From positions 1-57,822 of the forward strand of contig JABSOQ010000006.1 in assembly GCA_013216195.1 (NCBI GenBank): a stretch of DNA of 57,822 nucleotides, given 5' to 3'. The DNA is from Bdellovibrionales bacterium (GTDB lineage: Bacteria; Bdellovibrionota; Bdellovibrionia; Bdellovibrionales; UBA1609). The notes beneath the pieces were generated by a model, which saw only the letters and a list, made by a program, of their open reading frames with translations, searched no databases and had not been told where the DNA came from. Shown piece by piece: positions 1 to 57,822 of the stretch. The position numbers and the translations under genes were made by a program. Each line of letters begins with the position of its first letter. Within the stretch, counting starts at the first letter, position 1.

Positions 1-503
1 CTAAGCAAGGGGCCAAGCCTCATGAAATTTTAAAAGCTATCGGGGGCGAGATGAAGGCCTCCGCCAGTGATTCTGATCAGGCCGATATATTTTACGGCTT
101 TATCGATCGGCGCAGTTACACTTTGAGTTACAGCGTATTAGGTGAGGTCTCTGTGTTTTTACAAGATGGTAAGAGCTCCGAGATCAGGCCCTTGGTTTCG
201 AAAAGTGGCCCTATTCACAAGAACTTTTCAGATGAAATTCAGACTCACAAAGTGAAGTTGAACCCCAGTGATATGGTTGTGGCAGTGACACAAGGTATCA
301 CTGGCGCGGAAAGTTTGCAGGGTGAGTGCTTTGGCAAAGAGAGACTTGTCGAGGCAATCATGGCACGTGGTGATTCTGGCGTACACGAAGTTCGCAATCA
401 CATATTTCACCAAGTGAATCAATTCGTCTCAGGAGCAGAGCCCACTCGCGATCAAACTGTGATTGTTCTCGAGGTGAAAGACAAAGTGATTAGGCTCGCT
501 TAA
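1..503 (+). CDS. SpoIIE/PP2C-family phosphatase domain, 5'-truncated by the window; probably catalytically degenerate
   Basis: The frame is open from position 3 (KQGAKPHEILKAIGGEM...). The C-terminal pattern VVAVTQGITGA..GECFGKERL..RDQTVIVLE matches SpoIIE motifs (LLYTDGLTEA..FGxERL..DDxTLVV) but with Asp->Gln changes. Confidence 0.75.
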   Translation, partial: KQGAKPHEILKAIGGEMKASASDSDQADIFYGFIDRRSYTLSYSVLGEVSVFLQDGKSSEIRPLVSKSGPIHKNFSDEIQTHKVKLNPSDMVVAVTQGITGAESLQGECFGKERLVEAIMARGDSGVHEVRNHIFHQVNQFVSGAEPTRDQTVIVLEVKDKVIRLA

Positions 504-645
504 GCCTTGGTTTCTAACTCTATTCGGCATTTGTTCGATTTTGATTTGGCTGAAAACTCCGCGCTGTACAGACAGCACTAGAGAGTGCTATGACTTCTAA
601 AGTTAAGTCAGAGATGCAGTTCATCAAAAGCGAAAGGATCGGAAA

Positions 646-1779
646 ATGGCAGAAACCTATGCTGGTGCAATCGATAGGGGATTAGAGGGTGTTGTGGCTT
701 GCACGACAGGAGTGTCTTCAATCGTAGACGCAACTCTCTGCTACAGAGGTTTCACAATTGAAGATCTGGCTGCGAACTCGAGCTTTGAAGAGATCGTGTT
801 CTTGCTTTGGAATGATCGCCTGCCAAACTCAGATGAGCTGAAAACCTACGAGACAAAGTTGTCTGAAGGCATGGCATTGAACTTAGAGCTTATTAACGTG
901 CTTAAGAGTTTGCCTACAAAAGATGTGCATCCCATGGCATGGCTAAGAACTGCCACTAGTCTACTCGCTCTCTACGACGACAAGGCTCAAAGCACTGACG
1001 ATGCTGACCGTAAAGAAGTGGCAATGAAGCTGACTGCACAAATGGGTTCACTCGTCGCTCTATTTGAAAGGCTTAGACAGGGCAAAGATTTCGTCGCCCC
1101 AAAGGCAGACAAGTCTATGGCTTGGAACTTTTTGTATATGATTAGTGGTGAAGAGCCTCAAGACGAGTTCGTTAAAGTTTTCGATACCTGTTTGATTCTA
1201 CACGCCGATCACGAGCTCAATTGTTCTGCTTTTTCTGCTCGAGTCACCTCTTCTTCATTGAGTGACATCTACTCTTCAGTAGTGAGTGCCATTGGCGCTC
1301 TAAAGGGCCCTCTTCATGGCGGTGCGAATGAGCAGGTGATGATCATGTTGAAAAGCATAGGCTCAGTGGAGGCTGCTGGTGAATGGATCAAAACTGCACT
1401 GGCAAATAAAGAGAAAATCATGGGCTTTGGCCATCGTGTTTACAAAAACGGAGATCCTAGAGCCAAGATCTTGCGCGGTATGAGTAAAGAGTTGAATGAA
1501 AAAGCGGGTTCGCCTCAGTGGTATGAAATGTCAAAAGTCATAGATGACACCGTCCAATCTGAAAAAGGCCTTTTGCCAAATGTCGATTTTTATTCGGCAA
1601 CTGTTTACAACAGTATGGGAATCCCGACAGACATTTACACTCCGATTTTTGCGATGTCTCGAGTCAGTGGTTGGCTAGCTCATATTTTTGAGCAGTTTGC
1701 GAACAATAGAATCTACAGACCTCGAGGAGAGTGGAGCGGTAAAGAGAACCAGAAGTGGATGCCCGTTTCAGATCGATAA
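646..1779 (+). CDS. gltA: Citrate synthase (short dimeric CitZ/PrpC-like type)
   Basis: Motifs GLEGVVA, LHADHELN, GPLHGGANE, MGFGHRVYKNGDPRA, PNVDFYS, RIYRPR; RBS AAGGA upstream. 2-methylcitrate synthase activity cannot be excluded. Confidence 0.93.
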   Translation: MAETYAGAIDRGLEGVVACTTGVSSIVDATLCYRGFTIEDLAANSSFEEIVFLLWNDRLPNSDELKTYETKLSEGMALNLELINVLKSLPTKDVHPMAWLRTATSLLALYDDKAQSTDDADRKEVAMKLTAQMGSLVALFERLRQGKDFVAPKADKSMAWNFLYMISGEEPQDEFVKVFDTCLILHADHELNCSAFSARVTSSSLSDIYSSVVSAIGALKGPLHGGANEQVMIMLKSIGSVEAAGEWIKTALANKEKIMGFGHRVYKNGDPRAKILRGMSKELNEKAGSPQWYEMSKVIDDTVQSEKGLLPNVDFYSATVYNSMGIPTDIYTPIFAMSRVSGWLAHIFEQFANNRIYRPRGEWSGKENQKWMPVSDR

Positions 1780-1813
1780 TTTGATTTTTAGATTTTTTGT
1801 AGAATTGATTTAC

Positions 1814-1842
1814 AGGACCTCAGCCGGGGTCCTTTTGTTTTA
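1814..1842 (+). terminator. Intrinsic terminator after citrate synthase
   Basis: Stem AGGACCTC / GGGGTCCT (one G-U pair), 4-nt loop, followed by TTTGTTTT. Confidence 0.75.
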
Positions 1843-1911
1843 TTATGTTGTCGAAACCGACTAAGCCGTTGACATCATTTAGAGGAATTTAAAAATTATT
1901 GTTTCTCAAGC

Positions 1912-1938
1912 TAAATCCTTTTGTCTAGGTCCCGATAA
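1912..1938 (+). promoter_or_regulatory. Putative sigma28 (FliA) promoter
   Basis: TAAA-N15-CCCGATAA versus consensus TAAA-N15-GCCGATAA, 87 nt upstream of the PilZ gene. Confidence 0.65.
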
Positions 1939-2025
1939 GTTCTCTAGAAGATAGAGGTCGGCTCGCATTTAGCCTGTGGGCCTCTAGCCAACCAACTTCG
2001 AAGACGCATAACGAGGAGACAAGCA

Positions 2026-2709
2026 GTGCAAAAAGTGCTGGTGCAGGGTACAAACTTAAGTGAAGTCAGAGACATCAAGAACTATCTTGAAGCGAAGTTG
2101 CCCTATGAAATCGGGCTCTCAATGTCTCCTAGCGAGACCTTGCACATCATTCAGTCTCGACCCCTTAACCTAGTCATCAATTGCACTGATACCTATGATT
2201 TAGACTCGAGTCAGTTTTTGAAAGAGATTCGAAGTGAGGGTTATCAACAGGGTTTGTTAGTTGTTTCGTCTCAAATTGATCCAATAATCATGCCGGCCTC
2301 GATGAAAGTGGACCGGGTTCATTTTGCTGAAAAACCAATTGAGTTAAAAGACCTGAAGGGTCTTGTCGTGAAGTTGATCAAGGCCAAGCAATTGCCACAG
2401 CAACAGTTCAAACGATTTCGCACGAATCAGCGTTTAGCCGTCGAAAGCTATTCTTCTGGAGAGGTCGTTGAGTCTAGCATGTTCAATCTCTCAGTGGGCG
2501 GAGCCTACTTTGAGAGCCCAAGTAAATACAATGCGAGTATTGGTGATCTGATTAAGATGTCGGTGAATCTCAAAGATGTGGATACAGAACATCTTATGAA
2601 TGCGAGAGTGGTTTGGACAACTCGAAAAGGTCACTACTCGGGTGGTTATGGCGTCGGTGTAAAATTCGTTAAGAACGAAGAAGTCTACAGACAGTTGCTT
2701 GGTGACTAA
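2026..2709 (+). CDS. Degenerate receiver domain + PilZ domain protein
   Basis: N-terminal REC-like fold (LNLVINC..., FAEKPI). C-terminal PilZ motifs FKRF and NLSVGG...ARVVW...GVGVKF. GTG start with GAGGAG RBS. Confidence 0.8.
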   Translation: MQKVLVQGTNLSEVRDIKNYLEAKLPYEIGLSMSPSETLHIIQSRPLNLVINCTDTYDLDSSQFLKEIRSEGYQQGLLVVSSQIDPIIMPASMKVDRVHFAEKPIELKDLKGLVVKLIKAKQLPQQQFKRFRTNQRLAVESYSSGEVVESSMFNLSVGGAYFESPSKYNASIGDLIKMSVNLKDVDTEHLMNARVVWTTRKGHYSGGYGVGVKFVKNEEVYRQLLGD

Positions 2710-2757
2710 AACACCAAAATCAATGACCAAATCTTTTGGAGCTCAACCTCAGCCAGA

Positions 2758-3408
2758 CTACGCCATCTCATAGAATTCGCGTATGGCACCACGAATACCT
2801 TTGTAAACGAGATGAGGTTTTGCATCGCCGTACATGTACGCAGGTGAGGTGATCAGTTTGTTCATGCGATCGGTGATATAATCATCTACAGCGCAGTTTT
2901 CATGTTGGGCGCCGGTCTTTTCAATTTCTGCAGCTGTTGCTGGGTCGTTGCCAATAGTTAAGCTGGGATTATGATCACCAAGAACTCTACTGATCATAGC
3001 TGGGGCGATACACAGGGCCGCTATTGGTTTAGAGGCTTTGTGAAAGCTCTCGACCAGTGCTTGTACATTTTCATCTACGCTGCAGTCTGCACCTTTCTCT
3101 GCCCAGTTAGACAAGTGAAGAGCTGCACCGAAGCCGCCAGGAAACACGACACCATCAAAATCTTGCTCTTTCAGTTCAGATAGAGGTTGGATGTGACCAC
3201 GAGAGATGCGGGCAGCTTCTTCGATGACATTGCGTTCATCACCGGGCTGGCCACTTCGGTGATTTGTGCTCTTGAAGTTGAGGTCGGGTGCAAAGCACTG
3301 AGTGTCAGCTCCAGCTTCTGAAAGTGCAATCAAAGCCGAAACAGATTCGGTTATTTCAGCGCCATCTTGAAAACCACAACCAGACAAAACAACAGCGATC
3401 TTCTTCAT
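2758..3408 (-). CDS. elbB: ElbB/ES1 glyoxalase (DJ-1/PfpI superfamily)
   Basis: MKKIAVVLSGCGFQDGAEITE, EAARISRG, PGGFGAA, CIAP and SPAYM motifs. Confidence 0.93.
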   Translation of the reverse strand: MKKIAVVLSGCGFQDGAEITESVSALIALSEAGADTQCFAPDLNFKSTNHRSGQPGDERNVIEEAARISRGHIQPLSELKEQDFDGVVFPGGFGAALHLSNWAEKGADCSVDENVQALVESFHKASKPIAALCIAPAMISRVLGDHNPSLTIGNDPATAAEIEKTGAQHENCAVDDYITDRMNKLITSPAYMYGDAKPHLVYKGIRGAIREFYEMA

Positions 3409-3480
3409 CGTCTCAACTCCAATTCGTAGGGCACGATTCGCCAGTTCACGAAAGGCCGATCGAACCAGGTTTTGGAGGCC

Positions 3481-3498
3481 CTGTCAATTTCGAGACAG
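3481..3498. promoter_or_regulatory. Putative enhancer-binding-protein site (CTGTC-N8-GACAG; TGT-N10-ACA)
   Basis: CTGTCAATTTCGAGACAG, ~130 bp upstream of the sigma54 motif at 3625; same architecture at 24141-24158. Confidence 0.45.
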
Positions 3499-3624
3499 CC
3501 TAAAGAGAGTAGACAGTTTAGTCTATGTATTTGTAATTATAAAATTTTTCTTCTTTTGTATGGTGGTTTTGAAAAACAGTTGATCAGTCTCCTGCCCTGT
3601 ATTCGCATAGAGCGCACTTCAGCC

Positions 3625-3640
3625 TGGAACACGGGTTGCA
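3625..3640 (+). promoter_or_regulatory. Putative sigma54 -24/-12 promoter
   Basis: TGGAACACGGGTTGCA: GG-N10-GC, one mismatch to TGGCAC-N5-TTGCA. Confidence 0.6.
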
Positions 3641-3650
3641 ATTCTCGCTA

Positions 3651-3886
3651 GTGGGTTATGAAAGAAGAGGGTCTGTATACAGCTGTTTGGGGGCTGGTCT
3701 CTTTTTCTCATAATAAACTGGAAACATGGTTGGCACTTACCTTCTCGAGTGGTCTGAAAATCGATCGCTATTGTTACTGAAACTGAAAAATTTGAAACTT
3801 AAGACGGCGACGACTGCGTCTTTATACTAGAAAGGGCTCTACTACACTCTCCGGTTGCCACCTAGTGCCTGCTAGGTGGCATTTTT
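3651..3886 (+). ncRNA. Candidate sigma54-dependent sRNA or small-ORF transcript
   Basis: Bounded by a sigma54 motif and a + strand terminator; the only ORF noted is 40 aa (3658-3780) with no RBS. Confidence 0.3.
3856..3886 (+). terminator. Intrinsic terminator-like hairpin
   Basis: Perfect 10-bp stem TGCCACCTAG / CTAGGTGGCA, 6-nt loop, TTTTT tail on the + strand only. Confidence 0.6.
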
Positions 3887-4742
3887 AGTTTCCATAGATG
3901 AAATCTTGCATGTTCATGCAATTGCGTACGAAGTACTTTCTCTTCTCGACCTTTATTTGTGTGGCGACACACTCTCTCACGATTAGGCCAGAGTAGGGTG
4001 GGTCTATCGAAATGTCGTATTCATAACTCACTTTTTGAAAGTCTGTTTCAGAAGTCCACTCAGCCTTGTCATAGTTCACTCGAGTTACCCGGAGTTCACA
4101 ATTTGGCACTCCGCCACAATCGCTACGCGAGCTAACTGTGGCTGGCGGGGCCATACGCATTTGTTTAACTGTTAAGTCATGATAGGTCTCTCGTATAATG
4201 GGCTTCGATGCTGTTTTGAAGCCAGCTTGGTCATCGACCATAGACATCAGTCTTGAGTTGTGATCTTGAAACACTTCAAAATCACTTTCGGGTTCAAGGT
4301 CATAGACTTTAGGATCGTACTGACGTGTAAACGATATATCAGTCTCTTCACCCGTCTCAGGGTCAAATTCAGTGCCCACGTAATAGACCTTCAAGAAGAG
4401 GTAAGAGTCATCTTCTTCATCTCGAATATCTTCAAGTGCTAGCACTTGCTGAGAGACCTGCTGAAAGAGTGTAGGGGGGGAGCCTTCGACCTCTTGCGTG
4501 TAGTTGTACAGAACAGCTTCCCCTTTTTTGATCTCCCAAGGGTTGGCGTTGCCTTGCGCGATCACCAAAGCCTCAATGATCGATTGAGCTTGAACTTCGC
4601 TACCTAAACTAGCCTTTTCCTCTTGAATCTCTTTACAGCCAAAGAAAAAGAGCAGTACAGCCACAACAGCAAAGCTTAAGAATGTGTGGATCCACATCAG
4701 GGCATTCAGATCATTCTTCATTTCATCATTAGATTTCAGCAT
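3885..4742 (-). CDS. Hypothetical lipoprotein
   Basis: Hydrophobic stretch ending FFFG-C; beta-rich body with four C-terminal Cys; start overlaps the upstream GNAT stop (TAATG). Confidence 0.7.
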   Translation of the reverse strand: MLKSNDEMKNDLNALMWIHTFLSFAVVAVLLFFFGCKEIQEEKASLGSEVQAQSIIEALVIAQGNANPWEIKKGEAVLYNYTQEVEGSPPTLFQQVSQQVLALEDIRDEEDDSYLFLKVYYVGTEFDPETGEETDISFTRQYDPKVYDLEPESDFEVFQDHNSRLMSMVDDQAGFKTASKPIIRETYHDLTVKQMRMAPPATVSSRSDCGGVPNCELRVTRVNYDKAEWTSETDFQKVSYEYDISIDPPYSGLIVRECVATQIKVEKRKYFVRNCMNMQDFIYGN

Positions 4743-5848
4743 TATACGGAGTCCCAGCCCCAGAACCAGAAGGGCACAGGAAACAACTGATCCAACACCT
4801 TTCGAGTTTCGGGATCAAAGCCCTTTAGAGCGTCTTCTGACTGTGGGCCAAAAATGATTCTCGTAATGTCTGTCTCGTGCTCTGTTTGGTAGATCTTGTC
4901 TTTGTAGCCAATCAAGAACTGTTTTTCTTCTTTATGAAGTACAAAGCCCTCGACTCCTAGGTTACGAGCGTAGCGACAGGCTTTTGCAAAAAAATTGTCG
5001 TAGTTCAAAATCTTAATCATGCCTAAGAAACCGTAGTTCACAGTGACATCAAATTGTTTCATTGTGCGAATGAGGTTTTGTGCATTTGAAGGTGCAATGA
5101 TTGTGATTGGCGCCTGTTTCTCTTTTCTAATGTGTGAGAACAGGGTGGTAAGATGGGTTACCATTCCCCCCCACTCATGAATGTAGTTCGTTAAGTCGGC
5201 ACCTTTTCCCTCGACAGCATAGGCAAGCAGCTGATTGTTTTTGTCCCATGCGGTGTAGACATTTGAGTTGGGAATCTGCAAATAGGCGTTGATATCCCGC
5301 ACGGTTCTGATTGTGCCAGTGGTGTGATAGTTGTAGACCTTCAGTAGAGCTTCGGCAGAGACCTTGTTTGATTTCATTATGCGTATCGATGAGTCTTGAG
5401 AATTCATCTCACTATTGATGACCATTGAAACTTCGGTTCCAGCCAATTCAAAGCCGAGCTTCCTGTAGAAATCGTAAAGGTCAGACCAGAGAATCGCAAA
5501 GTCACAAACCTGTTGTTCGCTGGCCTCGATACAATCGTTCAGAACCTTTTGACTGAAACCCTGATTGCGATGCTCTGGTGATGTGACAACGCTACCGATT
5601 GCGGCAGCTTTGAATAAACCCATGACACACTTGATTATGTGCATTTTCATGACCGCACCCGAAACGATCTGGTCACCTTGCTTTATAATGCGAAAGTTAT
5701 TGAGGTTGGCCTCATTCATGGCCAGCGGGTACTCTTGCTGAATACTCCAGTCGAAGCCGTCTCTCAGGTTTCTATCAAAGAACTCTAGTGTTGAGCTCAT
5801 TTCATCCTTGGTGGGCATTGTGGTCTCATTCATAAGAACCTCCCTCAC
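4742..5848 (-). CDS. GNAT-family N-acetyltransferase (Eis-like multi-domain)
   Basis: Acetyl-CoA motif IGSVVTSPEHRNQGFS and FYRKLGFE; 368 aa. Confidence 0.85.
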   Translation of the reverse strand: MREVLMNETTMPTKDEMSSTLEFFDRNLRDGFDWSIQQEYPLAMNEANLNNFRIIKQGDQIVSGAVMKMHIIKCVMGLFKAAAIGSVVTSPEHRNQGFSQKVLNDCIEASEQQVCDFAILWSDLYDFYRKLGFELAGTEVSMVINSEMNSQDSSIRIMKSNKVSAEALLKVYNYHTTGTIRTVRDINAYLQIPNSNVYTAWDKNNQLLAYAVEGKGADLTNYIHEWGGMVTHLTTLFSHIRKEKQAPITIIAPSNAQNLIRTMKQFDVTVNYGFLGMIKILNYDNFFAKACRYARNLGVEGFVLHKEEKQFLIGYKDKIYQTEHETDITRIIFGPQSEDALKGFDPETRKVLDQLFPVPFWFWGWDSV

Positions 5849-6131
5849 TCTATATTTTAGAGTTGAGACCGAGACATTCCCAGTCGAGTTCTTGAAAACA
5901 AGACGGCTGAAAGGCCTGAAAACAGGATCAAGTCAGACCATTGGCTAGGGGTAGCCCTCGACTCAGTGGGCGAATAGAGCAGATTTTGCAAGTTTTAGCC
6001 GTTAGGCCTCTGGCGTATTGAGCTCACCACACTGGCTTGAGAGCTTGAAAAAGATTTAGCAAAGGGTTGGGCAGTTCGACTGTTCTTTGCTGCTGAATAG
6101 GTGTAGACTCTGCGCAGAGGAAAAATACACG

Positions 6132-6614
6132 ATGATTGTGACTTTTTTTGAGAGCTTCAAATACGTAGGCCACATGTTCCCATTGGTGGTTTTGAGGTTG
6201 TACACCGCACTGTTTTTTTTAGGCTCTGCCTACACGAAGTACGATGGCGACTTTTTGTTTCGGCCAAGGCTTGCAGCGACGATAAACGAATATCTTCCTT
6301 TGTCTGATTCTCCTAGCTGGTACCAAAGCGTTGTGGAGACCCTTGTCGTGCCAAATTGGCAGATTTTCGCTTACCTGTTCACTTACTGCGAGTTTCTCGT
6401 CGGTTTGAGCTTGTTAATTGGTTTTCTGGTGCGCCCTCTTTGCCTTTTGGGCTTGCTCTTGAGCTGGAACTACGTCTACATGATGGCTCCAGCTGAGAGC
6501 CAGACTTACCAAGTTTTCTGGTATGTTTTTCTTGTTCTCGCCTGGATCGGGGCCGGCCGTTGCTTGGGTTTCGATTACTATTTCTTTAAACGACAACGCG
6601 GCATCTGGTGGTAG
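6132..6614 (+). CDS. DoxX-family membrane protein
   Basis: LRLYTALFFLGSAYTK, EFLVGLSLLIGFLVR and GAGRCLGFD motifs; ATG at 6132 with GAGG upstream. Confidence 0.82.
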   Translation: MIVTFFESFKYVGHMFPLVVLRLYTALFFLGSAYTKYDGDFLFRPRLAATINEYLPLSDSPSWYQSVVETLVVPNWQIFAYLFTYCEFLVGLSLLIGFLVRPLCLLGLLLSWNYVYMMAPAESQTYQVFWYVFLVLAWIGAGRCLGFDYYFFKRQRGIWW

Positions 6615-6617
6615 ATT

Positions 6618-7652
6618 TTGAATAGCAAATTGGTGATTGTTTTCTCAGCCCTGACCATAGGGGTTGGGGCAGTTGTTTTCGGGTATTACACGACTCAGTC
6701 GATGAAGATCGATCGGTCTCAATTCAAACAAGCCAAGATTCGATTGGTGTCCTATCCTGCTTTTATAAGCACTTACGGCCCGGGGCCTGAGTTGGCAAAA
6801 AGGTTTAAAGAGCGAACTGGTGTTGAAGTTGAGCTGATCAATGCTGGCGATCCCTCATTGATTGTTCAAAGATTGAAGGGTGATCCCAACTTGCGGGCTG
6901 ATGTTTTGGTAGGGGTAGATCAACTTCTGGCTAAGCGAGCACTGCAACTCAAGTGGAAGTCGTTGCCAAAGAGCCTATTCTCGCGGGTCAAAGACGATCT
7001 GCTCGTGTTCGAAAACGATTATTTTCTGCCTATCGATTGGTCCCCTTTGACCATGATCTATCGCTCTGAGAAATCTGCCGGTTTGTCTTCAGATTTTGAT
7101 TCAGTAACTGATTTTTTATCTTCTCTCAAGGGGCAGTCATGGGCGATTCAAGATCCGAGATCTAGTGTACTCGGCCAACAGTGGCTGTTCTGGTTTGATC
7201 AACAGAAAGTATTATAATAATTTTTCGGTCAGACCGGACCAAAATTGGCTAACTCTTGGAGTCAGGCCTACGGGCTTTTCAAAAGAGAGTCCGTTGATTG
7301 GGTCTTTAGCTACATGACGAGCGTCGTGTTTCACTGGGACAAAGAGAATGATCGTAGCTACAAGTTTCTAAAGTTCGACCAGGGGCACCCGTTTCAGGTC
7401 GATGCTGCAGGAGTACTCGGAAGGTGTGACGACTGTGAATCTGCAGTGAAGTTTTTAGAGTTTATGCTAGAGCCTGGCAACCAAGCCCTGATTATGCAGA
7501 AGAATTTTATGCTTCCAGCAATCAAGAGTATGGAGCCTTCGGGCCTGTTTGCTGAGTTGCCAAGTGTAAAACTAATCTCTTACGACAAAATAGAAGACTT
7601 TCAAAAGAGACAAGAACAGACACAGAGTCGCTTTTTAGATGTTTTGGAATGA
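6618..7652 (+). pseudogene. thiB: Thiamine ABC transporter substrate-binding protein interrupted by in-frame TAA TAA (7215-7220); real pseudogene or consensus error
   Basis: ORFs 6618-7217 and 7245-7652 are in the same frame and carry ThiB motifs (GPGPEL..F, ADVLVGVD, QDPRSSVLG, SWSQAYGLF, SYMTS, NFMLP); directly upstream of thiP and thiQ. Confidence 0.8.
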
Positions 7653-9136
7653 CTAGACCGTTATCAAACCTGCTTTTACCCTTTTTGATTCTATCGCCCT
7701 TTTTGATTATTTTGGGCCAGGGTGAGTACGATCTAGGTGCCTCGCTGCAACATTCTGCCGAGTGGGGTGAAGTGCTATTGAATACCTTCCTGCAGTCGTC
7801 TTTGAGTGCTGCACTTGCGATTCTTCTTGGTTTTACTTTTTGTTTTGGTCTCTTGTCGCTGCCAAAGAGTTCAAAAAAGACCTCTGTGATTCGAGTTCTG
7901 TATCTCTTGCCAGCCATTTTACCACCCATATCAGTGGTTGTGAGCTTTATCAGACTCACTGACCTCAGTTCTTTAGAGATAACCGATTTGCCTGCGATTG
8001 TGTTGGTTCATGGGTTTATGAATGCAGGCCTTGTTTCTTTGTCTATTGAATCTGTTGTGCGCGATCGATTAACCGGTTTTCTGCAAGCTGCTGAGGTATT
8101 GGGGGCCTCTCGAGTTCAGACTGTTTTCAGAGTCTTACTGCCTTTGCTGAAGCCAACTCTTTTTAGTCTTTTTGTGTTGGTGTTCGGCTTTTGTTTGTTG
8201 AGTTTTGTTGTGCCTTTAATGCTAGCCCCGTCTTCGCTGTGGAGCTTGGAGGTGTTGATCTTTAAGGCTTTGAAAAACACGGGGCGATTAGACCTGGCTT
8301 TGGGTGCTTCGGTTCTGCAGATGTTAGTGGTTTTGAGTCTTATTGTCGTTCTTTACCCCAAACGGTACCTTGCACCTTCTCGGTTGGGTGCTCAAGCTTG
8401 GTCAATTAACAGTGGCTGGGTTTGTTCGGTTCCGATTCTTATTACTCTGGGTATTTTGCTTTTGCCTCTTTACGAGGTGACCCATATCTCAGCGCTGCTT
8501 GCAGAGTCTGAGGGCTTGTTTTTCATGGAATGGTTTCGCGCATTCAGAAAATCTTTGCTCGTTATGTTATCGAGTCTACTGTTTTCAAGTGTGTTGGTGG
8601 GCTGGGTCCTGTACATCGCACCTCAAGAAAGATTACACCATTTTTTGAACTCATCAGTGGCATTTAGCCCTGTTTTGGTTGGCTTTTCGTTTTGGTTATT
8701 GGGCTTTAATTTTTCACCTATAAGCGAGTTAAAAATAGGTCTTGCGATTGCACTTTTCTTTTTGCCTGTTGTGTACCGCTGGCAGATTGGTGAGCATCTA
8801 CAAAGCTTAAAGAGGCAGATGAATGTAGCACGCTCTTTGGGAGCAACAGATTGGCAGGTCTTTAATAAAATTGTAATGCCACAGTCTCAAGAGATTCTTT
8901 TGTCTAGTCTTGGTCTGATCGCTTTGTGGGCTGCCGGCGATTTTGTGATGACCTCTTTGTTGTCTTTCTCAACTGCAACATTGCCAATGCTCGTTGAGAC
9001 TTTGAGCACGAGCTATCGGCTGGGGCTTGCTCAATTGACCTCGATGTCTATTTTGATGTTGGGTGGTCTTGGTTTCGCACTGGTGTGGACGATATTGAAA
9101 CTGTACTTTGGCGGTAACAGGAGACGATATGTCTAG
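7649..9136 (+). CDS. thiP: Thiamine/iron-type ABC transporter permease (duplicated)
   Basis: About 12 hydrophobic segments with two EAA-like loops (QAAEVLGAS..., VARSLGAT...); overlaps the thiB stop (ATGA). Confidence 0.8.
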   Translation: MTRPLSNLLLPFLILSPFLIILGQGEYDLGASLQHSAEWGEVLLNTFLQSSLSAALAILLGFTFCFGLLSLPKSSKKTSVIRVLYLLPAILPPISVVVSFIRLTDLSSLEITDLPAIVLVHGFMNAGLVSLSIESVVRDRLTGFLQAAEVLGASRVQTVFRVLLPLLKPTLFSLFVLVFGFCLLSFVVPLMLAPSSLWSLEVLIFKALKNTGRLDLALGASVLQMLVVLSLIVVLYPKRYLAPSRLGAQAWSINSGWVCSVPILITLGILLLPLYEVTHISALLAESEGLFFMEWFRAFRKSLLVMLSSLLFSSVLVGWVLYIAPQERLHHFLNSSVAFSPVLVGFSFWLLGFNFSPISELKIGLAIALFFLPVVYRWQIGEHLQSLKRQMNVARSLGATDWQVFNKIVMPQSQEILLSSLGLIALWAAGDFVMTSLLSFSTATLPMLVETLSTSYRLGLAQLTSMSILMLGGLGFALVWTILKLYFGGNRRRYV

Positions 9137-9776
9137 GGTCACAGGGTTGATCAAGAGTTACGGCGATTTTCGTCTTGAGATTGCCGAGATGACTCTCTCT
9201 GACTCAGGTGTCACGTGCTTGATTGGCCCTTCTGGTTCGGGCAAAAGCAGTGTTTTCAGGTTGCTGTCAGGAGTAGAACCTTGCCCCGGGTTGAGTTGGC
9301 ATTTCAAAGGTAGAGATTTGGCAGCACTTCCTGTTCGGCAGCGTAAGCTTGGAGTGGTCTTTCAAAGTTTTGAGATCTTCCCGCATATGACAGCAGAGCA
9401 GAATATTCGGTTCGCTGCAACTGTACGTGGTTTGCAGGCCGACAAGGCAGAGCAGCACATTGCTGAGCTCAAGAGCGCCTTAGATCTTGATCCGTGTTGG
9501 CAGACTCGGGGCGCCGAGCTATCAGGTGGGGAGCAGCAGCGAGTGGCCATCGCGAGAGCTCTTGTTGGTGAGCCCGAATTCTTACTTCTAGACGAGCCTT
9601 TTTCGAGCCTTGATATACCTTTGAGGCAAAAGGCAAGACAGGTACTCTCGAGCCTGATGAAGAAAAGGGGTATACCGGCACTGTTGGTGACCCATGACCC
9701 ACAAGATGTTGAAGCTTTAGCAGATCATCAACTATTCATTGGTGAGGGCCGATTGTTGCCCACACCTCAAAACTAG
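9129..9776 (+). CDS. thiQ: ABC transporter ATP-binding protein (ThiQ-like)
   Basis: Walker A GPSGSGKS, LSGGEQQR, LLLDEPFSSLD, VTHD; ATG at 9129 with AGGAG RBS. Confidence 0.82.
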   Translation: MSRVTGLIKSYGDFRLEIAEMTLSDSGVTCLIGPSGSGKSSVFRLLSGVEPCPGLSWHFKGRDLAALPVRQRKLGVVFQSFEIFPHMTAEQNIRFAATVRGLQADKAEQHIAELKSALDLDPCWQTRGAELSGGEQQRVAIARALVGEPEFLLLDEPFSSLDIPLRQKARQVLSSLMKKRGIPALLVTHDPQDVEALADHQLFIGEGRLLPTPQN

Positions 9777-9798
9777 CCCGTCTGTCGTAATCGAGTTT

Positions 9799-11142
9799 TT
9801 AAGATTTGTCTTTATTCGACTCACCAATGTTGGCTTCGAGGAGAAATCGAAGCTGTAGGTCTTCTTGGCCCAACTCATATATGGTTTCATCGTCGTTATT
9901 CTTCAAACTCGGATCTGCACCCTTTGTTAACAGCTGTTGAACGACATTGTAGCACTTTGCTCTGACAGCTAAGTGCAATGCCGAGTTGCCGCTTCGATCT
10001 TGCTTGTCGATCTCTACCGACTTTTCAATCAAAAGCTGTGTATGAAAAGGGCGACATTTCTTTGCAGCCACGTGCAGGTAACTCATACCACTCTTTTCTA
10101 AAGTGGCCTCCGGGTCGAACTTACCAAGTGCGATGAGTCGTTTCGAAATATCAGTATTCTCAGATTTCATGCTATAGAAAAACGCATCTGCACCGTTCTT
10201 CGGAGCGCCAAAATCTTTGAAGCCTGTGTTGATAAGCTTGTTAAAGAGTTCAAGATCGCCCGATCTCGCTGCAGCAATAAGAGGCGTGGTACCGAGCTTG
10301 CCCTGTTTGTCATATTGAATGTCTTGAGACAGTTTCGCTATGGTCTCATGCTCTTGTCGCACGATAGCGGCTGAAAGAGCATTGTCTCGAAAGGTCTCGG
10401 GTATCAACGACTTTTTCATGATTGAAACTGCCGCAAGGTCGACAAAGATAAGAATAGTCGCGGCAACAGCCAGTTGAACATAAGTTGTGGAATGGGCCCA
10501 GCTCTTGGTTCTTTTTGAAGACCATTCTTTCGCGACAATGATGGCCATTACAAAAGTGAGTGAAAGCCCGGCCAGCCATGGGCTCAGGTTTGAGAGTATT
10601 TGGTTTTCAATCTCAATTTCGGTGAGGATTCCTATAAAAAAGAAAATGGCGAGTCCGATAATGGGCAGGGTTAGTGCCGAAACGATTCCGATAGCGAGCT
10701 GGCGAATTGTAGAGAGTGCTTTTTTGCTCGCTTTGCGAGTGTTGATCTCGTGTAGAAAAGTGGCCAGGCTTAAAAACACAAAAGCGAACAATGAGGCTGC
10801 AATGGTGAAGCTTCTTGAGGTTTCAGGGGCGAGCCAGGCTGACAGTTCAATACTTAGCGGAAGGCCAACAATTAAGTTGTAGGTAGTCACGCCAAGCACC
10901 AGCCGCTGCCTTGATTCGGGCATAAGCTGCAGCTCGCTCAAGCCAAACAAGGCCCTTTTGTTTGACACGTAATTGGTGATTTTCGAGCAAAAATATATGA
11001 CAGCAACGAACTTCATGCCAAGCAAAACAAGCTGCCAGCCGGCGAGCCCCTCAGTTGAAATGAGTAAGTTCGACAAGGTCGCAATATAAAGAGTGATGAG
11101 AGTCAAACGGTGAAATCTGAGTAGGTTCACTAAGGCAGTCAT
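9799..11142 (-). CDS. ABC-2-type permease-like membrane protein fused to C-terminal ankyrin repeats
   Basis: About 7 TM segments with an LMPESR..L loop, then ankyrin repeats (GTTPLIAAARSG, GMSYLHVAA, GNSALHLAV..GADPSLKN); coupled to the ATPase gene (TGATG). Confidence 0.75.
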   Translation of the reverse strand: MTALVNLLRFHRLTLITLYIATLSNLLISTEGLAGWQLVLLGMKFVAVIYFCSKITNYVSNKRALFGLSELQLMPESRQRLVLGVTTYNLIVGLPLSIELSAWLAPETSRSFTIAASLFAFVFLSLATFLHEINTRKASKKALSTIRQLAIGIVSALTLPIIGLAIFFFIGILTEIEIENQILSNLSPWLAGLSLTFVMAIIVAKEWSSKRTKSWAHSTTYVQLAVAATILIFVDLAAVSIMKKSLIPETFRDNALSAAIVRQEHETIAKLSQDIQYDKQGKLGTTPLIAAARSGDLELFNKLINTGFKDFGAPKNGADAFFYSMKSENTDISKRLIALGKFDPEATLEKSGMSYLHVAAKKCRPFHTQLLIEKSVEIDKQDRSGNSALHLAVRAKCYNVVQQLLTKGADPSLKNNDDETIYELGQEDLQLRFLLEANIGESNKDKS

Positions 11143-11825
11143 CAGATTACCTCCTTGGCTATAAACAACGACTCAAGGCCTAACGAAGAGCTCTTGATAT
11201 GGCTCGTTTCGTTTTCAATAAAAAGAACTTGATCAGCCAAGCCCTCTAGGTCCTCAATGAGGTTGGTAGCCAAGATCACACCAGCTTCGTCGAGAGCGGC
11301 AAGCCCTTTCACCTCTTGATAGAATGCTCTTCTCATTTTTATGTCGAGAACAGCCGAAATTTCATCAAATATATAGAGGCTGCATTTTCGCAGTAGCACC
11401 GAAATTATCAAGGCCGCTGCCTGCTTGCCGGTTGAAAGACTTGAGAGCTGGTCTTCACCATTCAAATCAAACTTCTCTAAGAGTCTAGGCTTCTCATCAT
11501 AATTTAGTTGACCGTAGATTCCCGATTGAAGGTCAATATATTGATTCACTGTGCACATAGTGTTCGGAACAATATCTAAATTGCAGACAGCAATATTCTG
11601 TAAGATCTCGCGATGAATAAAAGGATCTCTGTCAAGAACGGCAATTGAGCCTTGGTCGGCTTTGAGTTCACCAGTAACAAGTTTGAGTAGTGACGATTTG
11701 CCTGTGCCATTTCGGCCGAGTACGCCAAGAATTTCTCCTGGTTGCAATTCAAAAGTCACACTATTTAATGTTGGAGCCATGTCTGGATAAGAAAACCGCA
11801 GCTCACGGATATCAATCAGTCCCAT
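11142..11825 (-). CDS. ABC transporter ATP-binding protein (ABC-2/export type)
   Basis: GRNGTGKS, LSTG, YIFDE; the switch His appears as Asn (LATN). Confidence 0.85.
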   Translation of the reverse strand: MGLIDIRELRFSYPDMAPTLNSVTFELQPGEILGVLGRNGTGKSSLLKLVTGELKADQGSIAVLDRDPFIHREILQNIAVCNLDIVPNTMCTVNQYIDLQSGIYGQLNYDEKPRLLEKFDLNGEDQLSSLSTGKQAAALIISVLLRKCSLYIFDEISAVLDIKMRRAFYQEVKGLAALDEAGVILATNLIEDLEGLADQVLFIENETSHIKSSSLGLESLFIAKEVI

Positions 11826-12007
11826 TATTTTCCCCCGGTCTATGTCTCATAATTTAACATGCTTGTCTCAGTTTGTAGAAAGGCTTGAGTGCGGGTGTTT
11901 CAAAATGAGATTGGCTCATTTGAGCAACTTTAAACTCTGTGCAAGTTTACAGTCGTCAAATTGATTTTCATCGCAATCGTCTCAGATCTGAATGATTGGC
12001 AGAGGAG

Positions 12008-12024
12008 TTGGTGTCTCATTTGCA
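12008..12024 (+). promoter_or_regulatory. Putative sigma54 promoter
   Basis: TTGGTGTCTCATTTGCA (GG-N10-GC) about 55 nt upstream of ATG 12078; TGTCTCA/TGTTTCA half-sites at 11843, 11864 and 11896. Confidence 0.5.
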
Positions 12025-12077
12025 GAAAGATCCAGGCAGTTGGGATTTATTGACAGTATGGTAAACAGGGGGAAGAG

Positions 12078-13064
12078 ATGTTATCCATCAAGGGAAATCT
12101 ATTACTATTGTCATGTTTAATTGCAACACCAGTCACTGCGTTGGCTGATGATGCCAAAATCCCTGAGCTTATGGCACGAATTGCTAAGCTTGAAGCCAAA
12201 CTCCAAAAAGTTACAGTCGATCAAAACAACATCTATATCGATGGTGCGAACTTGCACATTCGAAACGGTTCACGTTCGACAACTCGTGCGAATTCGACAG
12301 GTAACTTGGTTATTGGCTACAACTCGAATTCAAATGAAGCTACAGGGTCACATAGTATTGTAATGGGTGATAGAAACGACTTTTCAGGTTCGAACAACTT
12401 GATTCTTGGCTCATGGAACAAAGTAAGAGGAAACAGCGGAGTGATCGTCGGTCAAAGGCATGAGTACGAAGCCAAGGCTCGCATGGGAGTGATCATGGGA
12501 GGAACCTGGAACAAGCTTAGAGGCGGATACACTCCAGTTATTGTAGGTGGTAGTTGGAACCAAAACTATGACAACGCGGCCTACTCTACAATTCTTGGTG
12601 GCTCTCACAATAAAAACTACGGAAACGCAAGAAATGGCACAATTGTCGGTGGTTCTCATAACAAGAACTATGGCAACTCAAGTTCAGGTGTCGTAGTTGG
12701 TGGTTTTCATAGTTACAACAAAGATAGAGCTAGTGGTGGTGTTGTAATCGGAGCCGATCACGGCCGTAACGAAGGCAATGCGAGAATGGGTGTAGCGATT
12801 GGTGGTCACCATATCAGAAACCAAGAAGACAGCAGAAATGGTGTTGTTATTGGTGGTGTTCATGTGCGTAACGAAGATAAGACAACATACGGCTTGATTC
12901 TTGGTGGTACTCACACGCGTAACGTTGAGAGCACAAGAAGTTCCATCTTGATTGGTGGTCAACACAACCAAAACTCTCGCGAGGCTTCAGAGCCTATCAC
13001 TATGGGTGGGCGTTTCGAGCGAAACACTCAAAAAGGTATGACTATTGTAGAAGACACAAACTAA
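12078..13064 (+). CDS. Secreted beta-solenoid (beta-roll) protein with N-terminal coiled coil; putative trimeric fibre/adhesin
   Basis: Signal peptide (..ALA-DD), heptad segment LMARIAKLEAKLQ, GANLHIRNG..GNLVIGYN neck, then Gly-Gly repeats. Confidence 0.72.
   Translation: MLSIKGNLLLLSCLIATPVTALADDAKIPELMARIAKLEAKLQKVTVDQNNIYIDGANLHIRNGSRSTTRANSTGNLVIGYNSNSNEATGSHSIVMGDRNDFSGSNNLILGSWNKVRGNSGVIVGQRHEYEAKARMGVIMGGTWNKLRGGYTPVIVGGSWNQNYDNAAYSTILGGSHNKNYGNARNGTIVGGSHNKNYGNSSSGVVVGGFHSYNKDRASGGVVIGADHGRNEGNARMGVAIGGHHIRNQEDSRNGVVIGGVHVRNEDKTTYGLILGGTHTRNVESTRSSILIGGQHNQNSREASEPITMGGRFERNTQKGMTIVEDTN
12531..13030 (+). repeat. About ten 51-nt (17-aa) coding repeats, consensus (G/S)xxxGGxHxxN
   Basis: GGSHNKNYGN recurs at 12597 and 12648 (51 nt apart), and the period continues to the C-terminus. 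Confidence 0.85.
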
Positions 13065-13132
13065 TAAGAGTTTAAGTATAGCTCTGGAGTTATCTTCAGA
13101 GCTGGTTTTGACAAAACGTTTAAATGACACAC

Positions 13133-13164
13133 GACCGGCACCGAAAGGTGTCGGTCATTTTTTT
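13133..13164 (+). terminator. Intrinsic terminator (GNRA loop)
   Basis: GACCGGCACC-GAAA-GGTGTCGGTC followed by A and T7; a second hairpin AGCTCTGGAG/CTTCAGAGCT lies at 13080-13103. Confidence 0.85.
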
Positions 13165-13197
13165 GGTAGGGATACTCTTTTTCAAGTAGCTTTTGCT

Positions 13198-14415
13198 CTA
13201 CTGACCCGTTGTTTCATGCAGCACACGAATCGAGTCGTAGATCGATTTACCAGTGAAGTAGTTGCGATTGGTAACATCTGCGTGAGGAATAATAGTCCCC
13301 TGATCTGAGCCAAGAGAAGGCAGGTAAGCTTCATCAACTATGTAATTGCCAACATGCTCCCAGTTCTTCTCACCTGAAGGCATCGAGATCGTATTGGCAG
13401 CCCAAATCTCATAGACATAAGCACCTTGCTGCAAAGACTCATAGACTTCATGTCGAAAATCATCTCTTTTCACGATGGGTGGGTTGTCAGGAGAGGGTCT
13501 GAAATCAAGCCATACCGGAGTGTTCACATCGGCCGGATCGGTCTCACCAAAGTTCGCCAAACCATGTGGAGGTCTCAAAAGCGGGTCGACGCCTAAAGTC
13601 GCAGATTCCACACCTTGCCCGTCGGCTCCTTCGACGTCTTCAAAGTCTGACTGAACAGCTCCAAAGAAAACGCCAGCAAGAGTTCCCCAGTGATAGATGC
13701 GGCCAGTTGGTGGCAGTAGTAGCCCCGGAGAGAACACAGGTTTGTTGAGCACGTTTTCTTCAAGAAAGTAATCAGCCATACCAGTCTCTGCGTTCAATTT
13801 TCCGTTGAGATCATTCTGCAGAACTAAGCTAACCAAAGGCGAAGCCTCGTGGTTCGGAACATCAGGGTCAAACAGCACCAAACCCATGGTCACAGATCGT
13901 ACTTGTGGGCTAGCGGGCTGGTTGCGTCTGATCTGTCTTGCAGTTCTTTGCTCAAACCGAAAAGGGTTGTCTTGCGAAATCGAAAAGCGCCCTAAGGTCG
14001 AAAAAGTTCCGCCTCTAAAAACACCAGAGTAGTTTTGAGAGCTGTTGCCAAAGAAGACCATTCTACCTCTAACGGGGAGGCCCATTGCGTGAATGGGTTT
14101 AGGTCTGTTGAAAGGCAAAATGACATGTCTTTCGTGCAAGATGTCTCTCGAGCGATTGCCGACATGAAATTCATAGGTTGAGAAGTCAAAGTTGACGATT
14201 TTATGAATAGGAAGGTTGTTGTAGTCATAGGGCTCAGCAATCAGAGCTCTCAATACGTCATCATAGCTGTGAATCGGTTGCAGATGATAGGGGCCAGTCT
14301 CTGTGACAGATGTCTTTGCAAGTTCAACTGGGCACTTGTTGGCAGCAGCAGGTAAAGATGCAAACACAAGAGCCGTGGCAATGCAGGCAACTGCGATTGT
14401 TTGGTATGCTTTCAT
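13198..14415 (-). CDS. Secreted catalase-like heme protein (small catalase-related family)
   Basis: Signal peptide MKAYQTIAV..PAAA with GAGGA RBS; KPIHAMG..GRMVF..YSGVF..GRFS resembles the catalase distal-His/RFS region; LQND Asn and C-terminal KSIYDSIR as possible proximal Tyr. Confidence 0.6.
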   Translation of the reverse strand: MKAYQTIAVACIATALVFASLPAAANKCPVELAKTSVTETGPYHLQPIHSYDDVLRALIAEPYDYNNLPIHKIVNFDFSTYEFHVGNRSRDILHERHVILPFNRPKPIHAMGLPVRGRMVFFGNSSQNYSGVFRGGTFSTLGRFSISQDNPFRFEQRTARQIRRNQPASPQVRSVTMGLVLFDPDVPNHEASPLVSLVLQNDLNGKLNAETGMADYFLEENVLNKPVFSPGLLLPPTGRIYHWGTLAGVFFGAVQSDFEDVEGADGQGVESATLGVDPLLRPPHGLANFGETDPADVNTPVWLDFRPSPDNPPIVKRDDFRHEVYESLQQGAYVYEIWAANTISMPSGEKNWEHVGNYIVDEAYLPSLGSDQGTIIPHADVTNRNYFTGKSIYDSIRVLHETTGQ

Positions 14416-14589
14416 TTTGGTCCTCTCTCTTAGGCCCAAGAGTACCAACTGCTCTGGTTGAACACTTGTTAAGAACATTGGCTATGAAATTTTTTACTTG
14501 TATGCCAATTTTTGCACCACGGAGAGGGTGCCTTAGAGGGGAGCTGGGGCGAAACAAGCTTCGCCCTTGTTCTCTCAACTATTGAAACT

Positions 14590-15600
14590 TTAGCTATCTA
14601 GCTGTCTTGGCCAAACTTTTTGGCGTTTCTCTTTTGAAATGAAACTAGTCTCAGCCGCATGCTGGGCGCAGGTTTCGAGTTGCTCAATGCTAAGCCCGTG
14701 GGTTTTGTGAAGTAGCTCGTACTCGTCATTCAGGTTCACATTGAAGATTCCACCATCGTCTGTGTTGATTGTTGTTTTCAATCCAAAATCAAAAAGCTTT
14801 TTAAAGGGGTGAGCCTCTTTGCTCTCGATGGCATTTGTCAGCCAGTTGCTCGTTGGGCACAATTCAAGGGGTATGCCAAGCCCTTTGACGTACTCCATCG
14901 CCTCAGCATCTCTGTGAATCTGCACTCCGTGCCCAATTCTCATTGCGCCCAGGTGTTCAATGGCCTCTTTCACATACCTCGGAGCATTCGGAACATTGGC
15001 CTCTCCGCTATGAACGGTGATGCCAAGGCCTGCCTCTTTGGCTTTTAAAAAGAAAGGAGAAAAAGGCTTTGAGTCAAAGCCGACTTCGTTGTCGGCCAGA
15101 TCAAGCCCGACGAAAGTGTCTTTGTTGTCAATGGCGAACTGGGTGACTTTTTCGGCATCTTCGACTGGCAAGATTCGTTGAATGATGCAGATGAGGCCAA
15201 CCGCCATGTCAAAATCAGTTTCAGCCCTCTTCATGCCTTTCACTATCGCTTCATGAATGCTTTGAAAAGTCAGGTTGTCATGCCCCTGTTGAACGAATGT
15301 CGGAGCATATCGAAGTTCTAGAATACGAGTATTTGTGTTTTTGAAAGCATCTTCGCAAGCTTCATAAGTGATTCTTTCAAGAATCTCTTCTGAGGCCAGA
15401 AGTTTCTGGGTATCAAGAAACTTATTGAGCACAGAGCCTAAGTCTCCCATGGGCTCTGAGATCACAAACCGGTCGTAATAGTCTTGTTCCGACTTGAGCT
15501 CGATACCGAATTGGGGTGCCAACTCTTGGATTGTCGACTTTCTCAAGACGAGTTCTAAATGTGAGTGAATTTCTGCTTTGGGGATTTCTGCTATAGTCAT
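14590..15600 (-). CDS. add: Adenosine deaminase
   Basis: PKAEIHSHLE, LELRYAP, VGLDLA, TVHSGE, RIGHG, ELCPTSN and NTDD motifs; alternative start at 15624. Confidence 0.9.
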   Translation of the reverse strand: MTIAEIPKAEIHSHLELVLRKSTIQELAPQFGIELKSEQDYYDRFVISEPMGDLGSVLNKFLDTQKLLASEEILERITYEACEDAFKNTNTRILELRYAPTFVQQGHDNLTFQSIHEAIVKGMKRAETDFDMAVGLICIIQRILPVEDAEKVTQFAIDNKDTFVGLDLADNEVGFDSKPFSPFFLKAKEAGLGITVHSGEANVPNAPRYVKEAIEHLGAMRIGHGVQIHRDAEAMEYVKGLGIPLELCPTSNWLTNAIESKEAHPFKKLFDFGLKTTINTDDGGIFNVNLNDEYELLHKTHGLSIEQLETCAQHAAETSFISKEKRQKVWPRQLDS

Positions 15601-15766
15601 GTGGGTCAGGATAAGGGGTTCCATTTCTGCAGTCTAGCCCTCGAGCGAAAATCCACGTGGAATCGACCCTTTAGTCAGGTTTAGGTACTGCCTCTAGCGA
15701 GCCTTGACCCCTCTTGGCATACGGCGTAGAACTGCAGCCAGATGACCTCAAACAAGGAGCCTTCTT

Positions 15767-17797
15767 TTGGCAAATCTCACTCCCATTGCAATAGAACCCA
15801 AGCTGGCAGGCAATCCTAAGGGTGGCCTTAAATTCTCGAAAACCGTAACTCTTGGTGGCGGCACTGGCGAATTGGAGTGTGCGGATCCACAAGCCACAAG
15901 AGCAATGGTGGCCCTTATGGACATGAACGCCGTTATGGGAGGTGCTGCCTCACATTGGGGAGGTCCTGCGGCATTTGCCGAGCTGATGTCAGCTACCCAT
16001 GCTCTTATGTTTTCTTCTGCAGAGAAAGCGGGTCAGCAGTGGTATGAGCAGTTTCACTTTGTGAACGATGCTGGTCATTGCGAAAACGGCCTTTACGCCC
16101 TGAAAGCCAACTATGGCTTTGCTGATCTCACATTAGAAAAACTAAAGGCTTTCCGAAGCATTGAGTCTGTACTGACAGGCCATGGAGAATCTCATTTGTT
16201 TCCAGAAGCAGTTTACCTGTCAAACGGCCCTCTGGGTTCAAGTTTGCCACAAGCTCAAGGCTTGGCGATGGCTGACTCTTTGAGTGGTTATGACAGAATG
16301 ACCGTCGCGGCCATTTCAGATGGAGCTTGCATGGAGGGAGAGGCGAAAGAGGCAATGGCCGCGATCGCCGGTTTGGCCTCTAAGGGCAAGCTAGCCCCAT
16401 TCGTGATGATAATTAGCGACAACAGAACAAAGTTGTCGGGCCGTATTGATGAAGATGCTTTCTCGATGGAGGGCACCTTTACAGGCCTGAAAGATTTAGG
16501 CTGGGAGGTGATGTCACTCGAAGCTGGTAACGATCTCCAAGCATGCGCAGATACACTAGGCAAGGCTTTTGAAGCGGCCAAAGCGAACCCAAAAACACCG
16601 GTGGCGATACATGCTCGCACGGTTAAGGGCTTTGGTGTTAAGAAAACAGAAGATTCAGCTTCAGGAGGTCATGGTTTTCCGTTGAAGACCCCAGCCGACC
16701 TCGAAGCCTTCTTAGGTGAAATCTACAAAGACTCAGAGGTGCCGGCTGAATTTACAGCTTGGCAAAACGAGCTTGTTGCCGCCCATGAAGAAAAGCAAAA
16801 GGCCGGCTCAGCTTCTGGTCCTGCGAAAGAGAAAGTGCAAGTCGGCGTTGCAAAAGCTTTGATTGCTAAGAAGGCAGCAGGTCTTCCGATCGTCTCTGTC
16901 TCTGCAGATTTGCAGGGCTCCACAGGAGTTGCCGCTTTTCACAAGGAGTACCCTGAAAGCTCTATCGATGTTGGTGTCGCTGAGAGCAACATGATCAGCG
17001 CTGGCGCCGGGCTCTCTAAGCAAGGTTATATTCCAATTGTTGATACCTTTTCTCAGTTTGCAGTGACCAAAGGGGCTTTGCCGTTAACCATGGCGAGCCT
17101 TTCTCAAGCTCCAATGATCGGCATTTTCTCACACGCTGGGTTTCAAGATGCGGCAGATGGAGCTTCTCACCAGGCGCTCACTTACTTCTCAAAAACGTGT
17201 TCTATACCTGAAGTTGATGTCTACTGCTTGACGACATCTGCAGAGGCCGAGGCCCTCGTGGGTCAAGCCTTAGATGAATTCGCCGAGGCTAGAAAATCTG
17301 GCAAGGTGCCGCACTCTTCGATTTTCTTTTTGGGCCGCGAGACTTTTTTGCCTTCAGTTGAAGGTGCCAGTTCTTCTCAGCTAGGCAAAGCTCAGGTTGT
17401 GCGAGATGTTGAGGGTGGCTCTGACAAAGCCGTCACCTTGGTTGCGGCCGGCCCACTAATGTTTCAAGCTTTGCAAGCTGCAGAATTAATGGCAGCTGAA
17501 GGAGTACAAGTAGCAGTGGTCAACCCATCAGTGATCAACCGACCTGATCTTGAAACGCTGTTACCGATACTCAAGAAAACAAACCACACTTTGGTGACTG
17601 TTGAAGATCATCAAGTCATGGGCGGTATGGGCTCGCTTTTGAGTCAGGCTTTGATTCAAACTGGAGAGGCTTTTAAGATCAGGTGCCTAGGTGTAAAGGG
17701 CGAGTTTGGTAGAAGCGCTTACAAGGCCGATGAACTTTACTCAGCACATGGGCTTGATGCGAATGCCATCGTGGGTGCTGCAAAAGAACTTATGTAG
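15767..17797 (+). CDS. Transketolase-family ThDP enzyme (single chain, divergent)
   Basis: DAGH, GHGE, GPLG, SDG..EG..DN ThDP motif, ARTVKGFG..HG, SADL, GVAESNM, DGASHQ, VTVEDH; TTG start with AAGGAG RBS. Confidence 0.85.
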   Translation: MANLTPIAIEPKLAGNPKGGLKFSKTVTLGGGTGELECADPQATRAMVALMDMNAVMGGAASHWGGPAAFAELMSATHALMFSSAEKAGQQWYEQFHFVNDAGHCENGLYALKANYGFADLTLEKLKAFRSIESVLTGHGESHLFPEAVYLSNGPLGSSLPQAQGLAMADSLSGYDRMTVAAISDGACMEGEAKEAMAAIAGLASKGKLAPFVMIISDNRTKLSGRIDEDAFSMEGTFTGLKDLGWEVMSLEAGNDLQACADTLGKAFEAAKANPKTPVAIHARTVKGFGVKKTEDSASGGHGFPLKTPADLEAFLGEIYKDSEVPAEFTAWQNELVAAHEEKQKAGSASGPAKEKVQVGVAKALIAKKAAGLPIVSVSADLQGSTGVAAFHKEYPESSIDVGVAESNMISAGAGLSKQGYIPIVDTFSQFAVTKGALPLTMASLSQAPMIGIFSHAGFQDAADGASHQALTYFSKTCSIPEVDVYCLTTSAEAEALVGQALDEFAEARKSGKVPHSSIFFLGRETFLPSVEGASSSQLGKAQVVRDVEGGSDKAVTLVAAGPLMFQALQAAELMAAEGVQVAVVNPSVINRPDLETLLPILKKTNHTLVTVEDHQVMGGMGSLLSQALIQTGEAFKIRCLGVKGEFGRSAYKADELYSAHGLDANAIVGAAKELM

Positions 17798-17871
17798 TAA
17801 TGGCGGTAGGCTAGCAAGACACTGAACGCTTCAATCAACAACTGAAGCAAAGCTATTGTGCAAGAGAAATG

Positions 17872-17908
17872 AAAAAGCCTCAGAAGTTTTCTGAGGCTTT
17901 TTTCTTTT
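17872..17908. terminator. Bidirectional intrinsic terminator
   Basis: AAAAAGCCTCAGAA-GTT-TTCTGAGGCTTTTT between convergent genes. Confidence 0.9.
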
Positions 17909-17930
17909 AGCTGAAAAGTGGCAAGGGCCG

Positions 17931-18407
17931 CTACTCAGCACCTTCAACAGCTTTTCCGAGTGTGTCGTTGACGAAGCTTTTTACCTCTCGGTCTACACGG
18001 TTGTAGATAATTACAGGAACCATAACGCCTTTTTGCTCAAGAATACTGTTCGCTTGGTTTGTGCCGTTTTTGACATCTTCAGCCTTCAGCTTCAACATGT
18101 TCTCTTCAACGTAAGGAATCGAAATAGAGGGCTCTGGTTGCCTGGTTGAAGTTTCAGAACAGTAGCCACGAAAGTCATACTTCACGTTGTCTGGTAATTC
18201 TTTGGTTCGATGGTAAGTGGCATCATCGAAAAAAATCTCAAAGTCGACACCATCGCATCGATACCCACCATAGTCGTAGCATGGAGGCGCAAAGCACACG
18301 GCTTTTGCATAAAACACTTCATACTGCATGGTGAAGGTTTGTGTGTTTTGCTCTGCAGTTGCTGCCCAGCCTGAAAGCATGGCAATAGTCAAAATAAGGC
18401 TCTTCAT
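17931..18407 (-). CDS. Secreted hypothetical protein
   Basis: ATG 18407 with AAGGAG RBS; signal peptide MKSLILTIAMLSGWAATA; CFAPPC motif and four Cys. Confidence 0.7.
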   Translation of the reverse strand: MKSLILTIAMLSGWAATAEQNTQTFTMQYEVFYAKAVCFAPPCYDYGGYRCDGVDFEIFFDDATYHRTKELPDNVKYDFRGYCSETSTRQPEPSISIPYVEENMLKLKAEDVKNGTNQANSILEQKGVMVPVIIYNRVDREVKSFVNDTLGKAVEGAE

Positions 18408-18663
18408 TGTCTCTCCTTTGGGTGTTTGTCTTTCTGTATTACGAGAGAAAACTATACCCCAGCCATTCAATCCCTCGATGGCTGCCAACATATGCAGAAC
18501 TGAACGGCAAAGCACTTCTTTTGCCTAAAATTGACGCATTTCTAGTTTAACCGTCAGCAAAGATGGCAAAAAAGTGAAAAAACTCTCTAAATTGAGTTGG
18601 TCAGAGAGCTAACTTTACATAGGTGAAACTGTCATATTTAGGCCAAGGTGCCTGGTTTCATAT

Positions 18664-19224
18664 TTAAAGTCTTCGAATGACACTCTCTTCGATTTGTCTC
18701 AAAGCAAACTCAGGCATATCGAGGTTCAACAGCTCAGCTGTTGAGCCATCAACTCGCTCGTAGCGCCCCTTGAGCTTGAATTTATTGAGGATTTGAATGC
18801 TCATCAACTGCGGGTCATGCCCTTTGATGACAACTGTTTCAAGCCCCTGATCTTGCAGGTTGGCTGCCACTTCGAATTGTAGCTCTTGATCAGATGAGCA
18901 AACAGCAACAGGCTCAGTTCTATTCACTCCGTGAGTCTCGTTGTACACGTTTACAAAAAAGCTATCACGGCCTTCACTGATCGTAATGTAGGTCGTAGCT
19001 CTTAGTGCAACCGTGTTGACCCACTGGCCAATCACGTGACTGTCGACAGGTGAGGCAATATTGGCTTGTTGAAGCACGCCAACAGCGTGTTCTTTGTCAA
19101 AGCTGCAAGCAGCTCTAGAAATCTGAGTGAAAAGACTCACAAGGATCAGCAGCACAGACAGTATAGCTATGCGTGCATGAATATAGACAGAAGCAAAAAA
19201 GTTCTTAGAACCTTTCATCTTCAA
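18664..19224 (-). CDS. Secreted hypothetical protein
   Basis: GGAGG RBS, TTG start, hydrophobic N-terminus ending SRA-A; perfect GCCGATAA element on the - strand at 19260-19267. Confidence 0.65.
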   Translation of the reverse strand: MKMKGSKNFFASVYIHARIAILSVLLILVSLFTQISRAACSFDKEHAVGVLQQANIASPVDSHVIGQWVNTVALRATTYITISEGRDSFFVNVYNETHGVNRTEPVAVCSSDQELQFEVAANLQDQGLETVVIKGHDPQLMSIQILNKFKLKGRYERVDGSTAELLNLDMPEFALRQIEESVIRRL

Positions 19225-19546
19225 CCTCCTCTACAAACGGACCACAATCGTCGGTTGGTTTATCGGCCCAGGTCAATTTAGTGCCTGTGCTGATGTTCTA
19301 TGTTTTCGCTCACAAAGACGAATTCTCGCCTTGATGAAAGAAACGCTACAAAGCCTTGGGCGAGATGGGTAGAGAAGAGTTTGCAGTTTAGGAGTCAATT
19401 TTCGGCACTAGCCAGGCGCTGACTGAGTTCGTTCTGATGTAGAAATCTTGAAAAAAAGCTAAGAGTGTCTGGCTTGTTAACAGATAAAAGGTCTCAGGGG
19501 CTTATAAAATTGAAAGCCCATCTTAGAGCACAAAAAGGTGTAGAGA

Positions 19547-19777
19547 TTAAGACTCAGTTTCTTTCTGCTTTGCAGAGGCGTTTTGTGCAGTGTTGTCATC
19601 GCCTTCAACTTGCTTAGATCTCTCTGTCACATCGATTTCATCGTCGTTAATGCCTTTTTTGAAGCCACGAATGGCTTCTCCGATGGATTTGCCAAGACCA
19701 GGTAAGCGGCTTGGGCCCATGAACAATATCGCGAAAATACCGATGACGATCAGGATTTGCCAAATTGATGGACTCAT
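19547..19777 (-). CDS. tatA: Twin-arginine translocase subunit TatA/E
   Basis: WQILIV..ILFMGPSRLPGLGKSIGEAIRGFKKG, acidic tail; GGGAGG RBS. Confidence 0.92.
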   Translation of the reverse strand: MSPSIWQILIVIGIFAILFMGPSRLPGLGKSIGEAIRGFKKGINDDEIDVTERSKQVEGDDNTAQNASAKQKETES

Positions 19778-19931
19778 GTCTGCCTCCCTAAAGAGCTACT
19801 GTGAACACACTGTTTTTCGATACTTAGATTATCTCTTCTCTCGATAAAGAAGTCCAGAGTCAAGCCTAACAGAGGCGTATGGGCTGAATGAATTCTAGTG
19901 AAAGTCGTCTGATTTGCTTTTCAGCTGTATC

Positions 19932-21185
19932 TTAGCTTTTGGGTGCAGGCTTCCTGCGGCGTCTTCTTGAAGTCGAGCGGCGTTTTTTACTCTCCTCTCG
20001 ACGTAAGTCTTCAATAGCGGGCATGGCATCCCAGTAACTCTTGAGCCAAAAGTTTAGGTCGGAGCCATCGAGAGTCTGATTCTCAATGGCGTACTTGAGA
20101 GCGAGTGGAAAGGCCTCATTTTTCAACACAGCCATTTGCCGTCTGTGGCCTTTGCGTTCGAAATCAATTCGTTTTTGTAGCACACTTTGCATATGAATGG
20201 CTTTGGCGACTATCGCTTGCTCGTATTTGAACATACCTAGCTCTTCTTTCATAAGAAGTGAGACTTTAGGATGTTCAAGAATGTCATTGGCTTTGATCGG
20301 CTGGTTTGGGTCAAAAATCTTCTCTGCCAATAAGTAATAGAGAACCAAATGGCCGAAAAGCTCAAGAGGGCTGCCCGAATCAAGCCAAATCGTTCTCATG
20401 TTCGAAAGATTATGCAGCAAACCTGAGAGCTTGTCTGGGTCTTCGAAAGTGCTATTCAAAGTTGGACACAAGAATTTGAGAACTCCGAGATCATAGGCTT
20501 CAACAAAAGCCATGGCCGGGTCTCGTAATTTGAGAAGCTTTAGTATCTCTTCGCGCCGTCTAGGTAGGGCAGTGGCCAGAAGGGTTTCGCCTTTGGCCTG
20601 CATAGCTGCCCTTAAGCTTGGTTCGATTGAAAAGTGAACTTTGTGAGACAAGCGAAGGGCCCTTAGAATGCGAATAGGATCTTCAACAAGCCTCGCGTTG
20701 GGCTCACCAATCATACGAATGAAACCATTTTCAAGGTCTTCAAGGCCACCCGGGTGGTCGATGAGTTTGTCGCCGACGGGGTCGTAAAACAAACCATTGA
20801 TTGTGAAGTCTCTGCGCATGGCATCTTCTTCAGGCGTGCCAAAAACGTTATCACCCTCAGGTGAGGCCTCTTCGTCATCTTCTGTTTTGTCTTCAATATT
20901 TTTTCGAAAGGTAGCCACTTCGTACTGTTGATCATCTCGCTTAACCAGTACCAAGCGAAACCGCTTGCCAATGACATAGGCCTTGTAGATTACTTTTCTA
21001 ATCTCTTCGGGTTGAGCGGTAGTGGCTATATCAAAATCTTTGGGGTGGATGCCCAGCAAGAGATCACGCACGCAGCCCCCGACCAAATAAGTCTCGAAGT
21101 TACTTTTCTGAAGTGCCTTCACAATGCCATTGGCGTGTGAATCAATCCAGTTAGGGTGCAGGTTCGGATGTTGACGGTTGACCAT
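19932..21185 (-). CDS. pcnB: Poly(A) polymerase I
   Basis: VGGCVRD..PKDFD, PAP-specific IGKRFRLVLV, EVATFR, RRDFTIN, EDPIRILRA; Arg-rich C-terminal tail. Confidence 0.9.
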   Translation of the reverse strand: MVNRQHPNLHPNWIDSHANGIVKALQKSNFETYLVGGCVRDLLLGIHPKDFDIATTAQPEEIRKVIYKAYVIGKRFRLVLVKRDDQQYEVATFRKNIEDKTEDDEEASPEGDNVFGTPEEDAMRRDFTINGLFYDPVGDKLIDHPGGLEDLENGFIRMIGEPNARLVEDPIRILRALRLSHKVHFSIEPSLRAAMQAKGETLLATALPRRREEILKLLKLRDPAMAFVEAYDLGVLKFLCPTLNSTFEDPDKLSGLLHNLSNMRTIWLDSGSPLELFGHLVLYYLLAEKIFDPNQPIKANDILEHPKVSLLMKEELGMFKYEQAIVAKAIHMQSVLQKRIDFERKGHRRQMAVLKNEAFPLALKYAIENQTLDGSDLNFWLKSYWDAMPAIEDLRREESKKRRSTSRRRRRKPAPKS

Positions 21186-21274
21186 GTTTTCTCAATATCG
21201 CGCTGATCGCGGGGAGCGTCAATTCGCTTTCCTTATTTTGACTCAGAGTCGATTGTTTATGATGTTCCCACAGT

Positions 21275-22084
21275 ATGCCAGATCTTAGCCAATTTCATCA
21301 TCAGATTGTAGGTGAAGCGAGTTCGCCCAAACTTGTCTTTCTTCATGGGCTTATGGGCTCGGGCGGCAATTGGAGAAGAATTGCGAAATCTTTTCAGGGC
21401 GCTTATCAGGTCTTAAGCTTTGATCAGCGAGGTCACGGTCGGTCTTTTCACGCTGAATCTTACTCCGTAGAAGACTATGCCGACGATTTGAAGGCGATTT
21501 TAGACGAGTTGGGTTGGCAAAAAATCTGTCTGGTTGGGCACTCCATGGGCGGGCGCAATGCCTTTCACTTTGCCTACAAATACCCTGAGAGAATTGAAAA
21601 GTTGGTGGTTGAAGACATATCACCTGAGCCCGATGCTGAGAGTGCTGACAAGATCAGGCGCATGGTGGGTTTGGTTCCAGCCCCATTTTCGGACCGCAAG
21701 CAAGCGAAGGCATTTTTTGAAAACGAGTTTCCGAAAGCCTTGCTGGGTAACCCTCAAGCCAATACTCTAGCCGATTATTTCTACACAAATATGGCGGAGC
21801 AGCCTGATGGAACCACCTCGTGGCGCTTTCATCTGGATGGCATTCTACAGACAATGGAGTCTGGGCGAGCTGTTGATCGCTGGCCAGAAATTGAGCAATT
21901 GAAAGTTCCCACCCTTTGGATGAGGGGGAGTGAGTCTCAAGATTTATCTGCCGAGCATTTTAAAAGGGTTCTCAGCCTGAATTCGCTCATTCAGGGGGTT
22001 GAAATTGAGCCCTCAGGCCATTGGATCCATTTTGATCAGCCTGAAAAGTTTATTCAATCGCTGCAAGACTTCTTGAACTCCTAG
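21275..22084 (+). CDS. Alpha/beta hydrolase (YbfF-like esterase)
   Basis: LHGLMGS..NW, DQRGHGRS, GHSMGG nucleophile elbow, GHWIH. Confidence 0.9.
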   Translation: MPDLSQFHHQIVGEASSPKLVFLHGLMGSGGNWRRIAKSFQGAYQVLSFDQRGHGRSFHAESYSVEDYADDLKAILDELGWQKICLVGHSMGGRNAFHFAYKYPERIEKLVVEDISPEPDAESADKIRRMVGLVPAPFSDRKQAKAFFENEFPKALLGNPQANTLADYFYTNMAEQPDGTTSWRFHLDGILQTMESGRAVDRWPEIEQLKVPTLWMRGSESQDLSAEHFKRVLSLNSLIQGVEIEPSGHWIHFDQPEKFIQSLQDFLNS

Positions 22085-22341
22085 CTGAATTTCTGAGCTT
22101 GGAGTTTTGCTTTAAGTCTGAAGCTGGTCTGCTCTTTGACTTTGCTCATATATAGATAGTACCTTGTAGGCTCATCGCAAAGAACGCATGGCGTTATATG
22201 GTAAGGGGCGGGGCCCCTAGGTTCATTTACTCCAGATAGATTTGAAGGCGATGTTTGACAGCAACAGCTTGGCAACTGATGCCAGCTTGAAGAGTCAGAT
22301 AGGCTCTCAACAACACCAGCGAAAAAATTTAAGGACGATTT

Positions 22342-24075
22342 GTGAAATTTCAAGAACTAGATCTGCATCCCGCGCTAAAAAAGGGAATCGATCAACTCGG
22401 ATTTACCGACTGCACTGACATTCAAGAAAATGCAATACCACACATTCTAAAAGGTCGCGACGTTGCGGGCCTTGCTCAGACTGGCACCGGAAAGACGGCG
22501 GCTTTTCTGCTGCCACTTATGGACCGAGTACTAAGAGCTAAACAGAAAGACGAGAACACTGAAGTTGAGGCTGAGATTGAAAACGCCACCGAAGAGTCTG
22601 AAGAAGATGCTCCTCGCAGACTGTTTGCAGAGTGGAAGCCAAAAAACTTCATTATGGTTTTGGTTCCGACTCGTGAGCTAGCGGACCAGGTTTATCAGAA
22701 TATCCAAGAGCTTTGCCCTGGTGGAGAGATCACTTCAGTCGCCGTATTTGGTGGAACGTCTTACGAAAAGCAGATTCCGCAAATCAAAGCAGGAGTCGAT
22801 TTTATCGTGGCCACTCCAGGTCGATTGATCGACCTTTACAAAGAACACGTTGTCGACCTCAAGCAGGTGAAGGCTGTGGTTTTTGATGAAGCTGATCGTA
22901 TGTTTGATATGGGCTTCAAAGATGACATGAAATACATTTTGAAAAGAATTGACCGCGAGCGGCAGTTCTTGGTTTTTAGTGCCACACTGAATTTTGATGT
23001 TTTGAACACCGCCTATGAGTTTGGCGCAGACCCAGTCGAAGTGAATATCGGCAGAGATGCTGCCACCGCCGAGAACGTGAAAGACGAGATCTTTCACGTC
23101 GGCCACGACGAAAAGCCTGCGCACTTACTTTCGCTTTTCAAAAAGCATGAGCCCAAACAAGTTATTATTTTTAGCAACTTCAAGCGCAATGTTGAGCGAA
23201 TCGCTTTGTTCTTAAATCGCAATGGCCTCCCGGCATTAGGTATCTCAAGCCTGCTCTCTCAAGGGCAAAGAAATCGAGTGATGGCCTCGTTCAAATCAGA
23301 AGACAATCAGAACATTCTTGTCGCAACAGATGTGGCGGCACGTGGCTTAGATGTCGAGGGTGTTGATTTGGTTGTGAACTTTGAATTGCCTGATGATCCT
23401 GAAAACTACGTTCATAGAATTGGCCGAACAGGCAGAGCGAACGCCACCGGAGTGGCCTTTTCACTTGTGAGCGATCGCGACGTCGAAGCGCTAGCCCGCA
23501 TCGAAGATTACACGAAGAAGAAGCTTGAAATGGGCTGGTTAGAGGATGAATTCATCGTTAAAGACTACGAACCATTCCCACGAGATGGTGACAAAGACTT
23601 GATGAAAGAGGGTCGCAGTGGATCGAAAGGTTCTAAAGGCCCTCGGTCGCGAAAGATAAAGCCAGGTGATGGCAAACGTTCTCAAGATCGCGGCAAGAAT
23701 CAAGACCGAGGTAAAAATCAGAACCGCAAGAAGAAGTCTGGTGGACCTCAGCAGAAGCAGGCTGCGAAAGATGGTGAAGCGCCGAACGAAGAGGGCTCAG
23801 CTCCGAAAAAACATCGTGACCGCCGTACTGGGCGCCATGCAGGCCCAGGTAAAAACCGTGGGCCAAGGGGCAAATCTGCAGAGGGCGGCAACAAAAAGAC
23901 GAGCTCGAGAAAGCGCAACAACAACACATCGGGCAAGAAAGCCAAGCGTACAAGATCTTCAAGTGGTTCAAAGCGTGGTCAGTCTCGCTCGAACCAACCA
24001 GCGGCTTCGCAATCACCACAGTCTATTGGGCAAAAAGTGGGTTCGTTTTTTAGAAAGGTTTTTGGGAACGGCTAA
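22342..24075 (+). CDS. DEAD-box RNA helicase (RhlB/RhlE-like) with long basic tail
   Basis: AQTGTGKT, PTRELA, TPGR, DEAD, SAT, ARGLD, HRIGRTGR; GTG start with AAGGA RBS. Confidence 0.95.
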   Translation: MKFQELDLHPALKKGIDQLGFTDCTDIQENAIPHILKGRDVAGLAQTGTGKTAAFLLPLMDRVLRAKQKDENTEVEAEIENATEESEEDAPRRLFAEWKPKNFIMVLVPTRELADQVYQNIQELCPGGEITSVAVFGGTSYEKQIPQIKAGVDFIVATPGRLIDLYKEHVVDLKQVKAVVFDEADRMFDMGFKDDMKYILKRIDRERQFLVFSATLNFDVLNTAYEFGADPVEVNIGRDAATAENVKDEIFHVGHDEKPAHLLSLFKKHEPKQVIIFSNFKRNVERIALFLNRNGLPALGISSLLSQGQRNRVMASFKSEDNQNILVATDVAARGLDVEGVDLVVNFELPDDPENYVHRIGRTGRANATGVAFSLVSDRDVEALARIEDYTKKKLEMGWLEDEFIVKDYEPFPRDGDKDLMKEGRSGSKGSKGPRSRKIKPGDGKRSQDRGKNQDRGKNQNRKKKSGGPQQKQAAKDGEAPNEEGSAPKKHRDRRTGRHAGPGKNRGPRGKSAEGGNKKTSSRKRNNNTSGKKAKRTRSSSGSKRGQSRSNQPAASQSPQSIGQKVGSFFRKVFGNG

Positions 24076-24140
24076 ACTCCGTTTTCAAATTGGCTTCGAC
24101 AAACCACTATCAATATGTCTAAAAGAGTTGAGTTTTGTTG

Positions 24141-24158
24141 CTGTCTAAATTCTGACAG
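24141..24158. promoter_or_regulatory. Putative enhancer-binding-protein site (CTGTC-N8-GACAG)
   Basis: CTGTCTAAATTCTGACAG, 90 bp upstream of the sigma54 motif at 24246. Confidence 0.45.
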
Positions 24159-24245
24159 CGTCTCAATATCGAACGTCTAAAATCTTGATAAATCCAAGAT
24201 TTATACAGCTCGTAGCTGCGAGCTGGCTTCTTATAGGTGCAGCAA

Positions 24246-24262
24246 CTGGTATTAGTTTTGCC
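24246..24262 (+). promoter_or_regulatory. Putative sigma54 promoter
   Basis: CTGGTATTAGTTTTGCC (GG-N10-GC), 40 nt before ATG 24302. Confidence 0.55.
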
Positions 24263-24301
24263 TCTCTTTACCCCCTGAGTAGACTTGGGAGGGAGAATTC
24301 A

Positions 24302-27300
24302 ATGGGTGCACTAACCAAAGCTGTGGTTGTGGTGCTGGTTTCTAGCCAGCTCATCGCGTGTTCAGGGGTCGATTTCAGTACAAAAACAGACACCTCGGTA
24401 GATGGACAAGGCGTCGTGACCAACCCTAACAACCCGGGCGATCCCAAGGGTCTATACAAAACTCCAGAACTGACAATAGAAGAAGGGTCGACTTACACAA
24501 ACCGAGATCAGGTTCGCGTTGATCTCATCTCTGAGTTTGCGATTGAGATGTACTACACCAATGACCCAACTTGTACCACGGGCGGTCTTTGGGAGTCTTA
24601 CGAGTCACAATCGAGTTGGTCTTTAGCTCAATTAAATGCGACAGCTCGGGTTTACGCCAAAGTTAAGTTTCCAAATGGTGCTGAGAGTGTGTGTGTGAGT
24701 GATGATATTGTTCACGACAATGTTCCGCCAAAAATGATCTTTTCAAAACAACCTGCAGCTCTTCAAAATAACCCGAATGTAGAGTTTGAGTTCGAAATCA
24801 CTGATCAGGGCTCAGGTGTTGAGCTGGCCACGTGTCAGTTGAACAGCGGTGAGGTCAGCAACTGTGGAACCTCATTTACTCCGCCTTATCAACAAGATGG
24901 CTTCAAGCGCTTTCGTTTGTTCGCCATGGACAAAGCCGGAAACATGAGTGAGCAGGTTCGAGAGTTTACTATCGACACCGTTGCGCCAGTGGTGAATCTC
25001 ACCAGTGGCCCATTTGATCCGTCTCGTTCGACCAGAGCCAAGTTTGAGTTCACAGTTGATGATACAGAAGCCGCTACTGAATGTCTGATGAACGAGTTAG
25101 AGCCTCAAGCATGTGTCTCTGGTGCTGAGTTCGTTGCGAACCAAGGGCAAAACCAATTTCGCGTCAAAGCCACTGATTTGGCAGGTAACATCGGTTACAG
25201 TCGGTTGCACAATTGGTATGTCGACAGCGTTGGCCCGGGTGTCACGATCACTGCTGGCCCCGAAAATCCAACTAACCAGAGCACTGCCAAGTTTGAGTTT
25301 GTAGTGAATGATCCAAATGCGATTACTTATTGCCGTCTGAACAACGGCAGCCCGCAACCTTGCCAGACAGGTGGGGTATTCTTAGCGGTTCAGGGACAAA
25401 ATCAATTTCAGGTTATTGCCACTGACAGTTTGGGTAACACAGGCACCAGCCGTGTTTACTCTTGGTATGTTGATAGTTTGCCTCCTTCAGTGACGATCAC
25501 ATCTGGGCCAGACGACCCCACAAGTCAGCCCGAAGCTCAATTTGAGTTTGTGGTCGACGATCCCACAGCTGAAGTGAAGTGCAGCTTGAACGGCTCTGCG
25601 TATCTTCTATGCAAAACCGGAGAGGGGTTCCAGGCTAAGGAAGGCCAGAACAACTTTCAAGTTCAAGCAACAGATGCATTGGGCAATGTTGGTCGCAGCC
25701 AAGTTTACAGTTGGTATGTCGACAGTATCGGCCCTGCGATTACCATCACTGCTGGTCCTGAAGACCCAAGTAAAACCAGTGATTCAGTTTTTGAATTCGT
25801 AAGTAACGATCAACAAACCACCTACACCTGTGTTTTGAATAACGCCGAAGGAGTGTCTTGTGTCAGTGGAGATAAATTTGAAGCAGCAGAAGGCCAGAAC
25901 TCGTTTTATGTGGTCGGGAGTGATCAGTTGGGCAACAAAGGTCGTAGCGACAACTACGATTGGTATGTCGACACCATCGGGCCGAATGTAACCATTACCT
26001 CTGGGCCAGACGATCCATCTGCTAGCAAAGAGTCTCAGTTTGCTTTCCAGGTCGACGATTCAGAGGCTGATACGAGCTGCAAGTTGAATGATGGAGAGTT
26101 CGAGCCCTGTCAATCAGGTTCTCAGTACCTGGCTGAAGAAGGCGAGAACTCTTTTCAGGTGAAAGCTGTAGACCCCTATGGTCACGAAGGCTTAAGCGAA
26201 GTCTACACTTGGAATGTCGACACAATAGCTCCATCAGTGACGATCACTTCGGGCCCAGATGATCCGAGCAATGAGCTCGAGTCAGTATTCGATTTCGTGG
26301 TTGATGATGACACGGCAGCAGTAGCTTGTCGCTTGAATGACGGGGCTCCACAAGCTTGTAAAACGGGTGACACCTTTATTGCTACCGAGGGCTCGAATGA
26401 GTTTCAGGTCATTGCAACTGACCAAATCGGAAACGCTGGCAGTAGTCAGGTGTTCACTTGGTATGTAGACTCACAGGCGCCAAGTGTGACAATCACTTCT
26501 GGCCCAGAGAGTTTAACCAATCAGCCTCAGGCGGTTTTCGAATTCAGTTCTCCGAGCGATCCACAGGCTACGTTCGAGTGTTTGCTAAATGATAGAGCTG
26601 CGGCAGCATGCGACTCGGGAGATCTGTTTGAAGGAGCGATTGAGGGCGAAAACCAATTTCGTGTGGTAGCAATTGACCCTTTTGGCAATCGCTCTGAGCC
26701 ATCGTCTCCTTACACTTGGAGTCTCGACACCAAGGCCCCGCAAATCACTTTTCTGAGTGGGCCATCTAGCCCAACTTCAGAGGTGTTGGCGTCGTTTACC
26801 TACTCTGTGAGCGGTGATTCTGATTTGGACCTTGAGTCTCTCTCGTGCACTCACGACCAGACTTCTTTGGTTTGCCCAACTTTGGGAGAATTCTCTAGCC
26901 AGTTGGCAAGTGATGGCTCTAACTCAGTCGAGGTACGAATTTCTGACCGAGCGGGTAATGAAGGCACAGCCACTTACAGTTGGACCTATCAGCCAGAAGA
27001 TCCAAACCCTGGTCCCGATCCGATTTGTGTTGCCGACAACTTTGAGCAGCCCAAAGACACAGACCAAAAGAAGCTAGATGTGATGTTTGTTGTCGACACT
27101 TCTGGTTCAATGGATGCGGAAAAAGACGCGATCGCAAATGGTATCAATCGATTTATCGAGCAGCTTCCATCTGACACTGATTACAGAATGGCAGTACTCC
27201 CCGCTCACGGTAAAGGGTCTAGCTACTATGGGCAGCTAAATCACGTCTTTTCACAGAACGGCAACAAGAACTATGTTTTGACTAGCGAGATGTCTATTAG

Positions 27301-28030
27301 CTTTATTAAAAGCAAGCTTAAAAATGTATTGAAAAACTCTCCGAGTCAGTTGTCTACAGATGGTGGAGAAGTTGGTCTTGCATCATTACAAGAGATGCTA
27401 ACCAATCCTCAAAAGTTGGCGTTGGCCAAGTCTCAGGGCATCTTAAGAGATGATGCTGCGCTTGCCGTGATATTTGTTGCCGATGAAAACGACATCTGTG
27501 CGGTTGCTCCGCAAGGAGTGCGATTTGTGAATGACCCTGATGGTTATGAACGACCAGCCTTTCTTGCGAACTGTGTGAACCCTCAAGTTACTCCTGAGAC
27601 GGTTTATCAGGCTCTGAAACAGGAGAAAGGTAATGAGCCTTTACTGGTTACCGGTGTGATCTACAACAATCCGAGCTTTGTACCCTCTGGTGGTGAAAAC
27701 GAGTTGGGCTATGGTATTTTGGAGTTAGTCGAGATCAACAGTAGCTTCAGTGTCGACATGGCCTACCCGGATCTCATAGATGATGGCCTTGCTGAGGTTG
27801 GAGCCTTTGCAAGAGAGAAACTTGAGCTGTTGAATGAGTTTTTGCTAACCCAGCAACCAGTGAAGCCTGAGAGTGTCGAGGTGAAGGTTGATAACATAAT
27901 CGTACCAGCTGAATTTATTGACCCCAATGTGGTCTCAATTCTGACGGAAGACGCTGGGCAAGCAGAATCAAAAATTGAAATCAACTATTGCTTAAAGAAT
28001 GTCAGCACTCAGGTAGCCGACGCCAATTAG
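24302..28030 (+). CDS. Large lipoprotein adhesin: Ig-like repeats + C-terminal vWA domain
   Basis: ATG 24302 with GGGAGGGAG RBS; lipobox LIA-C; nine Ig-like repeats; vWA MIDAS motif LDVMFVVDTSGSM and later IFVADEND. Confidence 0.85.
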   Translation: MGALTKAVVVVLVSSQLIACSGVDFSTKTDTSVDGQGVVTNPNNPGDPKGLYKTPELTIEEGSTYTNRDQVRVDLISEFAIEMYYTNDPTCTTGGLWESYESQSSWSLAQLNATARVYAKVKFPNGAESVCVSDDIVHDNVPPKMIFSKQPAALQNNPNVEFEFEITDQGSGVELATCQLNSGEVSNCGTSFTPPYQQDGFKRFRLFAMDKAGNMSEQVREFTIDTVAPVVNLTSGPFDPSRSTRAKFEFTVDDTEAATECLMNELEPQACVSGAEFVANQGQNQFRVKATDLAGNIGYSRLHNWYVDSVGPGVTITAGPENPTNQSTAKFEFVVNDPNAITYCRLNNGSPQPCQTGGVFLAVQGQNQFQVIATDSLGNTGTSRVYSWYVDSLPPSVTITSGPDDPTSQPEAQFEFVVDDPTAEVKCSLNGSAYLLCKTGEGFQAKEGQNNFQVQATDALGNVGRSQVYSWYVDSIGPAITITAGPEDPSKTSDSVFEFVSNDQQTTYTCVLNNAEGVSCVSGDKFEAAEGQNSFYVVGSDQLGNKGRSDNYDWYVDTIGPNVTITSGPDDPSASKESQFAFQVDDSEADTSCKLNDGEFEPCQSGSQYLAEEGENSFQVKAVDPYGHEGLSEVYTWNVDTIAPSVTITSGPDDPSNELESVFDFVVDDDTAAVACRLNDGAPQACKTGDTFIATEGSNEFQVIATDQIGNAGSSQVFTWYVDSQAPSVTITSGPESLTNQPQAVFEFSSPSDPQATFECLLNDRAAAACDSGDLFEGAIEGENQFRVVAIDPFGNRSEPSSPYTWSLDTKAPQITFLSGPSSPTSEVLASFTYSVSGDSDLDLESLSCTHDQTSLVCPTLGEFSSQLASDGSNSVEVRISDRAGNEGTATYSWTYQPEDPNPGPDPICVADNFEQPKDTDQKKLDVMFVVDTSGSMDAEKDAIANGINRFIEQLPSDTDYRMAVLPAHGKGSSYYGQLNHVFSQNGNKNYVLTSEMSISFIKSKLKNVLKNSPSQLSTDGGEVGLASLQEMLTNPQKLALAKSQGILRDDAALAVIFVADENDICAVAPQGVRFVNDPDGYERPAFLANCVNPQVTPETVYQALKQEKGNEPLLVTGVIYNNPSFVPSGGENELGYGILELVEINSSFSVDMAYPDLIDDGLAEVGAFAREKLELLNEFLLTQQPVKPESVEVKVDNIIVPAEFIDPNVVSILTEDAGQAESKIEINYCLKNVSTQVADAN
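24715..26990 (+). repeat. Nine tandem Ig-like repeats (core period 249 nt = 83 aa), two Cys each
   Basis: The Trp codon of W(Y/N)VD lies at 25214, 25463, 25712, 25961, 26210 and 26459 (exactly 249 nt apart), then 26717; consensus VDxxxPxVTITSGP...F.F...C.LN...C...G.N.F.V.A.D..GN. Confidence 0.9.
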
Positions 28031-28073
28031 AGAGGGTTTGCGATTCTCTGAGTGGCCTACCAAGCAGTTGGCT

Positions 28074-28628
28074 CTAAAGAGTCCATTTGAACGTTCGCAC
28101 GATCTCGTTGCAATCGCTTAGGCTCTGACGAAAGCTAGCTTTTTTGTCTCGGCAGGTGAAGATCACAGCTTGCCGGTCTTTAACAAACACGACTTGCCGA
28201 AGTTGATTCGATGTTTCGGCGTGAACCAAATCGAGCATAAATCCAATGTTTGCCCCGACCGTCACTCTTTGTGAGTTGAGAATGTTAAAACCAAACCGAG
28301 GGTAGTCTTTTCGCCATTGCTTCACGTACCTCTCGAGGCCCATGGGCTGTTTTAAGTCGTCTCGTCGAACAGTTAAGCTTGGAGCGACTTCACCAGTGTT
28401 ACTCTGCGGACCTTTAAAGATAACTTCGATAGTTTGAAACGACTTAGGAGGGGCTGCTTTTTGCCATTTTGATTTTCCTAGCGAAACCTTAAAACCATTT
28501 TCAGAGAAGTATCTGCCAGAGTCGGCACCAACTACAAATGAGGAGCTGGTTGCAGGGTGCGGTGCTGCGATCGAAAGTACCGGGCCAACGACAAACAAAG
28601 ATGCGGCTAGTAAGATGAAGCTGTTCAT
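28074..28628 (-). CDS. Secreted hypothetical protein, possibly PsbP/DcrB-like fold
   Basis: Signal peptide from ATG 28628; pattern GF.V.....W..PSLTV..L..Y..RQVVF..IFT..F..IVRTF.W. Confidence 0.55.
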   Translation of the reverse strand: MNSFILLAASLFVVGPVLSIAAPHPATSSSFVVGADSGRYFSENGFKVSLGKSKWQKAAPPKSFQTIEVIFKGPQSNTGEVAPSLTVRRDDLKQPMGLERYVKQWRKDYPRFGFNILNSQRVTVGANIGFMLDLVHAETSNQLRQVVFVKDRQAVIFTCRDKKASFRQSLSDCNEIVRTFKWTL

Positions 28629-28666
28629 AACATAAGTGTATGACTTGACTTTACCCAGAAGCAAGC

Positions 28667-29791
28667 TCACTTGCACTTTTCTGCCGGTTGAATAGAGGTT
28701 TTGTAGACTTGTTTTTGCCCAGCTCGGTCACTGGTGAAGTAGAGGGTCGCTCCGTCTGGGCTTACGGTTGGTTCTGTGTCATTAGCAGAGTGCCACGTCA
28801 GCCGCTCTAGACAGCCGTTTGAGATCATTAATCGAAAGATCTCAAAGCCACCCTTTTTCTCTCGATTTGAAGATATCAATAGAGATTTGCCATCTGGCAG
28901 CCAGTGTGGGTTCCAGTGAATGTAGGGAGCGCTGGTAAGCTTCTGGATGACTTCACCGTCTTGATTGGCCAGCACAATCTGACTTTCTTTCATCGATGGC
29001 TCGTACTCGACCCAAACCATTTGGCTTCCATCTGGTGAGAACCTCGGCTCGGCTTCGACCGTAGGCGATTTGGTTATCGACTTCAAATAAGTTCCAGTGT
29101 TTGAGACAAGATGAAGATCAATTTGCCCACCACGTGCGGAGGCAAAGGCGATTTTCTTGCCTTTGGGGTGCACATTTGGGTCTGAATCGTATTGAGGTGA
29201 ACGAGTCAGTCTCTCGATTCGGGTTCCATTTAAGAAGCTAGAATACAGCTCTAAGGGTTGGTCTTTCCAGAACAGTTTGCTGTCGTTCGGTTTAGGGTTC
29301 TCTTCTTCGGCGCCCGCGATCCTCATGAGAGACTCTTTGATAAACAATGAGTCCTCTTTGATTTCGTCGGTAGAGCTTGAGTAAATCACATGGCTGTCAT
29401 CAGGAGAGAAGACTACGCTGGCGACTTGGCCATCTTGAAAGGTAATTCGCTTCTCTTTCTTGGCATCGATTTCAAGTAAGTAGGCTTGGGTGTTCTCGTG
29501 TGCTGGTCGCAGACTACTCAAAAAGACCATCTTGCTGCCGTCATGTGAAAGTTCAGGCTTAGAGTTCACGCCAATTCTGGTCAAGGCTATCAATGGCGGT
29601 GGTTGATAGCCAGAGGGGAGCGAGATATCAGAAGTGCGCAACCCATCTGAGGCACTTGGTTTCGACTGGCAACCCAAAAGAAAGCCATACATCAGTAGGC
29701 CGCAAATGCCGGTGGCAATTAGACGAAACTGAGAGCTTTTTTGATTAGCGATACCGGAGCGACTGTATTGACTTTGCTTTTTTGTACCCAT
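28667..29791 (-). CDS. TolB-like PD40 beta-propeller lipoprotein
   Basis: Lipobox LLG-C; repeats P.(F/L/V)SPDG..I.F.S.R and RLT; start uncertain (overlaps the mutY 3' end). Confidence 0.8.
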   Translation of the reverse strand: MGTKKQSQYSRSGIANQKSSQFRLIATGICGLLMYGFLLGCQSKPSASDGLRTSDISLPSGYQPPPLIALTRIGVNSKPELSHDGSKMVFLSSLRPAHENTQAYLLEIDAKKEKRITFQDGQVASVVFSPDDSHVIYSSSTDEIKEDSLFIKESLMRIAGAEEENPKPNDSKLFWKDQPLELYSSFLNGTRIERLTRSPQYDSDPNVHPKGKKIAFASARGGQIDLHLVSNTGTYLKSITKSPTVEAEPRFSPDGSQMVWVEYEPSMKESQIVLANQDGEVIQKLTSAPYIHWNPHWLPDGKSLLISSNREKKGGFEIFRLMISNGCLERLTWHSANDTEPTVSPDGATLYFTSDRAGQKQVYKTSIQPAEKCK

Positions 29792-30708
29792 AAGGCATTT
29801 TCTGGCTTTCGCGACAAATGGTCAACTTGCGAAGAGTCTGTATTGAGCGTTACATAAATGTCATGGTGGGTGATGCTGTGCTTGAAGTCATAGTTTAGCG
29901 GTTTCTTTTTCAGTAGTTTCGCTTCACCGGGCAGAAGCCATTGATTTTTTAAAAAAGGTGCTGAGTGATCTTTCACCAATAAAACTTTGCCTTGGTCTTG
30001 CAAAACGATTGGGGACCAGTGCCAAACTTCACGCTCTCGTTTGGGTTTTGCAGACGGATAAGCCTCAGGGGCATGCTGCCTATTAGCTTGGCAATCTGCT
30101 TGCAAAGGGCAGAGCAGGCAGGTCGGGCTTTTTGGCCTGCAAATTGATGCCCCGAGCTCCATTAGGGCTTGATTGAGTTCAGCGGCATCAGCAAAGCTGG
30201 CCCAGTGATCAGCGATCTCTTGTATGCTGTTGCGACCAGCTGGAGTCCACCAATGCCAAGGCTCTGCGTACAGCCTCGAAAACACTCGAATGGTGTTGCC
30301 GTCGACCACGCCAACTGGTTGGTGAAAGGCAATCGAGGCCACAGACCTAGCTGTATATGGCCCTAAGCCTGGTAGTTTGATTAATTCTTCGAAACTGTCG
30401 GGGAACTCTCCAAGTTTCACAATTTCTTTTGCCGCTTTTTGCAAGTTTCTAGCTCGTGAGTAGTAGCCCAGGCCTGCCCAAAGTTCATAGACTTTTTCTT
30501 GTGGCGCCTTCGCGAGATCTTCAACCGTGGGGAGTTCGCGAATGAACCTTTCAAAAAACGGAATGACAGCTTTTGAAGTTGTCTGTTGAAGCATAATTTC
30601 AGAGATCCAGATCTTGTAGGGGTCTCTTGATTGCCGCCATGGTAAAGGCCGTTTGTTCTCTTGGTACCATGACAGAAGACTGTCGACTTGCTTTTGCAGT
30701 TCCATCAT
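29719..30708 (-). CDS. mutY: A/G-specific adenine glycosylase
   Basis: LPWR..DPY.IWISEIMLQQT, GLGYYSRARN, HhH LPGLGPYTA, VDGN, FeS motif C-X6-C-X2-C-X5-C. Confidence 0.95.
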   Translation of the reverse strand: MMELQKQVDSLLSWYQENKRPLPWRQSRDPYKIWISEIMLQQTTSKAVIPFFERFIRELPTVEDLAKAPQEKVYELWAGLGYYSRARNLQKAAKEIVKLGEFPDSFEELIKLPGLGPYTARSVASIAFHQPVGVVDGNTIRVFSRLYAEPWHWWTPAGRNSIQEIADHWASFADAAELNQALMELGASICRPKSPTCLLCPLQADCQANRQHAPEAYPSAKPKREREVWHWSPIVLQDQGKVLLVKDHSAPFLKNQWLLPGEAKLLKKKPLNYDFKHSITHHDIYVTLNTDSSQVDHLSRKPENALWVQKSKVNTVAPVSLIKKALSFV

Positions 30709-30712
30709 TTGT

Positions 30713-31918
30713 TCAGCCTTTGTATTGCGAAATGATGTTCACTTCGCCTTTAAGGGTTCTGTTGACTGGGCACCTTTCTGCAATTGAGAACAAGGATCGC
30801 TTTTCGTCATCGGATAGGTTGCCAGAGATCGCAATCTCTTTGGTTATTTGATCGACCATTCCCTCTTTGGTTTCACATTCAGCGCAGTCGTTGGCATGAA
30901 CCTTTTCTTGTTTTAGTTTCACTTCGACATCTTGCAAATCAAAACCTTTTCGCTCGGCGTACATCTTCATTGTCATGGCTGTACAGCCACCTAAAGAAGC
31001 CAAAAGAATCTCGTAAGGGTTCATGCCCAAGTCGTTTCCCTTGAGGCGCTTAGGTTCATCCATTACAAAGTGATGGTCTTTGCTAAATACATCTTGAGTG
31101 TATTTGAGCCCTTTGCGACTTTTAATCACGACTTGAGAGTTATCAAGACTAGGTCTTAAGTCTTGAATGGCTGGTAAAAACTTATTGGCCCAGGCTCCAA
31201 TCACAGTCGCAGCGTACTCGGCATCTTCGATGGCAGAGATGAGGTGATCTGCGTTGTCTAGGCTCACAAAACTTTTCGGGTGCTTAGCGTTCATGAAAAT
31301 CTTGGTGGCATGTTCAATAGACACCGTGTTGTCTGTAGGAGAGTGCATAACTAGTAAGGCTCGGTTGGTTTGCTTAAAGTCTTCGAGAACTTTCACTTCT
31401 TCGATATCTTCTAGAAACTGCTTTTTGATAGTGAAGTCACGGCCAGCCAATTTGACCTCGGCAAGTCCCTTCTCGTTGATCTCGAGTTTGTGACCTTCAA
31501 ACATATGAGACACGTGAGCCGCATCACTTGGTGCAGCTAGTGTCGCCACAGCTTTCACATTTGGTAGCAGGCTCGAAGCCTTTAGAACCGCAGCCCCTCC
31601 AAGGCTATGGCCAACTAGCAATGCGGGATGTTCAAACTTTTCACCAAGGTGATTGCAGGCGCTGACCAAATCTTGCACGTTCGAAGAGAAGTTTGTGTTT
31701 GAGAAGTCGCCTTCACTGTTTCCAAGGCCTGTGAAATCGAAACGCAAAACTCCGATACCAGATTCTGTGAGTTTTCTTGAAATCGTAGCAGCTGCTCGAA
31801 CGTTTTTTGAGCAGGTAAAGCAGTGTGCAAACAGAGCGTAGGCCTTGGGTTTCTGGTTAGGCAGCTCTAAACGCCCTGATAGTATTTGCCCATCTTGATT
31901 CGGAAAATCAAATTTCAC
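30713..31918 (-). CDS. Bifunctional alpha/beta hydrolase - OsmC protein
   Basis: FAHCFTCSK, GHSLGG, HPKSFVSLD.ADHL, then OsmC motifs DEP..G...G.NPYE, LGGC and CPV. Confidence 0.92.
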   Translation of the reverse strand: MKFDFPNQDGQILSGRLELPNQKPKAYALFAHCFTCSKNVRAAATISRKLTESGIGVLRFDFTGLGNSEGDFSNTNFSSNVQDLVSACNHLGEKFEHPALLVGHSLGGAAVLKASSLLPNVKAVATLAAPSDAAHVSHMFEGHKLEINEKGLAEVKLAGRDFTIKKQFLEDIEEVKVLEDFKQTNRALLVMHSPTDNTVSIEHATKIFMNAKHPKSFVSLDNADHLISAIEDAEYAATVIGAWANKFLPAIQDLRPSLDNSQVVIKSRKGLKYTQDVFSKDHHFVMDEPKRLKGNDLGMNPYEILLASLGGCTAMTMKMYAERKGFDLQDVEVKLKQEKVHANDCAECETKEGMVDQITKEIAISGNLSDDEKRSLFSIAERCPVNRTLKGEVNIISQYKG

Positions 31919-32075
31919 TTCAAACCCCTCTGTCGATGTGAGAGTACAGACCTAGCAATAACTTGCTGATTTGCCAATCAATGAGCAAATTGCATGGGGC
32001 GTCTTGGCTGAAAACTCACCTAAATAAAGATAGGGGAGAGAGTAGGGTGAAAATGTAGGGGTGCTCTCACAGGCC

Positions 32076-33416
32076 TTAGAGAATAGATTGCATTTCTGGG
32101 CCAGCGCGCTCTACGATCAGCACGTCATCTTCACTGCCACTGATGGCAACTACGTCGCCATCCTTGAAAGACTCGCCTGACTTGCTGATGGCTTTCACAT
32201 TCTGACCTTTATGTTGTACCAGGCCCGCACCATTAATGAAATTGCTGGCACAGACGGCTCGTCCTCCAACCATCGATTTGTGAGTGCGGGGCTTTCTAAC
32301 TAAGACAAATGTCAAAATCACAAACATGATACCTAGGCAGGCCGTAATGGTGTAGACCACGGCCATGTAGTCACCACCGATGGGTTCATTGAACAGGTAG
32401 AGGCTACCTAAGAAAAAAGCGATTAACCCTCCTAGGCCTAGCACACCAAAGCCCGAGACAAATACTTCAGCGCCCAGTAAAACAACTCCAAACAGAAGCA
32501 ATAACAAGAAGCCCACGTTCACAGGCAGTGTGCTAAGGGCAATCAGCCCGAGAATCAGGCAAATCACACCAAAGACACCTGGAAAGATCAGGCCGCCGCC
32601 CAAAATCTCGATGTAGATTCCCAATGTTCCGAAAGAGGTGAACATGTAGGCCACCTGAGGATCAGCAATGTACTCAAGAAAGTAACCGATCGGCCGTTTT
32701 TCCACCTCTCGAAAGCTGATGTTGCGGCCTCTAAAGTTAATTTTTTGATCTTTAAATAGCAGCAGAATACGACCCAGTGCTTTCACCAGGTCTTCGTTAC
32801 CGGCAATGCGTTGATTGATCACGTTGGCCTCGAGAGCCTCTGTGTCAGTTAGGCTGATCGCGTCTTTCACAAACTTTTCAGCCATTTCGACGTTTCGTCC
32901 CCGGCTCTCGGCAAGGCTCCTCATGAGGGCTTGAGTGTCTTCAAAGACTTTCTTCTTAAGAGTGGGGCCAATGTCTTTACCAGAGGAGTCTATTGGTGAA
33001 GCGGCTCCAGTATTGGTACCTTCGTTCATCATAGCCCAGTGACCTGCTAGCAAAATGAATGAGCCAGCTGAAGCTGCTTGAGCTCCCGAGGGGCCAACAA
33101 CAGTGATGACAGGTTTGGGTGCCTCATTGATCAGTTGAATGATCTCGCGGGTCGACTTTAACAGGCCGCCCGGCGTGTTGATTTCAAGAACCACAGCCTG
33201 AGCATCTGTGGTCTTCAATTGTTTGAAGACCTCTTTTAGATAGTGCACTGTCGCCGGACCAATCGATCCTGTGATCGGAGCTTTGAGAATTGTCCAGTCA
33301 GCTCTTTGGTAGAGCTCTTGTTCCGCAGTTAAGGGAGCCTCCGGTTCAGGAGACTCGGCTTCAAGATAAGGAACAATAGCAAAAACTAAAAAGAGGAGAC
33401 CGAACAACTTTCTCAT
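32076..33416 (-). CDS. Long-form NfeD membrane-bound serine protease (S49/ClpP-like)
   Basis: Signal peptide; INTPGG, AASAG (Ser), GAASPI, KKVFED (Lys of the dyad); TM bundle and C-terminal OB-like domain. Confidence 0.88.
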   Translation of the reverse strand: MRKLFGLLFLVFAIVPYLEAESPEPEAPLTAEQELYQRADWTILKAPITGSIGPATVHYLKEVFKQLKTTDAQAVVLEINTPGGLLKSTREIIQLINEAPKPVITVVGPSGAQAASAGSFILLAGHWAMMNEGTNTGAASPIDSSGKDIGPTLKKKVFEDTQALMRSLAESRGRNVEMAEKFVKDAISLTDTEALEANVINQRIAGNEDLVKALGRILLLFKDQKINFRGRNISFREVEKRPIGYFLEYIADPQVAYMFTSFGTLGIYIEILGGGLIFPGVFGVICLILGLIALSTLPVNVGFLLLLLFGVVLLGAEVFVSGFGVLGLGGLIAFFLGSLYLFNEPIGGDYMAVVYTITACLGIMFVILTFVLVRKPRTHKSMVGGRAVCASNFINGAGLVQHKGQNVKAISKSGESFKDGDVVAISGSEDDVLIVERAGPEMQSIL

Positions 33417-34333
33417 GACAGATCAAGCTCCATTCCATCGAGCATGCTTTCCATGTTGAACAGGTCAGCTGGTACAATCACGTTCGAACTTGGTTTGCCC
33501 AGGCTCTGAATAGACTTGAAATACTGCTGGGCTACATCGAGCTTGATGGCTTTGTCACCACCAGGCTGGGCAATCGCTTCACCGACCTTCTCAATCGAAT
33601 CAGCAGTCGCCTCGGCAATCGATAAGATCTCTGCAGCTTCACCATCGGCGTAGTTGATGATCTCTTGCATTTTACCTTCAGAGACGTTTATCAGCTCAGC
33701 CTTTTGACCCTCAGACCTGTTGATACGACTTTCTTTGTCACCAGCGGCTTTCGCAACCATTGCTCTTTTTTCACGTTCGGCATTCACCTGACGCTCCATC
33801 GCCTCAGCGACCGAAATTGGCGGGTCGATATTTCGAATCTCGTAGCGGTGAACGATGATTCCCCACTTTGCTCCAGCTTTCGAGAGCGTCTCTACGACTT
33901 TTGCACTAATGGCATCTCTTTCTTCGAAAGTCTTGTCGAGGTCAATGGTGCCCACAACCGCACGAATTGTGGTTTGGGCCAACTGGGTAGCAGCGTACCT
34001 GTAGTTGGTAACACCGTAAGCCGCCTTCACTGGGTCTGCAACAGTCATGTAGATCACACCGTCGACTTCCACTTTCACTTCATCTTTCGAGAAGCAATCT
34101 TGCGGTGGCACATCAATTGTCTCTTCTTTGAGGTTCAGCTTAGCTGTGACCTTGTCGAGAAATGGCAAAAGAATGTGAAGGCCAGCTCCAAGAGTGGCTC
34201 GGTATTGACCAAGTCTTTCAACTATCAATACCTGCTTGTTAGGTACAATACGAATGGAACCAGCGAATCCTGCGATGATGTACAAGAAAATTAGGCCCCA
34301 AACAATAAAGCTAAATAGAGTGGTCGGTTCCAT
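33413..34333 (-). CDS. SPFH/stomatin-like protein (paraslipin/QmcA type)
   Basis: IVERLG.Y..L.AGLHIL.PF.D, QLAQTTIR, AMERQVNAEREKRA. Confidence 0.92.
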   Translation of the reverse strand: MEPTTLFSFIVWGLIFLYIIAGFAGSIRIVPNKQVLIVERLGQYRATLGAGLHILLPFLDKVTAKLNLKEETIDVPPQDCFSKDEVKVEVDGVIYMTVADPVKAAYGVTNYRYAATQLAQTTIRAVVGTIDLDKTFEERDAISAKVVETLSKAGAKWGIIVHRYEIRNIDPPISVAEAMERQVNAEREKRAMVAKAAGDKESRINRSEGQKAELINVSEGKMQEIINYADGEAAEILSIAEATADSIEKVGEAIAQPGGDKAIKLDVAQQYFKSIQSLGKPSSNVIVPADLFNMESMLDGMELDLS

Positions 34334-34334
34334 A

Positions 34335-35330
34335 TTAGAAGCCTCCTAGAGAAGGTGGGTTGCTTGGTACGCTATACTGCTGCTCTTGGCGAGGGTGAGA
34401 CTGCCCATTGCCTTGATGAGACGCACGAGAGGGCTTCGACTTTTTCATCAAAGAGTCGACCGCACCTTTAAGTGTGGCGAGTTCAACTGGGAACACAGAA
34501 ACGCTAGAGTTTTTGATGATGTTTTCAACTTTCTTAACGAACTGCTCGGTGAGCTTCATTTTTACAGCGAGGTCTCCGCCTGGTTTTTGAATTGCAGCAG
34601 CCACCATTTTCACGCCTTGGGCTGTTGCATCAGCAACGGCAGAGATCTCTCGGGCTCGACCTTTTGCTTCGTTAATTCGTCTTTGTTTTTCACCCTCTGA
34701 GTGATTGATCGCCTCTTGCCTGTAGCCCTCAGAAACCAAAATCTGAGACTCTCTTTCAGCTGATGCCAAAATCACCTCTGCACGACGTTGTCGTTCAGCT
34801 TCCATTTGCTTTTCAAGGGTGTGCACCACACCCTTTGATGGAGAGATGTTCTTCACTTCGTAACTCAGAACCTTTACGCCCCAAGGGTCTGAGGCTTTAT
34901 CAATTTCGGTTACGATCGATTCGTTGAGGTTTTCTCTCTCAGCAAAAGTCTGGCTAAGGGTGAGTTTACCAATCTCAGATCTCATGGTGGTCTGAGCCAG
35001 GTTGATACTGGCTGTGATGTAGTCTCCGATACCGTAACTAGCTCGCTTAGCATCAACGACTTTCAAGTAAACCAACCCGTCAACATCAACTCGGATGTTA
35101 TCTTTGGTGATGCAGCTCTGTGAAGGGATGTCGATCACTTGCTCTCGAATATCATGTTGGTAGGCAATTCTGTCTATAAAGGGTACGACAATGTGTAGGC
35201 CTGGTTTCAAGATGCCACGAAAGTTACCGAGCCTTTCGAGAGTGTAGTTCTCTCTCATGGGTACAATGATCAATAGGTTGTAGCCTAAAAAGATCAGTAT
35301 GATCGCAAATATTGTGAAAGCTAATAACAT
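34335..35330 (-). CDS. SPFH/stomatin-like protein (paraslipin/QmcA type), second paralog
   Basis: ERLG..LKPGLHIVVPFID, QSCITKDN..VDG, LAQTTMRSEIG, KQMEAERQRRA; start uncertain (35330 or 35357). Confidence 0.9.
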   Translation of the reverse strand: MLLAFTIFAIILIFLGYNLLIIVPMRENYTLERLGNFRGILKPGLHIVVPFIDRIAYQHDIREQVIDIPSQSCITKDNIRVDVDGLVYLKVVDAKRASYGIGDYITASINLAQTTMRSEIGKLTLSQTFAERENLNESIVTEIDKASDPWGVKVLSYEVKNISPSKGVVHTLEKQMEAERQRRAEVILASAERESQILVSEGYRQEAINHSEGEKQRRINEAKGRAREISAVADATAQGVKMVAAAIQKPGGDLAVKMKLTEQFVKKVENIIKNSSVSVFPVELATLKGAVDSLMKKSKPSRASHQGNGQSHPRQEQQYSVPSNPPSLGGF

Positions 35331-35340
35331 AGCAGCACCA

Positions 35341-35823
35341 TTATCCTTCCTCCTCATTGGATGTCGTGTTCTCAACGTCTGGTTGATCAATCAACCAAGT
35401 CATGTTGTTTCTAAAAACGATGATGGCTCGGTCTCCTTCAAAAAACTCTATGTTTTCTCTTCGACTGAGAGCTGGCCAACTTGTACCTTGGTAGCGGATT
35501 CGTCCCTCAGTTTGATGACTAACAGGAGCGAGCACTTCGACCTCTTCGCCAAAAGCATCGATGTCTTCGTCAGTGTTAGATTTGGTCTCGGTGTGTGGCA
35601 AAAACTTGTCGACCAGACCTTTAAGTGTAAACAGAAATGTGATTGAAAGAATGAACCAAATCGTGAAACCAGTCAGTGGGTCGTTGATCACACCAATGAA
35701 ATAAAGCCCACCAACGAACAGAGCACCGAAGCCTATAAAGAAGGCGATTCCACCGGGCAGAATCACCTCGGCGATAATCAGAACCACTCCAAAGATCAAC
35801 CAAAATGACTGCCAAAACTCCAT
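35341..35823 (-). CDS. Short-form NfeD (YbbJ-like) protein
   Basis: WLIFGVVLIIAEVILPG, TM segments, OB-like GRIRYQGTSWPA; ATG 35823. Confidence 0.85.
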   Translation of the reverse strand: MEFWQSFWLIFGVVLIIAEVILPGGIAFFIGFGALFVGGLYFIGVINDPLTGFTIWFILSITFLFTLKGLVDKFLPHTETKSNTDEDIDAFGEEVEVLAPVSHQTEGRIRYQGTSWPALSRRENIEFFEGDRAIIVFRNNMTWLIDQPDVENTTSNEEEG

Positions 35824-35969
35824 GATGTGTTCCCGTGTTGTGATTGCTAGAATAAAGATAATATTGATGTTTTGAGTTGAATACAAGGCATCACGACTCT
35901 GATCGAGTTTGCATTTGCGGCATAAATTGGGAATCAAGTCTTGCACGTTTACTCTGAGCCGATGATGAT

Positions 35970-36512
35970 GTGTCTATGAGAGCCAATTTGTTGAAAGTTT
36001 GCTTACTGGTTTCGCTCTTTACCTCTCCGGCCTGGGCCAGAGGGAAGTCGAGTTGTATTTCGAAAGAGTTGCGTTTGAAAAGCTGTAGATTGAGCTTTCA
36101 AGAGGCCGAGTACAACCTGTCTCGCACCGGACTGCGTATTCATGATGGCACATGGAGAGGGGTGGTTCAGTTGCCCTTCGTCGATGAGACTACAGATTGG
36201 CACTCAGTCAAGATTCGTGAAAAGCAAGACACTCGAATACTCGAAATGAAAGCATGGAGACGCGCGGCATCAGCTCCCGATCTCGAACTTGAGAATCTGC
36301 ACTGGATGATTTTCGAACTGTCAGGAACGAATCTGAACCTCCTTGCAGACAAAGTGGTTCGCTTACGCAGAAGACAGATGGTCTCCGAGGGGCAAGAGCC
36401 ACATAAGTTTTTGAATGGGAAGCTCGACGCACATTTGATTCTCGTTGAAGACGGAAAGCTTCTGTGGAAGGTCGGGCACAAAAAGGGGCCTTTGTTTCCT
36501 GAGGAGCAATAA
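35970..36512 (+). CDS. Secreted hypothetical protein
   Basis: Signal peptide ..SLFTSPAWA; basic protein; no motif recognised; start 35970 or 35976. Confidence 0.6.
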   Translation: MSMRANLLKVCLLVSLFTSPAWARGKSSCISKELRLKSCRLSFQEAEYNLSRTGLRIHDGTWRGVVQLPFVDETTDWHSVKIREKQDTRILEMKAWRRAASAPDLELENLHWMIFELSGTNLNLLADKVVRLRRRQMVSEGQEPHKFLNGKLDAHLILVEDGKLLWKVGHKKGPLFPEEQ

Positions 36513-36765
36513 GCTCTAAAATTCGTATGCAGTTTTAAAAAAAACTTCCAAAGCCTCGCTAAGACAATAAGAACTAAATTTCAATTGGCAATCGAGCTGA
36601 ACCGAGTAGGTCCTTTGACTCAACAATGGGTTTTCAATAAGAGCTGACTTTTCAGTAGGTTAGTAGATTTTGCTTGTGGGTGAGTTTGATTATAAGCGGT
36701 GCTTATCATAGAAGTTAAGATTGCCGTTTTGTTCTATTTCGATCCGACATGCTAACTCTGATCAC

Positions 36766-37578
36766 ATGAATTTTCGGGGGAATTTCACTTTAGTAATCGC
36801 TCTTTTTCTGTTTTCGGCTTCGGCCTTTGCAGCAGTGCCAGATCGCCCAGACTTAGACAAAAAGAGACGGCTCGATCGCGTGATTGAGGGGCTCGAGCAG
36901 TTGGAACGTTTCGGTTCTGACTATTACAAGGCGGGCTCTAACTTTGCGATAGAAAACTGCAAAAGCTACCCGCATTTTTCGATAGTCAGACAGCAGAACC
37001 GTGGGGGGCATCAAAGGTTAATTCAAGACCTAAAAGTAGCCTTAGATCAGGGTCTACGCTGCATGTTGAGTGCTGAAAACAAATTTGCCAGGGAGCATGC
37101 TGAAAACGCTGAAGAGCTGCTCGGTTACCTAGAAGACTCAAGTTTGCAAAAGACCTTCAGTTGCCAACCAGGTATCGACAAAGCTGTGGACTATGCCAAT
37201 TATCCAGATTTTAATCCTAGTGATCAGGGCTTTTTGTTTATCAAAGACCTCATTCCAAGTTTTCCTGGGCTGCTGCTCGACACAAACGCTCTAGCTGGCA
37301 ACCACAACCTCTTTGTTGAGCGAAAAATTACGCCATTGAATCGAGATGAGTTGGCGCCAGTCTTTCACGAAATGGCTGATGAAGCCGTGTTCAATCGCGG
37401 GCTACCAAAAGAAAATGCAATGCCTTATATGTCGACCTCAATGTTGCTATTTCACGAAATGCTTCATTGGACAGGCTACAAACATGGCCCCAATCACCTG
37501 TTTGATGAGGTCAGGCTACTGCAAGCCGCTTGCTTTGGTAAAAATATATTCAGTGAAGAGGTGTCTGCTGAAGCTTAG
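36766..37578 (+). CDS. Secreted metzincin-type zinc metalloprotease-like protein
   Basis: Signal peptide MNFRGNFTLVIALFLFSASAFA; HEMLHWTGYKH matches HExxHxxGxxH; ends at a TAG beyond which the same frame stays open. Confidence 0.65.
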   Translation: MNFRGNFTLVIALFLFSASAFAAVPDRPDLDKKRRLDRVIEGLEQLERFGSDYYKAGSNFAIENCKSYPHFSIVRQQNRGGHQRLIQDLKVALDQGLRCMLSAENKFAREHAENAEELLGYLEDSSLQKTFSCQPGIDKAVDYANYPDFNPSDQGFLFIKDLIPSFPGLLLDTNALAGNHNLFVERKITPLNRDELAPVFHEMADEAVFNRGLPKENAMPYMSTSMLLFHEMLHWTGYKHGPNHLFDEVRLLQAACFGKNIFSEEVSAEA

Positions 37579-37674
37579 CAAAAAGCAAAAAGAATTCTAT
37601 CTGATACAGAGTACTGGCAGCAAAGCAAGGCCATCAGGCCAAGGGTAGCAAGTAAAAAGAGGTATCACGTTGAT

Positions 37675-38280
37675 ATGTTCGAAATTCAGGAGCACACCTA
37701 CAGCTCGGGTGTTTCTCACCAAGCAGGGCGTGAATTGCCAGAAGGTTGGTTGGCCAAATCAATTGAACAGCTAACCCTGTACGGACCTGAGGCTGAAGTC
37801 ACTTTGGTTCAAGCCTTATTTAGTGATCTGCAAGGCTCAAGTGTCGAACTTCATAACGAAATCTACAGATCTTTAGTGAGTGCACAACATGTGCTTTATG
37901 TAGGCTCGGAAAAAGAGCCGACCGGTGGGGTTAAGACAGCTTTGTTTCCTTCAACATCTTTCAATCTGTTCAATATGAGGGTTCTTTCAGGCGATGAAAC
38001 AAATGAGGAGTTCCAGACTTCGTTGAGTACAAATGCGTATCGATTCGGTCGTTACATGAGTGCAAGATCTGGTCAGTCCCACTCACTGCCAGTTATGGCT
38101 GGACGGTCGGGTTCTTCTTTAGCGCTCATGATCAAGGGCTCGAGTCGGTTGAGGGTGATCAGTACTCGGTTAAAGAGAGGCTTTTGTTTGAACTTTGGAA
38201 GCTTTCTCATATCGCCAGCAATCATGATTTGCAAATTCCGAGACGGATCCCATCTGAGCTATTTTGAAGCTCATGTGTGA
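37675..38280 (+). CDS. Hypothetical protein; possibly the C-terminal part of the upstream metzincin gene
   Basis: Same frame as 36766-37578 with only one TAG between; weak own RBS (AGAGGT 11 nt upstream). Confidence 0.45.
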   Translation: MFEIQEHTYSSGVSHQAGRELPEGWLAKSIEQLTLYGPEAEVTLVQALFSDLQGSSVELHNEIYRSLVSAQHVLYVGSEKEPTGGVKTALFPSTSFNLFNMRVLSGDETNEEFQTSLSTNAYRFGRYMSARSGQSHSLPVMAGRSGSSLALMIKGSSRLRVISTRLKRGFCLNFGSFLISPAIMICKFRDGSHLSYFEAHV

Positions 38281-39377
38281 GTGGAAATGTTGTCCCAATC
38301 TTCACCATATCTGTTGATTAACCAATTGAAGGCATAGTGCCTCTCATAAACCACACCAGGCTGCAGACCTGCTGCGGGATCTTGATTGTTGACTCTTGCC
38401 TCGGTGCAGGCCCAAGCCAAACGGTAGGTGAAGTCTAGCTCATCCAAAACTGAGTTTTTATTTTGAGGCCTGGCTTTGCTAACGAAATCATCAAAGTCTT
38501 GGCTATCTCGAATTACGGGTATCAAGCTCGGAACTTCGACAATCTCAGTAGGAGACTTGAGATCAGCCATGTAGCCCGCCGCCCACATCAGTGCGTATAG
38601 CGATTCATACCGCCAAGTGCAGTTGACAAATATATTGTCAGGAGCCGATGGGTCTTTCAAGAATTGCAACTCAAAAGGTGACACCTCTGCCGGGTCGATC
38701 TCATATTTTTCTAAAACCTGAAAACTGATTTCAGACTCACGAGTTTCTCCCTTAACTGCTACTGCTGCTAGGGTGATGATACGTCTTGCTAAGGTTTCAG
38801 TATCGCGAAGCTGCGTTTGGCTCGAAGAGGGAATCACCGGTAGAGAATCAAGAGTCGGCACCCCCATTTCGGCAATCTTTCTCAGGCTTCGTGATTTTCG
38901 CTCGAGGTTCTCTTGATCCTCTTCAACCAAGTGTTCGAAGCTATCGGCTGGTACTCGAAAATCATAGTCACTGACCTCACAAGCGCCTTCAAAGCTGTGT
39001 ACAACCTCTAGGCGTGGAGTCATCAGGGCCTCTGCCGGAGTGAATACAATCGCTCCCATGTGTTCAGCCATTGAGGTGATTAAGGTCACTGCCTCATCGA
39101 GATCTTCATAGTCGATTTTGAAGGCTCGCTCACACTTGGTGAGGTGGATCAAAACCTTTTCTTGCGGGGTGCGATGGGCATCAGTGATCAGCCCCTGATA
39201 CAAGTTGTGCATACCCTGTTTTTGTTGATTTAGGTAATCATCACCGTCAGAGATCACAACTTTAGATACGGGCACATGAACACCCGCCTCGTCCTCATGG
39301 CATTCGTATGAGCTCATGAAGTCACGAAATATCTCAATGTCTGAAAAAGCGGTGAAAAGATAAAGCGAGTTTGCCAT
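38271..39377 (-). CDS. DUF4272-domain protein
   Basis: WRYESLYALMWA, LDELD..YRLAWAC and VVYERHYAFNWL..WD motifs. Confidence 0.8.
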   Translation of the reverse strand: MANSLYLFTAFSDIEIFRDFMSSYECHEDEAGVHVPVSKVVISDGDDYLNQQKQGMHNLYQGLITDAHRTPQEKVLIHLTKCERAFKIDYEDLDEAVTLITSMAEHMGAIVFTPAEALMTPRLEVVHSFEGACEVSDYDFRVPADSFEHLVEEDQENLERKSRSLRKIAEMGVPTLDSLPVIPSSSQTQLRDTETLARRIITLAAVAVKGETRESEISFQVLEKYEIDPAEVSPFELQFLKDPSAPDNIFVNCTWRYESLYALMWAAGYMADLKSPTEIVEVPSLIPVIRDSQDFDDFVSKARPQNKNSVLDELDFTYRLAWACTEARVNNQDPAAGLQPGVVYERHYAFNWLINRYGEDWDNISTHT

Positions 39378-39481
39378 CCTGTGATTCTCCTCGAGCTTCT
39401 TATCAGTTTGGCAGTGAGCCTCGAGGAGAGCAAAGTGAATACCCGATTCAGGTCATTGATCGGGCAACTTTCTGTGTCGGC

Positions 39482-42190
39482 TTAAAGTCCAACCAGTGAT
39501 TGGGCTTTTGCGAAAGCCTGATCCAGAGCAGAGCGGTCGGGCACTGCCCCTTGAGCAAAGTCAGGTCTTCCGCCGCCTTTGCCGCCGAGAGACTCTGCGA
39601 TCTCTTTTAAAATGGCGCCAGCTTTAAGTTGTTTCGATAAATCTTTGCTTACAGACACAATAAGGGGGTGGTTCTTATCGCCTTGGCCGAGCAAGACCAC
39701 TACGCCACTGCCGATTTTATCTGTGAGCTGCGTAGAGAGGTCTCCCAAAACCTTTCGGTCATCGAGAGGAATGTCACCCAGAACCAATTTGCCCTCGGCG
39801 CCATTAAAGCTAAAAGGTTTCGCCTCTCCCAGTAGGCTCTCGACATTGACATTAGACCCTTTGAGCTTTTGAACCTCTTTTTTGAGGTCTTTGATTTGAG
39901 ACTTTAAAGCCTCTACTTGTGCGGCCACGTCAGAGTCGCTATCGAAATAAGCTGTCCAGCTTTCACTGATACCTGTGGCTTCGCGAGCCATTTGGTTCTC
40001 TTGAGTGTTTTTCATTAGAAAGGCTGCAGCTCGGGCTCCGGTAAGTGCTTCAATACGTCTCACCCCCGAGCTGACTCCAGATTCGCTAACCACTTTAAAA
40101 ACACGTATATTGGCCGTGTTTTCGACGTGCGTTCCTCCGCAGAGTTCTTTTGATTTTGGCCCCATCGTGACGACTCTTACATCTGAAGCATACTTTTCGC
40201 CAAACAGAGCCATGGCGCCTTCATCTAAGGCTTGCTGTTGAGGCATCACCTGAGAGGTCACATTGTAGCTAGAACTAATCTCGCTATTCACCCAGGCCTC
40301 CACTTGAGAGACCTGCTCAGCTGTCATTGGCTTGTTGTGAGTGAAGTCAAAGCGCAACCTTTCAGGCTCAACCAAACTCCCAGCTTGTTGAACGTGATCA
40401 CCCAAAATCTCTCGCAGTGCCGAGTGCATCAAGTGCGTAGCTGAGTGATTGTTGGCAGTACTTCTTCTGTCAGAATCGGTTACTTGAGCTTCTGCTGTGT
40501 CACCTTGACTGATCACTCCATCTGTCACTTTCACATGATGAAGAAAAACGTCATTTTGTTTTGTGCAGTCGAGAACTTCAGCAGTGCCTTTTGGTGTCGA
40601 AATTTTACCAACATCACCGACCTGACCACCGCCCTCGGCGTAGAAAGGCGTTTTGTCTAGTACGACAACGCCCTCTGCTCCGGCTTGCAAGCTCTCTGCT
40701 GAGGCGTTGCCGTCAGATAGTGCTACTATTTTAGAGCCCGCATTTCTAGTTGTGTTGTAACCCACAAATTCAGTTTCACCAGGTTTGCTAGCGGCTTGCG
40801 AAAATTCGACCAGGTGGGCCGCGTTGCCAGAGATTGCTTTGCCCTTCCAGCTGGCTTTGGCTTTCTGCCGGGCTTCGTTCATCTTGCTTTCAAAGCCCTT
40901 TTCGTCAACCTGCAGGCCTTGCTCTTCTGACATCAGGCGAGTGAGATCAGCAGGGAAGCCATAAGTGTCGTAAAGCTTAAAAACAGTTTCACCAGCCAAT
41001 ACGGATTGCCCTTTCTTTTTGAGCTGCATCAGCTCTTCGTTTAGCAGATGAGTACCCTGATCGAGTGTTTGCAGAAACCTTGATTCTTCGTCACGAATCG
41101 TACCCTCAATCAGTTTTTGTTGCTGCTTGAGTTCAGGGTAGAAGTCATTCATTTGCATAATTACTTCGTTCACCACTTCAGGAAGCAAGCTGTCTTCAGA
41201 CAGCTTTTTGCCGAAGCGAACAGCACGTCTTAAAATTCTTCGTAACACATAGCCACGGCCATCGTTTGAAGGCAACACACCATCGGCTATTAAGAAGGCG
41301 CCAGCTCTGGCATGATCGGCCAGCACCCGAAGTGCAACATTGGTTTCGTTGTACTTGGTTTCTTCGTCAGGGCTTAGATCTTCAAGAGTTTTGAGGTACT
41401 GAACCCCGCTTTTGTTCACAGCTCTGTTGATTAGGGCCATGAAAAGATCTGTGTGATAGTTCGAGAGCTCGCCTTGCAAAATGGTAGACAGACGCTCGAG
41501 GCCCATACCTGTGTCGACAGAGGGTTTTGGCAACGGAGTCTGCTTGCCAGTTTCGTCTTCGTTGTACTGCATGAATACTAAGTTCCAGAACTCCATGAAG
41601 CGATCTCCGTCGCCACCCATGTAATTCTGCTTCGGATCGCCTCCGACTTTGTCGCCGAGATCGATAAAGATCTCAGAGCAGGGGCCACACGGACCTGTGT
41701 CACCCATTCTCCAGAAGTTGTCCTTTTCGCCAAAGCGGTAAATTCGGTCTTTGGCTACACCCTCTTGTTTGTGCCAAATCTCGGCGGCTTCATCGTCGGT
41801 CTCAAAGACAGTGACGTAAAGAAGGTCTTTGTCGATACCGAGGTCTTTGGTAATGAACTCCCAAGCGTAATGAATGGCTTCTTTCTTAAAATAATCGCCA
41901 AATGAGAAGTTACCCAGCATTTCAAAGAAGGTTTGATGTCTGGCTGTGCGGCCAACGTTTTCGAGATCGTTATGCTTACCGCCAGCTCGAACACATTTTT
42001 GCGAGCTAACCGCTCTTGAATAGTCTCGCTGTTCAATGCCAAGAAAAGTGTTTTTGAACTGATTCATTCCGGCGTTAGTAAAAAGAAGAGTAGCATCGCC
42101 ATCTGGTACCAGGCTCGAGCTGCCGACATGGCTGTGCCCTTGTTTTTCAAAGTAGTTGATAAACTGTGAGCGAATCTCTTTGCTCTTCAT
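39482..42190 (-). CDS. alaS: Alanine--tRNA ligase
   Basis: LLFTNAGM, QTFFEMLGNFSFGDYFK, GPCGPCSE, DTGMGLER, editing motifs HSATH and ELCGGTH, GGKGGGRPDFAQG. Confidence 0.98.
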   Translation of the reverse strand: MKSKEIRSQFINYFEKQGHSHVGSSSLVPDGDATLLFTNAGMNQFKNTFLGIEQRDYSRAVSSQKCVRAGGKHNDLENVGRTARHQTFFEMLGNFSFGDYFKKEAIHYAWEFITKDLGIDKDLLYVTVFETDDEAAEIWHKQEGVAKDRIYRFGEKDNFWRMGDTGPCGPCSEIFIDLGDKVGGDPKQNYMGGDGDRFMEFWNLVFMQYNEDETGKQTPLPKPSVDTGMGLERLSTILQGELSNYHTDLFMALINRAVNKSGVQYLKTLEDLSPDEETKYNETNVALRVLADHARAGAFLIADGVLPSNDGRGYVLRRILRRAVRFGKKLSEDSLLPEVVNEVIMQMNDFYPELKQQQKLIEGTIRDEESRFLQTLDQGTHLLNEELMQLKKKGQSVLAGETVFKLYDTYGFPADLTRLMSEEQGLQVDEKGFESKMNEARQKAKASWKGKAISGNAAHLVEFSQAASKPGETEFVGYNTTRNAGSKIVALSDGNASAESLQAGAEGVVVLDKTPFYAEGGGQVGDVGKISTPKGTAEVLDCTKQNDVFLHHVKVTDGVISQGDTAEAQVTDSDRRSTANNHSATHLMHSALREILGDHVQQAGSLVEPERLRFDFTHNKPMTAEQVSQVEAWVNSEISSSYNVTSQVMPQQQALDEGAMALFGEKYASDVRVVTMGPKSKELCGGTHVENTANIRVFKVVSESGVSSGVRRIEALTGARAAAFLMKNTQENQMAREATGISESWTAYFDSDSDVAAQVEALKSQIKDLKKEVQKLKGSNVNVESLLGEAKPFSFNGAEGKLVLGDIPLDDRKVLGDLSTQLTDKIGSGVVVLLGQGDKNHPLIVSVSKDLSKQLKAGAILKEIAESLGGKGGGRPDFAQGAVPDRSALDQAFAKAQSLVGL

Positions 42191-42316
42191 GTTCTCTCCT
42201 CTTTTTGGATCGAAACCATCTCCAAGTGGTAGCGCCAGGGTCTTTGCGAAGGCACCATCACAACAGAGTCTCTCACTTTGGGGTGAGGGCCTGGGGTTTC
42301 AGTAAACTTTCAGAAT

Positions 42317-42775
42317 TCATGAATTTAATACGACTGAGCTGCAGATGTAAGGCTCAAATCCTCTTCGTTGTAAAAACTGAGCGATTTTTTGCTTTTCTTC
42401 GTAAGATTTTTCGTCCAACCGGCCAAATCTGAGTGTTACGAGGGCTTTAGCTCTCAGAGTTTCATCCTCAGAATCGAATTCTACCGGGGGCAGCCCCTTT
42501 TCAGCCAATTGGGCCTGTATGTACAGCTTGCCCTTGCCTTTGTCTTTGAGCCTTTGGGCTGTGCGTTCTGCCATGTCTTGAGCGTCTGGCATCCAGCCGT
42601 TGGCTTGAGCGTACTGAATCAAATCTTGTACTAAAGCTGGGTCAAATTTTTGCGAAAGTTTGGTTTTTAGTTCTTTTTCGGAATGATCGCGATTTGCAAT
42701 ATACCGGCTGAGACTTCGGTAACCTCTCATCCAATCGTCATGCTTTTGATTGAGTTCTTTGAACTGCTCTTTCAC
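42317..42775 (-). CDS. recX: Regulatory protein RecX
   Basis: RDHSEKELKTKL, KGKLYIQAQL.EKG and KIAQFLQRRGF repeats; upstream of alaS. Confidence 0.88.
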   Translation of the reverse strand: MKEQFKELNQKHDDWMRGYRSLSRYIANRDHSEKELKTKLSQKFDPALVQDLIQYAQANGWMPDAQDMAERTAQRLKDKGKGKLYIQAQLAEKGLPPVEFDSEDETLRAKALVTLRFGRLDEKSYEEKQKIAQFLQRRGFEPYICSSVVLNS

Positions 42776-42907
42776 AACCTAAAAGTAACATAAGCCCTGT
42801 TGCGCCGAAACATTTAAATGTCAGGATCGCTACTCTCAGCAAGGTTTTGCTGGTCAGCACCACAAAAAGCTGATTTGCTTTTGGTCTCAAGGATTGAGGG
42901 GGGAAGA

Positions 42908-44242
42908 ATGAAGATTAGCCGTCGTGGCTTTTTGAGCGCCACAGCGCTGTGGGGTGCCAGTTATGCTGAACGCTCTGCAGCCTTCACACAAAAAATTCGA
43001 GATCAACGATACGCAATCTGCCAAGGTGCAACAGACTCAAGTTCAACTACCATAAGCGCTCTTGTGCCAAACAATGCCGAGTACGACGTCATAGTGACAG
43101 GTAGTCAGGGCGAGCGCATCCAACAGGTAGCACTGGCGGTTCATCAAAGAGATCACTCTGATTCGAAACTGCTTCAACTTACGATCACGGGTTTGCAACC
43201 GGGCCGAGACTATCAGCTCGCGATAGCGAGATCAGATAGCTCTTATGTCGAGAGACGGTTTTTTCAGTCGTTAAACCTTAAGAGCGAAAAGGTACGTATC
43301 GCTCTTGCCTCTTGTATGAATGATCACATTCATAGTGCGAGGGTTTGGCAAAGCATGGAGAGACAAAAGCCGGATGCGATTTTTTTTCTTGGCGATGCGG
43401 TTTATGCTGATCACCCAAGCCTTTTCGATCGGCGAACTGCAGATCCTAGGCAGATGTGGGAACGCTTTGTTGAGGCCTGGAGCACACTTGACTTTTACAA
43501 ATGGCCCTCGCTGAAGCCAGTGTTTGCCACTTGGGATGATCACGACTACGGCTCAAATAACTCGAACCGCAAATACCCGCACAAAGAGTATGCTGCCGAG
43601 CACTTCAAAGCCTTTTATGGCCAATTGCCTGACACCACTTCTTTCTTGAAGGGGCCCGGTATCAGTTATGAGCTAAAGGCCTTTGGTCAGCAGTTCTTGT
43701 TTTTGGATGGCAGAACTTTTCGTTCAGAAGCTCGTGCTAGCGAGCAGACCTTCTTTGGCAGAGAGCAGGAAAACTGGCTGTTGCAAAAGCTGTCTGAGGG
43801 GAGTGGGCCAGCTTGGATTGTTTCGGGCAGTCAGTGGTTTGGTGGGTATTTAGAAAAAGAGTCTTATGAGTACTCTCACGGTGATTCTTTTGAGTGGATG
43901 CTTGAGCAACTTGCTGAGGTGACTCGAAATATCAGTTTTGTTTCTGGAGACGTCCACTTTTCAGAAGTGATGGCAATAGAGGAAAGCCTGCTTGGTTACC
44001 CAACTCTAGAGGTAACGGCGAGCTCTATACACAGCCCAACCGTGCCGGGGTGGCACAGGTTGTTCAGCAACCCAAGAAGACTGAGGTCAACAGGGCGGCA
44101 TAATTTTTTAGCCCTCGATTTAGAATTGACTCCAGGAGGCGGGCAGCAAGAGACCATTCGCTCTTTTGGAAAAGGCAGGCGAGCCTTGTTCACTGTCACT
44201 AGGCGAATTGATAGCCAAGGCCGTGTGGAGATCGAAAGCTGA
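42908..44242 (+). CDS. phoD: Alkaline phosphatase D family protein with Tat signal
   Basis: SRRGFL Tat motif from ATG 42908 (GAGGGGG RBS); ASC, GDAVYAD, WDDHDY, LDGRTFR, SGDVH. Confidence 0.9.
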   Translation: MKISRRGFLSATALWGASYAERSAAFTQKIRDQRYAICQGATDSSSTTISALVPNNAEYDVIVTGSQGERIQQVALAVHQRDHSDSKLLQLTITGLQPGRDYQLAIARSDSSYVERRFFQSLNLKSEKVRIALASCMNDHIHSARVWQSMERQKPDAIFFLGDAVYADHPSLFDRRTADPRQMWERFVEAWSTLDFYKWPSLKPVFATWDDHDYGSNNSNRKYPHKEYAAEHFKAFYGQLPDTTSFLKGPGISYELKAFGQQFLFLDGRTFRSEARASEQTFFGREQENWLLQKLSEGSGPAWIVSGSQWFGGYLEKESYEYSHGDSFEWMLEQLAEVTRNISFVSGDVHFSEVMAIEESLLGYPTLEVTASSIHSPTVPGWHRLFSNPRRLRSTGRHNFLALDLELTPGGGQQETIRSFGKGRRALFTVTRRIDSQGRVEIES

Positions 44243-44279
44243 TCAGTTTTCTTTTAGAATCAAATGTTTGAGAGAAACG

Positions 44280-44304
44280 AAAGCCTCCTGCGGGAGGCTT
44301 TTTT
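44280..44304. terminator. Intrinsic terminator between convergent genes
   Basis: AAAGCCTCC-TGCG-GGAGGCTTT followed by further Ts. Confidence 0.85.
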
Positions 44305-44305
44305 G

Positions 44306-45004
44306 TTAAATGGTTTCGAGACTCGGGAGTGTCGGTAGCTCTTCATCGAATTGCTGAATCGCTGGCAGAGCAAGAGTTTGAGAGCAGGGGTCTGAGGCGT
44401 GGTTCAGTAAAAAGGTGTTTAGGTCAATGGCATCTTCAAGTTCGATATTTAACATTTTGGCTCGGTCGTGAGCTGGCATTCCAACCAAGACCGGAGACTC
44501 TCCAGCGCCACCCTCGCCATCACAGCTGTCTTTGATAAGTCTTAGAGCGTGATGTTGAACCGACCCGGGGGCATCTTTCAGCGCCGCAAAAACTTCAGGC
44601 TTGATGCTCTCATCTTGTGCTTGCTGCATTCGAATTTCGACGCGCAAACTCTGACCATCAGCATTTGGCTCGACGCTGACCTCACGGTCAGAGCCGCACT
44701 CTCGGCTTATGTACGATTGAAGTTCGCTCTGCACGTGGCCCATTATCACAGAGATGTCATAACTGTTTTGCGCTGAAAGCGAACTGTAGAGGTTGGTATC
44801 TGTGCTAAGTAGAGCATCACTCAAGCAAGAGCTTGCATCGAACCCGATTCTAGAGAAAATCTGCACTCGGTTAGAGCAGAAATTATTGCCAATGGCTCTC
44901 TTGGCTTGCTCCAAGCCACAGGTGTTTGCAAAACCTTGTGCGCTCTGTTGGGCCAGTGCTGCACCAGTGAACAAACTCAAAAAGATCATTACGAGGTTTT
45001 TCAT
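44306..45004 (-). CDS. Secreted Cys-containing hypothetical protein
   Basis: GGAGGAGG RBS; signal peptide MKNLVMIFLSLFTGAALA; six Cys. Confidence 0.7.
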   Translation of the reverse strand: MKNLVMIFLSLFTGAALAQQSAQGFANTCGLEQAKRAIGNNFCSNRVQIFSRIGFDASSCLSDALLSTDTNLYSSLSAQNSYDISVIMGHVQSELQSYISRECGSDREVSVEPNADGQSLRVEIRMQQAQDESIKPEVFAALKDAPGSVQHHALRLIKDSCDGEGGAGESPVLVGMPAHDRAKMLNIELEDAIDLNTFLLNHASDPCSQTLALPAIQQFDEELPTLPSLETI

Positions 45005-45210
45005 TTAGCCTCCTCCTCACTCTCTCACTTCTATATATTGCAAGCGTGCCAGGCCGGTTTTGCCCTCAGAAACTGTCAAAGCCAGTGCGAGATTAGGGGG
45101 AGCTCTGGCTAAGTGTCTGAAAACACTTAAGAAAAGGTGTCTAACTGTTAGAGGCTCAAAAGTGACCAAAGAGGGCAAATAGCAAATTGAAGGTAAGTTA
45201 AATCAGGTAC

Positions 45211-45936
45211 TTACAAGGGGTGACGATTCAGCACTTGCAGCACGACTCTGCGGTTCTGGCCTTGGTTTTCGATGATGGGCTGGCCATCTTCGCCTCGGTG
45301 GGGCAGCTTAGGGCGAGTCTCTCCAAAACCGATGGTCATGATTTGATCTCTTCCGAAACCTTTTTGCTCGAATAGGCGCGCTACTGCACCGGCTCGAAGC
45401 GCTGAAAGCTCCCAGTTACTAGCAACTACACCTTTTTTTATTGGTACGTCATCAGTGTGACCTTCAATTAAGAACTTTTTGTCGCCTGCATTTACATCGA
45501 GTATGCCGACAATCTCTTTCATGAGAGATGTGGCATTGTCTTTCAATGCTATCGAGCCAGAATCAAAAAACAGGGTACCTTTAAAAATGAGTTTAATCCC
45601 CGTCTTCTTCACAACAGTCTCAACTTGGTCCTCGAGGCCTTTTTCTTTGATAACCGCATCGATCTTTTTTGCAAGCTTCTTGTAGGGCTCTTCAACCTCG
45701 CCTTTAAAGTACTTGGCGGTTTGATCGCCGACGTCTGCAAATTTTTGCTCATCAAAGTTTGCCATTGAAGTCATGAGAGCAAAGAACCCCATAAGAAGAG
45801 TCATCAAATCAGCGTAGCTGATTAGCCAGATGCCCTCTGAATCTTCGTGTCCACCCGAATGGCCTTCATCAAAGTCGATGAGCCCGTGCTCTTCGCTTTC
45901 TTCTCCAACCATGTCTAAGGGGTTTGCGTCGCTCAT
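45211..45936 (-). CDS. motB: Stator subunit MotB (OmpA-like peptidoglycan-binding domain)
   Basis: WLISYADLMTLLMGFF with the essential Asp; LFFDSGS, EGHTDD, NWELSALRA, NRRV. Confidence 0.93.
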   Translation of the reverse strand: MSDANPLDMVGEESEEHGLIDFDEGHSGGHEDSEGIWLISYADLMTLLMGFFALMTSMANFDEQKFADVGDQTAKYFKGEVEEPYKKLAKKIDAVIKEKGLEDQVETVVKKTGIKLIFKGTLFFDSGSIALKDNATSLMKEIVGILDVNAGDKKFLIEGHTDDVPIKKGVVASNWELSALRAGAVARLFEQKGFGRDQIMTIGFGETRPKLPHRGEDGQPIIENQGQNRRVVLQVLNRHPL

Positions 45937-45948
45937 AAATTATTCCTG

Positions 45949-46761
45949 TTAAGCTGCTTCTGCTTGTTCTGCAGATTCAGAACTTTGGTCAACTAAATCT
46001 CTCTCAGAAGGAAGAAGGTAACTTTTGATATTTTCTTCTACGAGAAGAGGGTGCTTTTTTAATCGAATCAGTTTGATTCCGTCGATCACCATTGATCTGA
46101 CTGTTTTATCTGTTCTGTTGTGTTTGGCCAGATTCTCACCAAGTGGGATCAAGATAAAGTTCGCAAATGCGATACCGTACATTGTTGCCACAAGAGCAAC
46201 AGCCATAGCAGGACCAACACCTTTAATGGCATCAGCACCACCTAGACTCTGCATGAGCGCGATCATTCCAACCACTGCACCGAGGAGACCAAAGGCAGGG
46301 GGGAACTTGGCGAGGGTGTTGAACACGTTTGAATCTTCTTCATAACGCTTAAAGTGAGTTTGAGCTCTCTTCATTAAAATGGTGTCAATGTCCCCCGCAC
46401 TCAGACCACCTTGCACCATGAGTTCAACTGCTTCTCTAAGAAAGTGAGTTTTGATCTCGGGTAGCTTTGTTTCCAGATAGTTAGGATCCTCACGGTAACC
46501 GCGTGATAAGTCTACAATTTCAGCGATAACTGATTGATAGACTGGGGTTGTTCCTCGAATCACTCTGGTTATGATCACACGAAGCATGGAGATCATTTTA
46601 CCGAATGAAAAACTAGTGAGTGCAGCCGCAAGAGTTCCACCAATCACAATCATAAAGGCGTGATAGTCTAAGAAGACGGACATATCCTTTACTGATGTTG
46701 CCATAGTCGCAATCAGTACAGTAATCGCAAGGGTGATACCTGTAATAGATGAGTAATTCAC
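45949..46761 (-). CDS. motA: Stator subunit MotA
   Basis: IVIGGT, PAFGLLGAVVGMI, GPAMAVALVATMYG..P; GTG start with GGAGG RBS. Confidence 0.93.
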   Translation of the reverse strand: MNYSSITGITLAITVLIATMATSVKDMSVFLDYHAFMIVIGGTLAAALTSFSFGKMISMLRVIITRVIRGTTPVYQSVIAEIVDLSRGYREDPNYLETKLPEIKTHFLREAVELMVQGGLSAGDIDTILMKRAQTHFKRYEEDSNVFNTLAKFPPAFGLLGAVVGMIALMQSLGGADAIKGVGPAMAVALVATMYGIAFANFILIPLGENLAKHNRTDKTVRSMVIDGIKLIRLKKHPLLVEENIKSYLLPSERDLVDQSSESAEQAEAA

Positions 46762-46780
46762 AATTCATCCTCCTAAAGTC

Positions 46781-46807
46781 TTATCGGCCTTCAAAATGAA
46801 CCATCGA
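46781..46807 (-). promoter_or_regulatory. Putative sigma28 promoter of motAB
   Basis: TCGA-N15-GCCGATAA on the - strand (perfect -10, weak -35), immediately upstream of the motA RBS. Confidence 0.55.
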
Positions 46808-46919
46808 GTCCAGAACTGGCTATGACAAGGGTCTAGGAGATCAGGATCCTCGGCCAGCTCTCACAACTTTGAAGTCTGGTCGAGGTGTTACGCCCCGCAA
46901 TTTGATGTAACCTTACTAT

Positions 46920-48308
46920 ATGGAGATAGAAAACCAAAAGCCTGTTCCTATGAATCTCGATGCCATTGAAATGTCTGGTGATCAGAAGGAGTGGTACGTT
47001 TACCGAGACGACAAACACTTTGGGCCCTTCAGTGTAAAGTGGATCCAGGAGTTTCTTGAGGCTGGAGCTCTAAGCCGAGAGCATTTCATTTGGAGACCCG
47101 GTCTGCAAGACTGGAAGTCGATTGAGCACTTTGAAAACTTTCGAGCTTATCTGAATGATCAAAGCCAACAGGCGATGTCAGATCTCGATTTCGAAAATAT
47201 GTTAAGAGTCGAAGACTACCGAGAGAGAGAGTTGGGTTCGCCAACTCACCCAATTCGCTGGGGTGCTCAGATCACTGAGCCTTTGCTTGAGTCAATGAGT
47301 CCGACTCAAATTCGAATTGGCTGGAACCGCTTTCATGCCGCTGTTCAAAATGGAGCTAGAACCTTTGGTTCGTGGTCTATCAAAAGCAAACTCCTGGCGG
47401 CAGTCGTGGGTATTGCGGCTATCGGAGCCCTGAACTTGAGCCTTATGGACTTCCAGTTCACGCCTCAAGAAAGAGCAATCTACGAGGCCATGAATCAGAA
47501 GTCACAAAACCTTGCGGATCAGATCTTAGATGAGGGCGAGGCGATGGCAGGTGTTTTGCCTTCACTACAGCCTTCAGAGTTCGTTATCGTCACTAATGAG
47601 ACGATGATGTCGAACAAGTTTGAGATCACTCTTGAAGGTGTGACAGGCACTCTTGTGGGTATACCCAATTTTCGCACTCGCCTTGAGATCGAGAACGGCA
47701 CAGCCCTTCATAAATTCTCTAATGCCGGTGTCTCTCTAGACCCTTTGCCTCCAGGTCAGTACTTTTTGAAGTGGAAGTGTTTAGATTGCGGGGAGGCGAA
47801 CCCACTCGTTGGCGAGTCAGCTGTATCTCAACTGTTCTTCGTAGACAAAGGCCTTTATAGGCAAAAACTCAAAGCCTACGAGGGGTCATATTTGGCTCAA
47901 GCCGGGCTTGAAAAAGATGAGCTCAAGCAGCTACACGCGGCTCTCCAGCAGCATTTTGATTTTACAATTGGTGAGTTTTCTCGAATTAACAAATTCTCTG
48001 GAGAACGACGTCGCAACCTTTGGGGCTTGCACACGCCTGAATGGCAAAAAGATCAGGGAGAATTTAAAAAGATATTCTCAAGCTTAGCCGATCCTCAGTT
48101 TTTGAATCAGCTTGTCTATAGAGACATCTATCAAGAGCTTGGTCGAGTCAGTGAAGACATTGGAAGACTGCAGTACCTGCAATCTCGTGTTTTCCAGAAT
48201 GAATCTGTTAATGAACTTTCTCAGGCATCATTACTTAGTGACAAGCTGCAAAAGCGACTTACGAAGTTGAGGTCTGAGGTTATGGGGTTAGACAGGAAGT
48301 CTAACTGA
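46920..48308 (+). CDS. GYF_2 (DUF4339) domain membrane protein
   Basis: WYVYRDDKHFGPFS..I..FL..G.LS....IWRPGLQDWKSI is the GYF_2 signature; one TM (LLAAVVGIAAIGALNLSLM); C-terminal Ig-like and helical region. Confidence 0.8.
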   Translation: MEIENQKPVPMNLDAIEMSGDQKEWYVYRDDKHFGPFSVKWIQEFLEAGALSREHFIWRPGLQDWKSIEHFENFRAYLNDQSQQAMSDLDFENMLRVEDYRERELGSPTHPIRWGAQITEPLLESMSPTQIRIGWNRFHAAVQNGARTFGSWSIKSKLLAAVVGIAAIGALNLSLMDFQFTPQERAIYEAMNQKSQNLADQILDEGEAMAGVLPSLQPSEFVIVTNETMMSNKFEITLEGVTGTLVGIPNFRTRLEIENGTALHKFSNAGVSLDPLPPGQYFLKWKCLDCGEANPLVGESAVSQLFFVDKGLYRQKLKAYEGSYLAQAGLEKDELKQLHAALQQHFDFTIGEFSRINKFSGERRRNLWGLHTPEWQKDQGEFKKIFSSLADPQFLNQLVYRDIYQELGRVSEDIGRLQYLQSRVFQNESVNELSQASLLSDKLQKRLTKLRSEVMGLDRKSN

Positions 48309-48352
48309 ACAATTGATGTTTTAGCCTAACGTCGCAATCTGGCACACGTGCA

Positions 48353-48380
48353 TAAAGTGTCAGAATGAAACGACCGATGC
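48353..48380 (+). promoter_or_regulatory. Putative sigma28 promoter
   Basis: TAAAGTGT...ACCGATGC (TAAA-N16-ACCGATGC) upstream of the AAGGA RBS and ATG 48409. Confidence 0.4.
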
Positions 48381-48408
48381 TAAAGAGTACAAATTGTTAA
48401 GGAAAGTC

Positions 48409-51400
48409 ATGGAAGATTCAAATTTCTCTAAAGAGAACGGCCGCAATAAAATTACAAATATCGCTCACGGTGAAGCCATCGAACGCAAACCAGAAGCCTC
48501 TTCTGAAGCGATAGAGAAGATCGACTTTGCAGGCGAGAACCTCTCATTCATGCAAAAAGAGATCGACAATCTGAAACAGATTAAGACTCAACTTGAGCAT
48601 CAGCGGGAGAGAGTGAGAACTGAGAACCAGAAACTCACACAATCACTAGCGACAGAGCGAAAAAAGGCTCGCGATCTTGTAGATCAATCTGAGAGATCTC
48701 TTTATAGAGTATTCGAATTAGAAGAAGAGCTCAAATCTACCAGCCATAGGCTGAAGTCTCTAAAAGAAGAGGCCCACCAAAAGCAAAACCAACTCGATCA
48801 GCTTCGAGTTGAACTTTCAGAAAACGAAGACCGGCTCTTGCAACTGCAAGGTGACAATGAGTCTCTGCAGTTGACTACAAACTCTCAACGTCAGCGCATT
48901 GTTGAGCTTGAGGCAGAGGTCATAGAGCTGCGGTCTGAGCAAAAAAGAGTCTCACAAGTTTTAGATGAGAAGATGGACGCCATTGAGCAAGAGAAAAGCT
49001 CTTCGAGTGTCGAGTTGTCACGCTTGACTCGTGAGGTGGAAGACAAAACGGCTGAGATCACAGCCTTTCGTGAGAGCGTGCAGTCAGAGAAACAACGCAC
49101 TCAAAAACTGAAAGATTTGGGCGAAAAGCAACAAGAGACCATTCAAGGCCTCGAGGAGCGCGTTGAGTTTCTGGGTGGTCAGTTGGATCGCTGGAAAAGT
49201 TACGGTGCTGAGCGTGATGATCTTATTGATAGCAAAGAGCGGGAGCTTGATGTCTTCAGACAAGAGATTGTCACTTTAAAAGAGCAGATCACTGATCAAA
49301 AGATGAGCTTCAAAAAAGCTTTGCAGACAGAGAAGTACTCACTTGAAGACAATCTTAGCTCAGCTCAAAAAGCACATGCTGAGATCGAATTTCGTTTTGC
49401 AAATGCCAAAGAGGCTTGGTTAGAAGAGAGTCGTAAGTTCCAAAAAGAAATTGAAGAAAAAGATGACCAAATTATTGGTCTCGAGCAGCGTGTTGCTTTC
49501 GATGCTGAGCGATTTGAAGCCAAGCTTGAATCAGTTCAGATCGACAATCAGCGAGAAAAAGAGCGATTGCAAGAGAGAATAGACAACTTGATTGCTCACA
49601 GAGATGAGGAGCTTAAGAAACTCGAAGACTCTTGGAGAGAAAAATCAGCTGGGCAACAGACCGAAGCCAAATCGAGACTTGAAGAGTTTAGAGAAAGCGC
49701 CAAGCGAGAAGCCGAAGAGAAATTACAAGATCTACGAACTCAGCTTGCAGAGGTTAAAGAGCACAACCGTTTACAGGTCGTTGGCTTGAAGCAGGAGAAT
49801 ATTGAAAAAATCAAACAGCTTGAAAGCGACTATGAGCAAAGGTTGGCTCAAGTTGAAGAAATTCGTCAAAAGCGAATTGAGGAGCTGTCTGAAGAACTGG
49901 CTGACACGAAAAGCCGTGTCGAGTCTGATCGAAGCGGGCTGGTTTCAGAGCTTGAAAAGTCAGCTGAGCAAAAAATCGCTCGCATTGAGAAAGAGGCCGC
50001 AACCACTATTAGCAGAATGAAGTCAGACTATGAGGAGCAGTTAAAAGAATCCGAGAATCAGGCTGCTAAGAGTTTGCAAAGAATCAAAGATGAGCAACGT
50101 GTCATCATTGAAGAGCTAAAGGCTCAGCACTTTGCCGCTCAAGAGAGAGCCAGGCAAGACCGCGCCGAGGCGATTGAAGTTCTGCAAAGTGAACACGCCC
50201 AGATTATTGAGAGCATAAAGGCAGAGCGCGATCAGAGCCTTAAAAACCTTACCGATGAGAAAGACGGCGAGATCAGACGCCTTACAGCTGAGCTTGAAGA
50301 AATTGAAGGCCGCGTTGGCGAGAAACTCTCACTTGAGATTCAGAACATGAAGCTTCGACATTCAGAAGCTATGGAAAAGGCTGAAAAACAGCATCAAAGC
50401 GAGATGCAAAGAGTGCGTGCTGAGCACTCTGAACGCTTTGCGGAGCTCGAGCGAGCGAGCACTGAGTCTATCAACCAGATTCAGCAAGAGCGTGATGAAA
50501 TCTTGAGTGAGCTAAAGGCTGAACATCAACATCAAATCGCCAGTCTGACTGAGACCTTTGAGCGCAAGATCTCTGAAGAAAGTGAAAAGTTTCAGGGCAT
50601 CAAGCAAGAGCTTCAGACCAAGTTGAATGAGGCAGTTTCTACTTCTAAAGTTGAAATCAATGGCGAAAAGGCGAGGCATGCTGAGATTGAGCGTGGGCTA
50701 ACAGACCAAATTCGTGATTTGAACTCAGAATTCGCAACAGAGCGAAATCTTGTCGTTCAGCTGAGAGAGCGAATTGAAGAATTGAAAGAAACGGTACGCT
50801 TCACCAATGAAAAATCAGAGAAGCAAATCGAAACATTGAATCAAAAGCTCCAGCAATCTTCTGAACGTGTTCTCGATTTGCGGGCAACCCTTAAAGATTC
50901 AGCTGCACAAGCTCTTCGCGAGCACGAAGTCGAAATTGCCGAGTTGAAAGAGTCTTACGATGCGAAAATTCGTGAGCAGCTTGAAGAAACTCACAGTGAG
51001 CGTGAAGCTATTGAGCAAGACAAGCGCAAGACGATTGGTAAGCTTCAAATGGAACTGAAGCAAGTGCGGCGTGAACTCGAAGAGAGCCGGGAGGCTTTCA
51101 AGCAATTTGAAGGCAGTGCCAACCTTCGCGATGAAACCAATACAGCCAAGATCAAAAATCTCAAAGAGCAGCACAATGCACTCATGGCTGAAAAGCGCGA
51201 GTTAGATAAAAGAGCCGCTGATCTGGGTGGGGAACTTGAAAAGGTAAAGAATCTGCACCGTGTTGCCAAAACTGAAATCAAAGACCTTGAGCAAAGAAAG
51301 CAGGAGTTCAAACAAAAAGCTGCAGAAGCCAGAGCTGAAGTAAAAGCCGCTGGTCAGCATATTGAAGCAGTTAAAAAGTCGCAGCAGGCGTTAGAAAATG

Positions 51401-52122
51401 AGATGAACTCTCGCGAAGAAGCTTCAGACAAGACTCAGGCTGATTTGAATAGAGTGATAGAGGCAAAAGCTTCAGAGATTGAGAAACACAAAGAAGATGC
51501 GGCTGAATTTAAGACTCGCATTGAGAGTTTGCAGGCTGAGATTCAAAAGCTCGAGGCCAGAGCTCGCGAGGCAGAAGAGTTGAGAGGCCAGCTAAGTGAA
51601 GCGAATGCCAAGGTTGCTGTGTTTGAGAAGCAATCTGATTCGCTTAAGGCTGGTTTAGTAAAGGTCGACAAAGAGCTAGACTCTCTATCTGATCAGAAGA
51701 AAGAGATGGAGCTGAATGAAATCAACATGAAGTCTGAGTTCGAGCGCTTAAAATCTCGTGAATCTCAAATGAGTCAGTTCACAAAGCAGCTCGATGAGCA
51801 AAAAGCAGAGCTCAAGAAGTTTGCAAAGCGTTTGGCCTATGAGATCAAGTCGTCTAAAGCTTTCCATCCGTTAAGGTCGTTGCTAAAGCTAACCGAAGCC
51901 GAGATCTCGAGCCTTGAGGTGAAACTTAGCAAAACAGCTCCTTTGGCTGTTGAAAGGGCGCCTCTCCAAGCACAGTTTGAAAAGCTTGTGCATCAGAGAG
52001 ACATGATTAAAAAGTCGATTGCCCAGTCAGAGATCGAGATTGAAAAACAGGCAAGGGACGTTGTGGCCCTAACCCAAAGGTCAGTCTTGGTGCCACTGCC
52101 ACCATTGCCACCTAAAAAATAG
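48409..52122 (+). CDS. Giant cytoplasmic coiled-coil protein with C-terminal proline-rich motif
   Basis: About 1237 aa, almost entirely E/K/Q/L/R-rich helical; no signal peptide, TM segment or Walker motifs; ends VPLPPLPPKK. Confidence 0.85.
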   Translation: MEDSNFSKENGRNKITNIAHGEAIERKPEASSEAIEKIDFAGENLSFMQKEIDNLKQIKTQLEHQRERVRTENQKLTQSLATERKKARDLVDQSERSLYRVFELEEELKSTSHRLKSLKEEAHQKQNQLDQLRVELSENEDRLLQLQGDNESLQLTTNSQRQRIVELEAEVIELRSEQKRVSQVLDEKMDAIEQEKSSSSVELSRLTREVEDKTAEITAFRESVQSEKQRTQKLKDLGEKQQETIQGLEERVEFLGGQLDRWKSYGAERDDLIDSKERELDVFRQEIVTLKEQITDQKMSFKKALQTEKYSLEDNLSSAQKAHAEIEFRFANAKEAWLEESRKFQKEIEEKDDQIIGLEQRVAFDAERFEAKLESVQIDNQREKERLQERIDNLIAHRDEELKKLEDSWREKSAGQQTEAKSRLEEFRESAKREAEEKLQDLRTQLAEVKEHNRLQVVGLKQENIEKIKQLESDYEQRLAQVEEIRQKRIEELSEELADTKSRVESDRSGLVSELEKSAEQKIARIEKEAATTISRMKSDYEEQLKESENQAAKSLQRIKDEQRVIIEELKAQHFAAQERARQDRAEAIEVLQSEHAQIIESIKAERDQSLKNLTDEKDGEIRRLTAELEEIEGRVGEKLSLEIQNMKLRHSEAMEKAEKQHQSEMQRVRAEHSERFAELERASTESINQIQQERDEILSELKAEHQHQIASLTETFERKISEESEKFQGIKQELQTKLNEAVSTSKVEINGEKARHAEIERGLTDQIRDLNSEFATERNLVVQLRERIEELKETVRFTNEKSEKQIETLNQKLQQSSERVLDLRATLKDSAAQALREHEVEIAELKESYDAKIREQLEETHSEREAIEQDKRKTIGKLQMELKQVRRELEESREAFKQFEGSANLRDETNTAKIKNLKEQHNALMAEKRELDKRAADLGGELEKVKNLHRVAKTEIKDLEQRKQEFKQKAAEARAEVKAAGQHIEAVKKSQQALENEMNSREEASDKTQADLNRVIEAKASEIEKHKEDAAEFKTRIESLQAEIQKLEARAREAEELRGQLSEANAKVAVFEKQSDSLKAGLVKVDKELDSLSDQKKEMELNEINMKSEFERLKSRESQMSQFTKQLDEQKAELKKFAKRLAYEIKSSKAFHPLRSLLKLTEAEISSLEVKLSKTAPLAVERAPLQAQFEKLVHQRDMIKKSIAQSEIEIEKQARDVVALTQRSVLVPLPPLPPKK

Positions 52123-52160
52123 TCGAGTTCATAATAAAAGATGACTAACAGTAGGTCGTG

Positions 52161-52188
52161 CCTGAGCCCTTCCAAGGGCCAGGTTTAT
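52161..52188 (+). terminator. Possible terminator after the coiled-coil gene
   Basis: CCTG-A-GCCCT / AGGGC-CAGG hairpin followed by TTTAT. Confidence 0.35.
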
Positions 52189-52242
52189 GGGGCCTAGGTC
52201 TTGAAGTGGCCCGACCATGGCCTAAATTCACAGCCGTTTGTA

Positions 52243-52269
52243 TTAAGACTAGCCTAGCCTCGCCGATAG
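52243..52269 (+). promoter_or_regulatory. Putative sigma28 promoter
   Basis: TTAA-N15-GCCGATAG, ending 7 nt before ATG 52277. Confidence 0.55.
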
Positions 52270-52276
52270 CATGGGT

Positions 52277-53215
52277 ATGAAAACTCATCAGAAGTCTTGG
52301 TACACTTTAGTTTGGTTTCCGGTAGTTCTCTCGTTAGTGGGGTGTTCAACGATATTGGCACCTTTTACTCCTGAGGAATCACCTTATGGTTTTTATCCTC
52401 CAGGGGTTGACCCTAGAAATGCGAGGTCTGTTCCTGCAGATATTGCACAAGACATTCAGTCAATATCTGAAGAGGGCGTTATCTATAGGTTTAAAAAAGA
52501 AGAAAGAGAAGAGCTGGTGAAGCCAAAAGCACCTTTGGCACAAGCTGCTGAAGAGGCTAAAGAGCCTGTTGGAGAGCCAGTTCTTGAAGTCGAAAAAGAG
52601 CCCGGACCACTTGCTGGAAGTGCTGGGCCCTTGGCCTCTCGAAAGCGAGTTGAGACCTCAGGGCCTCTACAGAAGAGATCGCGAGTGAAATTGCGGTCTC
52701 CAGGGTCTAAGGGTGGTAAGACTATCAACTACGTCGTGAAACAGGGTGACACGTTGATGGAGATCTCTTTTGACAAACACGGCGACTACCTAAGATGGCG
52801 TGAGATCTATCGTGACAACAGAAACAAGATGACTCATTGGACGAAAATGAACGTCGGCACTGTTCTCACTATCAATAACGTCAAGTACGTCTACATTCAA
52901 AAGAATGGTAAGCCTTACTTCATTCAAAAGGGTGACACTTTGAAATCTATTGCCCAGAAGCTGTATGGTTCGCCATTAATGTGGAAGGCCTTGTGGAAGA
53001 ACAACCCTCAGTTGATTCGAAAACCAAACAAGCTTTATGCAGGCTTCACTCTTTACTATCAACCTAAAGGCAAGCAGCAAAACGCTCCAGAGGCGAGAAC
53101 ACCAACTAGCCAAGGTGTGCTTCAGAAGCAAATTGTGAAAGAGGATCCAGTGGGATCAACTGCAAATTCGGCAACAGAAATTCTGAAAGAAGAGTTTCAA
53201 TCGACAGACCAGTAG
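52277..53215 (+). CDS. Lipoprotein with two LysM peptidoglycan-binding domains
   Basis: Lipobox LVG-C; YVVKQGDTLMEIS...WREIY..N and YFIQKGDTLKSIA..LYG...W..LW..N; alternative start 52271. Confidence 0.88.
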   Translation: MKTHQKSWYTLVWFPVVLSLVGCSTILAPFTPEESPYGFYPPGVDPRNARSVPADIAQDIQSISEEGVIYRFKKEEREELVKPKAPLAQAAEEAKEPVGEPVLEVEKEPGPLAGSAGPLASRKRVETSGPLQKRSRVKLRSPGSKGGKTINYVVKQGDTLMEISFDKHGDYLRWREIYRDNRNKMTHWTKMNVGTVLTINNVKYVYIQKNGKPYFIQKGDTLKSIAQKLYGSPLMWKALWKNNPQLIRKPNKLYAGFTLYYQPKGKQQNAPEARTPTSQGVLQKQIVKEDPVGSTANSATEILKEEFQSTDQ

Positions 53216-53338
53216 GCTGCAAGTGGTTTTCTAGAGTGCCCAAACGTCTAGTTTGGGTGCTGGCAGAATTGCCTCTTCGAAAGCCGTGAGAGCCAATAAC
53301 CCTTTGGAATTTCTGTGAATTTCTGAGATGCTTAAAGC

Positions 53339-54415
53339 ATGTCTGCGTTTAGGTACAGTCTCGCTTTTTTGTTCATCACTTTGAGCCTTTTTTCTGCAGC
53401 GGGCATTTGTGAAGAGGAAACCGATGTCACGGTTCGAGATGAAAAAGAAAGAGCGCTCTGGGTTGGCTATGTCTTTCGCAGAGAAGATCAGGGGCCAAGG
53501 GTAAAAGACTTAGACATCCCCGTAACACGCACCCCTGTCTATTTGGTTCCGCATGGTCAAATCGTAAGACCCCTAGTGAATATAAAAGTAACTCACCCTC
53601 TCGGCGAAGGGCGCACTCTGTTTGTGAATGGTGTGAAACTTAATACTGAGCAAAAGCCTGGTACTGAGCTGCAACGGGGCTCTCTTTACGTTTACTTAAA
53701 TTCTACGATCAGTGATATTCGAGTAGAGCTGAAGAACGCAGAAAGTAAGGTCGTGGAGAGCGAGTCGATCTACGTGTTTGCACCAGAGGCCAGAGGGCTT
53801 CAGGTGACCTCACCGTTTCGCTCTTTGTTCTTTAAGGTGGGAACAGCTTGGCTATTCTACGGGCAATCAAGTTACGGAACCTTTTCTGCCAATTCGCTCT
53901 CTCTTGGTTTGCATTATCAATCGCCAGAGCGCGGCCAGACCTGGGGTTTGCTGGGCGATGCCGATTTGACTTTGTTTACCTATGACTCTTCTCCAGAAGA
54001 TCTCAACCCACAGTTTTACGAGGCGATATTTGGGGTTACAAAGAAGAGTCAATTGATCAAGTCACCACTTTGGCGGAGCCGTTGGGTTTTTGCTGCGAAC
54101 ACTGTTGGGGTAGTGGCTTTTGGTAGCCCATTTGGTTTTAGTGGTTTATATGGCCCAACTGTAGGTTACAAAACAGAGTACTACTTGAACAACAAGAGTA
54201 GCCTCGGCTTTGATTTTTACTACACACTCTACTCAGAGTTAGCGATCACTTTTCAAGATGATCGCACCTACGAACTTGAGGGTTCGTTTCATTATAGAAC
54301 AGACACTCTCAATCAGTATGTGTTCAATGTCTCATATTCGAACAGTGAGTTCGCCGCGGGCAGTGAGCGAATTGAGCTCGAACTGCTGTTATTCTCATTT
54401 GAGTTCAGTCTCTAA
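53339..54415 (+). CDS. Putative outer-membrane beta-barrel protein with N-terminal Ig-like domain
   Basis: Signal peptide; C-terminal ~200 aa of alternating aromatic/polar strands ending LFSFEFSL (beta-signal-like). Confidence 0.62.
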   Translation: MSAFRYSLAFLFITLSLFSAAGICEEETDVTVRDEKERALWVGYVFRREDQGPRVKDLDIPVTRTPVYLVPHGQIVRPLVNIKVTHPLGEGRTLFVNGVKLNTEQKPGTELQRGSLYVYLNSTISDIRVELKNAESKVVESESIYVFAPEARGLQVTSPFRSLFFKVGTAWLFYGQSSYGTFSANSLSLGLHYQSPERGQTWGLLGDADLTLFTYDSSPEDLNPQFYEAIFGVTKKSQLIKSPLWRSRWVFAANTVGVVAFGSPFGFSGLYGPTVGYKTEYYLNNKSSLGFDFYYTLYSELAITFQDDRTYELEGSFHYRTDTLNQYVFNVSYSNSEFAAGSERIELELLLFSFEFSL

Positions 54416-54551
54416 CTGAGCTTTCAAAAACTGATTAAAATCTTTAGATATTTCTCAGACTGAAACGTTTCGAGCTTTATAGAAATCGCTCTTAAGTCGA
54501 TAAGATTATTGGAAGAAAGTAGTTAAACCAGAACGTTAGTTGGGATCTGAT

Positions 54552-57500
54552 ATGGGATCAAAAAATGCCATTACAAATTTTTTGAGTATAACAATGAACA
54601 AGAAGTTCACGCTTGCTGCGTTGCTTATTGTTCAGGTTTCGTTAACTGGTTGTTTGCCAGAAGACGAAGCTTTACCATCCAGCTCGGGTGATGCCACCGT
54701 AAGGTACACCGGCTTTGAAGGTTTGGAGTCTGTAGAGACACTCTCTGCCACAAAGTTAAAACTCCGCTGGACGGCTTCTACCAACCCAAATGTTGTGGGC
54801 TACAACATCTACGACACGACCTTGTTCTCTCTTCCAAGACTGGTCAAAACTGTCAATGCTGGCCGCAGTGAGGCAACACTTGCTGGCTTGTCTGAAGGTT
54901 TCTTCTACAACTTCCGAGTACGCGCAATCGATTCAAACGGAGTCGAAGACAGCAACATGAACGATCTCGTCGGTATCCCATACGACGGTATGACAGATGT
55001 TACAGTTTTGAGCAGTACCTCTGCTCGAGTCACATTTAGCTCAGTGCCTGAGAGTGAAGCCTCTGAGGTGAACATTTACTGTAAGTCTGATTCGCAGCCA
55101 GAGTTCACAAGATTTGCTAATATCCGAAACCTCACCCTTAGCAGTTTTGATCTTACAGGCTTGGTGGCAAGCGAAACTTACACTTGTAAAGCCTTGGTAA
55201 CTGTTGATGGCAGTGAAGACTCAAACCAAAACGAATTCACTTTTGTGCCATTAGGGCAAGCCGATTCAATTGCCTTTTCAGCTCAGCCTGGCAATGCAGC
55301 GGCTGGTGATCTTCTTACCACTCAACCAGTAGTTGAGATCTTAGACAGCAATGGTAACCGAGTCACTGGTGGTCCAGACTCCTCAGCTCTGATCACGTTG
55401 ATCATCTCACCTGATTCGCCATCGATTGGTGCTGTTCAAGGAACATTTGCAGTCAACGCCGTACAAGGTGTTGCCACCTTTTCTGATCTGAATATTCGTG
55501 AAGCCGGTATAAAAATCTTGAGAGCTGTTAAGTCTGACACTTCAAGTGAGGTGTTCGGTACGGCAATTATGAACGTTGACTCAGGTACATTCAATATAAC
55601 GCCTGGTAACGTTTCGGCGGCACTTTCTTCAGTAACAATCGACCCAGCTGTTCCTCCAGCAGACCCTTTAATTGCGAATGGTCTCGATGCCTACACGGTT
55701 AATATTGCTCTGAGAGATGAGTTTGGAAACGCAGTACAGGGCACTACACCTCAATTTGCCACCAACATAGTTGGTGATTTTATGATTCAACCCTTCTTGC
55801 CAACAGACGATAATGGCCAGACCTCAGGTTCGTTGTCGACTACGGTTGCCGACACGACTCCGGCTCGTATTTTGAATCTAGTGTCTCCGGCTGGTCTGAC
55901 ATCAGTTCAAGTTCTAGCTCCGTTCCAGCCAGGTCCAGCTTCTAGATTAGCTTTTAGCCGTCAGCCTACAAACTCGCCAGCTGGTGAGCTTGCGATGGCA
56001 GAGGTTCGCGTGAGTGTACAAGATGCACAGGGTAACTTGATTACCACAGGCTCAGATGCAAGCTCTGTCATTGCGCTTGCAATCGCTTCAAACGTCGGTG
56101 GTGCAGTACTTTCAGGTACAGTTTCTAAAAACGCAGTCAACGGCGAAGCGGTTTTTAATGACCTGGGTATCGACATCACAGATACAGGTTACCGATTGGT
56201 GGCAAGTTCAGGTGCCCTTACACCAGCATTCTCAAATAGTTTTAATGTCACTGCTGGTATTCCACGAGTCATTGCCATTTTCGGAGATGACTCTGTGCTT
56301 TCTGGTGATTGTAGCGATGCCATTACGATTCAGTTGCAAGATCTGGGTGGTAACCCAGCAGCAGCGCTTTCGAACACCACTGTGCAGCTGAGTGGTTTAA
56401 GTAACGCCAACTTTTACACAAGCAGTACCTGTGGCGGTACTCCAGTTAGTAGCAATATCACTTTCACGCCAGGTACGAGTACGAGAACTTACTATCTTCG
56501 TGGAGTGCCGGTTGAGCAGTTGAGTATTCTTGGTGAAGACGCCTCGTCGGTTCTGACTGATGGTAACTTCACAGTGAACGTGAGCCCGAACAAAATGGCG
56601 ATCTCCGCTTTGATGCCTAGCCCGCCGGCAGCTCCAGGTACATCTTTGAGTGTTCCAGCAGGTCAGTGTTCGAGCAGAATCACCATCACGCCGCTTGCAG
56701 ATGATGGAACACCGGGACCAGTTTCAGAGTCTATCGGCGTTTTGCTAAACGGTGTTGTAGGTTCACAAGCCCGCTTTTACTCTGACCCTAGTTGTACAAC
56801 AGAGATTGACCCAGGAGACTTTGAGCTGCAGCAAAACCCTGCACCCAATGTTGAGACGGTGCTTTATTTGATGGATCCGCGCGGTGAAACACTAAATGTG
56901 AATGTTGCAGATCCTGACGGTGAGATCACTACGACCTCTCTGCCTCAAGAGATTATCGTGACGGCTTCAAACATCGATCTCAGTGGTCCATCAACAGTTG
57001 TGGCAGGTCAATGTTCTTCGGCTTTCCAGATTCAACTGTTAGATACGCTTAGTAATCTTGTGCCGACGTCAGGCAACTTGAGTTTGCAAATCAATGGTGT
57101 CAATGGTGTTTCAACTACTGGTCAGTTCTACACTTCACCTGCATGCTCGGGCGCGCCAAGTAATAGTGCGACGATCGTGCCTGATGCTTCAAGCTCAATT
57201 AGCATTTACTTTAGAGGTTTTCAGGCTGAGGTGCTTGGCATTTCAATTGAAGACCCTGCTGGAAACCTAATTGAGTCGCAGACCATAGATTTAACAGTGT
57301 CACCTTCGGCCTTAACGATCTCAGGGCCTGGTGGAGTGAGCTCAGACAGCAGTGAGTGCTCGGGGCCATTCGATATTCAGCCTCTTGATGGTGTGGGATC
57401 GGTAGCAAACGCAGTGACTCCAATCGAAGTGAACCTGACGGGAGTGGGTATCGCTGGTGGCTTCTACGTCGACAACGATTGCGAAACACTGACCACAGCC

Positions 57501-57822
57501 GTGACTATCGCACCAGGAACAAATGTAGAGCAGGTCTACTTCTTGGGCCAGTATCCAGATACACTCAATCTAACTGCATCAGATGCAAACGCTGTGTTAA
57601 CAGCTGCAATATTGCCGTGGAATGTGCTAGCAGACTGGAGCTGGTTAGGTACCTCATCGACCCTGTTTGATGATAACGGTGACCCTTTGGGTTTCATAAC
57701 GGGCGAGCGACAAGTTGCCGCTGCATTTGATGGTATTCGTGGTGGTATTCAGGTCGAAATGTCAGATGATGGCAACTACCTTTATGTTGCCGAGTTAAAT
57801 CGCCACCGGGTCACAAAATTTG
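54552..57822 (+). CDS. Giant surface lipoprotein (FN3 x2, invasin/Big-like Ig domains, Cys-paired Ig repeats, start of NHL beta-propeller); 3'-truncated by the window
   Basis: Absent from the ORF track, consistent with no stop before the window end; the frame was checked by hand at the start, at several internal points and at the end. M(54552 or 54594)..VSLTG-C lipobox; LRWTAS..GYNIY..GL..GFFYNFRVRAID (FN3); GVATFSDL (Big-like); ends GNYLYVAELNRHRVTKF (NHL). Confidence 0.85.
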   Translation, partial: MGSKNAITNFLSITMNKKFTLAALLIVQVSLTGCLPEDEALPSSSGDATVRYTGFEGLESVETLSATKLKLRWTASTNPNVVGYNIYDTTLFSLPRLVKTVNAGRSEATLAGLSEGFFYNFRVRAIDSNGVEDSNMNDLVGIPYDGMTDVTVLSSTSARVTFSSVPESEASEVNIYCKSDSQPEFTRFANIRNLTLSSFDLTGLVASETYTCKALVTVDGSEDSNQNEFTFVPLGQADSIAFSAQPGNAAAGDLLTTQPVVEILDSNGNRVTGGPDSSALITLIISPDSPSIGAVQGTFAVNAVQGVATFSDLNIREAGIKILRAVKSDTSSEVFGTAIMNVDSGTFNITPGNVSAALSSVTIDPAVPPADPLIANGLDAYTVNIALRDEFGNAVQGTTPQFATNIVGDFMIQPFLPTDDNGQTSGSLSTTVADTTPARILNLVSPAGLTSVQVLAPFQPGPASRLAFSRQPTNSPAGELAMAEVRVSVQDAQGNLITTGSDASSVIALAIASNVGGAVLSGTVSKNAVNGEAVFNDLGIDITDTGYRLVASSGALTPAFSNSFNVTAGIPRVIAIFGDDSVLSGDCSDAITIQLQDLGGNPAAALSNTTVQLSGLSNANFYTSSTCGGTPVSSNITFTPGTSTRTYYLRGVPVEQLSILGEDASSVLTDGNFTVNVSPNKMAISALMPSPPAAPGTSLSVPAGQCSSRITITPLADDGTPGPVSESIGVLLNGVVGSQARFYSDPSCTTEIDPGDFELQQNPAPNVETVLYLMDPRGETLNVNVADPDGEITTTSLPQEIIVTASNIDLSGPSTVVAGQCSSAFQIQLLDTLSNLVPTSGNLSLQINGVNGVSTTGQFYTSPACSGAPSNSATIVPDASSSISIYFRGFQAEVLGISIEDPAGNLIESQTIDLTVSPSALTISGPGGVSSDSSECSGPFDIQPLDGVGSVANAVTPIEVNLTGVGIAGGFYVDNDCETLTTAVTIAPGTNVEQVYFLGQYPDTLNLTASDANAVLTAAILPWNVLADWSWLGTSSTLFDDNGDPLGFITGERQVAAAFDGIRGGIQVEMSDDGNYLYVAELNRHRVTKF
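56290..57620 (+). repeat. Four ~115-aa Cys-paired repeats (xxCS...FYxxxxC)
   Basis: GDCS/FYTSSTC, GQCS/FYSDPSC, GQCS/FYTSPAC, SECS/FYVDNDC; first Cys codons at 56310, 56667, 57012 and 57357. Confidence 0.75.

Follow-up and report, generated by a model that had tools for sequence, protein, structure and literature searches.

Motors of the MotA/ExbB superfamily are used outside the flagellum in the Zorya (ZorAB), Tol-Pal (TolQR) and Ton (ExbBD) systems. In the Bacteroidota, the peptidoglycan-spanning 5:2 motor GldLM of the gliding/T9SS machinery moves very large adhesins by way of outer-membrane components. The Agl-Glt gliding system of Myxococcus xanthus (AglRQS, GltJ, AglZ, Glt barrels, CglB) is driven by a TolQR-type motor, and PMC11135422 reports experiments in which the GYF domain of GltJ binds the proline-rich sequence of the AglZ coiled coil. 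For Bdellovibrio, passages of the 2026 review PMC13689555 describe three motAB pairs that drive one propeller; there, as in passages of the review PMC11323537, all motAB pairs of Bdellovibrio and similar bacteria are taken to serve the flagellum. Here, we analysed a motAB locus of a Bdellovibrionales bacterium lying within a stretch of 57,822 nucleotides (the window), which a preliminary description had proposed as a possible Agl-Glt-like machine for adhesion, prey attachment or surface motility. We find it fairly likely that this locus is one end of a non-flagellar stator-rotor envelope machine that acts on giant lipoproteins in surface movement or attachment.

Results

A flagellar-type stator is encoded beside a set of envelope genes

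All seven genes listed in the preliminary description are present as open reading frames at the stated positions (Table 1), and, as it had claimed, none of the other 36 open reading frames of at least 100 aa in the window matched a flagellar or chemotaxis family (E ≤ 1e-5). The only other motility-related match in the window is a PilZ protein at 2026-2709.

Table 1 Features of the motAB locus in the window
Feature	Position	Strand	Description and evidence
motB	45211-45936	-	241 aa; MotB_plug 52.6 bits, OmpA 62 bits (Pfam)
motA	45949-46761	-	270 aa; MotA_ExbB 74 bits (Pfam)
motA/GYF divergent intergenic region	46762-46919	no strand	158 bp
GYF membrane protein	46920-48308	+	462 aa; GYF_2 40.8 bits (Pfam)
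Coiled-coil protein, cytoplasmic	48394-52122	+	1242 aa; C-terminus PLPPLPPKK
PLPPLPP motif, coiled-coil C-terminus	52093-52113	+	PPxPP conservation among orthologues
LysM lipoprotein, peptidoglycan binder	52271-53215	+	314 aa; lipobox LVGC; LysM 29.6 bits (Pfam)
Outer-membrane protein	53339-54415	+	358 aa; AlphaFold model and Foldseek
ADH giant lipoprotein	54540-57821	+	>1094 aa, gene cut by contig end; lipobox LTGC; fn3 39.9 bits

MotA displayed four hydrophobic transmembrane helices in a hydropathy scan, and its ten PDB matches (E ≤ 1e-3) are all flagellar MotA or PomA chains aligned over the full length (best 6ysf_E, 8e-29, residues 8-265), with no GldL- or GldM-type chain among them. MotB comprises a plug, a transmembrane helix and an OmpA-like peptidoglycan-binding domain; from its sequence, we take the Asp of the helix motif SYADLMT to be the conserved channel residue. 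Its top NCBIfam match is MotD (132 bits, under the cut-off of the model). The MotA_ExbB family has 17 matches in the genome, including separate TolQR- and ExbBD-like genes, and a second, PomA-like stator scores 254 bits against PomA, versus 100 bits for the MotA of the window. Both tree and profile scores place the window-type MotA in a clade apart from this PomA-like stator, which bears out the preliminary interpretation on this point. No sigma-70-like site was found in the motA/GYF intergenic region, and the scanned region as a whole gave seven such sites versus 11.9 expected.

The GYF protein is a bitopic inner-membrane protein, with a cytoplasmic GYF_2 domain (residues ~25-71), a single hydrophobic helix (153-171, hydropathy scan) and a periplasmic part of ~290 aa in which a Cys pair is conserved (24 orthologues aligned). 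The best PDB match of its profile is the GYF domain of GltJ/AgmX (7z3c_A, 1.2e-11). The adjacent coiled coil showed no hydrophobic segment in the hydropathy scan, and its NCBIfam matches are SMC/Rad50-like coiled coils only, all far under the cut-offs. Its orthologues (501-1350 aa) always adjoin the GYF gene, and 20 of the 22, from four families, carry PPxPP at or near the C-terminus, with P74, P75, P77 and P78 invariant in a 19-row alignment of the tails. By analogy with GltJ and AglZ, the PLPPLPP motif is a probable candidate ligand of the GYF domain, and at the level of domains the resemblance noted earlier holds.

Against NCBIfam LysM, the LysM lipoprotein scored 54.9 bits over two matched stretches, and its orthologues were recovered in related loci (E 1e-36 to 1e-72). 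The 358-aa protein carries a signal peptide and had no Pfam, NCBIfam or PDB match by sequence. An AlphaFold2 model built on 24 sequences (pLDDT 84.9) displayed a periplasmic beta-sandwich (41-147) and a 10-stranded beta-barrel (163-357); Foldseek returned 53 matches at E ≤ 1e-3, and all the matches listed are outer-membrane barrels, those closest in size being OpcA and Pla, each with 10 strands (TMt 0.50-0.52), in support of the barrel proposed at this position. ADH, which probably begins with the ATG codon at 54594 (MNKKF...LTGC), had been described as an FN3/Ig/NHL protein: the fn3 assignment stands, Big_1 (Ig-like) falls slightly under the Pfam cut-off at 33.1 bits, and no NHL repeat was found by Pfam in the fragment present in the window, whereas NHL scored 50.8 bits in a full-length orthologue (locus L036). 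Full-length ADH orthologues range from 1924 to 1988 aa.

The seven genes belong to a conserved supercluster

The seven genes form the terminal part of a supercluster that comprises 12 or more genes and runs past the contig end. In relatives, ADH is followed by an FG-GAP lipoprotein of 1,095 aa, an FN3 lipoprotein of ~2,300 aa and a TPR lipoprotein, then by a FliG-like membrane protein of ~600 aa and by p247, a small protein of the outer membrane (~220 aa). The arrangement of motAB and GYF is not due to chance, because the GYF gene adjoins motAB in 12 of 12 MotA-orthologue loci (named MAGs; MotA identity 58-67%), divergently in eight and, in four, co-directionally with motAB upstream of GYF. 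The genes for the GYF protein, coiled coil, LysM lipoprotein, barrel and ADH share one order across four families. At three loci (L065, L067 and L083), motAB is not beside GYF, yet lies elsewhere within the same supercluster. In support of the preliminary interpretation, the neighbourhood is kept: linkage of the motAB module survives inversions and translocations in four or more families within the order, as well as in other families of the phylum.

The core of TPR, FliG-like, p247, MotA and MotB genes was complete or nearly so in ten of 15 further MotA loci, with no FliG-like gene nearby in four (L076, L078-L080); outside the order, motAB fell inside the examined stretch at six of 11 loci. 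In a sample of 200 other genomes of the order, 35 had a MotA match, 33 a FliG-like match and 32 both, with cut-offs (MotA ≥ 242 bits, FliG-like E ≤ 1e-47) chosen after the gaps in the score distributions had been seen. No FliG-like match passed the E ≤ 1e-47 cut-off in genomes G036, G030 and G192, although each has a high-scoring MotA.

A membrane-bound FliF-FliG-like fusion is the likely partner of the motor

The Agl-Glt-like core posited in the preliminary description was not sustained. Sequence profiles and structural models point instead to the ~600-aa FliF(RBM3)-FliG membrane protein of the same supercluster as the likely partner of the motor; it had been missed because the stretch encoding it is off the contig of the window (contig C244 in this genome). 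The protein has a hydrophobic N-terminus, a periplasmic RBM3-like domain, a single transmembrane helix and, on the cytoplasmic side, a complete FliG with its N, M and C domains. Its assignment to FliG leans mainly on sequence profiles: a profile of six homologues matched only FliG in the PDB (6/6; best 1lkv, 5.9e-9), and the family HMM also matched the canonical FliG of the same genome (4.4e-14). With its AlphaFold model (pLDDT 84.0) as query, Foldseek placed 13 FliG chains and a FliF model within the first 14 ranks, and full-length FliG of intact C-rings aligned over 298-329 columns. With VIA-align, residues 31-168 matched the FliF RBM3/S-ring in 15 listed entries (Z 10.5-12.1; rmsd 2.3-2.9 Å in all but two), the next unrelated fold reaching Z ≤ 8.8. 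Residues 297-588 matched FliG residues 5-331 (Z 11.4-11.8), and residues 491-577 matched FliG_C of the MotAB-FliG complex 8ucs_H (Z 9.5, rmsd 2.0 Å), Z values below ~13 being possibly generic for helical folds. FliF RBM1, RBM2 and the beta-collar are missing; a disordered loop (84-106) presumably occupies the place of the collar.

Both positions of the torque-helix acidic pair are D or E in 83 of 91 family members. Among the FliG-contact residues to which the preliminary description had drawn attention, the MotA loop arginine matching this acidic pair was retained in all but one of the 21 paired genomes, and in G207, where it is lost, the second acid of the FliG-like protein is changed too. 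By contrast, the positions equivalent to PomA E96/E97 are non-acidic in the window-type MotA clade. The equivalent of FliG R281 is Met in 35 of the 91 family members (we assume this residue numbering for PomA and FliG). Because of these two departures, only half of the canonical stator-rotor charge pairing is kept.

These features bear on whether the motor needs to rotate anything. Ion flow could cause Ton/Tol-like conformational changes of the FliG-like and GYF proteins, and thereby export, exposure or tension of the three giant lipoproteins, or tethering of the outer membrane, without rotation or motility. Some 5:2 motors reportedly energise transport and envelope integrity, the cluster has two proteins that bind peptidoglycan, besides two barrels and three lipoproteins, and all three GYF_2 proteins of the genome adjoin 5:2-type motors, including TolQR-like ones. 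Nevertheless, a complete FliG fold, the acidic pair and a ring-building RBM3 exceed what a TonB-like transducer needs, and we regard such a system as unlikely.

The cluster persists in genomes in which flagellar markers were not found

The organism of the window is flagellated: its genome encodes FliG and FlhA, and eight matches to the flagellin family exceed the cut-off. FlhA was found in 168 of 201 genomes of the order, but in none of four genomes in genus g20 and none of four in g42. The cluster, with intact open reading frames, was found in six MAGs (G021, G166, G171, G177, G179 and G100), each 97-100% complete, in which neither FlhA nor flagellin was detected (flagellin 0/6, versus eight and seven matches in the controls G115 and G163). 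MotA and FliG-like genes had no internal stops in any of them. In five of the six, FliF (0/5), FliM/N (0/5) and the export gate were not found either, nor canonical FliG, the sole FliG_C match being the FliG-like gene itself; in G021, the MotA of the cluster is the only MotA match at E ≤ 1e-30. All six genomes fall into two genera within a single family, with MotAs that lie near one another on the tree, and may go back to one flagellar loss. Their gene content argues for the non-flagellar use suggested earlier.

The same data weigh on an accessory flagellar module, in which MotAB would serve the ordinary flagellum as an alternative stator, the TPR lipoprotein would form a stator scaffold, parking site or brake together with the barrels and the FliG-like protein, and the giant lipoproteins would be mere neighbours. 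MotA is flagellar-type over its whole length, the host is flagellated, and the passages of the two reviews mentioned above call such stators flagellar. Other polar motors use TPR proteins and discs as stator scaffolds. Moreover, the complete genome G085 (genus g59) has a distant MotAB pair (39% identity) ~4 kb from a member of the FliG-like family; if this pair is among the published Bdellovibrio pairs, such stators may feed the flagellum too. Against this, the whole cluster is intact in the six genomes, the linkage of GYF, coiled coil, LysM, barrel and giant genes is kept across families through rearrangements, and the window's genome has its separate PomA-like stator. Such an accessory module is quite improbable in our estimation, and the stator of the window may serve both its own machine and the flagellum in its flagellated host.

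We give little credence to a decaying motor relic left by flagellar loss: its parts have flagellar homologues and flagella are absent from some carriers, but the genes are intact, and the fusion architecture is kept in 185 cluster representatives (E ≤ 1e-30), recurs in 29 of 301 genomes drawn from across the phylum and also coexists with a complete flagellum in flagellated organisms, that of the window among them. A Zorya-like anti-phage defence is hardly credible, since weak ZorB matches from MotB (up to 58.5 bits) are outscored by flagellar MotB/MotD models, MotA has no ZorA match, PADLOC was blank for seven of nine proteins tested, its only other match being a weak JetC-like one from the coiled coil, and the cluster encodes no nuclease or helicase effector.

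Discussion

The cluster resembles the flagellar motor in its MotA and MotB and in a partner with the FliF RBM3 fold, full FliG N-M-C and the torque-helix acidic pair. It differs in fusing the RBM3-like domain and FliG in one polypeptide via a transmembrane helix, and in its linkage to the GYF, coiled-coil, LysM, barrel and giant lipoprotein genes. With Agl-Glt it shares an N-terminal cytoplasmic GYF domain in an inner-membrane protein, a long cytoplasmic coiled coil with a conserved proline motif, outer-membrane barrels, candidate lipoprotein adhesins and an ion motor as driver. However, its motor is MotAB-type (TolQ only 29 bits), its GYF protein is no GltJ equivalog (31.5 bits versus a 450-bit cut-off) and has no ZnR domain, its proline motif is C-terminal, its other genes gave no Glt family match, and Agl-Glt has no FliF/FliG-like protein. 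The likeness to GldLM is one of concept: no sequence relation was found, and the stator-rotor interface of the cluster is flagellar-type.

In the stator-rotor machine that we favour, the stator is predicted from sequence to consist of MotA5B2-type units in the inner membrane, anchored to peptidoglycan through the OmpA-like domain of MotB. The FliG-like protein would assemble through its RBM3-like domain as a ring, or at least as a membrane-embedded array, which the stators would turn or push. The GYF protein would recruit the coiled coil by its C-terminal PPxPP, as GltJ recruits AglZ, providing the machine with a platform in the cytoplasm or an element for positioning. Transmission of force through the periplasm might then involve the RBM3-like domain, the periplasmic part of the GYF protein and the TPR and LysM lipoproteins, and end at both barrels of the outer membrane (p247 and the 358-aa protein) and at the giant lipoproteins ADH (~1950 aa), FG-GAP (~1095 aa) and FN3 (~2300 aa).

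The preliminary interpretation is hence partly supported, adhesion, prey attachment or gliding being possible functions. The cluster is kept in relatives seemingly without a flagellum; therefore, its product is probably an undescribed envelope-spanning machine. Its output may be surface motility or attachment to prey or substrate, and most likely the giant proteins would be moved or tensioned at the cell surface to this end.

Composition of the motAB locus

ORF calls on the window, which is the entire contig C254 of a 4.1-Mb genome in 296 contigs, confirmed the seven genes that the preliminary description had placed at 45211..57822, as well as its claim that no other flagellar or chemotaxis gene lies in the window: none of the 36 further ORFs of at least 100 aa matched such a family (E<=1e-5). 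The motA product is a MotA_ExbB protein (Pfam) with four hydrophobic helices in a hydropathy scan, and its ten PDB matches were all MotA or PomA (10/10), aligned over residues 8-265 at 8e-29. MotB carries a plug (MotB_plug, 52.6 bits) and an OmpA-like domain (OmpA, 62 bits, Pfam), and its sequence includes an Asp within SYADLMT, which we take to be the channel Asp. Neither protein reached an NCBIfam equivalog cut-off: MotA scored at best 137 bits against the MotA, PomA and MotP models (cut-off of 341 bits for PomA), and MotB at best 132 bits versus 283 for MotD.

The 462-aa protein encoded next to motAB contains a GYF_2 domain (Pfam) and a single hydrophobic helix at residues 153-171, and therefore its GYF domain is predicted to be cytoplasmic. 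The same scan found no hydrophobic helix in the 1242-aa coiled coil. A LysM domain was found in the 314-aa lipoprotein (Pfam), and fn3 and Ig-like domains in the fragment (>1094 aa) of the giant lipoprotein ADH, which is cut by the contig end; both have lipoboxes. The 358-aa protein had no Pfam or NCBIfam match, and its sequence-profile search of the PDB returned nothing at E<=10. Its model (pLDDT 84.9) combines a beta-sandwich with 10 long strands and had 53 Foldseek matches at E<=1e-3, those listed being outer-membrane barrels throughout. A promoter and terminator scan of the region gave 7 promoter-like sites versus 11.9 expected. The 232-aa ORF downstream of motB was rejected as a member of the system, with no homologue in any fetched locus. 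Elsewhere in the window, the sole signalling- or motility-related gene encodes a PilZ-domain protein (227 aa, 47.6 bits), and a large Ig-like protein (1281 aa; Big_13, Glucodextran_B) adjoins a PD40 beta-propeller protein, with no link to the cluster found.

motAB belongs to a larger supercluster

The synteny that the preliminary description had singled out for checking held in relatives: the GYF gene adjoins motAB in 12/12 loci of named MAGs in which MotA was found (58-67% identity), being divergent from it in 8 and having motAB co-directional upstream in 4. The coiled coil, LysM, barrel and ADH genes follow in the same order in every MotA locus reaching far enough. This five-gene core, from GYF to ADH, is kept in the 19 loci examined, wherever the contig allows, and the complete ADH measures 1924-1988 aa in these loci. 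With the barrel as marker, the module is patchy, occurring in 21/201 genomes of the order (8/54, 4/26, 3/53 and 5/35 in families f1, f2, f10 and f12, respectively); it was not found in the same-genus genome G002 (96% complete).

In relatives, ADH is followed by genes for two giant lipoproteins (FG-GAP, ~1095 aa; FN3, ~2300 aa), a TPR lipoprotein of ~220 aa, a membrane protein of ~600 aa, referred to below as FliG-like, and p247, a small outer-membrane protein of ~220 aa. Fragments of both giants lie on contig C202 of the window's genome and the last three genes on contig C244 (table below). Because the downstream genes of relatives were thus found on these two contigs of the same genome, the window's cluster very probably continues past the contig end.

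Locations of the genes and loci discussed in the text
Feature	Location	Genome or family
TPR lipoprotein gene	C244:262-918	window's genome
FliG-like 596-aa protein gene	C244:915-2705	window's genome
p247 gene	C244:2626-3369	window's genome
T2SSE-family ATPase gene	C244:3576-4841 (-)	window's genome
PilZ-domain protein gene	window:2026-2709 (+)	window's genome
Large Ig-like protein gene and PD40 neighbour	window:24185-29791	window's genome
232-aa ORF downstream of motB	window:44306-45004	window's genome
Sites of the two other GYF_2 proteins	C33:7309-10271 and C13:30606-36153 (L057, L058)	window's genome (G000)
Soluble FliG_C-like protein gene	C154:2891-3658 (-)	window's genome (G000)
Paralogous motAB module	C46:7176-22425 (L055)	window's genome (G000)
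Fourth MotB/MotA pair	C68:17357-21645 (L056:13358-17646)	window's genome (G000)
Small GTPase genes	L049:2594-3184 and L050:4845-5435	f12
Second, divergent MotA/MotB pair	L071:478-2450	G188
Locus with distant MotAB and FliG-like genes	G085:C1:2909500-2929499 (L087)	G085 (genus g59)

The motAB pair is part of this supercluster: when not beside the GYF gene, it occupies another place within the cluster. It adjoins the TPR/600-aa/p247 genes or ADH in f12 loci and in genome G033 (L065, L067, L083), and two f10 loci (L051, L053) have the order TPR, 600-aa protein, p208, MotA, MotB, GYF. A shorter core of TPR, 600-aa protein, p247, MotA and MotB was complete or nearly so in 10/15 further loci with a MotA orthologue; in another, L085, motAB adjoins the TPR and 600-aa genes and p247 was not matched, and the other four (L076, L078-L080) had no 600-aa homologue at 1e-4. 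The two partners also co-occur across the 200 other genomes of the order, 35 having a MotA of at least 242 bits, 33 a member of the 600-aa family at E<=1e-47 and 32 both, with both cut-offs set after viewing gaps in the score lists. At these cut-offs, G036, G030 and G192 had a high-scoring MotA but no 600-aa family match, and G133 (91% complete, 260 contigs) had a family match without a MotA.

Outside the order, 29 of 301 sampled genomes of the phylum had a member of the FliG-like family. Among 11 loci of this kind, the TPR gene was adjacent in all 11 and p247 in 9, and the fetched stretch included motAB in 6 and GYF in 4. The family counts 185 members at E<=1e-30 among 1.84 billion representatives, and the sole name given to them by the source is 'hypothetical protein'. 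A sequence-profile search of the PDB with p247 returned nothing at E<=10.

Other genes were noted around these loci. At the module end on C244, a T2SSE-family ATPase gene (PilB/PilT-like, 421 aa) is convergent with p247. Just upstream of the GYF gene in two f12 loci lies a gene for a 196-aa Ras/Arf-like small GTPase, possibly MglA-like; it is flanked by recR and a class IV aminotransferase gene and may represent chance synteny. In G188, which has the orthologous motAB beside its FliG-like gene, a second MotA (345 aa)/MotB (310 aa) pair is divergent from ADH.

A predicted single chain of RBM3-like domain, transmembrane helix and FliG

As single sequences, the 600-aa proteins gave weak FliG_M and FliG_C matches. 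A six-sequence profile (A1, used for the PDB and genome searches and including as one of its six rows a 645-aa protein from contig C46) matched FliG only in the PDB (6/6), with T. maritima FliG_MC at 5.9e-9 over chain 3-221. The 91-sequence family HMM matched the genome's own canonical FliG at 4.4e-14, over the M and C domains and a segment of the N domain. The AlphaFold model (pLDDT 84.0) starts with a hydrophobic helix at the N-terminus, continues as a periplasmic alpha/beta domain (33-165), whose loop at 84-106 is disordered, and crosses the membrane once (TM helix, 180-211); a disordered linker then leads to a part made up of helices only (250-583).

Foldseek ranks 1-14 for this model included 13 FliG chains and one FliF model, and full-length FliG of the intact C-ring was among the matches, aligned over 298-329 columns. 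With VIA-align, residues 297-588 superposed on FliG 5-331 with Z 11.4-11.8; taken separately, the M domain aligned over 80/80 residues (rmsd 1.9 A) and the C domain over 88/89 residues (rmsd 2.1 A), and the C domain matched FliG_C from a MotAB-FliG complex, 8ucs_H, with Z 9.5 and rmsd 2.0 A. Profile, HMM and fold together place all three FliG domains, N, M and C, in the protein.

The periplasmic part (residues 31-168) matched the FliF RBM3/S-ring in 15 listed entries (VIA-align, Z 10.5-12.1), with rmsd of 2.3-2.9 A and 93-100 residues aligned in all but two of them. The next unrelated fold, OsmC/Ohr, scored clearly lower, with Z of 8.8 at most, as did other ring-building proteins (EscJ and the needle complex), with Z of about 8. 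At the sequence level, hhalign of this domain against the lineage's FliF gave a probability of only 3.3% (E 0.013, aligned to FliF 230-275), and its profile matched nothing among PDB sequences at E<=10. RBM1/RBM2 appear to be absent, with no Pfam match to YscJ_FliF, and the model, with a periplasmic part of only about 135 residues including the disordered loop, lacks the beta-collar of FliF. Because of the sequence profile, model, Foldseek and VIA-align results, the 600-aa protein is predicted to be a natural single chain joining an RBM3-like domain, a TM helix and a whole FliG. By contrast, known FliG is a soluble protein of ~330 aa, docked on the FliF C-terminus and on FliM, and the FliF MS-ring is built of about 33-34 subunits. 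The window's genome also encodes a 255-aa soluble protein (contig C154) in which a FliG_C-like domain (41.6 bits) is combined with a coiled coil at the C-terminus; it is distinct from both canonical FliG and the membrane-anchored family.

At the interface, two acidic torque-helix positions, which we take to be E. coli FliG D288 and D289, are each D/E in 83/91 family members. The position presumed to match R281 is R in the window's genome, and R or K in only 38/91 members. The loop Arg of MotA is kept in 20/21 genome-matched MotA/FliG-like pairs, the sole exception also having an altered second acid. We assigned the MotA loop positions as PomA R88/K89/E96/E97, assuming our E. coli and Vibrio equivalences; in the window's MotA the last three are E, K and L. 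Across the clade the acidic positions are not conserved; the loop alignments are uncertain. The canonical stator-rotor charge pairing appears, from these sequences, to be only half conserved.

The GYF protein and coiled coil as a proposed cytoplasmic platform

The best solved relative of the GYF profile was the GYF domain of GltJ/AgmX (7z3c_A, 1.2e-11). Each GYF gene is followed by a coiled-coil gene, whose product is very variable in length (501-1350 aa) and carries [VT]PP[LMPT]PP at or near its C-terminus in 20/22 cases, including a second pair in genome G021; the four motif prolines are invariant in a 19-row tail alignment. In the Myxococcus system, the GltJ GYF domain binds the proline-rich sequence of the AglZ coiled coil (ITC, NMR), an interaction needed for efficient focal-adhesion assembly (PMC11135422). 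The cluster's GYF protein is not a GltJ equivalog, scoring 31.5 bits versus a 450-bit cut-off for NCBIfam gliding_GltJ, over the GYF stretch only. GltJ itself consists of ZnR, GYF, TM helix and a TonB-C-like tail, and the likeness is confined to the GYF domain.

Each of the three GYF_2 proteins of the window's genome is encoded next to a motor of 5:2 type, which is TolQR-like for the two outside the window. One of these two genes adjoins TolQ-like and TolR-like genes and that of a 1013-aa YbgF-like TPR protein; near the other lie TolQ- and TolR-like genes and one for a GltG-like protein (276 bits).

The analogy with Myxococcus gliding drawn in the preliminary description thus stands for the GYF/coiled-coil platform and fails for the core. 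The motor is of MotAB type, not the TolQR type of AglRQS (the window's MotA scores 29.3 bits to TolQ versus 137 to PomA), and the core of the apparatus would be, from sequence and models, a stator with a FliF/FliG-like rotor. Likeness to Zorya, in which ZorA has a long cytoplasmic tail and acts with ZorC/D or other effectors, was rejected: seven of the nine cluster proteins tested, MotA among them, had no PADLOC match, the only ones being weak ZorB matches (MotB) and a weak JetC-like match (coiled coil).

The cluster persists in genomes without detected flagellar genes

A flagellar stator acts on the C-ring and is expected alongside a flagellum. The window's genome is itself flagellated, with FliG, FlhA and eight flagellin-family matches above cut-off, and it has four MotAB-type pairs, one of them PomA-like (254 bits to PomA versus 100 for the window's MotA). 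The PomA-like stator was dropped as a flagellar contrast: found in 29/201 genomes and in 0/53 of f10, it does not track flagella in the order.

FlhA was detected in 168/201 genomes of the order, and in 0/4 genomes of each of the genera g20 and g42. All four g20 genomes and two of g42 (G021, G166, G171, G177, G179 and G100; 97-100% complete) nevertheless carry the barrel, the MotA orthologue and the FliG-like gene, and their MotA orthologues are without internal stops (58-64% identity, 322-356 bits). Flagellin was found in 0/6 of these carriers, against 8 and 7 matches in the family controls G115 and G163. FliF and FliM/N were each found in 0/5 carriers, and canonical FliG in none of the five, whose sole FliG_C match was the FliG-like ORF; the sixth, G100, was covered by the FlhA and flagellin searches only. 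In G021, the cluster MotA is the single MotA match at E<=1e-30. The flagellum co-occurrence expected of a C-ring stator was therefore not observed. The six genomes, all MAGs, belong to two genera of one family and occupy neighbouring branches of a MotA tree built without outside reference sequences and with moderate clade support (81/63), and they therefore count as one or two independent observations, not six.

Related modules

In the window's genome, contig C46 holds a paralogous module. Its genes encode, in order, a TPR-like lipoprotein of 237 aa, a bitopic membrane protein of 645 aa, a protein of 235 aa, MotA and MotB; a 338-aa membrane protein and, on the other strand, a 3139-aa LamG/fn3 giant are also encoded there. 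Its MotA (263 aa) is the closest paralogue of the window's (5.7e-56). Likeness of the 645-aa protein to FliG is unsupported, because the family HMM did not match it (E>1). The fourth MotB/MotA pair, on C68, is divergent from genes for a TPR_19 protein of 187 aa and for two proteins without annotation (493 and 217 aa), possibly making this locus a third such module. In the complete genome G085, MotA (293 aa) and MotB (319 aa) genes are followed by those of a TPR protein, a small protein resembling OMPs and a FliG-like family member of 577 aa, whose Pfam scores for FliG_C and FliG_M exceed the cut-offs; this distant MotAB pair is about 4 kb away from the family member, and a VWA protein and a protein of >1653 aa are encoded upstream.

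Discussion

Comparative genomics strongly supports the central proposal of the preliminary description, in which a trans-envelope apparatus uses a repurposed flagellar-type stator. The cluster stator resembles MotAB/PomAB in its helices, its full-length alignment to solved stators and the plug and OmpA-like domain of MotB, and differs in its equivalog scores and in persisting where flagellar genes were not detected. The FliG-like protein shares with FliG its three domains and the acidic torque-helix pair, and probably the RBM3 ring-building fold with FliF.

Gene content, topology, homology and linkage are observed, as is the retention of the cluster in genomes lacking detected flagellar genes. 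Going further, we propose that peptidoglycan-anchored MotAB units would engage the FliG part of the single-chain protein, which might, through its RBM3-like domain, form a ring or array for the stators to turn or push. The GYF protein would dock the coiled coil as a cytoplasmic platform, and force might reach the two outer-membrane barrels and three giant lipoproteins, serving surface movement or attachment. A bolder reading, possible but somewhat doubtful, is that the system is a free-standing, non-flagellar rotary motor: a minimal FliF(RBM3)-FliG rotor ring turned by a flagellar-type MotAB. It would lack an export apparatus, rod, hook, filament and switch complex, and would transmit its rotation through the envelope to the giant lipoproteins for surface movement or prey gripping. 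Such a motor could be a reduced form derived from the flagellar motor, or a relative of a pre-flagellar rotor-stator pair that has survived.

Several points speak against a non-flagellar role: the half-conserved charge pairing, the three MotA genomes in which no partner was detected, the pair near a FliG-like member in G085, and the view in the literature. To our knowledge, FliG and FliF are known only as flagellar parts. The available text of two papers treats all motAB pairs of Bdellovibrio and relatives as flagellar stators (PMC13689555, PMC11323537), and in the literature searched flagellar-type MotAB is assumed to act on the flagellar C-ring only. Our full-text search returned no paper joining MotAB with a non-flagellar FliG-like protein, and the term GYF was absent from the papers listed in one such search. 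A 2025 survey of MotAB relatives places flagellar stators in one clade; its main text contains no 'GYF', and no description of the module was found in the passages covered.

If the proposal is true, a conserved stator and rotor-like pair surviving without detected flagellar genes would put the flagellar torque interface to a new use, and would form a new class among the ion-driven 5:2-motor machines (Ton, Tol, Agl-Glt, GldLM and Zorya). It would offer a simple natural rotor, encoded by one gene versus FliF + FliG + FliM/N, for the study of torque generation and motor origin; a pre-flagellar relative would, in addition, offer a living case in which to test ideas on the beginnings of the flagellar motor. 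Since the core of TPR, 600-aa protein, p247, MotA and MotB is present in some strains of the culturable genus g59 (as in G151, G176, G178 and G202), the idea is genetically testable. These findings also call for the multiple motAB pairs of predatory bacteria to be re-examined.

Follow-up and report, generated by a model that had tools for sequence, protein, structure and literature searches.

A transmembrane GYF protein and a polyproline-tailed coiled-coil protein as a co-inherited gene pair and candidate docking module in uncultured Bdellovibrionales

The eukaryotic GYF protein CD2BP2 binds the PPPGHR repeats of CD2. The canonical signature of GYF domains has been given as GP[YF]xxxx[MV]xxWxxx[GN]YF (PMC12034629); it is reported not to be kept in GltJ and in most bacterial GYF domains, where the beta-sheet face is used (PMC11135422). 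In Myxococcus, the GYF domain of GltJ binds a proline-rich sequence of AglZ through its beta-sheet with micromolar affinity, as measured by ITC and NMR (PMC11135422). GltJ itself is described as a zinc ribbon, a linker, the GYF domain and a periplasmic TonB-C-terminal-like domain (PMC11761067). Within the literature searched, GltJ-AglZ is the only experimentally supported bacterial GYF/proline-rich interaction that we found. Bd0075 of Bdellovibrio bacteriovorus is another membrane protein with a GYF-like cytoplasmic domain; it carries TPR domains outside the cytoplasm and has Bd0474 as its predicted partner (PMC12034629).

Here we analysed a stretch of 57,822 nucleotides (the window) from a Bdellovibrionales bacterium (GCA_013216195.1, contig JABSOQ010000006.1), in which the gene of a single-pass GYF protein, hereafter GYF-TM, lies directly upstream of that of a long coiled-coil protein. 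The original prediction for this locus had read the two products as a receptor and its ligand.

The GYF-TM protein and its proline-tailed neighbor

46920..48308, + strand: GYF-TM protein, 462 aa (Pfam, AF2)
46992..47132, + strand: GYF_2 domain, aa 25-71, proposed receptor (Pfam GYF_2, PF14237)
47379..47447, + strand: transmembrane helix of GYF-TM, aa 154-176 (hydropathy, AF2 helix)
47547..48302, + strand: periplasmic part of GYF-TM, beta-sandwich aa 210-305 and four long helices aa 310-461 (AF2)
48394..52122, + strand: long helical/coiled-coil protein, almost proline-free, 1242 aa from TTG 48394 or 1237 aa from ATG 48409
51703..52074, + strand: conserved domain of three helices at the C-terminus of the coiled-coil protein (A4, an alignment of 37 sequences; AF2)
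52090..52119, + strand: VPLPPLPPKK tail with the PPxPP motif, proposed ligand (sequence, A4 alignment, AF2)

The GYF_2 domain that the original prediction placed in the upstream gene is recovered by Pfam at aa 25-71 with an E-value of 1.8e-10 and 40.8 bits, against a gathering cut-off of 25.8. The predicted layout of GYF-TM comprises a cytoplasmic GYF domain, a linker and a single TM helix, followed by a periplasmic beta-sandwich and a helical bundle (AF2, mean pLDDT 78.3). By hydropathy, the sole hydrophobic segment lies at about aa 153-180; this TM segment is the strongest single hydrophobic segment in 26 of 26 orthologues, whose K and R residues number 97 across the 15 positions preceding the TM helix and 47 after it. 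The GYF domain, N-terminal to the only TM helix, and the tail of the coiled-coil protein, which has zero hydrophobic segments by hydropathy, are predicted from these sequence features to share one compartment, the cytoplasm. The beta-sandwich resembles fn3-type domains (Foldseek probability 1.0, TM(target) about 0.6). Neither the AF2 model nor the Foldseek list, which holds no TonB-like chain, gives a TonB-C-like domain in the periplasmic part, and a search of a protein atlas with this part returned no usable match.

Compared to the canonical signature, GYF-TM reads GPFSVKWIQEFLEAGAL, with I in place of M/V, F in place of W, and YF absent. Residues G35, P36, W58, and W65 show no variation across the 26 orthologues. 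A related-locus search with the single GYF-TM protein as query found no relative. The profile of the 26 orthologues matches the GltJ GYF structure (PDB 7z3c_A) with an E-value of 1.8e-13, and Foldseek aligns the domain to 7z3c with a probability of 1.00, a TM(target) of 0.58 and 25% identity; the GltJ GYF domain, a close relative by sequence and fold, is the best match among solved structures. The NCBIfam equivalog model of GltJ (NF033761) scores 31.5 bits on GYF-TM, against a cut-off of 450, with aa 19-79 corresponding to profile positions 144-204 of 671.

The likelier start of the coiled-coil gene is the ATG at 48409, which has AAGGAA in front of it. Numbered from the TTG, the protein contains 9 prolines in 1242 residues (at 33, 1159, 1183, 1190, 1234, 1236, 1237, 1239, and 1240), with a single one in the first 1150 residues and five in the final nine (nt 52093-52113), so that the description of a nearly proline-free protein ending in VPLPPLPPKK is borne out. 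The hypergeometric probability of finding at least 5 of the 9 prolines inside the last 10 residues is 1.3e-9. Among 4,696 mechanical ORFs of at least 100 aa in the same genome, only two have PP.PP within 20 residues of their C-terminus: the coiled-coil protein and a 140-aa ORF of doubtful reality. No Pfam domain exceeds its threshold in the 1242 residues, Fib_alpha appearing only below it, and Pfam found no Response_reg (receiver) domain; the two stated departures from AglZ, a missing receiver and a C-terminal motif, therefore both stand. The term coiled coil fares less evenly. The 3.5-residue heptad periodicity of L/I/V/M/F rises above the 95th percentile of shuffles at aa ~29-280 and ~730-1150, but not at aa ~365-720; because the signal is confined to two regions, the term holds for about half of the protein length, and the helical look of the rest is unproven. 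The 140-aa C-terminal fragment is modeled by AF2 with a pLDDT of 93.9 as three helices (2-51, 57-78, and 86-125), after which the polyproline tail is non-helical. Foldseek matched the three-helix domain to generic helical bundles only, none of them at E<=0.001, and a homologue search with the C-terminal 143 residues gave one match, annotated "hypothetical protein".

Conservation, co-inheritance, and gene neighborhood

Across genomes of the same order, the polyproline motif, scored as at least 4 prolines per 7-residue window within the final 50 residues, is present in 39 of the 46 ORFs that have the C-terminal domain. It follows the three-helix domain as PPxPP or PPPPP, and outside it the homologous proteins are proline-poor. 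In alignment A4, the motif occupies identical columns in 35 of 37 sequences, and the fragment's P134, P135, and P137 hardly vary (at least 90%). A profile of the three-helix domain matches 260 cluster representatives (50%-identity clusters) of a global library at E<=1e-3; in the best 150 of these, PP.PP or PPPP stands directly behind the domain in 121, a weaker proline cluster is seen in 12, and 17 have no motif. No other feature of the coiled-coil family is as well conserved as the polyproline tail. Because 10-55 variable residues trail the motif in many homologues, it need not be terminal.

Phyletic counts over 384 genomes of the order, with the coiled-coil domain and the periplasmic domain of GYF-TM as markers, place both genes in 41 genomes, one alone in 3, and neither in 340. 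Two of the three exceptions (G271 and G275) have the coiled coil without GYF-TM, and both of these copies are motif-less; the third (G268, an 81% complete genome) is the only one with GYF-TM alone. Direct adjacency of the two genes is seen at 31 loci. They share a strand at 27 of these, and at 19 of the 27 they overlap or are separated by a gap of at most 21 nt. In the window, the sequence between them contains no terminator-like site. One genome (G021) has a second coiled-coil paralogue, which carries EAPPLPPKD and whose start is overlapped by the gene of a soluble GYF-only protein of 165 aa; this duplicated pair retains the arrangement of GYF domain and polyproline coiled coil. Adjacency and co-inheritance are evidence for one shared system, not for direct contact.

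The co-conservation of tail and GYF gene that the original prediction called for is thus found at most loci but fails in three genomes of one genus (G045, G181, and G219), where GYF-TM adjoins a convergent coiled-coil gene without a C-terminal polyproline motif; these match the counter-case that the prediction had named. The GYF signature residues are unaltered in G045 and G181 despite the tail-less neighbor, and G219 alone has Leu at the otherwise invariant W58 (read by eye). A shift of the motif to the N-terminus in this lineage was considered and rejected, an N-terminal proline cluster being found in just 1 of 4 such proteins; the G181-type protein has PPASPP at aa 42-47.

Both genes form part of a wider module with a patchy distribution among uncultured Bdellovibrionales. 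The neighbors of the pair in the window are:

45211..45936, - strand: MotB-type stator subunit of 241 aa; plug domain and OmpA-like peptidoglycan-binding domain (Pfam)
45949..46761, - strand: MotA-type stator subunit, 270 aa, divergent from the GYF gene (Pfam MotA_ExbB, E 1.2e-20)
52271..53215, + strand: LysM protein with lipoprotein-like N-terminus, 314 aa (Pfam LysM, E 6.6e-7)
53339..54415, + strand: 358-aa protein with signal-peptide-like N-terminus (no Pfam or NCBIfam match)
54540..57821, + strand: giant fn3/Ig-like surface protein, more than 1094 aa, continuing past the window (Pfam fn3, E 5e-10)

The motAB genes adjoin the GYF-TM gene at 22 loci. MotB matches Pfam MotB_plug (E 3.4e-14) and OmpA (E 6.9e-17), and its best NCBIfam models are flagellar MotD/MotB, under their equivalog cut-offs; MotA scores 137 bits with PomA (equivalog cut-off 341) and 29 bits with TolQ. 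As the equivalog cut-offs are not reached, this MotAB is a divergent flagellar-type member. The genome encodes four MotA paralogues, including that of the cluster, and a canonical FliG elsewhere, and the cluster holds no further flagellar genes. In related genomes the cluster includes a membrane protein that weakly resembles FliG_M/FliG_C; in this genome the FliG-like signal amounts to 15.8-17.9 bits, under the Pfam cut-off. Also encoded elsewhere in the genome are a TPR lipoprotein and a membrane protein whose cytoplasmic part weakly resembles FliG. The LysM gene, a conserved cluster member, lies downstream of the coiled-coil gene in most loci, and its product appears to be a lipoprotein from a lipobox, LVGC, read by eye. 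The gene of the 358-aa protein, which is probably located in the outer membrane, is conserved beside the LysM gene in related loci. Big_1 and Invasin_D3 fall under the Pfam cut-offs in the giant protein, which has a homologue at the same position in G021.

A docking model and its alternatives

On the sequence evidence, we favor, with a probability of about 0.6, a docking pair in which the GYF domain of GYF-TM binds the polyproline tail directly. GYF-TM would be an inner-membrane protein whose N-terminal GYF domain faces the cytoplasm, where the coiled-coil protein would form a rod of more than 1200 residues. This rod would end in the folded three-helix domain with the short, exposed PPxPP stretch protruding from it, and the GYF domain, by analogy with GltJ and AglZ in Myxococcus, would bind this stretch and so fix one end of the rod to a membrane protein. 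The rod could then act as a scaffold, and the module may have a role in surface motility or adhesion. It is in this sense that the terms filament and tether, used from the outset for the coiled-coil protein at the inner membrane, may apply. The receptor-ligand pairing itself draws support from the conservation of the tail, the co-inheritance of the genes, the GltJ-like GYF domain and the shared predicted compartment, while the tail-less minority weighs against it. A complex prediction run without controls, with alignments of GYF aa 15-88 and of the C-terminal 45 residues of the coiled coil as input, reached a score of 0.03 where the mark was 0.32, and speaks neither for nor against the contact.

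The tail could instead dock a different or additional GYF protein and recruit a regulator to the rod, with GYF-TM binding something else. Candidates for such a receptor exist, as the genome encodes four GYF_2 proteins, GYF-TM included: by Pfam, C33:9309-10271 and C13:35443-36153 each contain GYF_2 twice together with PilZ, and these two soluble GYF-GYF-PilZ proteins are likely c-di-GMP receptors, whereas C271:10349-12523 encodes a 724-aa membrane protein with GYF_2 twice. A motif-bearing coiled-coil paralogue without an adjoining GYF gene in two genomes (G266 and G267) and the three genomes that have GYF-TM but no tail would also fit this explanation. However, none of the other GYF genes lies inside the cluster, while GYF-TM is co-inherited with the coiled coil, often with overlapping genes, and we regard another receptor as unlikely. 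It would surprise us about as much if PPxPP were no GYF ligand at all but a helix stop, a rigid polyproline-II spacer or the site of another partner (MotA, the FliG-like protein, and the membrane were considered), with the GYF domain binding another target. The variable residues beyond the motif in many homologues and the retention of the GYF gene where the motif is lost are compatible with such a role, and the GltJ GYF domain possibly binds the TPR protein GltI, according to an AlphaFold prediction with weak PAE (PMC11761067), so that GYF partners need not be polyproline. Against this, a P-P-x-P-P nearly invariant at fixed columns between variable flanks has the typical look of a recognition motif, the only folded cytoplasmic domain of GYF-TM is of a proline-binding class, and the G021 pair of GYF-only protein and coiled coil couples both features again.

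That the tail stands beside a GYF gene by coincidence in one genome is barely credible, and this explanation is already contradicted by the comparative data: in addition to the improbable clustering of the prolines (1.3e-9), the motif recurs both in related ORFs (39 of 46) and among the best global representatives (121 of 150), and the genes are adjacent at 31 loci.

If GYF-TM and the tail do bind, the GYF/polyproline joint would be no peculiarity of Myxococcus gliding but a device that could be re-used to anchor long cytoplasmic coiled coils to membrane machines. A five-proline ligand at a defined place would also make peptide and point-mutant tests far easier than a 90-residue disordered region. 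More speculatively, and against the odds in our estimate, the docking pair could be the cytoplasmic joint of an undescribed MotAB-powered, envelope-spanning machine, a second, independently assembled apparatus resembling the bacterial focal adhesion. Its parts would be MotAB, GYF-TM as transducer, the coiled-coil scaffold of more than 100 nm, the membrane-anchored FliG-like protein, the TPR and LysM lipoproteins, two outer-membrane proteins and the giant fn3/Ig adhesin. Such a machine would be driven by a MotAB stator of flagellar type and not by a motor of TolQR type, would re-use the GYF/polyproline joint of Myxococcus gliding, and might serve surface movement or prey contact. The conserved gene set, which combines a flagellar-type stator with non-flagellar envelope proteins, makes it a candidate new machine in uncultured relatives of predatory bacteria.

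Comparison with described systems

The resemblance to eukaryotic GYF proteins lies in a small alpha/beta adaptor domain of the kind that recognises proline-rich peptides, although the signature is kept here only as GPF and the tail lacks PPG. Bd0075 differs from GYF-TM, by its description, in its extracytoplasmic TPRs and its other partner, and the passages of the source that concern it (PMC12034629) mention no polyproline-tailed coiled coil. With the flagellar MotAB-FliG system the cluster shares a MotA_ExbB channel subunit and a MotB with plug and peptidoglycan-binding domains; it differs in that the canonical FliG is separate, that three other MotA paralogues exist, and that the cluster has no other flagellar genes.

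There is also a likeness in build to GltJ and AglZ: in both systems, an inner-membrane protein that spans the membrane once carries a bacterial-type GYF domain in the cytoplasm and is paired with a very long cytoplasmic protein, here with a coiled-coil signal over about half of its length, that bears a proline-rich element. Each also includes a motor whose proton channel is of the MotA/TolQ/ExbB superfamily, and parts in the outer membrane. We considered and rejected the reading of this locus as the organism's own Agl-Glt system, as it has no zinc ribbon, TonB-like or receiver domain and its motor is MotAB-type. GYF-TM lacks the zinc ribbon of GltJ (Pfam) and its long MglA-binding linker, having 24 residues before the GYF domain, in which AF2 places one short helix; where GltJ is described with a TonB-C-like domain, the periplasmic part of GYF-TM is a beta-sandwich with four long helices. 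The coiled-coil protein lacks the N-terminal receiver of AglZ, and while the proline-rich sequence of AglZ (residues 123-213) lies between receiver and coiled coil, the motif here follows a C-terminal three-helix domain. The known GltJ ligand is thus a 90-residue proline-rich region, and the candidate ligand here is a five-proline tail. Finally, the motor of Agl-Glt is the TolQR-like AglRQS, whereas the one encoded beside GYF-TM is a flagellar-type MotAB with plug and OmpA domains.

The GYF membrane protein and the proline-ended coiled coil

Two consecutive genes on the forward strand encode the proteins considered here:

46920-48308, forward strand: GYF-TM, 462 residues
48394-52122, forward strand: coiled-coil protein, 1242 residues in the longest reading frame, with a TTG start at 48394

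Translation of the second gene more likely begins at the ATG at 48409, which has the Shine-Dalgarno-like AAGGAA 5 nt upstream (1237 residues). The original prediction of a GYF_2 domain in the gene directly upstream of the coiled coil is borne out by Pfam (residues 25-71, E 1.8e-10, 40.8 bits against a cut-off of 25.8). The AlphaFold2 (AF2) model of GYF-TM, generated with 26 orthologues as input (mean pLDDT 78.3), contains a GYF fold at residues 25-75, a linker of poor prediction quality, a transmembrane helix at residues 154-176, a beta-sandwich at residues 210-305 and four long helices at residues 310-461. The helix lies in the single strongly hydrophobic segment of the protein (about residues 153-180), and Foldseek relates the sandwich to fn3-type domains. 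Because lysines and arginines in the 26 orthologues number 97 in the 15 residues before the helix and 47 in the 15 after it, and a signal peptide is lacking, we infer from sequence that the GYF domain faces the cytoplasm.

The coiled-coil protein has neither a Pfam domain over threshold nor a hydrophobic segment and is rich in E, K, L, A, Q and R. Heptad periodicity is clear at residues ~29-280 and ~730-1150; the 3.5-residue hydrophobic periodicity is absent from the middle third (residues ~365-720, window 49480-50550), which may have a different repeat register or form no coiled coil. The protein is proline-poor yet ends in VPLPPLPPKK, as originally described: five of its nine prolines fall within the last nine residues, and their codons lie at 52093-52113, the same positions as in the earlier reading. 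Given the composition, the chance of such clustering at the C-terminus is 1.3e-9, and PP.PP occurs in the last 20 residues of only two of 4,696 mechanically called ORFs of at least 100 residues genome-wide. In the model of the last 140 residues (pLDDT 93.9), three helices (2-51, 57-78 and 86-125) precede a non-helical tail bearing the prolines; no solved fold matched this C-terminal domain except generic helical bundles. In two genera (loci L031, L065 and L067-L072), a second conserved stretch near the N-terminus, K-I-K-x-A-L-x-G-[IV]-[DN]-W-N-Y-...-G-F-I-E-x-H-E, may be a second docking site; it is faint in the window's protein.

Conservation of the tail and co-inheritance of the two genes

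Searching 384 genomes of the same order with a profile of the C-terminal domain gave matches in 53 genomes at E<=0.01 and about 45 places at E<1e-10, spread over four families; the genes around the matches were mapped with profiles made from the first loci. A 7-residue window with at least four prolines was found in the last 50 residues of 39 of the 46 ORFs having the domain; among the 46 are three pairs of ORFs from sister genomes. In every case the motif sits immediately after the third helix, and the P-P-x-P-P columns are nearly invariant in an alignment of 37 sequences; the protein of genome G021, for instance, ends in FVPTPPLPPKK. Seven ORFs lack the motif: those of G045, G181 and G219, which belong to a single genus; a second, weak copy in G301; and those of G271, G275 and G235, the last having APPPRGF only.

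The same profile retrieved 260 of 1.84 billion cluster representatives at E<=1e-3 (205 at E<=1e-10). Among the best 150 of these 260, whose ranking is slightly biased since the profile includes the motif columns, 121 carry PP.PP or PPPP immediately behind the domain (PPLPP in 52, PPPPP in 50, PPMPP and PPPP in 5 each, and a form whose middle residue is V, A, T, I or S in 9), 12 a weaker proline cluster and 17 none, one of the 17 being a truncated match. A minority of the global relatives ends in [VI]FD instead, with a common N-terminal EVFEIL-like motif. Separately, a 499-residue coiled-coil paralogue keeping an IPIPPLPPTD tail (L070 4677-6176; L071 5651-7150) lies among unrelated genes of the DUF1552 and DUF1592 families, with no adjoining GYF gene.

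In a first sample of 60 related genomes, full-length relatives of GYF-TM were found in only four, each with the order motB-motA / GYF-TM / coiled coil. Overall, the GYF-TM and coiled-coil genes directly adjoin in 31 loci (27 same-strand, 3 convergent, 1 divergent), with a gap of <=21 nt or an overlap in 19 of the 27, while motAB adjoins GYF-TM in 22 loci. Four genomes have a coiled-coil gene without a GYF neighbour, yet a full-length GYF-TM elsewhere, always directly after motA-motB.

To keep other GYF proteins out of the count, co-inheritance was assessed by searching these 384 genomes with only the periplasmic part of GYF-TM, which matched in 42 genomes at E<1e-30. Both genes are present in 41 genomes (G025 and G378 with a partial coiled-coil match only) and neither in 340; the coiled coil occurs alone in G271 (93% completeness) and G275 (73%), both copies lacking the motif, and GYF-TM alone in G268 (81%). 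No statistic is attached to these counts, the genomes being related and not independent. The two genes travel together with a patchy distribution over four families, even inside one genus: the window's genus has two further genomes, G001 and G002 (the latter 96% complete), and neither domain was found in them. An independent repeat of the arrangement is found in G021, about 26 kb from the first pair, where the gene for a soluble, nearly GYF-only protein of 165 residues (WFVFREQKHFGPF...; Pfam E 9.3e-9) shares 4 nt with the start of the gene for an 835-residue coiled-coil paralogue with EAPPLPPKD following the same C-terminal domain.

The co-conservation expected in the original prediction thus holds for the motif in most ORFs and for the genes as a pair, and breaks down, in the way that the original prediction named as refuting, in G045, G181 and G219, where GYF-TM adjoins an inverted, convergent coiled-coil gene without a polyproline tail:

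L032, 8259-10019: tail-less coiled-coil gene
L073, 4693-6267: tail-less coiled-coil gene
L116, 6444-9212: tail-less coiled-coil gene

The encoded proteins are mostly shorter (524 and 586 residues in two genomes, 922 in G219), and their relatives among the global cluster representatives are those with the [VI]FD ending and the EVFEIL-like motif. The GYF signature residues are intact in G045 and G181; G219 has Leu at the otherwise invariant W58 position. Among the genera sampled, tail loss beside GYF-TM is confined to this one, whose fourth genome, G182, has the usual gene order and a PLPPVPE tail.

The surrounding gene cluster and candidate tail receptors

Further genes of interest lie downstream of the pair or elsewhere in the genome:

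Downstream of the pair: LysM protein with a lipoprotein-like N-terminus
Downstream of the pair: probable outer-membrane protein, 358 residues
Downstream of the pair: giant fn3/Ig-like protein
Contig C244, 262-3369 (L115): TPR lipoprotein (218 residues), 596-residue protein and 247-residue protein
Contig C33, 9309-10271 (L200): soluble GYF-GYF-PilZ protein (two GYF_2, then PilZ)
Contig C13, 35443-36153 (L201): soluble GYF-GYF-PilZ protein, same layout
Contig C271, 10349-12523 (L202): 724-residue protein: GYF_2 twice, long acidic linker, one transmembrane segment

The three downstream genes are all conserved in related loci. Within a different family of this order, the cluster genes are contiguous with those for a TPR lipoprotein, a ~600-residue membrane protein and a ~220-residue protein resembling outer-membrane proteins. 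The cytoplasmic part of the ~600-residue protein has weak FliG_M/FliG_C similarity, with one orthologue passing the FliG_M cut-off (29.1 bits) and the others below. Homologues of the trio on C244 sit within the motAB/GYF-TM/coiled-coil cluster in L089, L032 and L103; its 596-residue member comprises a signal or anchor, a periplasmic part, a transmembrane segment and a cytoplasmic part (FliG_C 15.8-17.9 bits, below cut-off), and its 247-residue member looks like an outer-membrane protein. Since a canonical FliG is also encoded in the genome, as are three MotA paralogues outside the cluster, the cluster MotAB is an extra stator set; the closest relatives of its MotA come from uncultured Bdellovibrionales, Bdellovibrionaceae and Pseudobdellovibrionaceae. 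The unrelated operon at 32076-35946 (reverse strand) encodes a membrane protease of the NfeD type together with two SPFH/Band_7 proteins and a small NfeD-C protein.

We favour a direct contact between GYF-TM and the tail, with a probability of roughly 0.6. What the data establish is the identity of the domains, the conservation of the motif, and that the two genes are inherited together and lie side by side; the contact, the topology and any function are inferred. The cytoplasmic GYF domain would bind the exposed PPxPP at the rod end and so fix the rod to a MotAB-associated inner-membrane protein, of which the sandwich and helical bundle on the periplasmic side could extend to the LysM protein and the outer-membrane parts; the assembly might act in surface movement or adhesion. 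Another GYF protein could bind the tail instead or additionally, as the genome encodes three besides GYF-TM. The two GYF-GYF-PilZ proteins might read proline motifs in a c-di-GMP-dependent manner, and they are candidate alternative receptors; the C-terminal part of the 724-residue protein resembles the sandwich-plus-helices layout of GYF-TM, and its neighbours are housekeeping genes. Adjacency and co-inheritance would fit equally well if GYF-TM and the coiled coil belonged to one machine without ever making contact, and the retention of GYF-TM beside a tail-less coiled coil in G045, G181 and G219 argues against direct contact.

Comparison with GltJ-AglZ

Full-text literature searches, and the mBio 2025 survey of MotAB relatives (PMC12505986), gave no account of this pair or cluster, and the sole bacterial GYF/proline-rich interaction among their results was GltJ-AglZ. 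The machine around the pair may be of a new kind. PMC11135422 reports, in agreement with the original prediction, that the GltJ GYF domain binds a proline-rich sequence of AglZ (residues 123-213) with micromolar affinity by ITC and NMR. Contact is made through the beta-sheet, on the face where the most conserved positions of prokaryotic GYF domains lie; a eukaryotic GYF ligand is not bound (PMC11135422). This domain (7z3c_A, from GltJ, or AgmX) is the best solved relative of the GYF-TM orthologue profile (E 1.8e-13) and is matched by the modelled N-terminal domain (Foldseek probability 1.00, TM(target) 0.58, 25% identity). The equivalog model for GltJ, however, gives GYF-TM 31.5 bits against a cut-off of 450, and the match covers the GYF domain only. 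GltJ has a zinc ribbon and a TonB-C-like domain (PMC11761067), whereas GYF-TM has no zinc ribbon and, by Pfam, AF2 and Foldseek, no TonB-C-like domain. As originally noted, the window's coiled-coil protein differs from AglZ in having no receiver domain by Pfam and in carrying its proline element at the C-terminus. The adjacent motor is of the flagellar MotAB type, with MotB_plug and OmpA domains, and its MotA scores 137 bits with PomA versus 29 bits with TolQ. The GYF-TM/coiled-coil pair is therefore not GltJ-AglZ; the likeness we propose would be one of working.
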